A stretch of 64,000 nt of DNA, from positions 830,945 through 894,944 of the forward strand of contig ML992501.1 in the NCBI GenBank assembly GCA_010093995.1. The letters are read 5' to 3'. Every line of letters begins with the position of its first letter. Positions within the stretch are counted from its first letter, which is position 1. The position numbers and the translations under genes were made by a program. Shown here in pieces: positions 1-64,000 of this stretch. This DNA comes from Elsinoe ampelina. Taxonomy: Eukaryota. The notes below the pieces were generated by a model. It saw only the letters and a program-made list of their open reading frames with translations. It did not search any database and had not been told where the DNA came from.

Positions 1-185
1 ACTACTAACTATAGTAGTTAGAAGGTAATTAATAGACTCTAGGCTTAGATAGCTTATAACTTTATACTAAGATTAATTAGTCCTTATAGTAACTATAGTA
101 AATACTAATAGTAGATAATTATTATTATTCCTTAATAGTTAATACTATAGTAGTAACATTAGGAGCTTTAGAGTTATTCTTAAGA
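1..185 (-). mobile_element. Continuation of the interrupted Copia element (GAG-pre-integrase region); extends beyond window start
   Basis: Minus strand ~22-72 reads *YKVISYLSLESINYL, the RIP form of WHKVMGHPSPESIDHL. This is the motif expected downstream of the Copia protease. Confidence 0.75.
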
Positions 186-190
186 ATATA

Positions 191-377
191 TATAAGGGCT
201 TAGTATTAGAGTGGCACTTAGTAGCGGCTAGTCCCGCTTACGTAACGTACTTAAATATCCTACGTAGCGCTTACGCCTAGGGCTTAATAGTAATTAGTTC
301 TACTACTAATAGACTATTTAGTTAGATAGGTATTCTCTATATTACGATATATATAGCTTTAATATAAGGCTTTAACA
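191..377 (+). repeat. 5' LTR of Gypsy element
   Basis: Starts TA (RIP-mutated TG) and ends CA. Differs from 6694-6880 at 9 positions, all transitions. Confidence 0.96.
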
Positions 378-466
378 GTTCTAATTACTCCCCTATAGTC
401 GTAATCTATTAGACTCTATAGACAACTAGAACTCTATTAGCAAGGCGCCTATACCTTGCATAAACA

Positions 467-3400
467 ATGTTATAGAGATAGACTCTATTAAGTAGACTTC
501 TCTAGAGGAAGAAGAAACTCTCGCGGAGTAGCTACTACACCTACGCGCTAAGTATAAGCGTTTAGAGCTAGAGCTTAAGGCTTAGAGCCTCGAGGAAGAG
601 ATTAAGTAAATATACTATATACACGATATAGAATACTACTAAGAAGGCTTCGACTATAGCTCGCGTGCTTCTACCGAGCCTATAGTAAGTAACGCTAGCA
701 CGTAAAGTATATATAGTAGTAGTAGACTATTTATAAGACTATCCTCTAGATAACCTTAACTAAGGGAACCTTATCTCTATTAGGGTAAGACTCTAAAAGA
801 GGCAAGATTCTTCCTAAAGAATCTCGAGGTTATCTTTACTCTAGCCTCTAAGGCTTACTCTACTAACTAGTAGAAGGTGCTATATAGAGTTATATTTCTT
901 ATAGGCGAGCTAGATAAGACGTAGTACTACTACTATTACGTAGATAGCCTAGAAGACTATATATAGGAGCAATTCTACTAGTTCGTATAGGACGTAGTTA
1001 ATAACTCTATTAACTATAGAGTGTATATAACTCTTATATACGAGGGTACCTAACAACGTAAGGGCTAATCTATCTAGGCCTTTACCTCGGAGCTTACTAC
1101 CCTCGAGGAGTAACTAGCTCTCTACTCTAAGGAGTAGAGAGTATACTACCTCCTTACTAAGCTATAGCCTACACTACGTACTACTATTATTAAACACTAT
1201 ACTATTCTAGCTATACGCTAGAAGTTAGTCTCTTTAGACTTATATATTAAGTCTATAGACTATACTAGTAGTAAGCGCGCTATATAAGAAGATAAAAGTA
1301 ACTACCTATATAAGTGTAGTAGTCGTAGTAGCCTCTAAGAAGAATACTACTACTAGTCCGGTAGTAGCTCTTAAGCTTACTATAAGTACGAAGCTACTAA
1401 CTTACCTACTAAATAGTTTAGTAGGTAGAGAGGTTTCTCCGACGAGTAAAAGAAGAATACTAAGTGCTATAGCTATAGTAAAACTAGTTATATTAAGCTA
1501 GAGTGTAGGTCGAGGCACTTATAGAGAAACTATAAGTCGTAGGCGGTACGCTAGGTTACTACCGGAGACAAGGTTAATAACCCTAAGCTAGTAAACTCTA
1601 AGAGCTTAGCTAGGAAGCACAACTAAGCTCTTCTTCTCTTCCTATCGACGCTTACCTATCGCTGCCCTATTATAGCACTATTATAGCGCCTATAGAGCGT
1701 AAAGACTACACGTTCCTTATAGACAATTATATAGAAGTTAATCTTATATCTTAGGCATTTACTCTTCGTCACGATTTGCTAAGGGTTAAGCACGCTTAGT
1801 ATCTAAGTATATCTTCCTTTATAGAGTAAGCCGGATTCTACTATAGTACGTACTAGCTTCGCGTATGTCTAGTAGACTCCTATAGTAACCTTAGGGAGAT
1901 AATCGACCTCTTCTACGCTATAGACTTAGGACTAGGCCCTCTAGTTATCTTAGGGCGCCTATAGCGAAGAAGATAATACGTAATTATAGATAGCACTATA
2001 GACAACTAGTCGTATAGCTGCTTCTTATATATAGTTTACTTACGCAAACTAGAAGACTTTATAAAGGACCTTAAGAATAAGCCGAGAGTATATACTATAG
2101 TATAGACTCTGTCTAAGGAGAGTACTTACGCTATAGGCGACCTAGCTCTTCCGCTAGAGTTTATAAAGTTCTTTAATATCTTTATATATAAGAATATTAC
2201 TAACCTACTATACCTACTAGGCGTAGAGTATGTAATTAAGCTAGAGCTAGGCAAGAGACCTCTATTCTAGCCCTTATATAATCTCTCGGTTAAGGAGCTT
2301 AAAGTGCTTAAGGACTATCTCGAGACTACTTAATTAAATAAGTAAATTAGGCACTCTATAAGCGAGGTAGGTACTTCTATCCTATTCGTGCCTAAGAAAG
2401 ACAGTAGTCTACGCTTATATATAGATTATTAGGGCTTAAACGAGGTAACTATTAAGAATTACTACTCGCTTCTACTTATTAGCGAGACGCTTAATTAGCT
2501 TAGGTAAGCCTAGTAGTTTTCGAAGTTAAATCTAAAGGATGCCTACTATAGAATCCCTATTAAGTATAGCGACAAGTAGAAGACTACGTTTCGTATATAC
2601 TATAGCTATTTTAAGTACTTAGTTATACCTTTTAGATTAACTAATGCTCTAGCTACCTTCTAAGCGTATATTAATAAGGCGCTAGGTAGGCTAGTTAACA
2701 CTATCTATGTCGTCTACCTCGATAATATTCTTATCTATAGCAATTCGAGGGAGAACTATATATGTTATATATATAAGATTCTAGTAAGGCTATAGAAGTT
2801 TACTTTATATACTAACCTTAAGAAATGTAAATTCTTTACTAAGGAGGTAGAATTCCTTAGCTATATTATCTCTACTATAGGCGTCTTAATAGATCCTAGT
2901 AGAGTAACTATAATTAAGAATTAGCTAAGGCCGAAGAGTTATTATAAGGTCTAGTAGTTTACTAGCTTTATAAACTTCTATTATTACTTTGTGTAGTACT
3001 ACTCTAAGATTATTGTCTCTCTCTCTAGTCTTCTTAAAGGCTTAGTTAAAGGTCGTAAGTATAGCTCTTTTATATAGGGCGTAAGCGAATAGTAGGCGTT
3101 TAAGGACATTAGAGACGCCTTTACACGTGCCTCTATTCTCCGTTACTACGATCCTACGCTACCCCTACGTATCGAAAGTAATATATTAAAGTTTATAGCA
3201 GTAGCGATCCTATTTTAACTATTTAATAGTACTTAGCACCTAATTGCCTTTTAGTCGAGGAAGTTTATTCTAGCTAAGTATAATTACGAGATATATAACT
3301 AAGAGCTATTAGCAATCGTATATGTATTTAAGTAATAGTAATACTACCTCGAAGGTGCCTTATATACGATTTAAGTACTTACTAACTATAATAATCTCCG

Positions 3401-5285
3401 AGGATTTATAAAGCTAAAATAGCTAAATAGCTAATAAGCTTACTAGGCTACCTTCCTTACTACTTTTAACTTTATAATAGAGCATTAGCTAGGTATAAGA
3501 AACCTAGCCGATACGCCCTCGAGGCGCCCTAACTATATAGCGGAAAAGCAAGAGGTATTATATCTCCTTTCTACTCTTTAGAATAAGCTTTGTATATAGG
3601 ACTAGACTACTAATATTAAGGAAGCTACTCCGCTTATTAGACATATCTACGCCACATATAAGGCTACTCTAGGACAGGCCTAGGCTACCTATACGCTATA
3701 TAGTAGCGACTTCTCTTCTAAGAACTTCTAGGGGCTTATAATAACCTAGCGAGTTATAGTTATAGCAACTATAAGAGAGAATCCCTTTAAAGATCTATCT
3801 ACTAACCTAATGTTAGTAGTAGAGCTACTATAGAGATAAGACCCTAAGATTATAAAGCTACGTTTATAAGCGGGGAGTAGTAGAGACAAGAGTAGAGCGC
3901 TATAGAATATATAAGATAATCTTCTCTTCTATAAAGAGTCGCTAGTTATTCCGAATAATAGTACACTTAAGGCGTAGGTACTATATATACACTATAATAG
4001 CGAATAGGCTAGTTACTTTAGTAAGGATAAGACACTTAAACTTCTCTTACGGAAGTACTTCTAGGCAACTATAAGGAAAGATATTAATAACTACATATAG
4101 TTATACTAAGTATGCTAGAAATATAAGGCGCACTACTATTGCCTCTATAGCGAGCTACGTACGCTACCGATACTAGACTACCTATAGTAAGAAATTATAA
4201 TAGATTTTATTACTAACCTACTACTAAGTAAGCGAGGTAGTAGCGTCTATAATACAGTGCTAGTGATTGTAGACTATTACACTAAGATGTTACTATATAT
4301 CTCTACTACTAAGAAGTACACGTCTATAGAGCTAGTAGAGATCCTACGTAACTACGTTATTCGCTATTATAGTGTCCTAAGAGGAATAGTAAGCGATCGA
4401 GGATTAGTCTTTACTAGCTAGTTCTAGAGTGAATTCTATTACGAAACGTGTATAAAGCGCAGGCTTAGTATAGCCTTTTACCCGTAGATAGATAGCTAAA
4501 CTAAGTAGCAAAACTAGATATTAGAATAGTACCTAAGGTGCTACTATATAGAGCTATAGAACGACTAGGCCGAACGTCTATTACAAGCGGAATTTATAAG
4601 CAATAATAGCGTTTATACTACGCTATATATAAGCCTCTTCTAAATAATATATAGCTACTATCTAGAGTTAGAGGTAATAGCTATTAAGTCTTAGAACAAG
4701 ACTTTAGAGGGAAGAGTACTAGTAGTAGCGGAGTTAGTATAACACTTATAAGATATATACGCGAAGCTAGTAGAGTAATAGAAAGAGGCTTCCGCCTACT
4801 AGGCTAAGTACTATAATAGGAAGCATATGCTAAGGGTATATAGCGTAGGTAACTTAGTGCTACTCTTAGCTAAGAACTTATAGCTACCTATACTAAAGAA
4901 GAAGATAGAACTATAATTCCTTAGCCTATTCTATATACTTAATATAATTAAATCGTAGGTGTATTGCCTAGCTTTGCCGAGTTAGTATTACATCTATAAT
5001 GTCTTTTATATATCTCTTCTCGAACTATAGATAGATAGAGCTAGTAAGGAGCTAGAAGAGAGTATACCTCTCGCTAACGAAGTAGATAAGTAGATAGTAG
5101 AGAAGATCCTAGGCAGGAGAACTATAAAGGGTAAGGTATTCTACTTAGTAAAGTAAAAGGACTAGCCTATTAAGTTTAATAGCTAGAAACTTAAAGAGAA
5201 TTACGTAAATATAAGAGAGCTAATCGCTATATACAAGTTATAGCCGAGAGTAGCTAAGAAAGGTCGCTAGAGGCGCGGATTATAG
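467..5285 (+). pseudogene. RIP-degraded gag-pol (gag, PR, RT, RH, IN, chromodomain)
   Basis: Recognisable motifs interrupted by many TAA/TAG stops derived from CAA/CAG/TGG. Ends are approximate. Confidence 0.9.
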
Positions 5286-5483
5286 AGTATATAAGTAGAT
5301 AGATTATATAAATACATAAATAGGGCAAAGAGTAGACTCCTTGTCTAGGGAAATACATTTTAATAAAGTACTACGCTTACGCTACTATTGTAGGTATTAA
5401 CCTAAACTCTATACTCTATTATGTTCTATATAAGGCCTTATTATAGGTATAGCACTAGAGATACGCACCTAGCTTATATACGC

Positions 5484-6320
5484 CTACTTATTCTTATTAC
5501 TATCCCCGTCTACCTCTATACTAAGATTCTCTCCTACGGGTGCTATAGGGGCTATAAGCTGCCTACTAGCTATAATATAGTTAATTTCGGCAGTGGAACT
5601 ACTAGAGTTACGTACTATCTAAACCTATTAGCTATATTTATAATGTATAAGGAGCGTAGTCTAGCTTACCTCCTTACCGATAGTAATTAAGCTATAAAGG
5701 CTATACCTAATCTTCTATAGCTTCTTAACCTTCTTACGCTCGAGTATAACACTACTAAGCAAGCCACCTATAGGCCCTATATAAGGAGTTAAGACCTCGC
5801 TAACGACCTTGTTCTTATTAGTGTAGTATACCTTAAGTATAGTCTTAAACTTCTTAACCTCGAGGACGTTCTTATAGGCTATAGTATATATATACTTCTC
5901 GGCCGTAGTAATGCCGGCCTAGTCGGGGGCCTTAAGCTTAGTAACTACGTTAAAGGCGTTAACGTATGTATTACGTAGGATAGATAGGAGCGGCTTGTAT
6001 ATATACTTACTATAAGCGTAGTATTTACACTTATAATAGAAGAAAATACTAAAGTTGCCTCTAGTATAGACACGACCTATTACAAATTAGTTATGTCCCT
6101 TATAAGAGCTCTATTAGCTTACCCTCGGCAACGCTATTAGTGTACCTAGTATAGGTATTAACCTCCTCCTTAAGAAGTAAGAGAGTTATAGAGTTAGCGC
6201 TAGTAGTAATAGCTCCCTAGGCGCTAGTAGACCTTACGCTACAAGTGTTAGCTATAGAGGGGCTAGAGTTAGATAATATAATAGTTATAGGTAGTACGCT
6301 TATATAGTAAGAAGTTAATA
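5484..6320 (-). pseudogene. RIP-degraded, spliced antisense accessory gene inside the Gypsy element; Zn-cluster-like protein
   Basis: Minus-strand introns at 6077-6122 (GTAAGC..ACTAAT..TAG) and 5619-5669 (GTAAGC..GCTAAT..TAG), plus a probable third at 6239-6303 (RIP'd donor..GCTAAC..TAG). The spliced frame is continuous apart from RIP-type TAG stops. 5' end approximate. Confidence 0.7.
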
Positions 6321-6693
6321 AAATATAGATGTATTTTAGGTAAAAAAGGAAAATATAAGGGGGAACAACAAGATTATATAGACTAACCTCTAGTACACTA
6401 TATCTTTGTTATAGCCGCTAGTATAAAACGTATATCTTCTACGATACTACTAGGAATTCTAAGAAAAGTAATATTGTTACTACCGATTCGCTTTAGCGCT
6501 ATAGTAACTAGATAAACGCCCCTCTAGGAACTAGATTCCTAGGACTACTACTACTAGACATTATATAAGACATATACTAGACCTTCGTAAAAATGCCTTA
6601 ACTATCTTATATCTATATTACTTCCGAATAACACTATATATTACACACTTCTAGTCGAGAGCTAAGGATAGCTCTCCTAGAGGAGAAGGCAAT

Positions 6694-6880
6694 TATAAGA
6701 GCTTAGTATTAGAGTGGCACTTAGTAGCGGCTAGTCCCGCTTACGTAACGTACTTAAATATCCTACGCGGCGCTTACGCCTAGAGCTTAATAGTAATTAG
6801 TTCTACTACTAATAGACTATTTAGTTAGATAGGCGTTCTCTATATTACGACATACGTAGCTTTAATATAAGGCTTTAACA
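6694..6880 (+). repeat. 3' LTR of Gypsy element
   Basis: Direct repeat of 191-377, preceded by the polypurine tract and followed by TSD ATATA. Confidence 0.96.
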
Positions 6881-6885
6881 ATATA

Positions 6886-8551
6886 TTAGTTATACTTTAA
6901 TATAACTAAGAAGAGTATTTTTCCTTTATAGCTAATCTCTATAGTTTAAGTATTTTAGTAGACTCTACTATTAATAAACCTCCTAAGGCTAACTAGATTA
7001 GTTATAATTAATAGTATATAGGCTACTTTTATAAGATAGATAGTTATAAACTTTCCTTTATAAAGAGCTATAATATTAATAGTTCTCTAACTCTTAATAC
7101 TAAGTAAGGTATTACTATAGAATAGCTTCTTATAAAGTTCTATAATTCTAGTAACCTTATATCTATCCTTTATAGTATAATTATAGATATAATTAGTTAC
7201 TCTAGAATCTAGTATCTATAAGCTTAAGATATTAGTAGTAGCTAAGATAAATACTAAGTGTAATCTAATAGTAATAGCTATATTAATTAACACTAGTAGA
7301 GTTAACTCCTTTTAATATTATACTTCCTTAGTAATAGAAGTCTTAATTCTCTCTTTAAGAGTCTTATTATTTAGCTTTTGTTTAACCTCCTTTATAGTCT
7401 ACTAGTTTAGTGTCTATCCTTCTAGCCTTAGATACTTATTTAAGTAATAGTACTTAATCTACTTATACTAGCCTTAGTATATATATTTAGGCTCTCTAGA
7501 GAGACTAGGTTTCTTATAAAGAATATTCTTAGTAGCTATAGAGAAAGCTATAGCTCCCTTACTAGCCTTTATAGTACTATATAGCTTATAGAGTTTATAA
7601 AACTGTTTAAACTTAGTAATTAGTTTAAGCATAGTTAGTAGAGTTAGTAAATCTAGATTAATAAGGTACTTGTTAGTAAATACTAGTTTAGCCTTTAAGA
7701 TAGAGAGTAAGAAGTCTCTCTATAGCCTTAAGCCTTAAGCTTCTAGTAGATTATAGTTCCTAGCCTTATCTATAACCTCTTCCTATTACTAAAGCTAATA
7801 GTCTATATTCTATAAGGAAGAGTTAGATAGCTACTTCCTCTAGAGTGCTTTAACCTTAAGCTAAATAGCTATATTAGATAGAGTAAATCTATTCTTTAAT
7901 ACTCTAAGAATAGCCTATAGATAAGGATCTCCTTCTAGTTAGATAATAGTAAGAACTTATAGTACAATTAATAACTAAATAAGGCTAGCTAAATTAGCTA
8001 AGGCCTTATACTATTTATTATATTATACTTATTTCTCCTTATATATCTAGAAGAGTACTAAAAAGTTAGTATTTACTACCTCTAGCCTTTAAGGCTTAGG
8101 AAGCCCTTCTAGTTTAATAATCTTCTAGGGATTAATAAGGTCCTATATCTTAGTATTTAATACTCTTATCTTAATAATATATAGCTAGCTAGCCTATTTA
8201 GCTAATGTAGTAAGAATAATAGGTGTTTTAGCTATTAAGGTATTAGTATCTATAGTTATTTATTTCCTTGTTAATACCTAAATCCTATAGTTATAGTTAA
8301 GGTAGTTCTTAATAGATTCTAATACTTAAAAAGTAAGATAGTAGAGAATTAACTAATAAATAGAGTAGGAAAGTAACTAAGTAATATACTTATATAGAGG
8401 TAGTTATACCGGGCTTATAACTATTAACTTATGTAGGGGAGGAAAAAAGGATTAATTACTACCTAAACTACTAAAATAAGGTAGATTATAACTATATAAA
8501 TACTTAACCTAGTATACTAAAAGATAGCTAAATTAAAAGAACTCCTTAATA
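6886..8551 (-). mobile_element. Ty1/Copia LTR retrotransposon, 5' part (LTR, PBS, gag, protease), RIP-degraded
   Basis: Minus strand: PBS GTTATAAGCCC (RIP'd GTTATGAGCCC) at 8411-8421; gag N-terminus ILTT..*..*L.IIK....I*DLINP ~8130-8220; Copia-type knuckle KYIY*G*YK*IKYYYLN..LR (C.C...H.W..C.YL) ~7425-7492; protease *ILDSRVTN (WILDSGA) ~7190-7220. Confidence 0.85.
8422..8551 (-). repeat. Probable 5' LTR of Copia element
   Basis: Abuts the PBS; termini TATTAA...TTAATA fit RIP'd TGTTGA...TCAACA. The partner LTR is outside the window, so the outer end is uncertain. Confidence 0.5.
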
Positions 8552-8925
8552 GTAGCAGATTAAGACAATAATTATCCAATTTGATCATAGATTAGTAAAA
8601 TAGTAAGATAGTGTTTAGTTCAACCTTGGGATGAACTGAATCAGGGTCTTCTTGGCGCTCCAGCTTATGCCTCGGTTGACAGGAAGGTTGGAGAGCTGGT
8701 TTCCCAAAGCAGCTGACAAAGCCATGGCTGTTTTTGGATTCTCATCCGCATCACGACCGTCATACTTTCTGTCAACCGTCAAAAGTCCCTCCACAGCCAG
8801 ATTGATTACACTGAGGGCGATTGACCTGCTAGCGTGGACTGCTAATAGTTTTTGCGTCAGGAAGAGCCACTCCTTTCTTTAGTTGCAGAACGTACCACCC
8901 AGGACGCATGCGCATCGTCGAGACC

Positions 8926-10227
8926 ATGTCCACCACCAAAACGCCTACAGACCGATTTTCATACGTTGGAGGCCTGTTCTCGGAAACTGCTACCCGCGAT
9001 TATTTCGAGGCTCAATACGTCGATTGGGATCAGAGAAAAGTATACGTCGTGTTTGGGGCGCAGCCCGCGGGAACGATTCGTAACGACCATGATGGCGCAT
9101 TTGACTGGAATCTTGCGATCATTGAGGAACTCTTCGCCACTGTCGAGTCTATCCCGTCCCAAGCTTGGTCTCTCGAGCTCGGGGAAGGCTTCCGACTTGT
9201 CTCTACCGATAGACTACCTCCAAGCGGTGACTTCCGATGCGCCCCGTATCATCCCCATCTGAGCGATAGCCGCATGCTATCGAACGCTCGCACAGTGACA
9301 AGGGCACACCTGGTCGAGGACGAAAGGCTGGGTTGGCGGGTGGATAAATGCCACTACATAACAGAGTCTATGATCCGTAAAGACGTCATCTTCAAGTATG
9401 ATTTCATCCCAACATCGCTGCCGAACTCATGGGACGAAATCCACACGCACTACCAGCTTTCAGGACACCCCCTCATAGTTAGCTTCGATAGGGTCGTTGT
9501 TGACGAGGTGGAGGGCCGTATAGTTGGCTTCACGACAGAATTCATTCCTGGTGGCGCTCTGGACAGTATGGTATCGCCGCAATTCACACTACGGCACTTT
9601 CAGCAGCTCACAGACGTCATCGACGATCTGAATATTGGATACCGTGTCCAGCACTGCGATGTGCACCCAAGAAACATCCTCTTGGATTTAGCGAGCGATT
9701 CGATCAGATTGCTTGATTTCAACTACGCCGAAAGGATCGATGTCAATCCTCGGTCAGATCGCAACGATGAAGCCGGGGTAGCGTTCACCTTGTATGAGCT
9801 TGCAACTCATGACTATGAGTTGAGAGGCAGGCATGCCCAGTATCCCTCAGTACAAGCCATCTTGAACAAGACAGACTGGCCCCTGCATAGTGAATCCTGT
9901 ATTCGGGGCGATATCGCCGGATTTCGGCGACACCTCGATCACTGGTTGCGACTCAGAACGGAGCCCGAGCCTCAGATCACGACCTCTTACACGAAAATAC
10001 AAGATCTACCTCCCCTTCCACTCGCACCTCGGATTCCTTCCTACGATGAGACCGGCAGTCCGACTGAACCTCTCCACGGCTGGGGCATCATGGAGCAACT
10101 CAAAGACAGCGGTGAGTACTTTGTAAAATGGGAACGCCTTTCTAGAAGTGAGCTGGCTTCTCAAACAGCATACCTATCGAACGGCGACCCACTACATGGG
10201 ACACTTCCGTGCGTACAAGATTCATAA
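8926..10227 (+). CDS. Atypical fungal protein kinase, paralogue 1 (alternative ATG at 8908)
   Basis: Single exon; VIFKY Lys, W.E helix C, HCDVHPRNILL, LLDFN, FTLYEL; N-terminal DWDQR motif shared with three paralogues. Confidence 0.88.
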   Translation: MSTTKTPTDRFSYVGGLFSETATRDYFEAQYVDWDQRKVYVVFGAQPAGTIRNDHDGAFDWNLAIIEELFATVESIPSQAWSLELGEGFRLVSTDRLPPSGDFRCAPYHPHLSDSRMLSNARTVTRAHLVEDERLGWRVDKCHYITESMIRKDVIFKYDFIPTSLPNSWDEIHTHYQLSGHPLIVSFDRVVVDEVEGRIVGFTTEFIPGGALDSMVSPQFTLRHFQQLTDVIDDLNIGYRVQHCDVHPRNILLDLASDSIRLLDFNYAERIDVNPRSDRNDEAGVAFTLYELATHDYELRGRHAQYPSVQAILNKTDWPLHSESCIRGDIAGFRRHLDHWLRLRTEPEPQITTSYTKIQDLPPLPLAPRIPSYDETGSPTEPLHGWGIMEQLKDSGEYFVKWERLSRSELASQTAYLSNGDPLHGTLPCVQDS

Positions 10228-10878
10228 CCATCTATATCATGTTGCGGCTGCGGGAGACTCCGAATTTATGAAGAAGGGCAGCTCCCTCCATATGGCTCTT
10301 CGAAAGGTCGCTTTGTCATTGAGCCCAGAGCTTGATGAAGCGATGCAGAAGACAAAGACGCTGAACACCTCTACACAAATATCGCAATATTGGATACATC
10401 GGTCATTGAAGACAATGGCTCAGCTCGGGCCACGAGCACCATGCCAGTGACGTTACTTAACACCAAGGATGAAGAGGATGACTCTGAAGATGATTCATCG
10501 ACAGGATGAGCCTGGTCGACGACAGCGACAGTTCGAGCCACATCGCGAGAGTCGCAACTCCCTATCGATAGCGAGTGCCGGATCAATGCCTGGCACGGAC
10601 CACACGGATGTCACGTCTTAGTCCCAACGAGTGAAAGTGCTCGTCAGCGATCAGGCAACGGTCGAAAAGAACGCTTCTGTCATAGACGACACGGCCAACA
10701 AATACAGCACTAGTCCACGTAGCAGGATGCGATTGTCGAGGAACATTCGTTCCGTGTCATTAATCATCGGAATACCATTCCCAGCAATCACGAAGCCGTT
10801 GGGAAGAGAAACGAGCATCTCACGACGTAATGAGGGAACGCAATGGCGATCAAGGCTGGACCTGCGACGATTGAGGCG

Positions 10879-12135
10879 CAGCAGGTTGTGAAATAGTGAA
10901 GATGGGGAAAGACAATGCACGAAGAGTAAGCGGGAAGGGCATGCAATGGACAATGGTCAGGCTCGGCAACGCTATGCGGTACTTCCGCAGGATTTGAATA
11001 TCTGGTTCGATGCTAGAATTTCGCGAGTCTGGGACAAGTCTGCAGGGATGACGCCGAGGATGTTCTGAGTAATGCAGCACAGCGTTATTGATCAAGAAGG
11101 AGTGTATCACGTCACTTTCATGTCGTCTCCTTTGCCCCACCTGTCATTTCCCCAAACGTGTGGGGCCGATCATCCTGAAATTCCTCTTCTCCTGCTGTCA
11201 AAGCTGCATCAGATATCTTCGAGGAAATGTTCTGACTTTACTTCTCACACAGAAGCTCTCTTCATACAGCAAGTCTTTCCACAATACAATTACATGGAAG
11301 CCGGCAGTACTTGCAGTGCCCACTAGAGCACGGCTCTTGTCGGCGTGTAGGTTCCTTTGAAGAGCCCTGACCAAGGTGAAGATCTCCACGTTTCCGGTGT
11401 CGTGCTTGAAACACAAGACGACAAGAAGCCAGCATTCCCCGAGCTGGATCACGACGACGATGGCAACGCTGCCCAATGCTCAAATTCCGCGGTCCCTGGT
11501 GCCCCCTGCTCCGTCTCCCTCGCCATTGTTCCCAACCCGCCGACTCGGCGGAGGACAATTGGTTGGCGTGTCTGGCTCTATGGCAAGCTCATAGAAGCAG
11601 CAGAATTCCGTCAGGTAATCAGCTACGTCAAGGAAGACTCAACGACCAAGGGAGGAGCATGCGTACAAAACATGTTCTCCCACGTCGCTGCATTTGGTAG
11701 CCGTTTCGAATGCTTGCGAGGACGAGAAACTGATATCTGGAGCGGACGAGCCGACGATCAAGCTGGCGAAGGAAGATTGCAAAGAGATTTCGGACACTTT
11801 GTATTGGAGTTCACGAGGCCAAGATTTAACGTCAGACCGTCAAATCCCCCGCAAGGTTGTTAGGAAGGTCTTCATACATGTGGCTGACGACCATTAGATT
11901 CGACGAAACGATACCTCAAGCGCCAGTCCCTACAAGACCCGTCGACCAGATTGACCCGGAATATGCCTTCACCTTACACGACGGCAGCGAGGATGTCATG
12001 ATCGAGGAGAAGGATACCAGGAGTCATCGAGTGAACTCGTCTCTGCTCGCGGGGCAGGAGGTCAAGACAGAGCGAGCAAACGGAGAATCTACCAGGCTGG
12101 AGAAGAACTTGGTTTTGGGTTGGAGCCGAAGTTAG
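10879..12135 (+). pseudogene. Possible degraded gene with BTB/POZ-like remnants
   Basis: Fragments in different frames (LGNAMRYFRRI*..EFRESGT, DDAEDVL, LLLSKLHQIS) resemble fungal BTB domains. No intact model; weak call. Confidence 0.25.
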
Positions 12136-12271
12136 AACAAGAGCTAGGGTTGGGAATGCTCAAGCGCCTGAACGACGACCCTGCATAAGACAAGTGCGAT
12201 AGAAACACGACCATGATGACATGTGCTCTCCCAACACACTATATCCATGAAACGCAAGCGCGCACAAGTCA

Positions 12272-14152
12272 ACGCTCGCCCCCATACCCCTCCTCCATGC
12301 CGCCCGCACCCTCCTCCAGTGGCGCCACAACCTCCGCGCCGCCCGCGCCTCTGGCCTCCCCTACGTCCCAACAATAGCGTACTACTTCAGCATCCCCTGG
12401 CTCCTCAGCCAACGCTACATTCTCCCCATCCTCCACCTTCTCCCCGCACATTTCCATGGTCCCTGGCTAACAATCATCACCTCCGGCTGGGGTTACACCC
12501 ACGGCCACACCCCGTTCGCCATCCTGGGAACCGACACCTTCATCGCCTCCGCCCCAGGCAAAAACATCCTCTACACGGCCTCCGCGTCCCTCATCCACCA
12601 AATCACCACCCGCCGCATCGACTTCCCCAAGCCCGTCGGGCTCCATCTCTACCAAGCCCAGAACCTGTTCGGGCGCAACGTCCTGACTGTCGAGGGGGAG
12701 GAGTGGCGCCGTCATCGCCGTGTCGTGGCGGGGAGCTTTTCGGATGCGAGTAACGGGCTTGTGTTCGAGGAGTCGGTGAGGCAGGCCGGGATGATGGTGG
12801 GGAGTTGGAGGGGGAGGGGAGGGGAGGCGAAGGAGGGGTTGAGGTCGATCATGGAGGATACGTTGAGGTTGTCGTTGCATGTGATTAGTAGGGCGGGGTT
12901 TGGGATGGGGATTGAGTGGCCTGGTGTGCAGGGGGAAAGGGGAGAGAGAGGGGAGGTGGTGGTGGATGTGGGGGAGCTGGGGAGGGGGCATGAGTTGAGT
13001 TTTGTGGAGGCGATGGAGGGGGTGTTGAGGGGGTTGTTGATGTTGTTGCTTGTACCGGTAGGAGTGATGGGTAGGTGTGATTGAGGCAAGTGTTGTCGAT
13101 TGAGCTGACATGGCACAGCACGTCTGCCATTCAAGGCTGCAAAGGAAGCATATCACACCTACATGGAATGGAGCCGGTATCTGGAAGATCTATACAACCT
13201 CAAACACCACGCCATCTCCTCCAACACCCGCACCGACGACGCCCGCGGCTTCGATCTCATGGGCAGCATGATCCTCGAATCACAGCACACCACCTCGGAA
13301 AAAGCCCCTTCCACCACCGCACCAGAGACAACCCCATCCACCGGCCTCACCAAGTCCGAAATCCTCGGCAACTCCTTCATCTTCCTCAACGCCGGCCACG
13401 AAACCTCCGCCCACACAATCCAAATGTGCATCCTCCACCTGGCCATCCACCCACACATCCAACGCCGCCTCCAAGCCTCTCTAGACGACATCCTCGGCTC
13501 CCGCCCCCCCTCCACCTGGTCCTACGAGACAGACTACCCCTTGCTGGCAGACACCTGGCCGGGCGCAATCATGAACGAGTCCCTCCGTCTCTGCCCATCG
13601 GTCGTCAACGTGCCCAAGATCGTCCCTCCCGGCCCGTCGCAGATCCTCAAGGTCGATGGACGGGATCACCCCGTTGCGGAAGGGACGTTCGTCTGGCTCG
13701 CCGTGGCAGCCGTGGGGAGGAATCCGAAGTACTGGCTTTCTGAACACGGGGAGCGAGATCCCGCAGATCTTCACGAGTGGAGGGCGGAGAGGTGGATGTG
13801 TGGCCAGCTCGAGGAGGAGGATGGGAAAGAAGGTCTGTTCAGGCCGCAGAAGGGGGCTCTCATTCCGTTCAGCGAGGGTCAGAGAAGTTGTATCGGGCAG
13901 AGGTTTGCGAAGACGGAAATTGTGGCTGTTTTGGCCGCGGTGTTTAAGGAGTGGAGCGTTGAGCTTGTTGTGGATGGGGAAAGGGAGGGGATGGATGAGG
14001 AGGAGAGGAGGGAGAAGTTTGAGGTTGCGAGGGTGAAGGCGGTGAGGACGATTATGGAGGGGTGTAAGACTGGGCCGACGTTGAGGTTGAGGGAGGGGGA
14101 GGTGCCGATTCGGTTGGTGAGGAGGGGGGAGGAGAGGTATGGTGATTTGTGA
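12272..14152 (+). CDS. Cytochrome P450 (start codon unresolved)
   Basis: NLRAARASGLPYV N-terminus, GEEWRRHRR, AGHETSA, ESLR, WRAERW, FSEGQRSCIG heme motif. Intron 13071-13118 joins the frames. No in-frame ATG before the N-terminus; ACG at 12272. Confidence 0.88.
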
Positions 14153-14213
14153 TGAGCTTTTGCTTTTTTTCATTACAGTGATGAGATTATCTGACGAAAT
14201 CAATGAATGACGA

Positions 14214-15174
14214 CTACACTGTGATTACTGTTCTCTGCCCAATCCTTCCGTCAAATTTCGACTTGATCTGTACGGCATCCGCGTGACTAACGGATGCCAG
14301 ACGGTCGAGAGGAACATCCAATTGACGCTCGGTGTTGGGCTCCTCGGGCACATCTAGGTCCGCACCATACCACAGAATGCCAATGCACATGAGGAAACCC
14401 ATGCACCCAGCATCGAAAGCGAAAGCGGGCCATTCATGTTGCATGAAATAGCCAGGATCACCCTGCGCATACTGGATCATGCGGAAGATCGTCCTGATAA
14501 GCGTCAGGATTGAGGCCAGGTACATGGTGTACATGCTGAGCGAGAATCGCAAACGAGGCTTGGTCAGAGAAATGACATTGTGCTTCCTCATCCGAGAATG
14601 GAAGACGCTTGCAAAGATGAAGAAAGTGAGTGTTACGGCAACCTGCAGGGCAAGACCGCCGCAGATGATGTTGTTTGACCAGCGGATCTCATCTTCGTCG
14701 TCGGGGTCGATCAGCTTGATTGTACCCCATACCTGGAAGAGCATGCCGAATGCGTCGCCCCAGCATAGGATGTTGCTGATGAAAATGGGCCGCAGGATCG
14801 AGTAGCGGTTGAATGTCGAGGCTGCAATGACTTGGCCAAAGAAGATGTGGATTGCTCCGTTGAGTAAGATCGGAGCACAAAGAATGGTCACACTTTGAGC
14901 TGTGTAGGAGTGAAGATTATCCAGATCGTAGCATGATACTGTCCGAGCGATGTAGCCGGCAAACTCGGCTGCGCTTGGTCAGTATCAAGTCCACTTGTCT
15001 GGAATGGTTGATCCTACCAGCACCACCTAAGATGAACGGAAGGGCAAAGAGACGTTTTGTGTACGTCAACAAGGCGATGTGAAGACTTGTGAGTGTGAAG
15101 AAGACTACCGTGAGAGCGATGGCGGCTGGCGGTGAAGGAATGTAGTTGAAGAATGGGTTGTTGTACGAGGCCAT
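14214..15174 (-). CDS. RTA1-like multi-pass membrane protein
   Basis: YIPSPPAAI start, EFAGYIAR, GLALQV, IRTIFRMIQY, HEWPAFAFD; one intron ~14969-15018. Confidence 0.88.
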
Positions 15175-15503
15175 CTTCTTAGCGGGCAAGGTCTTCTCAG
15201 TGGTAAGATCTTGACTCGCCACACGCTTGGGATCAAGGTCGTCAAAAGCGACAAAGGAAGTCGAGAGCGGTTTGGAGGTTCATGCTTCGTTGACGCAAAG
15301 GCGTTGTGGTTGCAGCGCAACGGTCCAAGACCCAACGGACAGGATTGAGGCATCGCCCTACACGACGTTGGAACTAACGTTTCCTGTGGGAAGGCATGCA
15401 CAATTTTGCACAATGTCTTTCGAGCCGCTGACAAAGCCACTGTTGGAAGTGATGAGGTACATGAGCTATCCTTGCATTCGCATTCTGCCGGACGGGAGTC
15501 CCG

Positions 15504-16778
15504 CTAATCATCCACACATGGTAGCTCCCCTTCCAGTGCTTTTCCATTGGCGAGGTAAATTACATCATGCACCAGCTTGTACTCTGGCAGACGCTGCCAC
15601 GAGATTCTCCTATGCTCCCAGTCATACTCGTCGTCATAAATCCCAGTGACAGGGGATATCGACCACTTGTTCGGCCTTCTAGGCAACGGCAGCTCGTCGG
15701 CGACGTGTTCTGGACACGCTGTGTAGTGACCGATTGGCGATAAGTCTGCCCGATACTCCAGCCAATTGGTCAGTTGGAGCCTGAATTCATCGACGGAGGC
15801 ATCAAGCTTGATACCGTCCCGAAGCTGCCATTCCTTCATGTTGACGACAATGTCAATCTCTGGCCATTCGCAGACCGCATCACGATGACTGTAATCGCCC
15901 GTCAGGATCTCATATATTGTGAACGCAACCCCCTTTGTATCAGCTCGGTCCGCGAGCTCTGGGCGATCTGATGTGATCCTGGACGAGAAGCCGAAGTCGA
16001 TGAGCTGTATGGATTCTGTTGCCTTGTCGAACAGTATGTTTCCTGGGTGGATGTCGGAGTGGTGGACTCCGTACTTGAGGTTAAGGTCATCAATAACGCT
16101 AGTCAACTGGTGGAGGTACTTGAGCTTGAAGATTGTTGGTGGACTATCCCTCAATGTGCCTCCCTTGACGTAGGCGATGGTGAGTCCAAGGATCCGATGT
16201 CCACTCTCATCCGTGACAATACGATCGAACGGCACGGTGAAGGGGTGTTTCGGCAGTTGGACATAGAGCACGAGCTCTCTCCACAGCCATCCGAACCAGT
16301 CGGGGACTGCGGAGTACTTGAAGATGACTTGCTTCCTGCCTTGTGTTCTCGTGTAGTAGGAACACAGGTCGATCTGTTGGTCCAACCTTTCCTCCTCGAT
16401 CAGATGGTCCCATCTAATGGTGTGTGCTGCAGCCAGGCTAGGGAAACCCGCAAGCCTTGGATATGGATCTGGTGAGGGATCCATTTGAAGAGGTGGTTCC
16501 CCGCCCGCTGACAAGATGTCGTATTCTGGCGATATCTCGACGGTCGAAGCTGTTGGCGGGAGCTCATCGATCTTGGACTGTAGTAAATGGCGGATCTTGT
16601 TGAATGAACTCCCCATGTCCGGATCGAAGTGTCCCTGGGGTAGACGACCGTAAACAGTATAGACCCTTCTCTGATCGGCATCGACGAGTTGGTAATCGAC
16701 GAGATCAAAGCCTCGACCAGGCTGGCAGCCACTGCCAGAGATCTGAATGAGCCTGTCCGCGGATGATATCATGGTCAA
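15504..16778 (-). CDS. Atypical fungal protein kinase, paralogue 2
   Basis: DADQRR, VIFKY, WRE, HSDIHPGNILF, LIDFG, FTIYEILT. Confidence 0.88.
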   Translation of the reverse strand: MTMISSADRLIQISGSGCQPGRGFDLVDYQLVDADQRRVYTVYGRLPQGHFDPDMGSSFNKIRHLLQSKIDELPPTASTVEISPEYDILSAGGEPPLQMDPSPDPYPRLAGFPSLAAAHTIRWDHLIEEERLDQQIDLCSYYTRTQGRKQVIFKYSAVPDWFGWLWRELVLYVQLPKHPFTVPFDRIVTDESGHRILGLTIAYVKGGTLRDSPPTIFKLKYLHQLTSVIDDLNLKYGVHHSDIHPGNILFDKATESIQLIDFGFSSRITSDRPELADRADTKGVAFTIYEILTGDYSHRDAVCEWPEIDIVVNMKEWQLRDGIKLDASVDEFRLQLTNWLEYRADLSPIGHYTACPEHVADELPLPRRPNKWSISPVTGIYDDEYDWEHRRISWQRLPEYKLVHDVIYLANGKALEGELPCVDD

Positions 16779-17168
16779 ATTCTGATGTCGGTGACTGCAA
16801 TGTTACAACATAGATAGCAAGAGTGACTCTCGGAGGTTACGGCTGGCTTCTTGAAGCATTTACAGTGACGTCTAGACGGTAATGTATTATCGGGAACCGC
16901 TGGGTACAACAAAGTTCGTGGGTGGATAGTCGCCGACCGCGCATGGATTGGGGCTGAGTTGTGCCAGTAGCCGCTGCGGCACGGTATATAGCACATCACA
17001 AAAAGTCCGGCGGCAAACGAGACCTCGTGTTTCAGCTTCAGCCAGGCTTAGCGAAGTGATACGACTCAGGATCCAAATGAGCAGTAGGCTTTGGAGGAGA
17101 CGCAGACGGATGATGCCAATTTTCGCTGACACACGGAAACCTGTTACTCCGTTGCTTCCTTCCTTGTG

Positions 17169-18461
17169 CTACAAGATTGCTTCGAGTGTTCCATCCAAAG
17201 GATCTCCACTTGCCAGATACTCAACACCCTTGATCCTTTTGGCGGCCTCTGGCCGATCCCACTTGACTTGGTATTTGCTACCATTCGCTTCATCATGGAC
17301 TGGTAGATCCAGCCCCTTCGAAGGATGTTCTTCGCCATGGTCTGCGCTGTCGATTTGAGATTTCTCAGGATTTGAGAAGCTCGGAGGTTTTGGTATGTGC
17401 GCTGGACAAGCACTCCAGTGCTTGACCACGCGATTGGCTCGGGCCTTCAACCAGTTTTGCAATGTCTGACAAAAGGATTCCACATCTCGGTCCAACAGGA
17501 CATCTCGGTGGATCTCCCAAGTCTTCATCTTTAGTATGCTCTCGACATCAGGATAGTAGAAGACTTCCGATCGACGGGAGTTATCCCTGGTGATGAGCTC
17601 GTACAGAGTGAAGGCCAGACCTGCTGCATCGTCCCGTCTGTCCGTGGCGTAGGCTCGGTAGTCCCCAATCCACTCCGAAAAGTTGAAATCCATGAGTTTG
17701 ACAGAATCGCTCTTTTCATCGATGAGGATATTACGAGGGTGCACATCTCGGTGGAGGATGCCATACTGCAAATTGAGGTCGTCCACAACCGTGATAAGCT
17801 GCTCCAGCCATTTAAATTTGAAGATCCGGGGAGGATTGCATTCAATGCTACCACCTGGTACGTACTCGGCCGTGAAGCCTAGGACTCGTGCATCAGTCTC
17901 GTCGATGACCACTCTGTCGAAGCTGGCGATATGCGGATGCCTCGGTAAAGACTTCCAGAGATGTAATTCCTGCCAGATCATCATCTGGTTGCTGAACATG
18001 CAGTAGTACTTGAACGAACAGTACTTCTTTGCTGATTGCTCCGTCCTGTAGTAGCAGATGTCTACCAGTGGGGAAGTCCGGTCGACCTCTATGAGTTGAT
18101 TGCGTTTAATCGTGGGAAGGCCGACGAGCGACGGGCAGTCCGCGAGTTTGTGGTAGAAGGGAGCAAGCCGAGTATCCTCAGGTGGCGAGCAAGCACTGGA
18201 GTCTAGTTCGAAGTCTCGGTCAAGGTGGACTATCCAATCGTCGGGCTCGAGTTTTGTGATCGCACGGCCAACGCCCTCAGCGATCTTGTCGTGGACCGCT
18301 TCTTCGTCGTCGCCGTACAACTCCCCGCTTGGTCGGCGTCCGAAAGCGAGATACTGACCGCGCTGATCCCAATCCGTGACTGTGAATCTGTAGCTATCGT
18401 AGCCGTCGAATTCGCCTTGCATGCCTCCATTGCAGAAGAACCTGTCACCAGGCTCGATCAT
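17169..18461 (-). CDS. Atypical fungal protein kinase, paralogue 3
   Basis: DWDQR, CSFKY, WQE, HRDVHPRNILI, LMDFN, FTLYELIT. Confidence 0.88.
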   Translation of the reverse strand: MIEPGDRFFCNGGMQGEFDGYDSYRFTVTDWDQRGQYLAFGRRPSGELYGDDEEAVHDKIAEGVGRAITKLEPDDWIVHLDRDFELDSSACSPPEDTRLAPFYHKLADCPSLVGLPTIKRNQLIEVDRTSPLVDICYYRTEQSAKKYCSFKYYCMFSNQMMIWQELHLWKSLPRHPHIASFDRVVIDETDARVLGFTAEYVPGGSIECNPPRIFKFKWLEQLITVVDDLNLQYGILHRDVHPRNILIDEKSDSVKLMDFNFSEWIGDYRAYATDRRDDAAGLAFTLYELITRDNSRRSEVFYYPDVESILKMKTWEIHRDVLLDRDVESFCQTLQNWLKARANRVVKHWSACPAHIPKPPSFSNPEKSQIDSADHGEEHPSKGLDLPVHDEANGSKYQVKWDRPEAAKRIKGVEYLASGDPLDGTLEAIL

Positions 18462-18839
18462 GGTGTATCGAGAGCTGTCAGAGGCTGGAGCGCTGCACTG
18501 CTCGGTATTGGAGTGGTCGGGGATATTTCACTGGCAATCACGATCAGACATATATATGTCGAGATGAATACCAAGAACCGGGCTGTGTGTTGCCCAACTT
18601 CTAAGCGCCGGTGTGGTAGCCGGGGTACTAGTGAGGGTGACACGGATCGGCGCTAAATGGTTCGATTAGGATTTCAAGAGTGGCTGATACATCTCCGTCA
18701 TTCGTATTATGCTCTTGCCGCCCAAGGTTGCGGGTCACAGCAACCGTAGCCAATGCTGGAATCATGTGGACAGTTTAAACTGGCCAAAGGTCTCTACGAA
18801 GCTCGAAATTTTACGCGGAAAATCATACCAAGCTTGAAT

Positions 18840-20321
18840 TCATCGCATGTCTGTAGTTCGATTGAAGGCTGTGCGGATGAGTCCAAGCAGCCGAAACAGC
18901 AGACTGGCCGGTCTTGAGAGTGAGTACTTGAGAAGTCCGCCCACGCCCCGAATGCTGCTGCTCAAGACGCCGAGCACTCTCCAGAAGATCCGGAGCAGAG
19001 GCAAGTGAGGATGTGGTACAGGCTTGCCCGAGAAAAGGTACTGGACGCCTGGGTGAAGCTGTTCCTGTGCGGGTCGGTCCCATTTGACTCGATAGCGACC
19101 GTAAGCATCCCATTCTCCATTACTTGTGCTAGAAAGGACCTTGTCTCGAGAAGAAGGTGGCTCGCTCGATCGTTTCGGCATCGGCTCAAAGTCGGGAACA
19201 TGCTGTGGGCAGTCTGTGAAGATTTTGATGTCCTTGTCCTTCCTGCTGTGAATCCAGAGAGTCAGGGTATCACGATAGACCTCGACTTCGTGATCCAATT
19301 TGCGCAGGGGATCGTGCTGCCACGTCGTCAGGTCAAGGACAACCTTCGGTGAGGACAATTGCTCCCAATGACCTCGATTCTCAAAGTCGCCCGTGATTAG
19401 CTCATACAGAGAGAATACAGCGCCGGAGATGTCATTGTTAGGGTCCTTGTCATGGTCCCAAAGACCTAGTCCGTTGCTCTGAATGTCGGAAACATCATGG
19501 TAGATCGATGGGCCGATTCTTCGAGCATGATTGAAGTCGATGAGCTGAAGCTTATCCGTACGAGGGTCGACCACCATGTTCCTTGGATGAATGTCGCGGT
19601 GCATTACCCCGTGCTGCAGGTTCAATTGATCAATTGCTTGAAGCAAATCCTTGAGCCACTTCAGCTTGAACGTTCTTTCGCCTTTCTCAAGCGTGCCTCC
19701 TGGAACGAAAGGTGTGGAGAAGCCAACAAGTCGATGTTCCACTTCATCCACGATCAAGCTATTGATGGTGACAATGTTCGGGTGAGGAGGAATGCTCCTC
19801 CAGATGTCAATTTCTTGCCAGAGGCTCTCCAAACCCGAGCGGAAAAGAGCGTACTTGACAACCAAAGTCATCTGATCTCCGCGCTTCGTGGTGTGGACGC
19901 ATTTGTCGACCCGCATTTGCATCCGGTCAACCTCGATAAGTTCATCTCTGGCGAAGCGAGGAAGTTCTGCCAGATGAGGACAGCCACTCAGCAGTGGATA
20001 AGGGGTGGTGTCGCGAGGGTCGTACTCGAGCGATTGGCCCTTGTCGGCTGAGATAAGGTCTAGTTGAGGTCCAAATCTGAAAGCCCACGCTGGAGGTATT
20101 ATTCGAGAAGCATTGTCCTGCAAAGCAAGGGTCAATTTGTCTTCCAGATTTTCGTAAGCTTGGGCATCATCTTCGGGGAGGTGTTTTGGTGTCTCTCCAG
20201 ATACCACCACGTGGCGTCGGACATCCCAGTCTTGGAAGACCAGATCGTATACTGTGCCCGTCGTACCGCGATACAAACCTCCGCCGGTTATCGGCGCGAA
20301 TCTGTGGCCGAGCGGAATCAT
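18840..20321 (-). CDS. Atypical fungal protein kinase, paralogue 4, with hydrophobic/basic C-terminal extension
   Basis: DWDVRR, LVVKY, WQE, HRDIHPRNMVV, LIDFN, FSLYELIT. Confidence 0.88.
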   Translation of the reverse strand: MIPLGHRFAPITGGGLYRGTTGTVYDLVFQDWDVRRHVVVSGETPKHLPEDDAQAYENLEDKLTLALQDNASRIIPPAWAFRFGPQLDLISADKGQSLEYDPRDTTPYPLLSGCPHLAELPRFARDELIEVDRMQMRVDKCVHTTKRGDQMTLVVKYALFRSGLESLWQEIDIWRSIPPHPNIVTINSLIVDEVEHRLVGFSTPFVPGGTLEKGERTFKLKWLKDLLQAIDQLNLQHGVMHRDIHPRNMVVDPRTDKLQLIDFNHARRIGPSIYHDVSDIQSNGLGLWDHDKDPNNDISGAVFSLYELITGDFENRGHWEQLSSPKVVLDLTTWQHDPLRKLDHEVEVYRDTLTLWIHSRKDKDIKIFTDCPQHVPDFEPMPKRSSEPPSSRDKVLSSTSNGEWDAYGRYRVKWDRPAQEQLHPGVQYLFSGKPVPHPHLPLLRIFWRVLGVLSSSIRGVGGLLKYSLSRPASLLFRLLGLIRTAFNRTTDMR

Positions 20322-20837
20322 GCTGTATGGTCGGGCGGTGGCAATTGGGAGGAAGACTATTGATGGAGAATATCTTGTTGGAAAGAAGTCGTCGTGGAGT
20401 TGACGGCACTGATGAGCATCTGCGTTGGCGCGGAACGTATCACGGTTGTTTCAAGACACGGCCGCTTGCCCTTTCATAGCTCAAAACACTCAGAGAGATC
20501 AGTTCTCGATCGAGCGGTTGTCAATGCACTGTTGGACTGGGGAACTGGGAACCGATGTCGATGACCACTCAGCAGCATCTCTGACGACCAGCGCCTAGCT
20601 CTCTCGAAATTGTGGCATAGCAGCCATGTCACAGCCAGTGACGGGGCCTCGTCAAGCGCTGCGGCACAACTCGATTCTATTCTCGATCATGTCCGACCGG
20701 ATCCTCGCAGACATATATACCTCCTGTGTGACGGAGACAGAGTGTGCCATTCACAAACTCGTCACCATCATCCCTACTACCACGCCAGTTACTTACCCAG
20801 GATCCCGACATCCGCTAGATCACCACACGCTTGCAAT

Positions 20838-21218
20838 ATGTTCGCTCCCAATCCGCAGCTTCCCGTCGTCGAGCTGATCGAGCCACACGAGATCGATAAG
20901 TGGTCTCGACACCACAAAGTCTGGACCGACAGGCAGAACTGCTTCTGCGGCCACTACGTCTTCAGATCTGCCTTCTGTGGATGCTCCTACCGAGCCCATC
21001 CCGTCAGGTGCGGCGCCTCCGGCTCGGCCTCCGGAAAATCAGTATTCTGTAAAAGCCCTGCCGCTATCAGACCGATGCATGGCTGTCTCGTCAACCGCTT
21101 TTGCCACTCTTGCCAACACCTGGCAAACGATCAAGACAGGGCACAAGAAGCGCAAAACCGCATTGCTATGCAGCCTAGGAGGCAGCCTGGTCAGCCATTG
21201 GCTTATCTGCTGGATTGA
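20838..21218 (+). CDS. Small Cys/His-rich hypothetical protein
   Basis: ATG at 20838; CFCGH..CGC..C..C..C..CHSC pattern suggests metal binding; no signal peptide. Confidence 0.55.
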   Translation: MFAPNPQLPVVELIEPHEIDKWSRHHKVWTDRQNCFCGHYVFRSAFCGCSYRAHPVRCGASGSASGKSVFCKSPAAIRPMHGCLVNRFCHSCQHLANDQDRAQEAQNRIAMQPRRQPGQPLAYLLD

Positions 21219-21412
21219 ATTGTCAAGAGGAGGATGAATTGGGTACGTGTATGATAGTGAGGAAGAGACTGTATCGCATTTCTTGACTTTGCCATTCGAA
21301 TCATTAATCGTAACTGCCATGCCCTATCCGTGTGAACAGTCCAAATGCCCATCCCAAACACCTCGCTAAACCCAATCCAATACCATGCACAATGCTGTAC
21401 AAACATATACAC

Positions 21413-23125
21413 TCACAAATCAACATCCACAAACCTCTCCCCCTCCCCCTCCCCTCTCCCTCTTCCCCTATCCTCCTTCCAACCCTCATCCTCATCCTCA
21501 TCCCACCTCCCCACATCCTCCCTACTCTCCCAAAACCTAAACCCACCCAAACCCTCACTCACCGTCCGTCTCCACTCGCCTCTATCCTCATCCTCGCTCT
21601 CCCCCTCCAATCCCTCCGGTATCCCACTCAACCTCGTCCTCTCCCAGCCTCGTAGCAAGAACAAGCTTCTCCTCCTCTTCCTCTTCTCTTCCCTTGTCCG
21701 TACGGGTGTGGGTGGTCTTTGCGCGAAGATACTCGGATTGCGTTGGGCGAGGGCCGCGTAGTATGGGTTGATGTACGGTCGGGCGTCGGAAATTATGGGC
21801 ATGGATGACATGGGGCTTAGTGGTGAGACGGGGGAGTCATGGACGGGAGAGGTTGGGGTGTTGCGTAGAGCTGGGTGCACGGTGAGGAGCGGTGCCAGGG
21901 GCATGATCGGTGGAGGACTGGAAAGGAGGGTGGTAGAGCCGCCTTCGCTTGCTTCGAGGTAGGATGGTCGAAGGCGGTCTTGTCGTTTGCGGTATAATAG
22001 GAAGGCGAGGAGGAGGACGATCCCTAATGATGCTGCGGCGCCGGCTGTGATGCCTCCGATTGTTGCTGGTGGCAGGGAGGTCGAGCTCTGGGCAATGGGC
22101 GCAGGCAAGCTTGTTGGGGAGGAGGGCGGAATTGACAGTGTGGGATCTGGTGTTAGAGTAGGCGAGCGTGAAGTCATCGTTAAGGTGGAAAGGGTGCTAG
22201 GAAGCGTAGTTGTTGGAAAGGTAGGCCTTTGTGTCGTGGTTGTGTTGTTGACGAACGGACCAAACGATCTAGTGTTTGCAGTACGTGTGCTGGAGGACTT
22301 CTGCGTCGCTGTGGCATTCCTTGCTGCAGAAGCACTCGACACTGCGGAACGCAGACTCGAAATCAGGGCAGCGAGAGGGGGACGTTTGGACTCTCCTACT
22401 CTTGGTCGTCCGGTGGAGCCGGGTCTCAAAGGACTTGGTGGTCTTGTGGCTCGAGGGGGAGCGCCTCGATCACGGGTTGTGGATGGCCGCAAGGTCGACA
22501 GTATTGGTCCTAATCCTAGTGCCACATTTCCTGGCCGTGGATCAAGAGCTCCTGTGGACATCGGTATCGATGTTGACGTCGCTCTGGTAGCCGATCGAGA
22601 AGGGACGGTTGTGATCTTCGAAGCATTTGCAGAGTGAGGTCGAAGAGCTGATACTAACACTGCAGCAAACGTGGAGCCCCGAGAGACGTGCGAAGTCGTT
22701 AATGTTGGTTTCGTAGATACGTAAACGACAGAAGAAGTGGTTGGAAATCGATACAAGCTGCTCGATGATGCTAAAGAAAATGTCGCCGCGCCGGAAGATG
22801 TAGGAAAGGAAGAAAGATGTAGGAAAGCTGAAGGAGATACTGGTGGTGGCACAGAAGGAAAAGCTGAAGTGGTAGGAAATGAAGCGATCGTAGTCAAGAA
22901 AAGACCATCACTTATTGGACGAAGGCTGCTCGTGGACGACGAGCTGGAAGATGGGAGGAGTGTGGTCGAGGTACTGTCAAGGACAGGAGGGCCTGCAGTC
23001 TATCAGTTAGAGTCAGCTTGTCGCCTGTGCTGGCCTTGCATACCTTGTGAACTAGACAGTGCTCCTACATTAGCCGCTAGAAGAATTGAGAGAAATGCAA
23101 ATGTCCGTGAGTAGCTACATTGCAT
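21413..23125 (-). CDS. Secreted Ser/Thr-rich single-pass membrane protein (Mid2/mucin-sensor-like)
   Basis: Exon 1 signal peptide MQCSYSRTFAFLSILLAANVGALS; GTATGC..CTAAC..CAG intron ~22993-23043; long S/T/P ectodomain; TM IGGITAGAAASLGIVLLLAFLLY followed by RKR; cytoplasmic tail with NPYY. Confidence 0.8.
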
Positions 23126-23563
23126 AACTTGTGAGCAAGCGACTGAGGGCCAGTTGGTGGGAAAAAAGGATTACGACGACTGACGCCGGCAGGATATCAT
23201 GCAACCCATTTTGGACACCAACAGAGGCAACGTCACGTCTGTAAATAAGCGATGATTTCTCGACCGTGCCTCGGGCGCGTAGGCTGGTGCTGATAGTATT
23301 TTGTGGCCATGTGAAGTGAGATTGAAGATGCAGGTCCGGCAGTGAATTTTGCTGCGCCCCACGGCACTTTTGCTCGACTTCAGCTCGACCCTCTTTGAGC
23401 CATAGCGTAATTCTAATTTAGGAACACTCAGCATGACCATGAAAGTTCCTTGGTCGAATTGATATTCAAGGGGATCGCTACATAGCACGATCTAGTAGCC
23501 TTCTTGGGCCTTGTGTCGCTATCTCCTATGCTGTCATTGATGATACATCTTGACGAAGGACCT

Positions 23564-24709
23564 CTATGCAGACTTCTTTGCGACCTTGTTGAAGTCGAGC
23601 TTCTTCTCCATCGCTCGTCCAATGAGATATGTGAACCATTCAGGCATGAAGCGAGCCTTCTTGATGAGGTTGGTCTGGTGTCCGATTACGAGCTTTCCAC
23701 CTCTGCGGTTCAGAATGCTGGGAACATTAGATCATCAATCGAGTAGCCAAACAGCTAGCGACCTACTTTTGTACTACGGCGTCGGACACAATTTGAGGGT
23801 CCATGATCTTCTGTCCACCTTTCAGAAGCTCAGGTGTGTAAGGAGCGACCATTGCTGTAGCTGCCCACAGGGGATGGACAATGGTAGTCTTGATCTCTGG
23901 ACACTTGTGCACGGCACGGAGCTCAGCAGCAAGTCCTTCATGGAATGCGAGTACAGCACTCTTGCATGCGCAATAGTCGACCATGCTGCTGAGGTCAGTG
24001 CGAGGTCACTGTGGCTGAGAGGTACTCACGAAGGGTTGCTGATGAACGAAGCCATGCTTGCTATCGACACGACATGACCCTTCTTCTTCTCGATCATGTG
24101 TGGTAGGAATTGCTGACAGAGATACCAGTGGGACAGGATGTTGACGCCAAAAATCTTTTGCAGATGTTGTGGAGGAGTATTCACGATCAAATGGTTGCCA
24201 GCGATACCAGCATTGTTGATGAGGATAGATGGGTGGCCCACCGTGTCTTTGATCTTTGTCGCGGTTTCGCGGACGGCTTCGGCATCAGTCACGTCGCACT
24301 TGAAGAACGTGAACCGCTTGTTTGATAGCAGATCCTGTGGTGCATCGTTGACGTCTATGCCGACGACATGGATCCCCTTGGCCGTCAGATCCTGCGTGAA
24401 GAGCTTACCGAAGCCAGACGAGGCTCCAGTCACGACGGCGATCTCCTGGCTCCAGATCCATTTCTCTTTTGGTTCAGAGTGGTAGTTATTCAATGCCAGC
24501 TCGTTGAGAGTGCCATTCGTGTAGCTGACAGATTTCGCAATAAAGATCCATTTCAGTGTGGTGATCAGGTTCTTAATCTGCTGCGGTGACAAGTAGGCGC
24601 TCAGTCGCTGTAGTAGAGGATCTCGAATGTGGTCAGGTGAGAGGCTCAACAGATAGAATGATGCGCCTGCCACAATTGGCGTCAATGGCAGTGAGCGGAA
24701 CCAGGACAT
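23564..24709 (-). CDS. Short-chain dehydrogenase/reductase (retinol-DH/17bHSD11-like)
   Basis: TGASSGFG, INNAG, SIASMAS, YCACK; two introns. Confidence 0.92.
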
Positions 24710-25006
24710 GACGGAAGATGGAGAATGACAGGAACACGGATGCCTAGATGTGAGATACCGCGTCTATTATAACACACGTGAGACCCAGACTTGGACCTCT
24801 TGAGGCCCCCAAAGCTGACCCGTTGAGCGGGCAGAGTTTAACAACGAGACCGAGGGCAAGAGGGGTTGTTTCGTTGTTTCTGGGGAAAGCTCCCGTCAAA
24901 ACATGGGAGATCGACGCCCCGAACCACGTCGGAATTTTCAGCTCAAACAAGCAAAAAGCTTCAGAACCAAAAATATCCGAAACTATTCATCCTCATCCAC
25001 ACCTCA

Positions 25007-26758
25007 ATGAGCCGAGGCACGCAACTCGCAGCCCGCACGCTATACTTCGGGACTCTGTCGACGCCTCGATTGCTCACTACTGGGAGATTCGTGTGCCAAA
25101 CATGGTCACGCAGGTCTCAAGTGCCCCAGAGGCACCAATACTCGACCACCGCGATAGAAAACCTCGCCAACGACGATAATGTGCCTGTGACTTGGCCATC
25201 GACGACTCCCGAGCCGTCCGAGGAAAGACGACTTGACCCGTCACCAGACGATTATACGCTTTCGCCATTCACTGATGAATGCACTCTGACTGTACAAGCC
25301 GGCGCAGGAGGTCATGGCTGCATCAGCTTCCTTCGAGAAAAGTTCATTCCGGATGGCCCAGCCAACGGCGGCGACGGTGGCACTGGAGGCAGCGTCTTCA
25401 TTCAAGCTGTCAGAGGCGAGACATCACTCCATAAATTGGCTCGAAGGGGTATGCTCAGAGCAGGACGAGGGAAGAACGGCAAGGGCAAGGGCAGAGGGGG
25501 CGAAAGAGGCGAAGACATCTTGATACAGGTCCCGGTAGGCACAATTGTGAGAGAGCTTTCCAGACAAGACCCTGTGGCCGAAGAGCTTGCTATGCGCAAG
25601 AGGGCGAAAGGCTTCGGGGCAGACTCCAAGGCCACGGATGCAGACGGAGAAGATCAGACCTCTAAATGGAGGAGGGACAAGTGGTTGTTATACCCAGGCG
25701 GCCTACCCAAGTGGTTCACATCCGCCGACTTTCCAGCACTACCGCGACCACGGCGATCAAATCTCAGTGCTAGTCAGCCCACGGCGCCCATGCGGATCGA
25801 CCTTGATTCACCCATGGACAGTCCGATGCTACTTGCCGCTGGGGCCGTAGGAGGATTAGGCAATCCTCACTTTGTGACAAAGAACATTGGACGGCCGAAA
25901 TACGCCACCAAGGGCGACGATGGCATGACGATACAACTGCAATTGGAGCTCAAGCTAATCGCTGACGTTGGACTGGTCGGGCTACCCAACGCTGGAAAGA
26001 GTACATTGCTACGGGCACTGACCAGAAGTCGAGCACGGGTCGGGGACTGGGCATTCACCACTCTGCAGCCCAACGTTGGGACTGTCATCTTGGACGACTT
26101 CAAGGCGAGACCATTCCATCAAGCTCTACGCTCAGGCACCGAAGTCAGGGAAAGCTTCACCATAGCGGATATTCCCGGTCTCATTGAAGGCGCACATCTC
26201 GACAAGGGCCTTGGTCTGGGTTTCTTGCGCCACGTCGAACGAGCAGGAGTATTGGCTTTTGTCGTCGACCTCTCCAAGGATGATGCCGTAGAGACACTCA
26301 AGTCACTGTGGGCCGAAGTCAGCCAGTATGAGCGCCTTCGAGAGGTGCAGCTGTCTTCGGAAACACAGAGGCGTCTCGGATCTGAACGCACTCCAGCTGC
26401 ATTCGACCCCGAGAACCCTTTCGGCAATGATGGAACAGGGCTGGCGGAGCAAGACGAGCCCTCTTTGAACGTTGCTGACCATAAAAAAGGACTGGAACCG
26501 TTGAAATTCCATTCCATCTCAGCCAAACCCTGGCTGGTGATTGCCACCAAAGCTGACCTACCAGAGACTCAGGAGAATTTTCAGCTTCTTCGGAATTATT
26601 TGCACAGCGTGCAAGAGCGGGAAGTCGTCCATCCCAGTGGTCGACGAAACGCGTGGTGCTCTCAACTGAGACTCGTTCCGGTCAGTGCCATCCAGGCACA
26701 GGGTGTCGATCGCGTTGTTCCCGCAATCCTAGACCTCCTTCGCGCAAGGAACATCTGA
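25007..26758 (+). CDS. MTG2: Mitochondrial Obg-family GTPase
   Basis: Gly-rich Obg fold (GGHGCISFLREKF, GGDGGTGG), GLPNAGKST, WAFTTL, DIPGLI, TKAD; Arg/Ser-rich presequence. Confidence 0.93.
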   Translation: MSRGTQLAARTLYFGTLSTPRLLTTGRFVCQTWSRRSQVPQRHQYSTTAIENLANDDNVPVTWPSTTPEPSEERRLDPSPDDYTLSPFTDECTLTVQAGAGGHGCISFLREKFIPDGPANGGDGGTGGSVFIQAVRGETSLHKLARRGMLRAGRGKNGKGKGRGGERGEDILIQVPVGTIVRELSRQDPVAEELAMRKRAKGFGADSKATDADGEDQTSKWRRDKWLLYPGGLPKWFTSADFPALPRPRRSNLSASQPTAPMRIDLDSPMDSPMLLAAGAVGGLGNPHFVTKNIGRPKYATKGDDGMTIQLQLELKLIADVGLVGLPNAGKSTLLRALTRSRARVGDWAFTTLQPNVGTVILDDFKARPFHQALRSGTEVRESFTIADIPGLIEGAHLDKGLGLGFLRHVERAGVLAFVVDLSKDDAVETLKSLWAEVSQYERLREVQLSSETQRRLGSERTPAAFDPENPFGNDGTGLAEQDEPSLNVADHKKGLEPLKFHSISAKPWLVIATKADLPETQENFQLLRNYLHSVQEREVVHPSGRRNAWCSQLRLVPVSAIQAQGVDRVVPAILDLLRARNI

Positions 26759-27356
26759 TGCCTGTACTGTAGAAGCAACTGTCGATCAGATATTACGCCA
26801 AGCATGTGACGAGTCAAGCACTTCTATAGTTGTGACAATGTTTGGTGCAAGTGGTCAAGAGACAAAACCTGTCCAGCGACGTTATCTTCCCGCCTGCACG
26901 GAAACGTCATGTTATGTGGCGCGGATATTCAACTTCCAGACTTCCATACTTCAGCTACCATCCGTTCCTACCGGAGTGTAGGCCGCACCAAGATATCAGG
27001 CGGAGTGTTTGTTCCCTCATGCAGAATGTCCTACGGCTCTCGCGCGGGAAAGGCTGGACTCAGCCGCGTCCGTTGGCCCTGCACCATTCCCTATCCATTC
27101 GCCGTCTTGAGATTAGGTGTCGATCCTGCTGGCCCAATGTGCGCCTGGCCAATCGATCTTCACCAACTGCTCGAGTAACTCACAAGTACATCTAAAGATT
27201 TGCGACGCCATCTCGCCAATTGCGAACGAACACACGCCAAGTGTAGCTGGCCGTCATCTGGCCATAGATGTGTTGTGTGGCTTGAACGACCTCAGCCCTG
27301 ACTCTGCTTCGTTTCCTCAGTCGCAATCATGAATACCAGTCCTTCTCTCATGCGAC

Positions 27357-30300
27357 ATGAAGCCGATGAAAGGTGACGCTGACGAACGAATGCCAGCTGC
27401 CGACCGAGACATGGCGGACGAATCTATCGGGGAATGTGAGGATCCTCGATGCAGCAAAAACACCACCGTCAGCTATTTCTGCGTGGACTGCTCGTCAGAA
27501 TATTGTGCCGACTGCTGGCCACTTCAAGGACCACATCGGCCGAACAAAGTCGGGCGAGATGGCTTGCCACACGAAAAGACCGACGCGAGCATCTTTCGAC
27601 GCTTCCGATCAATTCTCCACCCTTCGGTGGACTCTATCGAGAAGGTCAAGCTCGCGCATGAGCAAGACTCGTCCTCGAAATGGTTCGGCGTCACCAAGGA
27701 CTCGTCCGGACGGCTTAAGTTCGACGACTATGGCAGATACTCCTCCCTGATGTCGTCCTTGCAACACCCGACAGATCACCAACACCGCTATCCGCAGTTG
27801 GTGTCGTTTGTTGGTGTTACCAACGCCGGAAAGAGCACAATCATCAAAATGCTCATTCAGAGGGCTCTGTCATCCCTCGAACACCCTACCAGAGACCAGT
27901 GGGCCTCGCCGCTGGTCGGCGCGGCCATTCACGACAGCGTGCCTACCAGCGGTGACGTCAATCTATACGCTGATCCAAGGACCCACGACAGTGCGCTGCC
28001 AATCCTCCTCGCTGACTGCGAAGGGTTTGAAGGTGGCGAACGACTACCGCTCGGAGCTATGGCACGGTGGCGCATGGAAAAGCAATCAGGTCAGCAGGAC
28101 CACAGTATTGGTGGTAGTGTCGCTTCTTACGGCATCGAGTGGGCCAACACTGAGGACACACGCCAACGAGAGTTTGCAGTCATGAATCTCTATCCTAGAA
28201 TTCTCTACACATTCTCCGATGTCGTTGTCTTCGTCCTTCGAAACCCAAAGACTTTTCAGTCAGCAGTCCTAAATAAGCTATTGGAGTGGGGCGTCGATTC
28301 GCTTGAGAAGAGTATCAATCAGCCTGCACTACCACACGCGATCGTCGTGCTGAATGCTACGGATCCGACTGTTGATGAGCGGGAATGGAATACTTCTTTT
28401 GCGACTCAAAACTTACTTTCATCGGTGAAAGATGCCATCGATGGTCCGGAAGGTGTTCCAAGGCTACAACGACTCGCCGAACACTGGCGCTTCCTTGGCA
28501 AGAGCATTCATACCGTTGAAGACCTTTTGCTCATGTACTACTCCTCGTTTCAAGTGGTCAGGGTACCGAGCAGCAGGTACATGCTCATGGACGAACAAGT
28601 TTCGAAGCTACAGAACATGATAGAGACAAGCTGCGCAAGGAGCTTCCACTCCAAGCGGAAAGCGAGAATGCTTACAGATGGAGATGAGCTGAGCACCTAC
28701 TTCCAAGCCGGCTTCAAACACTTCACGACCCATTTGAATGTTCCATTTGACTTTGTGGAGGTCTCGCTGCGCAACAACCCAATTCCTTCTGACTTTGGCG
28801 GACACATACTACATCTGGCAACGAGGGTCATAGCTGGATTTCGCAAAGATGCTGAGCGGCTTACCTGGTTCTTCGAACGCCTCTCAACCATGTTGGCTTC
28901 CTGTGTCATGCTGGATTGTGTACGATTCAGAAAAGGGAGAATGCCCGATCTATTCAGGAACTACCAGCAGTCAATCGATTGGGCTTTGTCAGAGTTCTTC
29001 GAGATGCATTGGCCGTGTGCTTTCACTCAAGGTAGTAGACGATGCTCTGTCGTCAAAGCTAGGCACATCAAGGGACACCAAGATACTAGTGGGGTCATCG
29101 CATCTGGTGACTACCAGGCCAACGTGTCGCTCGAAAAAGCAGCGCCCAACTTCAACGAGCAGCTGCAGACGGCCATGACGACCTTACAACGAGACTTCGA
29201 TTACGAAGCAGATCAGACCGGCAAAGAAGACGATTTACAAGATCAGCAAGTGGCTCTTTCGCTTCACAAGGACTATCTCCGCCAGTTCTTCACATCTGTT
29301 GGAATCGCTGCGAAGCTCTTCTCTCACTCATCCTGCTTCGTCTGTCTCATGCATGTCCCATCGCATCCACTCCCTTGCGGGCACGTCCTTTGCTCAGCAT
29401 GCGTCAAAGCATTCGGCAAGCCTCATGGGCGATCGACTTTCATCATCTCACACTGCCCCTTGCATGACGAATCTTCTCCCTGGAAGCGGTGGTCTACCAG
29501 TGTTCATATCTATTTCAAGCCAAAGGGCGTGGGTACTCGTGTTTTGGCGTTGGACAGTGGTGGAATCCGTGGGATCGTGCAGCTTGAGATTCTCCGGGAG
29601 ATCGAGGAAGCACTGGGCAACCACATACCGATTGCTTGCTTCGTCGATCTGATCGTTGGCTCGGGAATGGGAGCTGTGATAGCAGCGGCACTTGGTATCC
29701 AGAAGCGACGACTGGCTTCGGAGACGATCGATATGTTCATGGCACTGTGCGATATGACCTACGCCCCACGACTGCAGATCATGCCGCTCATGCGACTAGC
29801 ACAGTTAATGGGAGGAAGCGGTATGTACAAGACCAAGCCAATGCGCGAAGCGCTTGAAATGGCATTCGGCAGTCAACGAAAGGTCTTTGGCGGTACCGAG
29901 TCAAGCCATGACAAGATCAAAGTTGGCATGGCAGCATCGACGGGCGCAGAGCGACAAGGTGTTCTCCTATCAAACTACCACAGATCAGATGCCTCACCGG
30001 GAAATTACAGGTTTGAAAGACCCAACGAGCCGTCATTGGAGATGGATCTCTGGGAGTCACTGGCAGCCGTGACTGCCACACCGGGTTTCTTCAAGCCGTT
30101 TGTGCACGAACAAACACATCGAATGTACTTGGACGCTTCTGCGAACATTCCAAACCCTTCAGCCATAGCCGAAAGGGAGAGGAAGCTAATCTGGCCCGAT
30201 ACAGAGCACTTGGATCCCGATCTCTTCCTCAATCTGGGTGCAGGCCAGAACAGATACCGCATCAGCAACAAGATCAACGAGTACAAAAGCACAAAGCGGC

Positions 30301-31640
30301 CGCCCACAGCCAAGGCGAACAAGACAGGGTTTTTGGCACAGGCGAGCACTCTGCTAGCTACTACCACAAAGGAGGAGGTACTGCAAGCCGAAATCTCCTG
30401 GCTTGCATTCGAGGAGACCCTTCCTGCTTCACTCGATGCTAACGGTAGACACTACATGCGCTTCAATCCTGATCTTGACGAGGACCCACCGGCCATCGAT
30501 GACCGGAGTAAGCTGCGGTCTCTGAGGCAGACGGTTAGGAATCGACTGAAACTGCCACATAGGCAAGCCGCCCTGCAACATCTTGCTCACCGATTGTTTG
30601 CCACCTCGTTCTACTTTGACATGCAGAGCAAAACTGTGAAGTCGGACGGGTCATTCGTTTGCAAAGGTAAGAACGTTCCCCGATCATGGGCACTAGCAAT
30701 ACTAATTTTGGTAGGATCAATACTCGCCCGATACGAGGACGGGTCCGAGTACATCAGCATGATCGGGCGCTTCTTGCAGACACGGTTGACGAGGACCTTC
30801 CAACCGTACTTTTTGGTCCACGCCACAGACTCTAGCGGTTCAATCCAGGTTGGTCCCACACCTGGTAGTTGGGTGCATAATATCCTGACCTCATGATAGA
30901 TTCCAATCCCGAAGATTGTCATCGATACCATGGTCTACAGGAGTCTGTTCGAAATTCGTGACATCGAGATACCTGTGCAAGACGAGTCAAAGCCTACGTA
31001 CATCACAATGTTCTTGTCCGAGCACGAAATCCTCAGTCCTGCCGGTCTGCCAATCTCTGGGTTTCCTCGATGGCTCCTGCTAGACAAATCGCCACGATTG
31101 ATGCAGGACACTTATCTCCCGATCCCGTTCGTGGCGGCCCCACCAGACAGTACAACACGAATGTCGCCTCCTGCAGCCAATGTCTCCCGCAAAACGGTCT
31201 CACCAGACATGACATCTGCCAGTCCGCCATCCTTCCCAAATTTCGAGCAGCTCGGGATCAAGCTCAGCCCTCAACGCAGTCGTGCTTCCCAAGAAGGTCG
31301 TGACCAGGGGGCATCTGATCTTTTTGATTCAAAGACGACATCGCAGAGAACGAATAGGTTCTGGAGCTACATCGGTAATCGGTACATGATGGAGCATAAG
31401 GAGGACTTTACCGACGAGCAACTCCGGAGGTTCGTGGGCAACATGGATCTCCAAGAGAAGAGTAGGGACGATTCCCCTTTTGCTCCGAGCAAGGCCCTTG
31501 CGCCATCACCGCCAATCCCACTGTCTGAAGCAGAGGTGAGCGAGCGGGCCTCATCATCGGAAGTAGACGCCCCTCCCAGGGGGAAGTCCTACACTAAGGC
31601 CTCGAGTCGAGGACAAGGCAGTCCTACCAGCCAGCCATGA
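27357..31640 (+). CDS. Multidomain protein: B-box-like Zn finger + P-loop GTPase + RING-like finger + patatin-like domain
   Basis: CVDC..YCADCW..H..H; GVTNAGKST and ADCEG; CFVC..LPCGHVLCSAC..CPLH; VLALDSGGIRG. Introns 30667-30714 and 30849-30899 join the ORFs. Confidence 0.88.
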
Positions 31641-32764
31641 TATGCCACTTCCGGTTGTGTCAGCCATGCATCCACCACTTCACCGACAATGCTGCTGACA
31701 GGAATGGTCCGCAAAAGACCGAATACAGCGACCAACCACTGCACATATTCATCACACGTACCCCTTCATAGCCGATACCCCATCTTTCGTATGCACCGAT
31801 CACTAAACAATATTATGACAGTTTCACGAATGAAGCATATTTTCACAAATGGAAGTCCAACGATGGGACCTGCATGCCGTGCTTGTGTGCCAATTGTTCC
31901 TTGCAGCAGGTGGCGTCGGGCCGTTTCAATCTAGACCGATTCGCACAGACATTGATATATTCTTGTCACCTTTACACCGCTTCCTTTCTCTTCATCTTCT
32001 GCTTCCGTGACACTACCACAGTCAGCCACTGACAATGCACATTAATCAACCATGATCTTCTCCAGTCGACGATCTCCCCACCTCGATCCCTCGATGGATC
32101 AAGGCCTCACGAGAAAGCTGTCTCAACCTCTCGTCAAAACAAACCGTTTGCCTCTCAACTGCCCGACAACGACTTCACCTTTCCCCATCCAGCACCAATC
32201 TCAATCAATCCGCTGCGACAGACGCCGGCAATTGGGTCATTACCAGAAACAGGCACGTCAAACGGCATCATTCTTTCCTGCGGTCAATCTGGTCCCCGTT
32301 GGATTGACCTGATGCGTCTTGCGTCACGGCAAGCCTCACCTCATCTGTCACCCTGTCGCTCGTACCTGGTAGTACTGGTACCTTCTCGGACCGTTTTGTG
32401 CCTCGCATTTGCTAGCCCACCTCGGTCCGGATCCTCTCGTCTCTCCACTTGTGTCTCTTTCCATCTTTGCGGAAGAGCAGAACGGTCACATGCCAATCCA
32501 ATCTGGCCCTGGTTGATCTGTGCCCTCTGGCCTGCCATGGAGCACCGTTGCATTTGTGGCTTCCACAATGATCCGACTCTATCGTTTCAAACTCGCTAGC
32601 GGCAAGTTGAAGATCGGGAACCAGCCCGTCAGTGATGCTATATCAGGAACATGGTCGCCTGTAGGTCATTCTTCTCTCCTCTCTCCTCTGACATTTCGTT
32701 ACGTCGTGTCCGTCGTCCCGTCAATGAGGTAAAGCTATATCGATCATACGAACAGCCCGCCAAA

Positions 32765-33667
32765 ATGAAGTCGACCACCCTTTGCGTGGCATCGCCGAAC
32801 CCTACGCCATTCATTATTTCGGTGCAGCATGCTCTGCTTCTCGAGCAATCCGAGGGCTTCAGCATCCTAGGCAAGCATTTGGGCAAATCCTTGGGGAACA
32901 AATTCTGCCACGAGCATGCGTGCAAGTCACCCGAGGAGCGTCAGCCATGGCTGATCATTCGGGACATCCTCCACGCTCTCCTCGCACCAGTAGTGGCTCT
33001 CCAAGACCACGCAGCCAACGTCGCCCACGAGTCACTTCAAACTATTCGCGCAGTCGACCTTGAGTACGCCTTTTACGGCAACGCCCGCAACGCCTTCGTC
33101 TGGCTTCAATCCTTCATGGCCAGCGAACTCCCATGGTGTCTCTCCGTCGGCTGCCCCGCCTGCGTAGTCACCCAAGCCCTGGACTCGGAATCCTCCATCC
33201 GCCTACTCATCGCCTCCTGCTTCCTCTCCGACGTCCAATCCTCCACCGACCTCGGCCGCCCCACCCTCCCCTCATTCGACTTCTTCGTCCGCTCCATCAG
33301 CCAAGCCATGGCCGACGACGACCTCTGGGGCCCGGACCAATTCGAACAAGTCGAGCCCAAAGCCATCACGCTGCAAAACGCCATGCAAGACCTCATGTAC
33401 CAGTGCCAGACTATCGAGCTGAACATGACGCCCCCGGACAGCCCGGATAGCGTGGTGAGCATGAACTTCCTCAGTCCGACGGTCGAGGGCATGCCGATCC
33501 GCAGGAGCAGTTTCGCGAGGAAGCAGGCGAATATGTTACGGGAAGAGGCGCAGTGGTTGAGGAGTGTGGTGAAGAATTGCTGGGATACGATTGATCCGGA
33601 GGAATATGGGGAGCAGGTCACGACGGAGTTTGTGAGGAGGATGTCGACTGTGGGCGTTGATGGTTGA
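32765..33667 (+). CDS. Hypothetical fungal protein (WC..GCPAC motif)
   Basis: Long ORF with coding-like codon bias; ATG in CAAAATG context (alternative 32651). Confidence 0.7.
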   Translation: MKSTTLCVASPNPTPFIISVQHALLLEQSEGFSILGKHLGKSLGNKFCHEHACKSPEERQPWLIIRDILHALLAPVVALQDHAANVAHESLQTIRAVDLEYAFYGNARNAFVWLQSFMASELPWCLSVGCPACVVTQALDSESSIRLLIASCFLSDVQSSTDLGRPTLPSFDFFVRSISQAMADDDLWGPDQFEQVEPKAITLQNAMQDLMYQCQTIELNMTPPDSPDSVVSMNFLSPTVEGMPIRRSSFARKQANMLREEAQWLRSVVKNCWDTIDPEEYGEQVTTEFVRRMSTVGVDG

Positions 33668-34297
33668 AGGGGTATTCACTGAGGGGATGAGACAACAAGT
33701 GCGGCGTCAGGCCTGCGGCTTGGTATGAACATGCCGGGTACGTGGTTTGAGCCCAAGCGATACTGGTCACGGTATACTGGTCAGAGGGGCCTATCATATG
33801 ATGGTCCAGTCTGTTGGTAGCTATTGCAATACTCAGGGCAGATTGGCATGAGTGGGTGGGGAGGTAGATGTAGACTACCAATCAGCATAGAATGTCTAGC
33901 ACTACTAGTCGCAACCGAACAAGCAATTGGTCTTTGCCTCAAGCTCTTCGCCAGCAAATCTTGAATAATTAATGCTTTTAGCGATATCGCATGGCGTGCA
34001 ATGGCTGTCGATCTGTCCTTGCGTCGTGGTCAAACCACGCCCACGTGTTGACCATTTCGAGACCCTGATTCGTCCCTGCCCAGTTCTCCTCTTCAATCAA
34101 CCATCACTTTCCATCCTAATGCAGAAGGCGAACAAAAGTTTATGCCATAGCGCATGTAGGACGATCTTCAGGCGGCGGCACTGTGCCGTCAGATCAGCAG
34201 TATGGAAAAACTACATAATGACGTTGGGTCGCCTCAAGAATGGCAGAGACCGCAACTACCACCTCCACCACGACGGCTTTGGGTGACAGTATTGAAG

Positions 34298-35589
34298 ATG
34301 GTAGCATTCACGCTCTCACTACTTGGTGTGTTGATTTTACACAGCTCTACTACTGTAGCCAGGCCGCAAGATGACGTTACTCCGGCACCGACCGAGTTCA
34401 GCTATACAGAGCGAATTGGTAGCCCAAGCAAGACGACATTCAGCATCTCCACAGCCGCGACGGCAAACCCAGTGGCAAGCGGCATAAGCGTCGATGGCGG
34501 CAAGGCCTACATCAAGTACTCTACGGTAGAAGGCTATTTCCTGCAAGACCTCAACACAACCGACCCAGCCACCTTCGACTACGTACATCCCCCTCCCCAC
34601 CCACTCCCCCCACCACTAATCCCCCCTCTCAGACCGCCCAAAACTTTGGCCTCCTCAACCGCACCTACCCCTCAGACACCTGGTTCACCACCCGCTTCCA
34701 GACCCAATGGCAACGCTTCTCCACGCACCTCTCCCAGCTCAACACCCGCTCCCCCCCACACATAACCTACAAACTCCTCTTCCTCGCCCGCCACGGCGAA
34801 GGCACCCACAACAGCGCCGAAACCTTCTACACCACCCCGTCCTGGAACTGCTACTACGCCCAAGCCGACGGCAACAGCACCACCACCTGGGCCGACGCGA
34901 CCCTCACGCCCAGCGGCGAATCCCAGTCGACCCGCGCGAGGAACTACTGGACCCGTCTGCTGAAGGAGCAACGCATCACCCCGCCGGGCAGTTTCTACGT
35001 CTCCCCCCTGACACGGTGTCTGCAGACGGCAGACGAAACCTGGCGGGACGTGCCCTTGCCGGGGCGCCGCCTGTACCGCCCCGTCGTCAAGGAGTTCTTG
35101 CGCGAGGGCATGAGTATCCACACGTGCGACAGGCGCTCGTCGCGCAGTGTCATTCGCGCCAACTTTCCCGGTATGCGCTTCGAGGAGACGTTCGCCGAGA
35201 ACGACACGCTTTGGTCAGGGGTCGTGGCCGAGACGCCCTCGGCCCAGGACTACAGGAGTAAATTGCTCCTGGACGATGTGTGGGGACGGGATCGGGGCCA
35301 GGTGCTTAGTTTCACGAGTCATTCCGGGGAGACGAGGAGTTTGCTCAGGGTGCTGGGGCATGTGCCGTTTAGTTTGAGCACGGGGAGCGTGTTGCCTGTG
35401 CTGGTCAGGGGGGAGAAGGTGAGGGGGAGACTAGGGGAAGTGACGACGGAGCCGTGGAAGGAGAGCGCGTGGTGTACGAATGGGGCGCCGGTGACGAGTG
35501 TGGCGGGGGGTGCGTGTGTTTGTTCGAATGGGGTGGCGCCGACGGCGGTGAGCCCGGGGGTGGTGTTTACTACCAGGCCCGTGAGGTAG
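34298..35589 (+). CDS. PMU1: Secreted histidine phosphatase / phosphoglycerate mutase-like protein
   Basis: Signal peptide, GYFLQD, LARHGEGTHN, WADATLT, SPLTRCLQT, HTCDRRS, TSHSG; intron 34583-34632. Symbol denotes family; may be a paralogue. Confidence 0.88.
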
Positions 35590-35750
35590 AGTTCGTCTAC
35601 AGAGGTTTCATTGGGTATCTATCGTAATGAAGGATCCTTCGCTATGCTATGCTGTATTTGTGCTGTGGTCCAATCGAGCGAAGCCGAGCCGGGGTGTTGT
35701 GTCACTCATCGTGCACGACCGAGGCAAAGTTACAGTACAGAAGTGAAGTG

Positions 35751-36752
35751 TTACCTGTATGACCTCTCATACCCATCGTCACGACGACGATCAGGAGGCC
35801 CGCCACGACCTGGTCGACGGTCCCCATCAACGTCGTCTTCGTATTTGTGCTTCTGCTTAACGGCATCCGCACTCATTTTGGCGCCACTGCCGACGAAGCC
35901 CACTGTGACATGTTAGCGACTGTTACTCAGATGGAGATGGTTCACGTACCTTTGGCCAGAGGATTATCCCCTGTCCTGAACATGCTCTCCTTATTGACAG
36001 CCTTCCCAACCTTGCTGCCAGCACTCTTCTTCTGAAAATCCTGCCAACTGCTCTTCTGCTTCTCCAACGCCTGCGCGACCTTGTTCACTTTCTTCTTCTT
36101 CGGCTTTTCCGCGCCCGGCTTGGCCGCATCCCCATCGCCGTTCGCTTTGAGCTTACTCGCGAGCTCCGGGTCGATGCTTGCAGGCGCCGAAAGCACGCTC
36201 CCGCTCGAAGATGGTGGCACTGCCGGAGGTGGGTTATAGGCTGCGACGGTCTCGTCAGCTTTGCGCTTGAGCGGGTTGGAGTGGGATGTGGAGCGGATCT
36301 GGTGACCGCGGACTGTCTCGGTGCCTTCGTAGCCTTTGAACTTGATCGTGTAGATGGGTGCGGTGGAGCTGCCCATTACCGAGACGATGGTGGCTGGGTA
36401 GAATTGGCCATCGCCTTGGTATTTAGCTGTGACGGTCTCGCCGACCTTGTAGATGCGCTGAGGTTCTTCCGGTTTGCTGGGTGGTGTCGGTGGAGAAGGG
36501 TTTACATTGGAAATTATAGGTGCTGTTTGGTTGTTGCTTAGCTTGGCGATCTTGTCTTCGAGGTCTTTCTTTCGTTCAAGAACCTGTTGTTTGAGTTGGA
36601 TGGCATCTTCGCTGTCGGGAGCCATCTCGAGAATTTCATCGACCTCTCTCAGCTGTGGTAGGATTAGTGAAGATGCTCTAAGCGATACATGCGTGACTTA
36701 CATTGTCCTTTTCCTGGCGCAAGAGCGCTTGTAATTCTCCTAGAGCAGGCAT
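35751..36752 (-). CDS. SPF30: Tudor-domain splicing factor SPF30/SMNDC1
   Basis: N-terminal coiled coil, Tudor (KVGETVTAKY..DGQFYPATI..YTIKFKGY), WQDF..KESMFRT..VGFVGSG; two introns. Confidence 0.88.
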
Positions 36753-37735
36753 GATGAGAAATATTTGATGAATGTCGTTCCTGTCGAAGGGTGTGCAGTC
36801 ACTGAAAGGTACAGGAATCGCAAGGGCAGAAGATTGAGAAGCGTCAGTCTTGGCGTTCACGGACTTAACGAGGGACATATCCGAGCATCACTTCGGCTAA
36901 AGTAGACAATTGACATTTGAAGAGAAGGACAGTCACGTTGGAAGGCAAATGAAATATCCATGTTCATCATAAATTTACATCAATGAAAAATCCATGATGC
37001 GTGTGTTGCAACTACTGCGATAAGGCATAGCTTTGCCAGCAGGAAATGAGCTCATCTATCACCCCGTGGTTCATTGCCTCGTCCCACGTGTTTGCTGCCC
37101 TACCAGACGAATGCCGACCTCTGACCGGAGCTTGGCGGACACTGGTAGTCCACAGCAATAATTTTGCCACATCTTCGGTGAGCATATTAAGACACTCAAA
37201 TTCGTAGTCTCACGGCAGGATCAAACGCATGAAGATCTCGAGTCATATTCGGACTGCCGATGTGCTGTTGATCTTCGTCTGGAAACTCTGGGAATCTCTG
37301 GCAGACTCCGCACGTGGGAGCGGCTAATCCGTTTCAGGCAAGGCCGCAACTACCTAGGTAGTAGACGGTTCTTCTGGTTCTTCTGCCACTTTTGCTGCTG
37401 ACAAACTCGCTGACCCTGGATTCGGCGTTCACTTGCAGTGACATCGTCGTTCGGTTCTGCCTCCTGCAACTGACAAACGACACTCTGCAAAAGGTTGAAA
37501 TTTCGTTTCTCACTTGTCGCCGGCATTGTCGACGATATCCAAGTGGTAAGTTCACTTCATCCAGTCCAATCCGACCTGTACATCATCGCCGCCGCTTCCG
37601 ATATCTACCCCTCCTCACAGCCAACCCGGCGCCTTCAGACCACCTCGATATTATCACTGTCAGACACTGACTGCTGATTACAGAGACCTTTCAACAAGCG
37701 ACTCAGTCGCATTGCGACACCTGTGTCTATCTTCT

Positions 37736-39810
37736 ATGGCTACAATCGACCTACAAGATCCCCGATACTTGACCGGTAACCAACAAAACCTCCTACGAGC
37801 GGCCCTAGTGTCCAACAACCCTACCGTACAACCCAATCTCAAACAAAACTCCGATAACATGGCTGCACAACTTCAGAACCCCTACGCGACTGCCCAATCG
37901 TTGCAGGGCGTAGATGGACTCAACAACTTCGACTTCGACAATCCCGAGTTTGCCAATTACCTCGACGGAGATACCAGCTTCGACTTTGATGCCTCCGAGC
38001 TTGCCGGACTCGACGCAGAGGAGATCAGAGACATTCATGACAAGAGAAAAGCATCGGATGACGAAGACCAAGACGAAGGTGATGCGAAGCGTGGTGAAGG
38101 AGAGGACAAGCAGCCGAAGAAGCCCGGTCGAAAGCCATTGACTTCGGAACCGACAACCGTAAGCTTAAACCTTGCTCCAATGTCACTTCGTCGTCAACAG
38201 CCACTAATCAATTCACAGAAGCGCAAGGCCCAGAATCGTGCTGCACAGCGGGCTTTCCGCGAGCGCAAGGAGAAGCATCTCAAGGATCTCGAAACGAAGG
38301 TCGCCGAACTGACAAAGTCAACCGAGCATGACAAGCAGGAGAACGGCCTCCTGCGTGCACAGGTCCAGCGGTTGCAGTCTGAGCTCAAGGAATATCGTCG
38401 ACGCATGACTTCGGATGGCAACAGGAAGTCACCACCAAGTCTTGCCAATGGCGTTTCAATGCCGAATCGCAATGAGTTTGCTTTCGAGTTTCCAGTATTC
38501 GGACAGCTGCCAGGCGCAACAACTCAAATCTTCGGCAATAGTAACAGCAATGACTCGACGATCATCAAGCGCGAAGGTAGCGGTTCTCCAGGCGGGGTGA
38601 TCCAGCAATCTCGCCACAACAGTGCCAGTCAAAGCCCGCTCAACCGCGATAACAAAGCCTCTCCTCATCAAAATGGCGCCAACGGCACTCACCGCAGCGA
38701 CTCACAAACCTCGACTGGTATCCAGAGTTTTGCTGGGTTGTTCAGTCCTGGATTGCTCAACAATGTTGCTTCCGCCGGCAACAGTCCAGACTATGGCTTC
38801 CCAAGATCACAAAACTCACCCCAGTCGCAGCATCAAGACAACGGCACAGACACCAACAGCGGTCTCTCAAGAGTCTTCCGCTTCAATAGTGAATCCGCCA
38901 CATCCAACACCGACTCGCCCTCACAATCATCAATGTCCAACTTCAACGCAACCTCCTCTTGCAACACCTCCCCAGCTCCATCACATCCGTCTCCGCCCAA
39001 GGACTCTGTGCCTACGACTAACCCAGGTCTCACACATCATGACTTGTCTTCGTCAAATTGTAAGGCACATCTATGATAAGTTGATGATCAGTTCGCTAAT
39101 ACTTCCAAGCTCTAGCGACGCCATCTACTTTGAACGGCATCGATTGGCTCGCCTCGCAAAACGGTGGTGGCTTTGATCCAGTGCTGTTTGGCGACTATCG
39201 CGAATCACAAGATGCCATTGTTGGTGACGGCGAGTTCAACAATGGTTTCTTCAACGATGCCTTCCCCATCGACTTTGGCTCTCCGCTCAACTTTGGCGTT
39301 GCCAGCCCCAAGCCAACCCCGAACACAATCAACGGCAAGAAGGTCGTTCCCAACCCCAGCAACGTCAAGGCTGCCGCGCAAGAAAAGTCCGAAGCATGCC
39401 AAAAGCTCATGCAACAAGTCGAAAAGTGCTCCGGCGGCGATGAGGACTATGCCACGGCCACCGTCAATCCATCCCGTGTCACCGGCGCGCCCGGAGCTCC
39501 CGGCACCCTCCTCAGCGCAAACACAATCTGGAACCAGCTCCAACACAACAAGGACTTCCAAGACGGCAAATTCGACCTTGACGGTCTCTGCAGCGAACTC
39601 CGCGCCAAAGCTAAGTGCAGCGAGAGCGGTGTCGTCGTGCCCGCCTCAGACGTGGATGTAGCCTTTAAGAAGATGTGCAGTCCCACTCCTGAGGTACCTG
39701 CTGCACCATATCAGAACCACACTCTGGTATGGAACAACGACGATGTCGACGGCGCGATCCAGAACCTCGGAGGAGAGAAGGTAAACTGGGGAGGCTTCGG
39801 TCTGCGGTGA
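37736..39810 (+). CDS. YAP1: AP-1-like bZIP oxidative-stress transcription factor
   Basis: KKPGRKP..KRKAQNRAAQRAFRERKE bZIP; FDPVLFGDYRE; DLDGLCSELRAKAKCSE; introns 38159-38218 and 39060-~39109. Confidence 0.95.
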
Positions 39811-40457
39811 TGGACCACCATCCGTCACTGATGACCAGGACGTCTTTCAGCAAAGGACAGGAAGGGAAAAATTTGTACAAACCAAGCTCGGCCCCCTCCA
39901 CCAGGTGGTCAGCTGACGCGTAACGAACATGCAATAAGCACACACGGACGGCGACACGGGAGGCAGGCGGGCGTGATCAAGCTTGAAGAAAAACCGGGAT
40001 GTCATGATGAAAAGGACGGCTTTGCACCGCGCCACTGGCTTTCTGTCTCTGAGGGACACGATCGATACCGTCGCTCATTCTGACAGGGGATTCAAAGGGA
40101 AAGGGAAACAGGCGCAAAGGGCCGAGGGCGATTGAAATGGTTGTATGATACCGTGGTTCTAGCTTTTGATGCTTCTTTTAGGTCGACGCAATGCAAGACG
40201 TTAAAGATTAGTTTAAGCTTCATTCCCTGTGGCCTCTGCCACCATGTCGGCGTGTACCTGTGTCGGTCTGTGTGTGAATCCGAGTTGTCTCGTATGAGGA
40301 CCGCGATCATGTCATGGGTTGGATTGGGTTTGAGATACAAAAGTATAGATTCCCATTTTTGATATACCTAACAACCAAGCTATGAGCATACAACGACGAT
40401 TCAAATGCGCAGCACCTCCACCTCCTCTCCCCTCTCCCTTCCCTGCAGTACAATGCC

Positions 40458-43400
40458 TCAGCCCCTCCCGACAGCCTTCAAAATCTCACCCCTCGCCTTC
40501 TCCACCCCCTCCTTCGACCCCACAATCTCAATCGCCTCTCCCTCGCCACTGCCTCCCGACCCGCCCCTCCCCTTACCACCAGGCACTTGCACCTTCGTCC
40601 CCGTCTCCTTTCTGATACGATTGATTTCCGCTCCACCAGGCCCAATGACGAGCCTGTAGCTCCTCGGGTCGGGCAGGATGAGAAAGCCGACCGTGTCGCT
40701 CTTTTCAGCTTCGCAAAGCGCGCGCTCGATGCGCTCTTTGGCCTTGTCGACTTCGCTGGCCGAGGGACCGGAGAGGACCCAGGGGATGGTGCCTTCGGTG
40801 TCGGAGTGCAGAGAGTGGGTTTCCCAATGGGGCTCGGCGGAGGGGGCATCGTCTGTGATCAAGGGGAGAGCGGAGCCGGCGCTGCGCTGGGGTGTAGGGG
40901 CCGAGGTCTTGGCTGGTGGCTTCTGGCCGTTGTGGTCGACCGTGACTTTGTGGTCGGAGCGGAGACGACGGAAGAGCTGACCGTTGTCCGAGATGCTGTG
41001 GTGGTACTTGGCTGGAATGGTGATGGTTGTGCCTTCTTGGTCTTTGGTGAGCTCAGCGATGTGCGCCTTCGCCTTCTCAACGTCGGACGGCTGACCAGCA
41101 ATCTTGACTTGCGAGCGAGCGTCACCAGTGACGGTCTGCTTCGGAATGTCGAGAGAAATGTTGAACTTGGATTCCAGCGAGCGGCGGATCTCGCCACCGC
41201 GACCGATGAGCAGGCGATGCTTCTCTGGGGCAACGGTGATGTGCTCTGTCGTTTGGCTGTCGCGGTTCGTAGCAAAGGACTGAATTTGAGAGATGATCTT
41301 GTCTACTACGTCGGAGTCGCCCTCGATCCGGATAGTGTTGGATTCAGTGTCTTCAGCACGAGGGAAGCGAACCATACGGTTGATGCGTTGGCGATCGTCA
41401 GGTCCACCAGCAGAGAGTACAATACGACGAATGCCCTCACCTAAACAGAGTTAGTTTTCGACACCATGGAGTACGAATAGAGCAAGCTTACCTCCTCCGC
41501 CGATGATGGAACGATGGTGCTTCTTGTCAACCTCAATCTCACGAGTCACAGTAGAATCAAAGACCTTTGCGGACTCCTCAATCCGCTTCTTGGCTTCCTC
41601 GACAGCCTTCTTGGTTCCCCTGACCTTGACTTCGGCACGAGCTGACGACGAGTCGCCTTCTCGGTTGTTGGGAACATCGATCTGGGCGCCAGTAGCTAGA
41701 CGCAAAGCTTCAAGCTCACGGCCACCAGATCCAATCAGAGATGGCAGTTGGCTAGTTGCAACGGAGATTGTAGCAGAATGCGAGTTGTCTTTGACGTATT
41801 GCAACAGGCTGAGCAATTCATCCCTAGCCTCGTCCGCACCTTTCTTGGGTCCTCGCACGACTACCTCATCTGGAGCTTGGTTGGATTTGCGTGGCGCTTG
41901 ATCCTCAGCAACAGAGGCATCATCGTCGGCAGTATTGGCAGATCGCGGGAAGTTGATGCGAACTTTGTACCTGTCCTGCAGACGATTCACCTGCGCACCC
42001 TTCGGTCCGATCAAATCCTTGTGGTACTGCGCAGGTATCTTAAGCTGGTGAGTAGCCTCGTCGGCGAGCTTCTTCTCTAGACTCTTGATGTGCGCCTTGC
42101 ATGCATTTGCTTTGGCTTCCGGTCCCTTGATCTCAACCTTGCCGTCGTTGACCTGGATGTCGACATCAAACTCGTCTCGCAATTTCTTGATGTTCGAACC
42201 ACTCTTGCCAATGAGCTGATTAGCGTACTCCTTGGGGAAGTCGAAGCTAAGGGTGAAGCCGCGCTCCAGCTCGTCTTTCTCCTCCTGCTCGATGAAAGCA
42301 ACTAGATTCTTGAACAGCTCTTCAACTGCATCTTGTGGCCCACGCATCGAGACTTGCGGTGCCGCTGCCTTCTTTTGCGCTGGCTGACCGCCTACACGGA
42401 CTTGTACCGGAATCCGACCTTGAGGCAAAGACTCGTGCTGCTTGTTCACATGTCTCCTGATCTTGTCGTGGAACTTGGTCGGCGCATCGAGGTCGCGAGA
42501 AACGATGTTGCTGTGACCTGAAGTCAAACCAAGAATGTGTTGTTGTGCTTCCTTCAATGCTCGCGCGAATTCGTTGGCCTCCTGGGACGACGGTTGTCTC
42601 TTCGAAATCTGGAAGTCGGCAGGGGAGCCACCTTCGTAGATGAGAAGAACCTCTGGTTCGTCCGAAAAGTCGTCAGGCACCAGCAAGTGGACACCATATT
42701 GGTCGCGGACATGCGACGCCGCTTCTTTTCGGAGGTGATTGTGGAAGAAAGGATCAATCGGGACCGGTGCGAATCGCGACGGAGGATGAGCAGATATGAG
42801 ATTCATAATCTCAGAACGAGCACGCATGGCATTTTTGCCGTCCTTGGAGTAGACTTCCCAATTCGTCGATGCATTGCGACCACTCTGCGCGACAATGCGT
42901 GCATTGTGAGCCTTCTCAAGCTCTTCCAGAGCACGTCGTTGTTGCAGATACCTCGTGACGTTGCGGGCATGCGCTTGCGCACCATTCTGAGCATTCGGAA
43001 ATTGACGAGCGATATCAACGCTAGACATGGTCATGGATGAAGCGAGATCCATGACCCGATTCTGGGCCTCCTCAATCTTGTCCGCAGGTCCAACGATGAG
43101 CAGGGTCTCGCTATCCTCATCATCCGGTGGGAAGATGATTGAGCAGCCAGTCTCCTGAAGGAAGTCATGTAAGCCAGCAGCTTTCTCGCCGATGATGAAT
43201 TGATGTCGACCACGCTCGATAGCCATCTGCTCGATGGTGAGCTGGCGACGGAGCTGCTCAACTTGACGCTCGAGCTGCTCGCGGACTTCCTGAGCCGCTC
43301 TACGGTCACCGGAGATGCTGATAGGGAGACGTCCTTGGGGAGCGAATTGGACAGGCTGGCGATTCGAGGGGAGCTGAGGGGCATCGCCAACCACGCGATG

Positions 43401-44441
43401 GTAGTGAGGAATCTGGATCCGAACATCCCTGCCATTCTCGAGAGCACTGGTCCTGACGTTGTGTGGTCCGGCCAAGAAGGGGTAGTACTCGTGGGGAATG
43501 TCCTTGAGGCGCATGTTGACCGAAGAGGTTCTCTCGTTGACAATGGCTTCAATCTCGCGACGAGCCATCTCAGCGGAGATCGCATCGCCCTCGATAACGA
43601 CATCGACAGTGTTGGCGTCGTCGTCATCTGCGAGACCCTCGGCAACATCCTGGCGTGGGACCTGGATCCTCGCTCCAGTGCGCTGACTCAATTTTTGAAT
43701 GGTGCTTCCAGCCTTTCCAATAATGTGTGGGCGAACAGATGCAGGGATAGTGACCTTTGCAGTCTGCTTAGAACCTAGCTCTTTCGCGACCTCCTTGAGT
43801 GCCTGCCTGACAGCCTCGACAGGTCCAGTACCCTCGAAGATGACGTTGCCGCCCTGGCCAGTGAGCATCTTCACCTCGGCTTTCGATCTCCTGTTGATGT
43901 CACGCAGCACCTCGTGGGCGGGCTTTCGGAGCTGGTTCCTGGGAGTGAGTTGAGACGGGGCGAATGAGACCCGCTCGGTATGCTTGCCGGGAAGGTTCAT
44001 GGTGGGCAGTCCGACTGGAGTGACAAATCCAGACGCTGGAGCAGGACCTCGAGAAGCATTGTTCTTCGCAACGCCATTAGTGAAGCCGTTGGGTCCACCA
44101 CCGACATTAACGACGGCTGGCTTCTTTGACCATGTGCTTGGGGCATTGGTGGTCTTGGGAGCGCCGAGGGATGGGAAGAGTTCCTCGGACTTTGTGTCGA
44201 TGGCAGGAGTGGAAGGCTTGGGAGCAGTGGTCTCGGGTTGCTTTCCAGCTGCCTTGTCCGAAATGGGCTGCGATGTACCATTTGTGGTCGAAGGTGGAGG
44301 ATGCTGCAAGTCATCCTCATCGGGTACATCCTCAAGAGTGACGTTATGGTTATGGCCATCGTTGGCAGTGTGCTTTTGCATGAGCTTTTCAGCCATGGTC
44401 AAGCTCTCGCCAGTGCCATTGGCGGTAGATTGAGTAGCCAT
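40458..44441 (-). CDS. SCP160: Multi-KH-domain RNA-binding protein (vigilin)
   Basis: Many KH GxxG repeats (IIGKAG, LIGKSG, LIGPKG, LIGSGG, LIGRGG, VIGPGG); intron 41441-41491. Confidence 0.93.
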
Positions 44442-44986
44442 TGCAATCGCAGTGCTTTCTCAATAGAAGTATCCGTGAGCGTAAATCCGGTAGCGACAAA
44501 TCCGAGCTTGAGTTGGAGAGCTATTGATCGAGTCCGTTCATCAATGCTCGACAGCAGGAAGATATTGTTCGGATTTCTGTGGTCAATTGAATCTGGTATA
44601 GCACTCCGAAGGATCAGTGATCGGTCAGAGACTAGACAGACGTGGCCTTGACTGGTGCCTGAATTTCGAGAAGGGTCGAGCAAATGTCGAAGGTCGAAGC
44701 TCTCGATGGAAATGTAGAGCCAAGAATTTGGGAATTTGGGGGAACGGCAGGGACCGTTCTTGTGGGGCAGAGAAAAAAAGGCAAAGCATCACCACCAGGC
44801 ATCAACCACGTATCATCGTTTGAACTTCATTAATGTCCATTCATCTACGGACACTCCAACCACCTCCCATCATCATCTGTAAAGACGTCTTGACGATCAT
44901 CACTCTAGCTGTATCAGAGCTCTTGTCTTCACGTCTCCACCATCAGCCTCTTCCACTCTTGCAGTCGCCGAACGTCCAACCAACAC

Positions 44987-47481
44987 TCAGAAATTGCCGA
45001 CAGCGAAGCGAAACTGCTTCATTCCCTCCTTCAGCATCTCCTGCCTCTTGAATAACCCCTCGCGCTGCTGCATGACTGCGGACGGCTCGGCCGCCAAGAT
45101 GCGTAGGTCATCAGCACTCATCAGACCGAAGCGAACGGAAGAGATGATTTTGCTTGGAAGATCGCTGACCAAGTGGCGCTCGATGACATGCTTGGTGACG
45201 CTGTTGACAAAGAACTTCAACTCGTCCTGCCTCAGTCAGCACTGTTTCCAGGCTCGGTATGTATCTCGCCTTACCTTATAGTATGCCATGTGACAGATCA
45301 GGGCATCCTCTGCGCTGAACTTATCCATGTCGTTCTCGGTTGTGACCTCGCTCATCATCTTGACAAGTGCCTGAGTAGGAAAGGAGGTTATGGGGCCGCC
45401 CTGGAAATCAGTGCCTTGCCTTCCCTTCTCTCTCAAAAGAGCATCGACCTTACGCTCTTGCATCTTTGCGCGCATCTTCTGGATGGTTGTCGTGTAATAG
45501 TGATTGTAGGTAATGGGATCCCCATTCTTGTCCTTGACAATCTCCATCAGCTCTTCGTGAGCACGGTCGGCGCGTGCTTTCAACTCTGGTTGAACGATGT
45601 TCTGGAGGACCTTGTTGTAGACATCCTCGGTGGTGATGGAACGGAGCAACTGCTCGACAAAGGACGTGCAGAGGTCGACGACCTTATCCACGTGAGCGGC
45701 AGCAAGTTGCTGCCAGGGCTGCGACTGTTCGCGGAAGAGCTGACCAATCATCGCGGGATTGAAGTTGCCTGGAAGTTCGCGCCCACGGCTGCGCTCCAGA
45801 ATCTCCTGAACCCATTTGAGGGCCTCCGAGTGTGACTGGACGAGCTGGAACGACTCTGCTTCCTTATAGTATTTTGCAAGTGTGAAACTGTCCTTCTCTT
45901 TCTCCTCCATCTCCGAGAACTCCGGGGGACCATCGACAACCCTGAATTTAGAGCCGTATTGACGCATCTGACCGGCGAATTGCAAGTTTGCATGCTGGAC
46001 TGCGGCGCGGAGACGAACCACGTTTGACTTGTGCATGACCGGCTGCTTGTGGTCAATCTTTGAGAGAAACTCCAGCTCGTAGTGTCCCGCCACAGCAGCG
46101 CTGGCGATCTTCTCGAATTCCTGCCCGACAACCATGAGATACTGCTTCTGTTCCTCGGTGGTTGCACGCGCGTGGCCGAGCTTGTCGAGTGCCTGCTGCG
46201 TTTCCTGATGCTTCTCCTTGAGCTCCTTCTGCAGAAGTGGAAGTTCCTTGGTCAAGTGCTCGTAAAGAAGAGTGCTCAAGCGGGTCCGCAGTGTCTCGAT
46301 GCCGACCATCTCCCGGTCCAAGCTGCGAAAGGATCCAGAGCTGAAGAAGGCCTTCTCGGTCTTATCGCGATACTCCAGCGACTCTTCCATCTCCTTGGGG
46401 TTTCTATAGGGGTCAGCATCTGCTATGGACGTGGAAAGAGCTGGTAATCAAAGTGGTATGGTGCGACTGACCTGTTGCGTAACATGTGCCATCCTAACCC
46501 GAAGATGACGTCCTTGTTCTGCGTCAACTCGATCCAGCTCTTTTCATTGTCTGTTCCTGGCTCCAAGACATCGGTCTTTGTGATAATGCCGAGCGTGCGG
46601 TCACCTGCACCCAGATCACGAGCTTTACTCAGGACAATCTGATTCGCGACGTCATTCTTGGCGGAAACGACGGCCAGGACGATGGTGCGCTTTTCTTTGA
46701 TGTAGTCCTCGACGAGTTCCTGAATCAACTTGACGTCGTCACGACTCTGATACTTGGTCTCGCTATGAATCAAGCCTGGTAGGTCGACGAGGGTAAGCTG
46801 AGGGCGTGTGGGGCCGGAGATCTCGATGCTCAGGACGTCGCGGGAGAAGGCATGAGGCTGAAACTGATCTGGAGTGTTCAGACCCATAGCATCCGTAGCA
46901 CGTTCCATTAGATCACCCAGCTTGCTGAAGTCGTCGAGCTTGAGATCAAGAGCCTTGAGCTTTTCCTGCTCCTCTTGCGAGCGAAATTTGTCTGGGATGA
47001 TAGCGACAGAGATCCCCTCAGCCTTTGCACGGCGCATGACAATTTGGGTGGCGAAGCGGGTACACAGGTTTTCCTTGCGCGGAAATGGGATGCCAGTGAT
47101 TGCTTCGAGAGTGGAAGACTTTCCTGAAGACTGATCGCCGACTGTGACGATTTGAGGCAGTTGGACGATTGAACCAAGACCGGCCTTACGAAGGCGGTCG
47201 ACTGTGTCCATGACCTTACGAGCGTCTTCATTTTGGAGTGACTCCAATGAATCGTTCGATAAAGGCGGCGCTGGGGAGGTCATACTACCACGATCAGCGA
47301 ATGCCCGGCTACAGGCCTGACAGGTGATATGGTACCCTGCGGTAGTGTTCACCGGACCAGGTGAGTGGGACAGAGTTGATTCGCCCGAATCGGGTGTGAG
47401 AATGCCGGTAGATCCAGTGGATCGTGGAGACCCAGGCGTATCAATGGACTGGTCAAGACTGAGTAGACCGTCGATGGGCAT
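44987..47481 (-). CDS. Mx-like dynamin-related GTPase (fungal accessory DRP family)
   Basis: LPQIVTVGDQSSGKSS, LCTRF, DLPG, TKTD, RGRELPG, PITYNHY, C-terminal GED; two introns; start could instead be 47283. Confidence 0.92.
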
Positions 47482-49025
47482 GGAACGTGGTCGAAATGTA
47501 AGGTGAAGTGAATCTATGTGATAGCTGGTGGTGAGAAGAGGAAGGTGAAGTTTCTGAAGTGCGCGAAGATTTTTCAAGGACGTGGGCGTTTGTTCACATG
47601 CCAGCCACTCTGCTAACACGGCGGGCCACCAGCAGCAAACGAGAAGCCTTCACCTGAATCATCCATCAGCTACATTCACATCACATGGCCGCTGCTGACC
47701 ACGTCATCTACTCATTGACACGATTGTTGCTGGTCAGATGGCGAAGTGTTGTGGTTAGATCTAGTCCCGCGGGAGATCACGTATGATGATTCGACAGAGG
47801 CGGTCGAAAATGTTGTTGCACGCACAGCCATCAATGAGGTCTTGGGACATCATGGAATTCTAAGACTTCTTGAGAGACTGGGTACGGTGTGAAGGGCACA
47901 TCGAGTGTAGCCATAGGAGAGCACATACCATTTGGATCACGAGAGAACGAGAACATCAGAGCGAACCACGATGCCTGGGACGGATATCAGATGCAAGTAA
48001 ACACACGGGAGGGAGACGCTCCGACAGATAGAAGAGTTCGAAGGTCCGTTGTGCGGGTATGGCTTTGAACCATGTCTGAGGTTTGAGAAGATTTATGCGT
48101 AATGCTCCTGTAGGCATCTTATGCAACCCCCCGGTGATGTGAACGCCAGCTCATCCATAATCCACCTTACAAGATTGTACCGGATGCTGGCGGGCTCGAT
48201 GCCAGGCTGCAAGGTCGATCATGTACAAAGGCCTCCTGTTGAGCCGGTTCTGCAACATGAAGCCGTCCATGCTGGCGGACTAGGAATCAGATCGATAGAT
48301 GGAGCAATGGGACTTGCATCGCTTGCCATAAGATACACAGCCAAGCATGACCAGTTGTTTTTACTGAATCCGTTGGTAATTTCTTTGATCCCGCGTGACG
48401 GACGAGATGCGATGAATATCAAAGGGCGGAGATTTGAGACCACGCGGGATGCACAAGTTTCAAGTGGGGATGCACAACCAGCACAAAGTTGCTTCAGCCA
48501 ATCAGATCAGCCGGAAATCAGGAAGTGATGGAAATCCCGAGCGATGGATGCTTTTACCCCATCGCGGAAGGGAAAGCGAAGACAGGAAGCACCACTTGAG
48601 GAGACATCTGCATTCCATGTGGCATCCATGTGGAATGTGACTTGCAAGATATACTAGAAGTGCACGTTTGGTACTTGACCATTACCCTATGTCGTCGGAT
48701 ATGAATTCCTGATGATCGATTAACTGACGGAACGAGTCCGCAGAGGAAGTTCAACAAGTCGCGTCGGCCAGTCAAGAGCGGCCCAAAACCCTGCTCTTCC
48801 TGAACGTGGCAGGCTGACCCTTAGGGCCTTGAGGTAACCTAGCTTCTCTCCACCTTCAACCAACCTTGAAGTGCCGTGACAATTTTCCCCAAGCCCGAGC
48901 TATCCCCCACTTCACCCAATTCCACCTCCAGACCAATTCTTTATCTCATTCTTCGACACAGTCGCACCTCCTCGTCGACCTAAAGTTCTTCCTCCTGCCA
49001 TAATTCCACACACTCAACCGCCAAA

Positions 49026-49707
49026 ATGAGCGACACAAAGTCTCTCTCCTACTCGGACGTCGCCGAGCACAACACCAAGAAGGACCTCTATGTGGTAGTT
49101 CACGACAAGGTGTACAATGCCAGCTCTTTCGTAGATGAGCACCCGTACGTCTTCCTCCTCGTCTCTGTCAAGACCTTTGCCTTCAGTCTCTCCCTGTCAT
49201 TTTCCGACCACCCCAAATACCTCTACCCCACATCCGACAAAGTGGCCTGATCCGAATGCTAACACTCATTCAGCGGTGGAGAGGAAGTCCTCCTTGACGT
49301 CGGCGGCCAAGACGCAACCGAAGCCTTCGAGGATGTCGGCCACAGCGACGAGGCCCGCGAGATCCTCAACGGCATGCTCGTAGGCGACTTGAAGAGACAG
49401 GTGAGATCTTACCCCAACCCGAGCACGGGAGCCTTATCTTACCCTACCCGAACACACTCCCACATCTCACCCTCTCATTTTAAGGCTGGATGAAGACTTA
49501 CAAGAGCAACGCTGACCACTCAACCAGCCAGGCGATCCAGCCCCAAAGACCCACTCCACCACATCTACCTCCACTCCCTCTTCCTCCACAGGCGGCGGTC
49601 TCTCCGGCTCCACCGCCATCATCGCCCTGATCGTCGCCTCCGCGGCCGCATACTTCGGCTACACCTTCCTCGCGACTCAGCAGCAGACTGGCGCCGGCAA
49701 GCAGTAG
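49026..49707 (+). CDS. CYB5: Cytochrome b5, tail-anchored
   Basis: [24 protein letters not shown]; exons 49026-49144, 49274-49400, 49528-49707; C-terminal TM. Confidence 0.95.
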
Positions 49708-50501
49708 AGCCTCCCTTCCTGGCCCTAGAAGAGTCTGCAGGCGGAGCTTTCATACGCGGCATCACTTGCACGGTTCTTGGGGGAGAAAGTCTTGGGGTTC
49801 TTCGTGAAATACAAGAACAGGACTTTCTCGGATAATCTGGAGACTCTTTTCTATTTGATCTTTTACTGGCCGGCTTAGTGGGCAGCGACTGGAGAGCCAT
49901 TGTTGAGGTTGCTTCGGGCCCGGTTTAGAGCAAGACGGCAGGCTGTCAGAGTGGGCGCTCGGCAGGAGGAGTATGACGAACAGCAGGGTGGGGAGCGGGA
50001 GGCTATGCAGGGGGAGTCGCAAACAGGTGGGCGAGGAGGAAGGGTCAGGAGGGGAGCGGCGGCGAGGAAGCAGGCATTCAGGGTGAACAGGCGGCGGTGA
50101 CTACTACTGCGCCTGTCAAGGACACGTTCGTTGGCAGACCACTCATAGTCTTTCGTTGCGGCTCGTGGATATCGTGAAGCACTGCCTTATGGCTCCTCGT
50201 TCTTGGGATAAACAGTAGATATCCGGCTTTTCCTTTTCTGATACTTCAACACGAGTATTCATCTTCATTCAACATCCAGCTTGATCCTCTGAATCCGGCA
50301 ACTACTCTCGTGTGTATCAGTCATCTCCGTCTCATACAGCTTCCGAATCGTACAGAGGTAAAGTGCGTAACATTCAGATTTCGCTAATAGTCAAACCCCC
50401 AACCTTTTCCCCCTCTGCCTCCCTCTTCCTCTGCCTTCCCTGTCCCCCTTGCTCACTCCCGCTTCTCTCAACCCATCTCCCACCTAGCCTCCCCCGAACA
50501 C

Positions 50502-52715
50502 CTACCTGTAATAATCCTCATCTCCCCCCTGCTGCACCCCCTGCTGCACCGCCGGCGCACCCCCACCTCCCAGCGCAGGGTACCCCTGCCCCTGCCCCTG
50601 CCCCTGACCCGGAGCCTGAGGAGGCGCCACCGCGCTCCCCTGCACATTGGGGCTGTAAGCTCTATACTGCCCCTGCTGCCCGCCCGGCGGGGCCGGGGGA
50701 GCCTGACTCGGCTGCTGCGGAAAGCCACCCTGCGGCTGTCCCTGATCCTGACCTTGTTGCTGGTACCCTGCGTGCGGCGGGGGCGCTTGGGTTTGTTGTT
50801 GCGGGGGATACCCCTGTTGCGGGGCTGCTTGGTACCCTTCTGGCGCGTACCCGCCCGGTGCGGAAGGGGCGGCGGATTCGAAACTCGCTTGGCGTTGGGG
50901 CCGGTTGAAGCCGGGTTGTTGGCTGGGGAGGGCGGCGTAGGGTTTCGTGTCGTAGGGTTGGGGCGTGGGTTGGGCCTGTTGCGGTGGGAATTGGGCCGAG
51001 GGGTAGGAGTGGCGGTTGTCGACGGGGGACTCGTAGCCGCTTGTTGCGAGTTCTTGGGGGTTGCCCGAGTTGAGCGTGTGGATTGATTGGGGTCGGTTGG
51101 AGTAGGCGGGTTGAGGAGAATAGGGTGAGTCGACGGGTGGGACGGCTGTGGATAGTGGCTTAGGGGTTTCTGATTGTGGTGGTGGTAGTTGGACTTGTGG
51201 TGCGTGAGCTTGCTGCTGCTGAGGTGGTGGAGCAGCGCCTGGGGGCAGGAAATGGAATGCTGAGGATGACCCGTTTGCGTGGGCATAAGGGTCAGCTGGC
51301 GGTGCTGCTGCTTGTGGAGGATTGTAGTATTGCTGCTGGGGTGGAGGAGCGTTGTAAGAGGGCTGCTGTTGCTGTTGCGGCTGCGGCCGTTGCTGTTGTG
51401 GATAGGGCGCTGGTGTGTGCTGAGGAGGGTAACCACCTTGAGGTGGATATGGATGGTGATATGGCTGTGATGGTTGGCGAGCTCCAGGATAGCCATATCC
51501 GGCTGGTGGTTGCGACATTGACGACTCGAGCAAAGCTTCATAGTCTCTTCGAGCCTTGATAAACTTTTCGTTGAGCTGTGTGAAGTCATCTGATATCCAG
51601 TCAGCAGATATATCATCCCATAGACAAAGCCATTCATACCCTTCTTCTGCGAGTATTTCCCGATCAGCTCAATCAGCTTTGGCCGGATCGCCAATGTCTG
51701 GTTGTACAGTTCTTGAATCTCCTCTTCCGTGCCCATGTCCTTCGCGCCCATACCGCCCTCACTCCTCACACTCAGCAGCGCCAGCAACTTCTCAACATTG
51801 CGTATTTGAGCAAATACCTCGCCTTCCATCATAGCGTCCTTCTCCATTTCCTCCTTTGTCGGATCCTGCAACTTCTCCACATAGTTCAGCGGAAAGATAC
51901 CGGTGTTGCCTCGCAAGCTCCCCTTCCACCAGTCCTTGAACACGCTCTCCAACACGGCGATCACATCGCCCTTCCTGAACGCCAACTCCCCTGTCTCGCT
52001 CGGTGTGAAATCATATAACGCCCTCACCCGGCTCACTGTCGCGGCTGTGGTTCCCCTCGCCGGCTCCTCCTTCTTCTCTTCGCCGTGATCCACCTTTCCC
52101 TTTTCGTCCTTCTTCGGCCCCTCCTTCAGACTCAGCGCCAGTGCCATCTGCAGTTCCTCATCCTCCTTTTTTCGATCCACGTCCTCGATCTCCCTCTTTC
52201 GTGGCTTGTCCGGCGCTTGTAGTGTAGGATTACTCCTCTTCAACCGCTCAAATGCACCCTCCATGATCCCCAGATCTGGATCCCCTTTGAACTGGTCCGT
52301 CCATTCCTGCATCCGCTCGAGCACTTTGGTCTTGACCTGCTGATGTACATTTCTGTCGCCGGCTAATCGTATGAGAGCATCGGTGAAGCTGCGCGATGAT
52401 AGCTCACGGTGAATAGACGGTCCGCAATTTTGAGACAAGGCGTTGGCGAGCTCGAGGGTATATAGTTGGACATTGGCATTTCGATGCGAAAGGCGCTTGA
52501 TGAGTGCTGCTACAGCGCTGGCAGGACCAGAGGGAGAGGCGGAGACCCGGTCGCAGACGTCAAGGATCAGTGACCAGTTCTCGCTCGTGAGGTTCTCGTC
52601 GGTAGCCTTGCCTGGCACGTGTTAGTGGTTTGGACATTCGGGGAAGTGCCGTAGGTTGCGGAGGTGAGGACGCACCTATTGCTTCGTCGAACTGGTTTGC
52701 CTGAGCGCGAAACAT
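50502..52715 (-). CDS. HSE1: ESCRT-0 subunit (VHS-UIM-SH3-GAT, Pro/Gln tail)
   Basis: KATDENLTSENW VHS, EELQMALALSL UIM, VRALYDF..WWKG..GIFPLNYV SH3; two introns. Confidence 0.95.
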
Positions 52716-53592
52716 GATGATGGTAGTCGGAAACGAATGTTACATACAGGCTCGTGTGGGTGGAAGTCGAAGGTCGTAGAGTCAACCAATTTGCTTAGAA
52801 TGAAGCTGGGTCGAAAGCCGTTGCCTGGTGTTCGCGCAACGTCATGGTCAGTCGCCCCGAAGCCAAGCCTCACATTTGATGAACCTTGATCTTCACATGC
52901 TCCGCCTTGCTAATTGCGAGGCCACGTGAGACGCGTGTTGCACTGGGCTGTAACTTTCAGAGGTAATGATATCTGCATTGTTCGTCTCCAGCTAAGAGGT
53001 ATTTGACAATAATGATAGCCCAACCGGGACCTAAAGAGATTCTCAAGTTCTACTCGTGTTCGCCGTTAAACACCTCAAGTCTCTGTCTCTGTAGGCAGAA
53101 AAGGATGGCCAGCCAGTGCTTCGCACGCCTCGAGGATACTGACTAGTGCTGCATGCTGGTCATGGCAAAGTCAAGCGCTGCTGTGAATAACTTCGTCCCG
53201 TACGACCGTGCAGAGCCAGATCCCCTCGCCTCCCATCATATGAAATAGAACTGTTTTCCGAGGAATCCTGCTCCTTCACACCGGTCTGTTAACTCCTCTC
53301 TTGCGAGTCCTGCGCTTGATGGCCGTTTGCTTGATACTGTGCAAAGCCGTTGCCTTTGCGTGGAAAGATCCAGCAAAGTGTGTCGTGATCCGTAGTGATA
53401 CGCTCCTTGAGCTTCAAGCTCACCGGGGGAAAGATAAGTGCATCGTCTGGTCGTGTCGTGGTCGTGAAATGATAAAGCAAATGCTGCAAAAGACCTGCAT
53501 GTGGCAAGCCTCAAAATGCAGGTAGTTGGCAAAAGCATAAACACAAAATTTGTTGCTAGTCAGGTTTGGAAATGTGCGTTGCCTTGAATATC

Positions 53593-56050
53593 TCAGTTCC
53601 CCTTGTTCTTACGCTCTTCGGCACGTGCAATGCGCGCGGCCTTGACGAGCGGCGAAAGGGTTGCGAGGGGCTCGGCAGTCTGGATGAATGCATGCTGATA
53701 GTTGTCAGTGATCGGCGTAAGAGGGTCGAGAAATGAAACCTACCTTGAGCAAATCGTGTGCACTTGCACGCTTCTCCGGGTCGACCTTGAGAGCGAACGC
53801 GAGGAAGTCGCGGAACACTGGCGAAAGTTCATGCTCGTTCTTGATCTGCGGGGTGCCGTTCGTGGCGATCAGGTAGAGAGCTCGGAGAGGACTCTCTGTG
53901 AGGTATGGAGGCTCGCCCTCGATCATCTCAATTGCCATGATACCAAGAGACCAGATGTCGATCTTGCGACCATACTCCTTGCGAGTGACAACCTCTGGAG
54001 CCATCCAGTAAGGTGTACCCACCATGGTCGTTCGCTTCATGTGTGATTCGTTGATCTGAGCGCAGAAACCGAAATCAGCTGTGGAAGCATTAGTATATTT
54101 GTGGTCCTTGTTCCGGGAGAATATATACATACTCAGCTTGATGTTGCCTTCGAGCGACAGGAGGATGTTGTCGGATTTGATGTCGCGATGGATGACACCT
54201 TTTGAATGCAAGAACTGAAGGCCGTGCAGGGTCTGTATCCGGGTCAGTCTGTAGTCTCTGCTGCAATCCGTGCCAAACATACCTCTCGACACACTGCCGC
54301 AATTTGCGGCTCACTCATCATGTTGAATGTGACAACATCCGTCAGGCTACCACCCTCCATGTATTCCATGATGACCCACAACTCTCCTCGAAGCAGATAG
54401 CTGTCGATAAAGTTGACCACGTTCTTGTGCTTGCTGTCCTTCATGACCAGGATCTCGTTGATAATCAAGTCCTTCTTGGGTTGTTGCTCCAGGTTCATCT
54501 GCTTGATGGCAACGCACTTGTTGGTGCCACGCTCAAATGCGGTGAATACGCCTCCTGAAGCACCTTGACCGATTTTGTTCAAGTTCCTGAAACGCTGAAT
54601 AGGATCATCTTTCGAGCAGATTTGATTTAGCTTGCTGACAATATCCGGGGTCTGCATGCTCTGTCTTGGTCTTGGCCGTGCTCGTGCTTGGGGAACAGCA
54701 CTAGAGCTTTGGGCAGGTGGTTGAGGGATGTTTCTTGGGTCTGGCACAGGAGCAAATGGTTGTTGCGCCATGGGGGGAGATGCGTGTTGATGATGGGTCG
54801 GCGGTGCGCGTTGACTCTGACTCCGTTCGAGTTGCTTCTGGTGCAGAGCTTGTTGTGCAGCCGCCATGGCCTGCTCCTGTTGTTGCTGGTATTGTTGAGG
54901 TGAGCTGACGAGAGGGCTTCCAAAATGAGGCTGTGGACCGCCAGTGGTGGCAGCGCGAGCTCGTTGCATGGGCGAATCGTGCGGCACAGGTCCGCCCATC
55001 TTAGGTCCGTGGTTTGTGCCATCATCCAGCTCTCTAGGATATCCAGGGTCTCTGCTTGCGGAAGGAGGAGGTGGTGCAGTACGAGCAGGAATCATGCCGT
55101 TCGAAGGGCCCATTCCTGGTGCTTTGGGCGCAGGTCGCATCGGTAGAAGGTTGGGCTCAGCCCTCATGGGTGGTGACGTGGGACCAATGCCCAGACCAGT
55201 ACTCAGCTGACGACCTGGCGGCACGGGAGGTGGTGCTCTCGGGTTCTCAAAGCTGTCTTGATCATTTCGAGGGAATCTCGGGCTCGTAGGCGGGCTAAGA
55301 ATGCCATTGTGAGGTGTGACGATTGGGGAAGGAATGTTTTGAAGTCCAAGACCACTTGATGATGACTCGCCTGACCGCGCATGGTCGAATTTGTGCCAGA
55401 TTGAATCGTCGTTCTTATTCTCGTTTGTTTCCTTGTAGAAAGTGACTACATCAACGATAGCCTTGGGGTTGTTCCGCTGTTCCTGTTCCGAGATACCGGC
55501 TTCGGCCAATGCCCTCTGCCACTCTTTTGGGAGACCCTAAACACATCAGTCACATCCACGAATACCCTCGTTGATAGTGCCCTCAACTCACGGTAAATTC
55601 TCCGGTCGCATTGTTGAAGCCGACGTGTGTCACATGAACTGGATTTTCCGGGGCTGAGATCGGCGGCCGCCTGGGTGAACCAACCAGACTGCTCATCAAA
55701 CTACCAAATCCGCTCTTTTTGCGAAATGCCCGTATTGGACCATTTCCGTTTGCCTCGTCGCTGTATCGCTGGCGGGGTGAGTTGGAGGACGAGTCGGCGC
55801 GAGGTGGGGTGCTATCCATGTTTGGAGACCGTTTAGTTGTGAAGCTTGCCGACTGGCGGAGCTGTGGTTTCTTGAGCTTGGAACCCGTAGACGACTGTGT
55901 CCTCGTCGAATGCAAGGGACGAAAGGCGGGTGAGTTGTCGGCGTCGACGGGCGAAGAAAGGTCGGGGGAGGGGAGGAAGCTGTCACGTTGCTGCATCCAG
56001 GAAGATCGCTTATGTAGCCTTTGAGCCGGCGCGGTTGTCATGTGTGTCAT
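53593..56050 (-). CDS. STE20: PAK-family Ser/Thr kinase
   Basis: [49 protein letters not shown]-terminal LSPLVKAAR; no PH domain, so not Cla4. Four introns; start approximate. Confidence 0.93.
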
Positions 56051-57485
56051 GCCTCGACTAGCGAATGAAGTTGGGAACGAGACGAAGGTGGAAGCGACAA
56101 AGAGCGCATGAGAGGAGTGAGACCGGGTGGGAAGCAGAGGGATGCAGTGAGGTGTGTGTTTGGGCTGGCGTGTGGAAACAGAGGGCGAGGTCGTACAGGT
56201 GTTCGCGACAAGTCTGCTGGGTCGTGCTGGGTCGTGCTTGGTCTTGCTGGGGCACGGCGGAGTGATTGGCTGAAGTGATAGCCCGGTTTTGGTAGCCAAG
56301 AAAGGCCGGAGCTTGAAAAAAACCCAAGCACCTGCGACCTCTTTCACTCAGGACCTGTCTCTGTTCCGCTGCACTTTATTTTTCGATCGGTCAAATATCA
56401 GGGCTCATGACAGGGCAAACAGGCATGTCTTTGGTCATTACTCTAGCACATGTCTGCAACGTGTGGGATCATGAGAAAATCGTTACACGCACCGCTCTTG
56501 TGTCGCTCATCAGCTATTTTCTCAGCTTATCTCCCCAGCCCTTGCAAGAAACTACTGTACTCTCGACGTGTCACAACAGGGAAGGCGCAGAAATTGACAG
56601 CATGGCGAGACATGCGCTTTGACGGTGACAGACCCCAGTAGCCACAGCAATCTCTGGATCATGACAGAGGGCAGTCGAACGAGCCGCAGCCACCTCCATC
56701 ACACGCCGACTACTCTCAAACCGTCCTGCATTGGTGCCGCAATTTGCTGCACGCTAAGATTAAAAATTTTACCAAATCTTCTTGTCGACTACCGCGGACC
56801 TGGCTCGCTGCAGGTGGAATTTGTTTTACTGTGAAATACCTGCCCCTCTGGATGATGCCGCGGTTGTCACGGTCCAAACAAGCCATGGACCAAACAAACC
56901 CATGGCAAGAGGCGCTCGTGGAAGTGTTTCCCCGGACCTTGGGTTGCATGTCACGAAGCCAGGATATCCCTCTGTGCTGTCGACATCTGCCCCTGACGAG
57001 AGATGCCGCTTGCCATGTGCGCGATGATGTGCTTGGTGAAACAGCCCTCTCAATCTTGTAATCACGCCGAGTCCTTCGATCTCTTGTGGTCGGCAGCGAT
57101 TTATAATCTGGGTGGATTTGTTTACAGATTATTGCCGCATCCACCAGGTTTGTTGTGATTGGCTTTGACGGTCCGCGCTTCCGGCAGCAGCTCGCGGCAA
57201 CTTTGTCCTGCAGCCTCTGCTCGATTCGGAAGTTCCGCGGTCGGCTCTGGGGATTTTTGCTTTGACAGCTGACGGAACTTGCCTCGATGCCTGAGGATGC
57301 CTGAGGATGCATCCCGTCGATCAGGAGCTAGCTTGTGAACCTAGAAGAGCTCCATCATACTCGATGCATTTGGCTACAGAACAGCACACAGCATCAATCG
57401 GCGGCGCAACCACCTCTGTCGACATCGTCTAAGCCGGAAGCCTTGTCACTGTTGTCTAAATATGTCCTCCAACTAATCATCAACC

Positions 57486-59174
57486 ATGAACAGACAGAAC
57501 CCTTTTGGATCCAAATTCTTCCAACCAGCTTCTCAGATCCTGAGGAACTCAGTCACGGCGGCGAGGGAACAGCTGAGAGCTCTTGACGACGCTGCACTGG
57601 AGCTCGGAGTCACCAGCTCTTCCCTCATGGACTCTCGCCCTTCTCGAACTAGTACTCAGACGCCGGTCGAGCTCAAGCCCAGATCTATACCCTTGGTCAA
57701 CATCTCCAGATCTCCTTCGCCCTTGGCAAGGATAAGAAGCGCAGCGCAGTCCGAGGATGAAGATGAATGGGAGTATGGCGACGCTTCCCAGAGCAGACCA
57801 CTCGTCAGTAAGAGCGCGAATGCCTATCACAATCAGCCTACTGGCTTCTTCAAGAAGGGAGGGATCGGTCATTTCCTCTTTGGCACCAACATTGGCTCGC
57901 AAATCTACATTGGTCTCTTAGTCTTCTGGGTGGGCGGCTGTCAATTTGGCCTGCTGCTCATGAATCGCTTCATCCTCTGGACTGGATTGTACAAGTAAGG
58001 ATATCTCGTCATGCCACGATAGAGCACTAACCCCACCAGATTCCCCTACCCGTTGACCATGACTTTGCTTCAACTTGCCATTTGTCATGTCTTTATCCTT
58101 GGATTTGCGAGCCTTACTAGAGGTCTGAGTAGCCTCTTCAATCTGCTCGGTCTCGGAGCTGTGGTAGCGCCCTCTCGTGCCTACAGTCGCGGAGACAGAG
58201 CAGCTCGCTACAAAGGTGGTCAACGCCATCGATCTGTAATGCGCAACATCGGCGACTGGCTCACTCATGGCTCTGGTGGCATAGCTGGTGGTGGTCTTTT
58301 CGAATTCGAAGGCAAGACCGTTCGCCATGTTCTCCCCGTGGCTGTCGTCTTCTCCCTCAAAGTTGTGCTCAGCAACCTTTCATACGCGTATGCATGTCCC
58401 CACTCATCGCATCAAGAAAGGGTATTGATTCGAGGTAGGTATGCTGTTCTTCCCATGTACATGCTTGCTCGCATTGCCATTATACCGCTTTCCCTACTGT
58501 TCACAACAATTCTGTTACGCGAAACACACTCTATAGCTACACTCTCAGCTTCCCTTACGGCAGTGCTAAATCTACTCATGGCCACCATCGAACCCGGCAG
58601 AGTCACTTGGGAGTCCATTGTCGCCGGTGTCTTCTCTTCTCTGTTCGTCGCTCTTTACCCTGTCGTCAAGCTTCGCGCATATAAGCAAGTGGTCTCAGAC
58701 TTGGTGCCACAAGGCGACATCCTCGCTCCCTCCGACGACGACTCTGCCCCGACTTACCTCGGCACAAAGGAAGAAACCCGCGCTTACTGGAGGATACTGC
58801 ACTACACCTCTCTCTTATCCATGATGCTCATCGCGCCCATCGTCCTCATCTCTGGCGAGATCCAACAAATCAGACGCAACTGCTACTTCATGGACGTACC
58901 CTGGTTCTGGTTTCTTATGCTTTGTGGAGGTGCTGGAAGCTGGGCTGTCTTCTCTAGCTTCTTGCTGCTCATCAAGGCGACCAGTCCGTTGACAGCCACT
59001 TTTGTCAGCATACCCAGGAGTGCTTTCCAGCTCATGGTTCTGGACAAATTCCGATTGCCTGTTCATAGCTGGGTCGGTGTCAGTCTGTGTTGGGCAAGTT
59101 GTTTGTGGTATGTCGGTGTGAGGCGGCGGGAGGAGTGGAATAGGATGAGAGGCAATATGCAGAGTGGATTATGA
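57486..59174 (+). CDS. Nucleotide-sugar / triose-phosphate transporter family (DMT) membrane protein
   Basis: LLMNRFIL..FPYPL.MTLLQL, LSNLSY, LIKATSPLT, multiple TMs; two introns. Confidence 0.85.
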
Positions 59175-59437
59175 GCAGAAGGGACATCACTTCATCCGAC
59201 ACCTACTGGTCAGATTCATCTTTTATACTCGGCCGTGATGAAGATTTCAGGTTGGGTACTGGTTGCTGGTCCTAATCGTAATAAATTTTGCTGTCCATGA
59301 CTGTGCGTACTGGGACTGGCACAAATCTCACCACTTTGCTCTATGATGATTGTCAAGCTATTCAGAGCATTCCATATGGCGTTTTCCTGCTCCTGGAGAG
59401 GGATTGCCGGCACCCACGGTTCTGACACCCTACAGAA

Positions 59438-59860
59438 ATGGATAGCCTACTGGATCTATACTCATTCCTGGGCTTGTACGATGCTGATCTGGATCTTATG
59501 CAACTCGATGGAACGGCAGCCCCCGAATTAAGCATGAAATAGGATGTTATCTTCGTCTGCATCAACGTGGCTGGAAGAATTACCGACCCACGCCACATCG
59601 ATGAGATTGGTATCGCGACTCTCGATACCCAACACATAGCTACGGCAGCTCCAGGTCAAGATCTAGCCAACTGGTACGATCGCATTGGTCTTCAGCGCTC
59701 TGTCCACCAGAATAATGCCCCAGCCAACACTCCGGCTAGTCTCATCTTCCCGCTCGATGCTCTGCAGATGCACGTCGACAACGCCCTCATGCCCCCAGAA
59801 CAAGATCAACCTCCAGAGAACAGTGCTGGCGCAGGGGCAATTTTTGGTGCAGCACCGTAG
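59438..59860 (+). pseudogene. QIP/Gfd2-like DEDDh exonuclease copy A (truncated pseudogene)
   Basis: MDSLLDLYSFLGL..SMK*DVIFVCINVA..IDEIGIATLDT..PG..NW; in-frame TAG at 59540, ExoI DxE changed to NxA, no HNAGND motif seen. Confidence 0.75.
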
Positions 59861-60599
59861 TGTTCTGGATGTAGGAAGCAAGTGATGGATCAGGATCATC
59901 GTCGTCATCCGGTTGCGACATCAATTCTTTGGCTAGGTGGAAGGGGCATTGCCGACCATCTGATAAGACATGTGTAGATTTGGATCTGTAAGACGTGCTT
60001 TACCACAGCTGGGGTAGCTTGTACGATGTAGGTAGGTCTAGAAGCATGCGGACAACCCTTGTTTCAATTGGATCTATGCGTGTGGCAATGCTGTTTCGTA
60101 CACGTCAATCTGCGCAGTCCTCCCCCCTGCACCAAATCCCCGACTCACAAACAGATGTCGGCCACCATGTAAGCTGTGCGAACTCTGTCCTCCACTCGTG
60201 ATGATTGGACATCAGGGCACTTGTCACAAAGATGCGACGTTCAATTGTCGTTGGTCCGCTAATCCCTTGATAAGCACACAGCTGTGCCTGAGATCGAACG
60301 GACAACCATAATTCTGATAGAGAGGGGGACAAACGACCCACAATGTTGAATGCATCTTGTGCCAGCAGTAATGGTCATCCATTCGTCGGGACACTGCTTA
60401 TCCCACTTCCTAAAGCCAGACCATAGACAACAGCAAGCATGTCGGGCAAGCAATCACCAGCACTCACAAGGCTCATTCAGAGCAATCCTATGATATCTCA
60501 CAGACAATATAAGCCCCCGACCCCACCCCTTACCAGCCTACCAGACTTCCAACTTACCACATCTTCACTCACCCAAACCCCATCACAATCACGATCAGC

Positions 60600-61426
60600 A
60601 TGTACTGGCCCACCTCCCCCATCCCCCCACGCAGCTTCGGCTTCCTCCAACGCCTCCTCGGCCTCACCAACACCCACTCCAACCACGCCACCTCCCCCGA
60701 CCTCCCCGCCCCCTACAGCATGAAAGGCGACTTCATCCTCGTGGCCCTCGACATTAAAGCCTGGGAACACGCCCACACCAGCATCACCGAGCTCGGCATC
60801 GCCCTCCTCGACACCCGCGACCTCACATCCCCCCCGGCGACGGCGGGGAGAACTGGCTGGACTTCATCCAGGCGATGCACTTGCGCGACGAGGAGCTGCT
60901 GCATCGCGTGAACAAGCGCTACGTCAAAGGGTGTCCGGCGGGTTTCAGGTTTGGGGTCAGCGAGATCGTGAGTGAGGCGGAGATGAAGACGGCTCTTCGT
61001 CGGACGCTACGCTATGGACGTGACGGGCCGGGAACAGGGAAGAGGAAGGTGGTGGTTGTCGTGCATGATCGGGCTGGTGAGGAGAGGTTGTTGCGGCGTC
61101 TAGACAAGGGAGCGTTTGGGAATGCGAGGGTGGTGTTTACGGCTGATACGCAGGTATTTGCGAGTAAGGAGGGGAGGAAGTGCGGGTTGGTGGATCTTTT
61201 GGGGGTGTTGGGGATGGAGAGTGAGGGGTCGCATAATGCTGGGAATGATGCGGTGTATACGTTGCAGGCATTGGTGAGGATGGCGTGTTTGAGGACGTTC
61301 GAGCCGAGTAGGTTGGGGGATAGGTTGGTGCGGTTGAGGGGAGAGGGGAGAGGGCAGGAAAGAGGGGATGGACGGGGGGATCGCGGCAAGATGGAAGGAT
61401 GGTTTGAGGGTGCGGAAAGAGACTAG
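60600..61426 (+). pseudogene. QIP/Gfd2-like DEDDh exonuclease copy B (frameshift in a C7 run; ExoI E to K)
   Basis: FILVALDIKAWE..ITELGIALLDTR, frameshift at 60829-60835, then PGDGGENW..VNKRYVKGCP..ADTQ..HNAGNDAVYTLQAL. The frameshift may be a homopolymer error. Confidence 0.8.
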
Positions 61427-61679
61427 AGAGAGGCATTATGCTTACATCTGGTCAATAGTAGGTTGAACAACCGGTGTGCCAGAGATTGGAAAACAGAGAG
61501 CAAGATGGCGCGTACCAATAGCTGGGTCAAGTCGAGGTGTGGCCACAAACCTCGTGGCACAGCAGTCCTCACTCGAAGTCTATCTTATTAGTCCAACCAA
61601 GGAAAACTTGTATTGCTTCTGTCCAGAATTGCTTTTGCCCACATCCATAATGACACTGCTACCGTGACTGAGCTCAAGA

Positions 61680-62750
61680 ATGCGCCTTGCGAAATTCATC
61701 CTTCCACAAACACCGCGGCTAATACGCCATTCTTGCATCATTGGCATGCCCAACCCCTACAGTGACCTCGGACAGCTTGGCTCGCTCCTCGGTCTCTCAT
61801 CAAATGGCGAGATCCAAGGTGGTGCTGTAAAGACAATCCCCTCTGCCGATGGACCAGGCAATGTTTTTGTCTGTGTCGACCTAGAAGCATTCGAATTCGA
61901 CCAAACAAAGATACTGGAAGTCGGGGTCGCCACCCTGGACAGTCGCCACTTGCTTGACTTGACGGCAGATGACCTTGTCCCGACCTGGCTGAGCAAGATC
62001 AAGAGTGAGCACTACATTGTCCAGGAGCGACAACATCTGGTAAACAAGAGATATGTGAAAGGCTGCCCGGAAGGATTCATCTTTGGCAAGAGTAAAATCG
62101 TCCCTTCGGCGAAAGCTCAGGCCCTCCTCCGCCAGCACTTGTCGCAGCCACGCTCCTTACTATCCGGTGATGCAGATGTATCAGAAGCGGCAGAGCCCAG
62201 CGTTTACATAGTCGCCCATGGTCTGAAGAACGACACGACTCTGATGAAGAAATTTGGCATCGACAATGTGTACAATCTTGGCCTGACCGGAGACATAGAT
62301 ACTCAGAGAATATGCAGTGGGAAAAGGAAACCTGCCGGACTGAAGAAATTGCTGGACGCTATCGAACTACCATACGAAAATCTACATAACGGCGGCAACG
62401 ACTGCACCTACACTCTTCAGGCATTAGTGAAGATGATCCATATGCATTATCATGAGCCTGAAGATCTCGAGAAGCGCTTGGACTCGCTGCGACATCCGCC
62501 CGAAGAGCCTGAAAAGAAGAAGCAGCGAAGGGGACCGAAAGGTGAAGGTGAAAGGAGTGTCACGAATGTGATGAGGCCGACGACAGCAAGGCGAGAGTGC
62601 GAGCTTTGCAAGAGACGTTCACCGCTGGACGAGATTCTGTTGGTCAATTGTGCCGATTGCCAGCGCTGCTTTCACAAATCGTGTGGACATGCGAACCACG
62701 AGCTTGCTAATGATGGTCGGTGGCGATGCAGAAGTGAGAATGCGATCTGA
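61680..62750 (+). CDS. QIP/Gfd2-like DEDDh exonuclease copy C with C-terminal PHD-like finger
   Basis: VCVDLEAFE, EVGVATLD, VNKRYVKGCP, VAHGLKND, IDTQ, LHNGGND; then CELC..CADC..FHKSC..WRC. Start may be 61746. Confidence 0.88.
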   Translation: MRLAKFILPQTPRLIRHSCIIGMPNPYSDLGQLGSLLGLSSNGEIQGGAVKTIPSADGPGNVFVCVDLEAFEFDQTKILEVGVATLDSRHLLDLTADDLVPTWLSKIKSEHYIVQERQHLVNKRYVKGCPEGFIFGKSKIVPSAKAQALLRQHLSQPRSLLSGDADVSEAAEPSVYIVAHGLKNDTTLMKKFGIDNVYNLGLTGDIDTQRICSGKRKPAGLKKLLDAIELPYENLHNGGNDCTYTLQALVKMIHMHYHEPEDLEKRLDSLRHPPEEPEKKKQRRGPKGEGERSVTNVMRPTTARRECELCKRRSPLDEILLVNCADCQRCFHKSCGHANHELANDGRWRCRSENAI

Positions 62751-63006
62751 GCTGCATCTGAGCTATACCATCACATCGATTGAATTATCGATCGCAACGA
62801 GAGGTGGAAGTGACGAAGAATGATGGAGGCCTCTTGGTATGGACGACATGAACCTCAGTACATGTGCATCGCATGGCCGGCATGGAATCGCCACATGTGA
62901 ATGGTGAGTGAGCCTCCTTTCAGTAAGGTATATATTGACTCTCGACAGCATCTTCCCTCAGTGATTCGAATCGAACGAGTTCGGATAAGCGCTGCTCAAT
63001 CAAACC

Positions 63007-63328
63007 GGCCGTATGGTCTAGTTTGGAGTCGTCTACCCCTCTCATCGTTCAAAGTCTGCTATGACTCTAAACACCTCCGCGAGGTTCAAGCCGTCGGTTC
63101 GACTCTTGTCGACTGTCGCATTAATCCTGTCTCATCACGCTTCTTTGTGAGGAACATCCACCAGGAATTCCACATGTCGAAGCCTCTGTTAAGTCAGGCG
63201 CTGCTATACCACGAGTTCACGCTAGCGATACCTACATTGCAGCTCGGGCGGCCGATCCGCCGTACACAATCGGTTCATGTGTGCGTAAACAAGAACCACC
63301 AAAAAACCTTCGGGTAGATGATTTTTTT
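63007..63328 (+). ncRNA. Candidate Pol III (tRNA-like promoter) transcript or tRNA-derived element
   Basis: A box TGGTCTAGTTTGG 63014-63026, B box GGTTCGACTC 63096-63105, cUUCGg hairpin 63306-63315, T7 run 63322-63328. Does not fold as a clean cloverleaf. Confidence 0.35.
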
Positions 63329-63496
63329 GGCTTTCCACTTGGGCTGCATCACGTGGTTGTCGGTATCACATGCTGGCCTTCCTTTTGTCCCGCACGATCT
63401 ATCTTCACACACACACCACTTCTCACATAAGGACCTACAACACCTCACACCACATCAACTCGCACCGCATCACTCACATCAAGACACTCGGCAACC

Positions 63497-64000
63497 ATGA
63501 CTCCGGTGAGTGCCCCTCATCTCACTTCTGACGGACGGATCACATCTGACTTCCCTGCAGAAAGATCAGCCTGACCGCGATGAGATTTTTGACAAAGTTC
63601 AGGCCCTGTTCGGCTTACCTCAAGTTCACAATGCGAGCAGCGCTTTCGATCCCGAGACATGCACTCAGATCAGACCATTGAAAGACGCTGTCTTCATGGC
63701 CATCGACATTGAAGCATGCGAAACGGATCAAAGCAAGATCACCGAGGTTGGCATAGCCATGCTGGATACTCGTGTGACCCGGCGTATCTCGCCAGGTGAA
63801 GGCGCTGCAGCTTGGACGGCCACGATTCTCGCGCGTCATTACATCACGAAGGACTTTATCGAGTTGGAGAATACCAAGTATGTCAAAGGTGGAGAACCTG
63901 GTACCAAACAAGACTTTGCATATGGCACGAGCCAAGTCATCTCCATCGGCAAGCTTAAGAATTGGTTTCGCTACGATCTCGGTCATCCTCCTTACCCGGA
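63497..64000 (+). CDS. QIP/Gfd2-like DEDDh exonuclease copy D (runs off window end)
   Basis: MTP micro-exon, intron 63506-63560, then ..ALFGL..DAVFMAIDIEACE..ITEVGIAMLDTR..PG..W..ARHY..NTKYVKG; not shown in the ORF track. Confidence 0.88.

Follow-up and report, generated by a model that had tools for sequence, protein, structure and literature searches.

An antisense gene with two introns lies between the chromodomain and the 3′ LTR of a Ty3/gypsy chromovirus of Elsinoe ampelina, and it is carried by the whole family, as seen in the 30 subfamily A and 6 subfamily B copies examined. It was found in a 64,000-nt stretch of contig ML992501.1 (hereafter the window), where it is a dead, RIP-killed copy, as are all the copies in this genome. 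The brtn gene of the Boty elements is an earlier example of the kind, and what is added here is an intact orthologue with a fixed cysteine pattern, together with the apparent exchange of the cassette that carries the gene. No antisense accessory gene of an LTR element has yet been assigned an established role, and standard transposable element annotation passes over genes like this one on account of their antisense orientation, introns and RIP damage.

The host element and its two-intron antisense gene

Positions 191–6880 of the window are occupied by one RIP-mutated Ty3/gypsy chromovirus (Table 1), recognized by its LTRs and target-site duplication, the order reverse transcriptase-RNase H-integrase and a C-terminal chromodomain. 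The LTRs, of 187 bp each, were 95% alike, their 9 differences over 187 sites being all transitions, and the 5-bp target duplication flanks the element on both sides. With stop codons read as X, pol matched the Pfam models RVT_1, RNase H, Integrase_H2C2 and SH3_Tf2-1, and the Chromo match at the integrase C-terminus reached 23.5 bits against a cut-off of 25.1 in this RIP-damaged copy. The RIP indices of the element were about 2 for TpA/ApT and about 0.2 for (CpA+TpG)/(ApC+GpT), the flanking genes having values of roughly 0.5 and 1.2. The 3′ region of the element had 45 matches in its own genome, and 30 of these loci, the window included, formed the subfamily A sample, 83–89% identical to the window and differing nearly always by transitions (in one example, 154 transitions versus 3). 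A second search of the same genome yielded the 6 copies of the diverged subfamily B. RIP damage was present in every copy analysed.

Table 1. Coordinates of the chromovirus, its antisense gene and associated features within the window
Feature	Position	Strand	Basis or remark
5′ LTR	191..377	+	LTR pair comparison; preceded by the 5-bp target-site duplication
RVT_1 reverse transcriptase, RIP-broken	2388..2870	+	Pfam E 2.5e-21, with X at stops; RNase H follows
Integrase HHCC zinc finger	3960..4130	+	Pfam; serves as internal control for the loss of Cys and His to RIP
Chromodomain, end of pol	5094..5237	+	Pfam E 5.3e-5, below the curated cut-off
3′ accessory cassette	5300..6690		A versus B 7–30% transversions; LTR/gag/pol 0–5%
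Last exon	5484..5618	-	Short helix and acidic tail; stop codon matches the end of the intact orthologue
Intron, 51 nt, phase 0	5619..5669	-	50-nt counterpart at the matching place in subfamily B
Main exon	5670..6076	-	Cys sites 3–6 and helical region; blocks FK..LK...TNKNK and EKV.EL.KIRR conserved
Six-Cys cluster, C-x2-C-x9-C-x12-C-x2-C-x6-C	5997..6153	-	Codons 6153, 6144, 6068, 6029, 6020 and 5999; interrupted by the 46-nt intron
Intron, 46 nt, phase 1	6077..6122	-	Subfamily B: matching length and place, conserved signals, diverged interior
Upstream coding exon, provisional 5′ end	6123..6238	-	Cys sites 1–2; TAG codon 6219 in 30/30 copies
Proposed third intron	6239..6303	-	Possibly coding or 5′ leader sequence instead
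Candidate core promoter of the antisense gene	6340..6380	-	TATA-like word, then pyrimidine tract (22/25 C/T), in both subfamilies
Candidate cis-element, non-coding block	6400..6519		0/120 transversions A versus B inside the diverged cassette
3′ LTR	6694..6880	+	LTR pair comparison; preceded by a polypurine tract

The sequence-only reading of this region had described two clean introns and a probable third on the minus strand. When both strands of the 6.7-kb element were scanned with a strict donor, branch and acceptor pattern, the only two matches were the 46-nt and the 51-nt introns. Because two strict matches were also reached by 18 of 500 shuffled versions of the 1.4-kb region, the pattern by itself is suggestive, and it is the conservation across copies that is decisive. 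The donor GT was kept in 29/30 subfamily A copies for the 46-nt intron and in 30/30 for the 51-nt intron, and the acceptor YAG was kept in the same proportions (29/30 and 30/30). Moreover, an intron of 46 nt was found at the matching place, with its signals kept, in 6/6 subfamily B copies. Comparing the two subfamilies by purine/pyrimidine class, 11 of 23 interior sites of this intron differed, along with none of the 5 donor sites and 1 of the 18 sites from branch to acceptor. The 50-nt counterpart of the second intron was present in the 4 B copies examined, 2 of which had GT. With their splice ends so kept and recurring in subfamily B, both introns stand as first described, and the spliced frame reads as it had been quoted.

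The third intron could not be upheld, since its donor was non-GT in 30/30 copies and the frame stayed open through it without splicing. By its branch-like word and its YAG the stretch stays a candidate intron. A RIP-tolerant version of the intron pattern turned up one or more times in 239 of 500 shuffled sequences. In 2/6 subfamily B copies, an in-frame ATG was found within the corresponding stretch, which may be part of the coding sequence or of the 5′ leader instead of an intron. Scored against the first 16 residues of the intact orthologue, the read-through frame exceeded the spliced one in 18/19 copies, but the matching segment ranked outside the top 6 of 2,780 segments, and the score was not taken to place the start codon.

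The antisense frame of the main exon had 2 majority-stop codons in 134, whereas the other five frames had 6–36. Besides codon 6219, TAG stops were found at codons 5921 and 5717 in 30/30 copies and at codon 5561 in 27/30. Such fixed stops in the antisense gene are normal for the family, as can be seen from the integrase region, where 44 codons are majority stops and 26 of these are stops in every copy. In the main exon, the insertions and deletions between the two subfamilies comprise complete codons. A short duplication in the main exon of one B copy (L038) shifts the antisense frame.

An intact orthologue with six cysteines

From 17 natural exon readings an alignment profile was built, which found two matches among 1.84 billion proteins. 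One of them (P0001) was rejected as a tandem-repeat artefact, and the other, at E 2e-15, was KAF4546987.1, the only intact orthologue found in that collection. This is the hypothetical protein D9617_77g092410 of Elsinoe fawcettii, intact, of 213 aa and encoded on an 18-kb contig. It aligned to the spliced window copy with 35% identity over 141 residues and no gap across the first junction, the alignment ran into the last exon, and both sequences ended at the matching place with an acidic tail. In relation to the RIP-damaged copies as a whole, it is about 30–35% identical and has equal cysteine spacing and end point, differing from them in being intact. KAF4546987.1 is a true orthologue of the antisense gene product, and it gives this family, of which nothing but RIP-ruined copies had been available, an intact natural member.

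The cysteines of KAF4546987.1 are at positions 31, 34, 44, 57, 60 and 67. The spacing that had been predicted by reversing RIP in the window (C-x2-C-x9-C-x12-C-x2-C-x6-C) is therefore exact in the intact protein, and the inference of six cysteines holds because of this identity. It was also confirmed that a single one of the six is unmutated in the window, at codon 6029. KAF4546987.1 has, after its six cysteines, a helical central part and then an acidic tail with a net charge of -15 over its last 30 residues, in agreement with the acidic tail claimed for the window copy. The basic patch, likened to a nuclear localization signal, fared only in part: it is present in the window, but it was inflated by RIP, the lysines of the window being glutamates in other natural copies and in KAF4546987.1. 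The orthologue reads EKVKELQKIRR there and has no clear signal, so that the localization reading was set aside.

The cysteine sites were compared in 19 gap-free A copies and 4 B copies (excluding 11 A copies that had indels, and 2 B copies), and each cysteine of KAF4546987.1 was opposite tyrosine or cysteine in 19/19 A and 4/4 B copies. Among the 30 A copies, cysteine was present at two of the six sites (4/30 and 9/30), and the other four sites were tyrosine in 30/30. Loss of cysteine from every copy at four sites is to be expected, since the known HHCC ligands of the integrase, used as a control, survived in 4/27, 0/28, 0/28 and 8/28 copies.

In the E. ampelina genome, KAF4546987.1 matched 38 element copies, all 38 bearing stops, and no intact host copy was found among these matches. 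This result bears on the least probable of the readings weighed here, that of a captured host gene hitchhiking without benefit to the element. The annotation of the intact orthologue as a hypothetical host protein agrees with capture, but the 38/38 broken matches in this genome speak against it. Moreover, two alleles that are only 37% identical both keep the introns, the frame and the cysteine sites, which needs long selection within elements, and transduced genes are usually in sense orientation and of low copy number, according to the accessible text of PMC7264820. Outside this genome, homologue searches with KAF4546987.1 recovered only itself among 1,476 candidates of 117–373 aa and nothing among 2,577 candidates of longer proteins, while 69 viral and 596 metagenome contig pattern matches included none confirmed as a homologue.

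Cys-rich zinc domains can bind RNA, and the product might have a structural or trafficking role in RNA export, packaging or nuclear import; alternatively, the antisense RNA itself might be the regulator. Both options are discussed for antisense ORFs in the accessible text of PMC7264820. Taken together they are very unlikely here, as conservation at the protein level across three lineages argues against an RNA-only function, and no feature specific to RNA binding was observed in the protein.

As to the class of the protein, GAL4-type clusters have an invariant x6 first loop with basic residues that contact DNA. The term Zn(II)2Cys6-like, applied to the window copy, stands loosely, in that six cysteines are arranged in two C-x2-C pairs, the second half (C-x2-C-x6-C) has basic residues, and helices and an acidic tail follow the cluster, as in GAL4-type proteins (PF00172). 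It fails in the first loop, which in KAF4546987.1 is x9 and has neither Lys nor Arg, so that the canonical spacing pattern is not matched. Likewise, the proposed HMM comparison with Zn2Cys6 domains gave no Zn_clus (PF00172) match to KAF4546987.1, and the identical model gave 114 matches in the host genome. By its sequence, the element protein is accordingly not to be read as a canonical Zn(II)2Cys6 domain.

The x9 loop recalls DUF3716 (PF12511), a fungal domain that occurs on transposons. Two of the three DUF3716 proteins examined in the host genome (L053 and L055) share the C-x2-C-x9-C start, and KAF4546987.1 fits their spacing C-x2-C-x9-C-x(9-15)-C-x2-C-x(6-8)-C, a fit of spacing only. The DUF3716 HMM gave no match to KAF4546987.1 above the cut-off, and pairwise comparison with the host DUF3716 proteins gave no significant match. 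In the ESM Atlas, KAF4546987.1 fell near an ascomycete cluster of 157 members (score 0.94); its proximity to a cluster in which 28% of the members are DUF3716 proteins (score 0.75) is a weak lead. A PDB sequence search with KAF4546987.1 returned 0 matches, and Pfam searches with the 17 RIP-damaged exon readings returned chance-level matches only. The hits of KAF4546987.1 to Imm5_like (E 0.013) and GrxA (E 0.063) in Pfam and NCBIfam were far below the cut-off and were dismissed. Two AlphaFold models reached pLDDT values of 43.5 and 44.2, too poor to carry structural weight, both sketching helices after the cysteine region, and the prediction of a homodimer with zinc scored 0.02. The six cysteines are predicted to bind two zinc ions in a non-canonical, DUF3716-like x9 cluster.

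The resemblance to DUF3716 gives some ground to the view that the gene is cargo acting on host physiology or development and not on transposition, in the manner of REP9-1 of Zymoseptoria tritici. REP9-1 and REP9-2 are DUF3716 genes carried by the Class II element REP9, and REP9-1 alters pycnidia number, as described in the available portion of PMC8232023. The C-x2-C-x9-C start of the host proteins and the Atlas cluster, a lead only, point in the same direction. This view is quite unlikely, given that KAF4546987.1 has no DUF3716 HMM or significant pairwise match and that a position and orientation fixed in both subfamilies fit a function for the element better. The host genes examined for this comparison, L053 and L054 (G000 C12 and C4) and L055, are intact and unRIPed. 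Downstream, L053 and L054 share sequence that is almost identical, a hint that this unit was duplicated, or is mobile, and was spared by RIP.

A divergent 3′ cassette on a common backbone

The relation between the two subfamilies was measured by transversions, to which RIP is blind. Per 250 bp, the window differed from two B elements (L031 and L032) by 0–5% transversions in the LTR, gag and pol, and by 7–30% from about position 5250 to 6750, whereas the cassettes of the two B elements differed from each other by less than 1%. In the integrase, median transversions were 0.55% within A, 1.6% within B and 1.3% between A and B. The A and B proteins are 37% identical, and they are 30% and 32% identical to KAF4546987.1, all three values being lowered by RIP. 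Two old cassette alleles thus sit on one young backbone, and recombination is the simplest account of this; the cassette would be a module exchanged between near-identical backbones, probably via template switching in co-packaged RNAs.

When L031 was compared with L032 and the window in the gag and integrase bins, patches of 4–6% transversions alternated with bins near 0%, a pattern suggesting that backbone lineages have recombined into mosaics. Upstream of its reverse transcriptase, L031 is missing about 200 bp.

The contrast between cassette proteins only 37% identical and backbones nearly alike also bears on a different reading, in which the product is an anti-silencing factor directed against host RNAi or heterochromatin and the deep split between the cassette alleles stems from an arms race with the host. 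The heavy RIP silencing imposed by the host is in line with such a conflict, and zinc binding with an acidic tail would also suit a chromatin-acting factor. Nevertheless, old divergence followed by a swap gives a like pattern without positive selection, and the codon-position test of selection was not significant, fixed A/B transversions falling at 32/176, 39/178 and 46/178 sites of the three codon positions (p 0.22). In addition, no similarity to known suppressors was found in the Pfam and PDB searches, and an anti-silencing role is considered unlikely.

Within the diverged cassette, the invariant block at 6400–6519 lies just upstream of the TATA-like word and pyrimidine tract of the candidate core promoter, both of which were present in all 12 aligned copies. 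The block is a candidate promoter or binding site, or else a recent conversion tract. It is this block that counts as evidence, and not the TATA-like word, because TATA-like words are common in RIP DNA. A second invariant stretch (0/37 A/B transversions) was observed at 5440–5479, just past the stop codon.

Relation to known antisense genes and proposed role

The gene belongs to the kind of antisense accessory gene of LTR elements represented by brtn and the aORFs-3R. In the available text of PMC7264820, PMC8365987 and PMC4227169, the Boty elements of Botrytis and Sclerotinia carry the antisense gene brtn between pol and the 3′ LTR, and the parallel with brtn that the sequence-only reading had drawn was borne out in this layout. 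Boty is likewise a fungal Ty3/gypsy element with a chromodomain and a family-wide extra gene; the likeness noted is one of layout, and the same portions of these articles report for brtn neither a six-Cys cluster nor a cassette exchange. The plant aORFs-3R (Grande gene23, RIRE2, Retand and PvRetro13) are similar in position, orientation and presence in most copies, as well as in the own promoter and nuclear regulatory role proposed for them, but they encode other products (SMC-like, Transposase_28), with no six-Cys cluster described in the accessible part of PMC7264820. According to the same part, plant elements and Boty have been described as carrying antisense genes that possess a promoter of their own and whose products are nuclear. 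Nothing on fungal antisense genes was found in the available text of PMC3248453 and PMC11963269. For the six-Cys protein family, no description was found among the open-access papers listed by the literature search.

The reading favoured here, with moderate confidence, is that the product would be an element-encoded zinc-binding nuclear regulator that tunes the transcription of its own element. The antisense gene would be a third, element-owned gene of the fungal chromovirus, killed by RIP in this genome, and it would be transcribed from its own promoter at about 6340–6520. Its introns would stay in the genomic RNA and survive reverse transcription, because introns on the antisense strand are not spliced from that RNA. 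The layout of zinc cluster, helices and acidic tail would suit a small nuclear DNA- or chromatin-binding regulator, which might act on cis-sites of the element itself, either in the LTR or in the conserved block.

If the protein does regulate or protect the element, fungal retrotransposons would encode trans-acting regulators, much like complex retroviruses. In a broader and rather doubtful extension of this idea, fungal chromoviruses would have exchangeable 3′ cassettes comparable to retroviral accessory modules. The two split alleles of the x9 six-Cys zinc protein would then regulate via the cis-block or shield the element from silencing, and conflict with the host would drive their swapping. 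The family displays two cassette alleles on a single backbone, together with a short non-coding block, invariant between them, that may be a target or a promoter.

The surroundings of the element provided two further observations. Just before the start of the window, a neighbouring element of another family with 467-bp repeats (L056, about 6700–7300) has an intronless antisense ORF with the spacing Y-x2-Y-x6-Y followed by a charged helical stretch; kinship of this ORF to KAF4546987.1 was considered and rejected, tblastn giving no match at E 10. On the other side, a second AT-rich, RIP-mutated stretch (6881–8560) directly abuts the 3′ LTR and is followed by ordinary gene DNA, and the chromovirus was probably inserted into this older repeat.

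Follow-up and report, generated by a model that had tools for sequence, protein, structure and literature searches.

Elsinoe ampelina is a plant-pathogenic fungus. The right-hand end of the 64-kb stretch of its DNA analysed here (64,000 nucleotides, referred to below as the window) carries several neighboring genes for exonucleases related to QIP and Gfd2. The question raised by this locus is whether it is a young array, locally amplified and diversifying as part of an RNA-silencing or antiviral system, or an old cluster whose members have followed separate paths. Four copies, A to D, lie on the same strand between 59438 and 64000, with a membrane-protein gene (57477-59171) as their left-hand neighbour. 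The features on which the analysis is based are the following.

59438..59860, + strand: copy A, remains of a B-like paralogue; homology can be recognised over ~90 codons
60600..61426, + strand: copy B, inactivated gene, ATG at 60600 and stop TAG at 61424-61426
60829..60835, + strand: C7 homopolymer, site of frame loss in B, from the sequence reading and translations
61746..62750, + strand: copy C, intact gene coding for 334 aa in one exon; complete DEDDh pentad
62598..62732, + strand: Cys/His-rich PHD-like C-terminal tail of C, below the Pfam threshold
62904..62948, + strand: spacer intron between C and D, 45 nt, GT..AG, from spliced RNA contigs
63497..64000, + strand: copy D, intact gene with ATG at 63497, exon 2 running past the window end

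The copies were identified in a Pfam profile search as matches to PF21762 (Gfd2/YDR514C-like DEDDh domain; profile length 188), and all four exceed its gathering cut-off of 27 bits. A family HMM was also run on all six-frame pieces of at least 20 aa from the whole window. It returned five pieces only (A, two of B, C and D; E 1e-10 to 1e-121), with no further match to the family in the rest of the 64 kb. The sole strong relative with a solved structure is PDB 4wbq, the QIP exonuclease domain, deposited as ‘QDE-2-interacting protein’. It matches C (E 1.4e-24), the product of D (E 1e-32) and P0023, the E. fawcettii orthologue of B (E 1.1e-34), with HMMER scores of 90 to 123 bits. These matches confirm the initial annotation in its description of four same-strand paralogues of a QIP/Gfd2-like DEDDh family. 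The motif NxxYVKG, which it had placed in copies B to D, is present in all three, and the motif ‘LLGL’ is common to the family, occurring in 121 of the 155 family proteins in which ExoI is preceded by 45 aa or more, QIP orthologues included.

Catalytic residues were compared as a pentad, made up of ExoI D-x-E, ExoII D and ExoIII H-x4-D, with the columns set by the QIP orthologue P0075 in an alignment of 165 rows. The pentad DEDHD is found in 138 of these rows; it is complete in five of five members of the C clade, in three of four of the D clade and in none of the four of the B clade. Transcription was judged from assembled contigs of several samples. X1 is a DNA run that may come from the source sample, whereas X3 derives from a different sample and study. 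X3, X4 and X7 were taken as RNA solely from spliced joints, none of them being on record as RNA; in X3 there are two such GT..AG joints. The X3 contigs have no cover at 60014-60380, 60672-60746 and 61448-61631, and nothing was read into these gaps.

Copy A is a remnant. Its match to PF21762 scores 30.8 bits and covers profile positions 1-49 of 188 only. An in-frame TAG stands at 59540-59542, and N-V-A (59564-59572) replaces the ExoI DxE of the other copies; both the stop and this substitution had been correctly described. ExoII and ExoIII are wholly absent, and a search of all six frames with the family HMM and the clade HMMs did not find the 3′ half. In the tree A had an end branch of 3.41 and joined no starred group, and its placement there was dropped. 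Because A could not be placed in this way, its affinity was taken from clade HMM scores, which were 54 bits for B and 32 bits each for C and D; by this measure of sequence likeness the lineage nearest to A is that of B. The whole of A lies within an unspliced RNA contig (59200-60013). Removal of the stop by an intron was considered and rejected, since RNA contigs span the site without joints.

Copies C and D are transcribed. Copy C, described initially as intact, is indeed open in one frame over its whole length and matches PF21762 over profile positions 1-188 with 171.2 bits. Its pentad is DEDHD (D-L-E, ND, HNGGND), and an RNA contig crosses it without a joint (61632-62902). Identity to its orthologues is 85%, 66%, 57% and 58%. 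The product of C was not among the protein database homologues returned, whereas that of D and a shortened model of B were, and C appears to be missing from the returned protein records. The C-terminal tail of C scores 21.1 bits against the PHD profile PF00628, under the cut-off of 24, and its frame ends after the seventh ligand, leaving out the final zinc ligand of C4HC3. This tail is not present in the four named orthologue proteins, whose own tails differ, and within it 62619-62677 agrees at 51 of 59 bases with another locus of the same genome. Copy D has ExoI intact (D-I-E) and runs off the window end, as had been stated, so that its match to PF21762 (80.7 bits, profile positions 1-90) is cut there. 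It contains a 55-nt intron (63506-63560), the joint of which is found in X3 and X7, and RNA contigs cover the gene. The full product of D is P0024, an intact protein of 265 aa with the pentad DEDHD that matches 63561-63998 at 100%. The joint in the C-D spacer is likewise found in RNA contigs X3 and X7 and is absent from DNA contig X1; the spacer is therefore transcribed from the + strand and spliced.

The initial annotation had regarded the array as locally amplified and diversifying, and the comparison with other species does not bear this out. Paralogues within the array are only 18-36% identical; identity to the E. batatas orthologues is 85-89%, and to those of E. fawcettii 65-70%. A careful tree, built from 37 rows, gave B, C and D a clade of orthologues each (B, four rows, 100/100; C, five rows, 100/99; D, four rows, 100/99). 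As sampled, the branching within each clade follows the order of species: (window, E. batatas), E. fawcettii, (E. australis, S. murrayae). The C clade has Myriangium as its sister (95/88); all Myriangiales copies as one group reached only 83/61. In the tree used for the AU test B lies in a polytomy, so that B may be an older duplicate. Synteny was judged from the locus-tag numbers of protein records, not from DNA. In E. fawcettii the orthologues of B, C and D have the consecutive tags 4g000850, 860 and 870, and the S. murrayae tags are CAC42_2283 for B and CAC42_2285 for C. The E. batatas orthologues of C and D carry distant tags (KVT40_002485 and 003527); adjacency may have been lost in this species, or the tags may not be positional. 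Neither an E. batatas orthologue of B nor an S. murrayae orthologue of D was among the matches of the homologue searches, and absence from these genomes is not implied. The low identity between paralogues, the separate clade of orthologues for each copy and the consecutive tags together indicate that the array is old and conserved and was not recently amplified. Ancient paralogues with stable one-to-one syntenic orthologues, the outcome that the initial annotation had itself named as counting against its proposal, were found within the Elsinoaceae and Myriangiales only, not across the class. As for the birth-and-death evolution initially proposed, its death half stands, with A a relic, B broken, and catalytic residues lost in the S. 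murrayae orthologue of B and the E. fawcettii orthologue of D; for a birth half there is no sign of recent amplification.

We also compared the array with known members of the family. Neurospora crassa QIP, which removes the siRNA passenger strand (PMC7528652), belongs to the PF21762 family and shares with the array the DEDDh pentad and an upstream ‘YLGL/LLGL’ motif. In contrast to the array copies, QIP orthologues are 519-588 aa long with the domain at ~250-490, while B, C and D are 265-334 aa long. ExoI starts at residue ~45-65 in B, C and D, behind only ~40-65 aa, compared with 262 in P0075 and ~340-380 in the Pleosporomycetidae forms, and the long N-terminal region of QIP orthologues (~250-350 aa before the domain) is lacking in all copies. 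QIP is also one gene, whereas the array has three tandem copies. Long members of the Pleosporomycetidae (727-766 aa) have the same domain and are the nearest Dothideomycete relatives on the QIP side of the tree; a long N-terminal region precedes their domain (~340-590), a layout found also in QIP but not in B, C and D. The trio of B, C and D belongs to a clade of Dothideomycetidae (SH-aLRT 100) that is separate from the group containing the Sordaria QIP orthologues. A tree in which all Dothideomycete rows were held together was not rejected (AU p 0.78) and was better by 7.6 lnL; on this evidence the trio could be Dothideomycete co-orthologues of QIP. The three homologue searches covered proteins of at most 615 aa, and a separate long QIP-type gene may exist in the genome beside the trio.

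The family takes its name, ‘Gfd2/YDR514C-like C-terminal domain’, from Gfd2 and YDR514C of Saccharomyces cerevisiae, although the yeast proteins lie outside our alignments. S. cerevisiae is not known to have RNAi, and the family would therefore have roles outside silencing. In the budding yeast N. castellii, GFD2 and its paralogue are QIP orthologues according to Getz et al., and their deletion had little effect on RNAi silencing (PMC7528652). The Gfd2/YDR514C-like orthogroup OG0000354, with 113 members, is one of the families that a comparative-genomics study (PMC11412873) lists as expanded in psychrophilic Dothideomycetes. The portion of that paper available reports counts only and describes no tandem arrangement, Elsinoaceae trio or pseudogenes; our own gene trees contain at least three sub-clades of the family in the Dothideomycetidae, in likeness to the OG0000354 expansions. 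A literature search, in the partial texts it reached, found no report of a tandem QIP-like array in Elsinoe.

The condition of copy B requires separate discussion. B matches PF21762 in two frames (36.8 bits over profile positions 1-45 and 121.9 bits over 32-188); at the C7 run the frame changes from 0 to 2, and one additional C would restore it. ExoI is D-I-K (60750-60758), that is, E is replaced by K, in agreement with the frameshift and the DxK already reported for this copy. ExoII D is replaced by E, as in three of the four members of the B clade, the fourth (S. murrayae) having Q, and ExoIII HNAGND is retained, giving the incomplete pentad D-K-E-H-D. An intron is not present at the shift, as there is no GT nearby, and RNA contigs pass over the site without joints. 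It could be argued that the shift is a sequencing or assembly error in an ordinary intact gene, given that it lies in a seven-base homopolymer, a typical site of error. We consider this extremely unlikely. In the Logan contig of DNA run X1, at a word depth of 150, the C7 run is identical (0 differences, no gap), and a spliced-RNA contig of X3 (60747-61447) bridges the site with 0 differences and no joint. Since X1 may be the source sample, only X3 counts as independent, and the ExoI change from E to K does not depend on the C run in any case. From the agreement of X1 and X3, the frameshift is genuine. B could still function if the ribosome shifted by -1 on C CCC CCG (60830-60836), if a truncated protein started past the shift, or if the product served as a non-catalytic pseudo-enzyme. 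The heptamer has the form X XXY YYZ in frame 0, a -1 slip enters the frame in which homology continues, and 196 codons are open beyond the shift. The B branch is not lengthened (end branch 0.31, against 0.32 for C and 0.26 for D when measured from the same split of species), RNA contigs cover B, and the deposited annotation retains a 183-aa model, P0058, that starts downstream of the shift. However, the 100 nt downstream (60837-60936) fold no better than shuffled sequences (z -0.08, with 90 of 200 shuffles folding as well), P0023 is intact with D-I-E and needs no frameshift, and even after read-through a K would stand for the metal-binding E of ExoI. A recent loss accounts equally well for the open frame and the short branch, and spontaneous frameshifts arise most commonly as insertions or deletions in homopolymer runs. 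A functional B is thus very unlikely, and since the branch of B does not exceed those of C and D in length, the change of E to K and the loss of one base are taken to be recent.

The evidence on B also bears on the proposal of a diversifying RNA-silencing or antiviral module that arose by local amplification and whose dead copies, A and B, serve as decoys for small RNAs or Argonaute. QIP, the passenger-strand remover of Neurospora, is in the family (PMC7528652; name of PDB 4wbq). Losses of catalytic residues cluster in the array, with three of 13 full-length members affected compared with two or three non-conservative losses in the other ungapped rows. The S. murrayae orthologue of B is annotated as an entire protein of 249 aa even though its ExoI is S-L-K, and B is still covered by RNA contigs. 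Nevertheless we regard the proposal as unlikely. The age of the copies, their one-to-one clades and the consecutive E. fawcettii tags give no sign of recent amplification; the 43 large ORFs of the window include no RNAi gene, with no Argonaute, Dicer or RdRP domain among them; the copies are without the stretch of ~250-350 aa that precedes the exonuclease domain in QIP orthologues; and A is a 90-codon remnant with a stop. Moreover, the dead copies vary by species. Catalytic residues are lost also in the S. murrayae orthologue of B and in the E. fawcettii orthologue of D, while the orthologues of B in E. fawcettii and E. australis are intact, a pattern that decay fits better than a conserved decoy.

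We believe that the locus is, with high probability, an old conserved tandem cluster of three short single-domain paralogues of the QIP/Gfd2 family (B, C and D) with a decayed B-like fragment, A, upstream. The duplications would be older than the Elsinoaceae radiation, and the split between C and D older than the split from Myriangium, with B, C and D each having since evolved as a one-to-one orthologue. From their residues, C and D are predicted to be active two-metal-ion 3′-5′ exonucleases, in which the metals would be held by ExoI D and E, ExoII D and ExoIII D, and the ExoIII H would activate water. By homology to QIP, the likeliest substrate would be single-stranded or nicked RNA 3′ ends, and any role of the trio in RNA silencing would be putative. 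The B lineage appears to be losing function in several species, in the window through the ExoI change and the one-base loss in the C run.

A more elaborate reading, which at present seems improbable, is that in the Elsinoaceae a single QIP gene was replaced by this tandem trio of N-terminally shortened co-orthologues with divided roles. C and D would be active trimmers of small-RNA 3′ ends, C having recently captured, in this species, a PHD-finger piece from another gene, and B would be on its way to becoming a non-catalytic Argonaute-binding regulator. The part concerning B leans on the E of ExoII in three of four species, on two independent losses of ExoI and on the continued transcription of B.

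These results serve chiefly as a correction. The locus is an old, stable array rather than an expanding defence locus, and copy B should be annotated as a pseudogene. If the trio are the only QIP-type genes, the Elsinoaceae would offer a natural example of QIP sub-functionalisation, and work on RNA silencing in Dothideomycete crop pathogens would have three short deletion targets instead of one.

A Pfam profile search gave four matches to PF21762, all on the same strand and within the right-hand 4.6 kb of the window, and every copy scored above the cut-off of 27 bits. The description of the profile reads 'DNA polymerase III subunit epsilon-like, C-terminal domain'; in UniProt the name is Gfd2/YDR514C-like. 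A family HMM run on all six-frame pieces of at least 20 aa across the whole 64 kb found nothing beyond five pieces belonging to the following copies.

Copy A, 59438-59860, + strand: ATG start, LLGL-type motif and in-frame TAG at 59540-59542; PF21762 30.8 bits
Copy B, 60600-61426, + strand: frame lost at a C7 run, 60829-60835; PF21762 36.8 and 121.9 bits, in two frames
Copy C, 61746-62750, + strand: single open frame of 334 aa, catalytic pentad DEDHD; PF21762 171.2 bits
Copy D, from 63497 past the window end, + strand: 55-nt intron at 63506-63560; PF21762 80.7 bits

The sole strong solved relative is PDB 4wbq, 'QDE-2-interacting protein' (E-values of 1.4e-24 for C, 1e-32 for D and 1.1e-34 for the B orthologue). 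These results bear out the initial annotation, which had placed four same-strand copies in the Gfd2/QIP family. The family is large, with 3409 members at E<=0.001 and 2269 at E<=1e-10 among 1.84 billion representatives searched. The window is fungal DNA, and the nearest named proteins are from Elsinoe batatas (85-89% identity), E. fawcettii, E. australis and Sphaceloma murrayae.

The condition initially described for each copy was also confirmed. Copy A is a relic: besides the stop it has N-V-A at the DxE site, it matches only positions 1-49 of the 188 in the profile, and neither ExoII nor ExoIII was detectable downstream in any frame by HMM search. Clade HMMs place A with the B lineage (54 bits versus 32 for C and 32 for D), and an 'SMKxD' stretch is common to A and B. 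Copy B combines the frameshift with the initially noted change of DxE to DxK (D-I-K); E replaces D at ExoII, and ExoIII is retained. Copy C is intact, as is the whole 265-aa product of D (P0024, 100% identical across the in-window part), for which an intact ExoI and an extension past the window end had been claimed. Protein matches included P0024 and a truncated 183-aa model of B (P0058) and no window-encoded record of the C product; the deposited annotation may lack C.

In order to assess the frameshift in B, contigs from four public sequencing runs were aligned to 59200-64000. Run X1 (DNA, possibly from the source sample) was identical across the whole region. Run X3, from a separate sample and study, has two GT..AG joints that are both absent from X1 and is therefore RNA-derived; its contig 60747-61447 extends across the C7 run, contains no joint and shows 0 differences. 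Since the contigs of both runs carry the C7 run without a difference, the frameshift is real. An intron cannot account for it, as there is no GT near the run. Slippage by -1 at C CCC CCG would bring B back into frame; however, the RNA downstream folds no better than shuffled sequences (z -0.08). RNA-derived contigs include all four copy regions: in X3, A and its stop lie in the unspliced contig 59200-60013, and contig 61632-64000 spans C and D and lacks both introns, although a single contig is no proof of one transcript and contig depth gives no ranking of expression. Run X7, labelled as another organism, gave identical spliced pieces at low depth.

Several other observations were made on the same contigs. 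A 2557-nt X3 RNA contig extends from ~57477 through relic A to 60013, followed by adapter; 57477-59171 consists of membrane-protein ORFs with no Pfam match. Because this contig continues through A, A may lie in the 3' untranslated region of the upstream membrane-protein gene. The C-D spacer (62901-63317) is transcribed from the + strand and spliced, with a 45-nt GT..AG intron (62904-62948) in X3 and X7. Across this intron an ORF that begins with the ATG at 62901 stays in frame; it matches no Pfam family and may represent a small gene, D's own long 5' leader or transcriptional read-through of C. The tail of C (62598-62732), unspliced in the RNA contig, is Cys/His-rich and PHD-like (PF00628, 21.1 bits, under the cut-off of 24) and is absent from all four named C orthologue proteins. 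Its core (62619-62677) shares 51 of 59 bases with a different locus of the same genome, which has a word depth of ~259 in X3. The tail appears to be a recently captured fragment of a PHD-finger gene.

We also examined the age of the copies, using a maximum-likelihood tree of 37 rows restricted to named matches; copy A and 14 rows of a first 52-row tree, including the long-branched Acaulospora and Phyllosticta, were left out. B (4 rows, support 100/100), C (5 rows, 100/99) and D (4 rows, 100/99) formed separate clades with identical species order, with Myriangium duriaei sister to C (95/88), while the grouping of all Myriangiales copies had a support of only 83/61. Orthologues of C are 85% (E. 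batatas), 66% (E. fawcettii) and 57-58% (S. murrayae and E. australis) identical, those of D 89% (E. batatas) and 70% (E. fawcettii), and the intact E. fawcettii orthologue of B (P0023, ExoI D-I-E) 65% and 50% in two pieces. By locus tags of protein records rather than DNA, the E. fawcettii B, C and D orthologues are consecutive (4g000850, 860, 870), those of B and C in S. murrayae are CAC42_2283 and CAC42_2285, and those of C and D in E. batatas are distant (002485 and 003527). Protein searches surfaced no E. batatas B or S. murrayae D orthologue. Together with the distant E. batatas tags and the 83/61 support, this argues against conservation being perfect. The proposal of an amplifying, diversifying defence module is not supported by the separate orthologue clades, the consecutive E. 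fawcettii tags and the identity of only 18-36% among the window copies.

The pentad DEDHD (ExoI D-x-E, ExoII D, ExoIII H-x4-D) is present in 138 of 165 aligned rows; 14 others have only gaps at some pentad positions and are thus fragments or misaligned. Among the 13 full-length array members, it is found in 5/5 of the C clade, 3/4 of the D clade and 0/4 of the B clade. The D exception is E. fawcettii P0057, an annotated whole protein with H to S in ExoIII. The B clade has two DEEHD, DKEHD in the window copy and S-K-Q in S. murrayae P0081, an annotated whole protein with ExoI S-L-K, ExoII Q, altered ExoIII spacing and a branch of 1.38. Intervening species retain E, so the change of E to K arose twice in the B lineage. 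In the 37-row tree the end branch of window B (0.31) is comparable to the equivalent paths of C (0.32) and D (0.26), indicating that B was inactivated recently or is still constrained.

The other genes of the window are ordinary core genes, including those for a PAK-type kinase, VHS-SH3, dynamin and KH-repeat proteins, a PAP1 bZIP factor, a patatin-like protein and an Obg GTPase; a screen of 43 large ORFs revealed no RNAi domain. Four further ORFs (432-536 aa) match protein-kinase, APH or ABC1-type profiles weakly, at 30-42 bits, and appear to form another local cluster, whose members would belong to a divergent kinase-like family:

8833-10224, + strand: kinase-like ORF
15507-16802, - strand: kinase-like ORF
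17172-18527, - strand: kinase-like ORF
18843-20450, - strand: kinase-like ORF

Positions 1-8000 are AT-rich (GC 0.30-0.36 versus 0.51-0.60 elsewhere in the window), contain no ORF of at least 130 aa and resemble degraded repeat DNA bordering a gene-rich region.

The relation of B, C and D to QIP was considered next to proteins of that type. Sordaria P0075 (519 aa) is a QIP orthologue, given its score of 451 bits against 4wbq, and record P0269 is named QDE-2-interacting protein. QIP has a long N-terminal region that B, C and D lack, while all three retain, as QIP does, the 'YLGL/LLGL' motif ~40 aa before ExoI (present in 121/155 family proteins). In the trees the trio falls within a Dothideomycetidae clade (SH-aLRT 100), apart from Sordariomycete and Leotiomycete proteins and long Pleosporomycetidae forms (727-766 aa). 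Forcing all Dothideomycete rows together was not rejected (p-AU 0.78) and even gave a better likelihood; the trio is thus compatible with lineage-specific co-orthologues of QIP, the searches having covered proteins of up to 615 aa, a range outside which a longer QIP-type gene of the same fungus would fall.

Meiotic silencing and milRNA maturation are among the roles of QIP, and Gfd2 is linked to Dbp5. We infer that both C and D have 3'-5' exonuclease activity, with RNA 3' ends as the likeliest substrate; a role for them in silencing is conceivable but rather doubtful. In PMC7528652, GFD2 of N. castellii and its paralogue are termed orthologues of QIP, and their deletion affected silencing little. 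PMC11412873 lists a Gfd2/YDR514C-like orthogroup of 113 members among families expanded in psychrophilic Dothideomycetes, so that multi-copy status in this class is already published. We conclude that this paralogue cluster is old and conserved, one member being a relic (A) and another recently broken (B).
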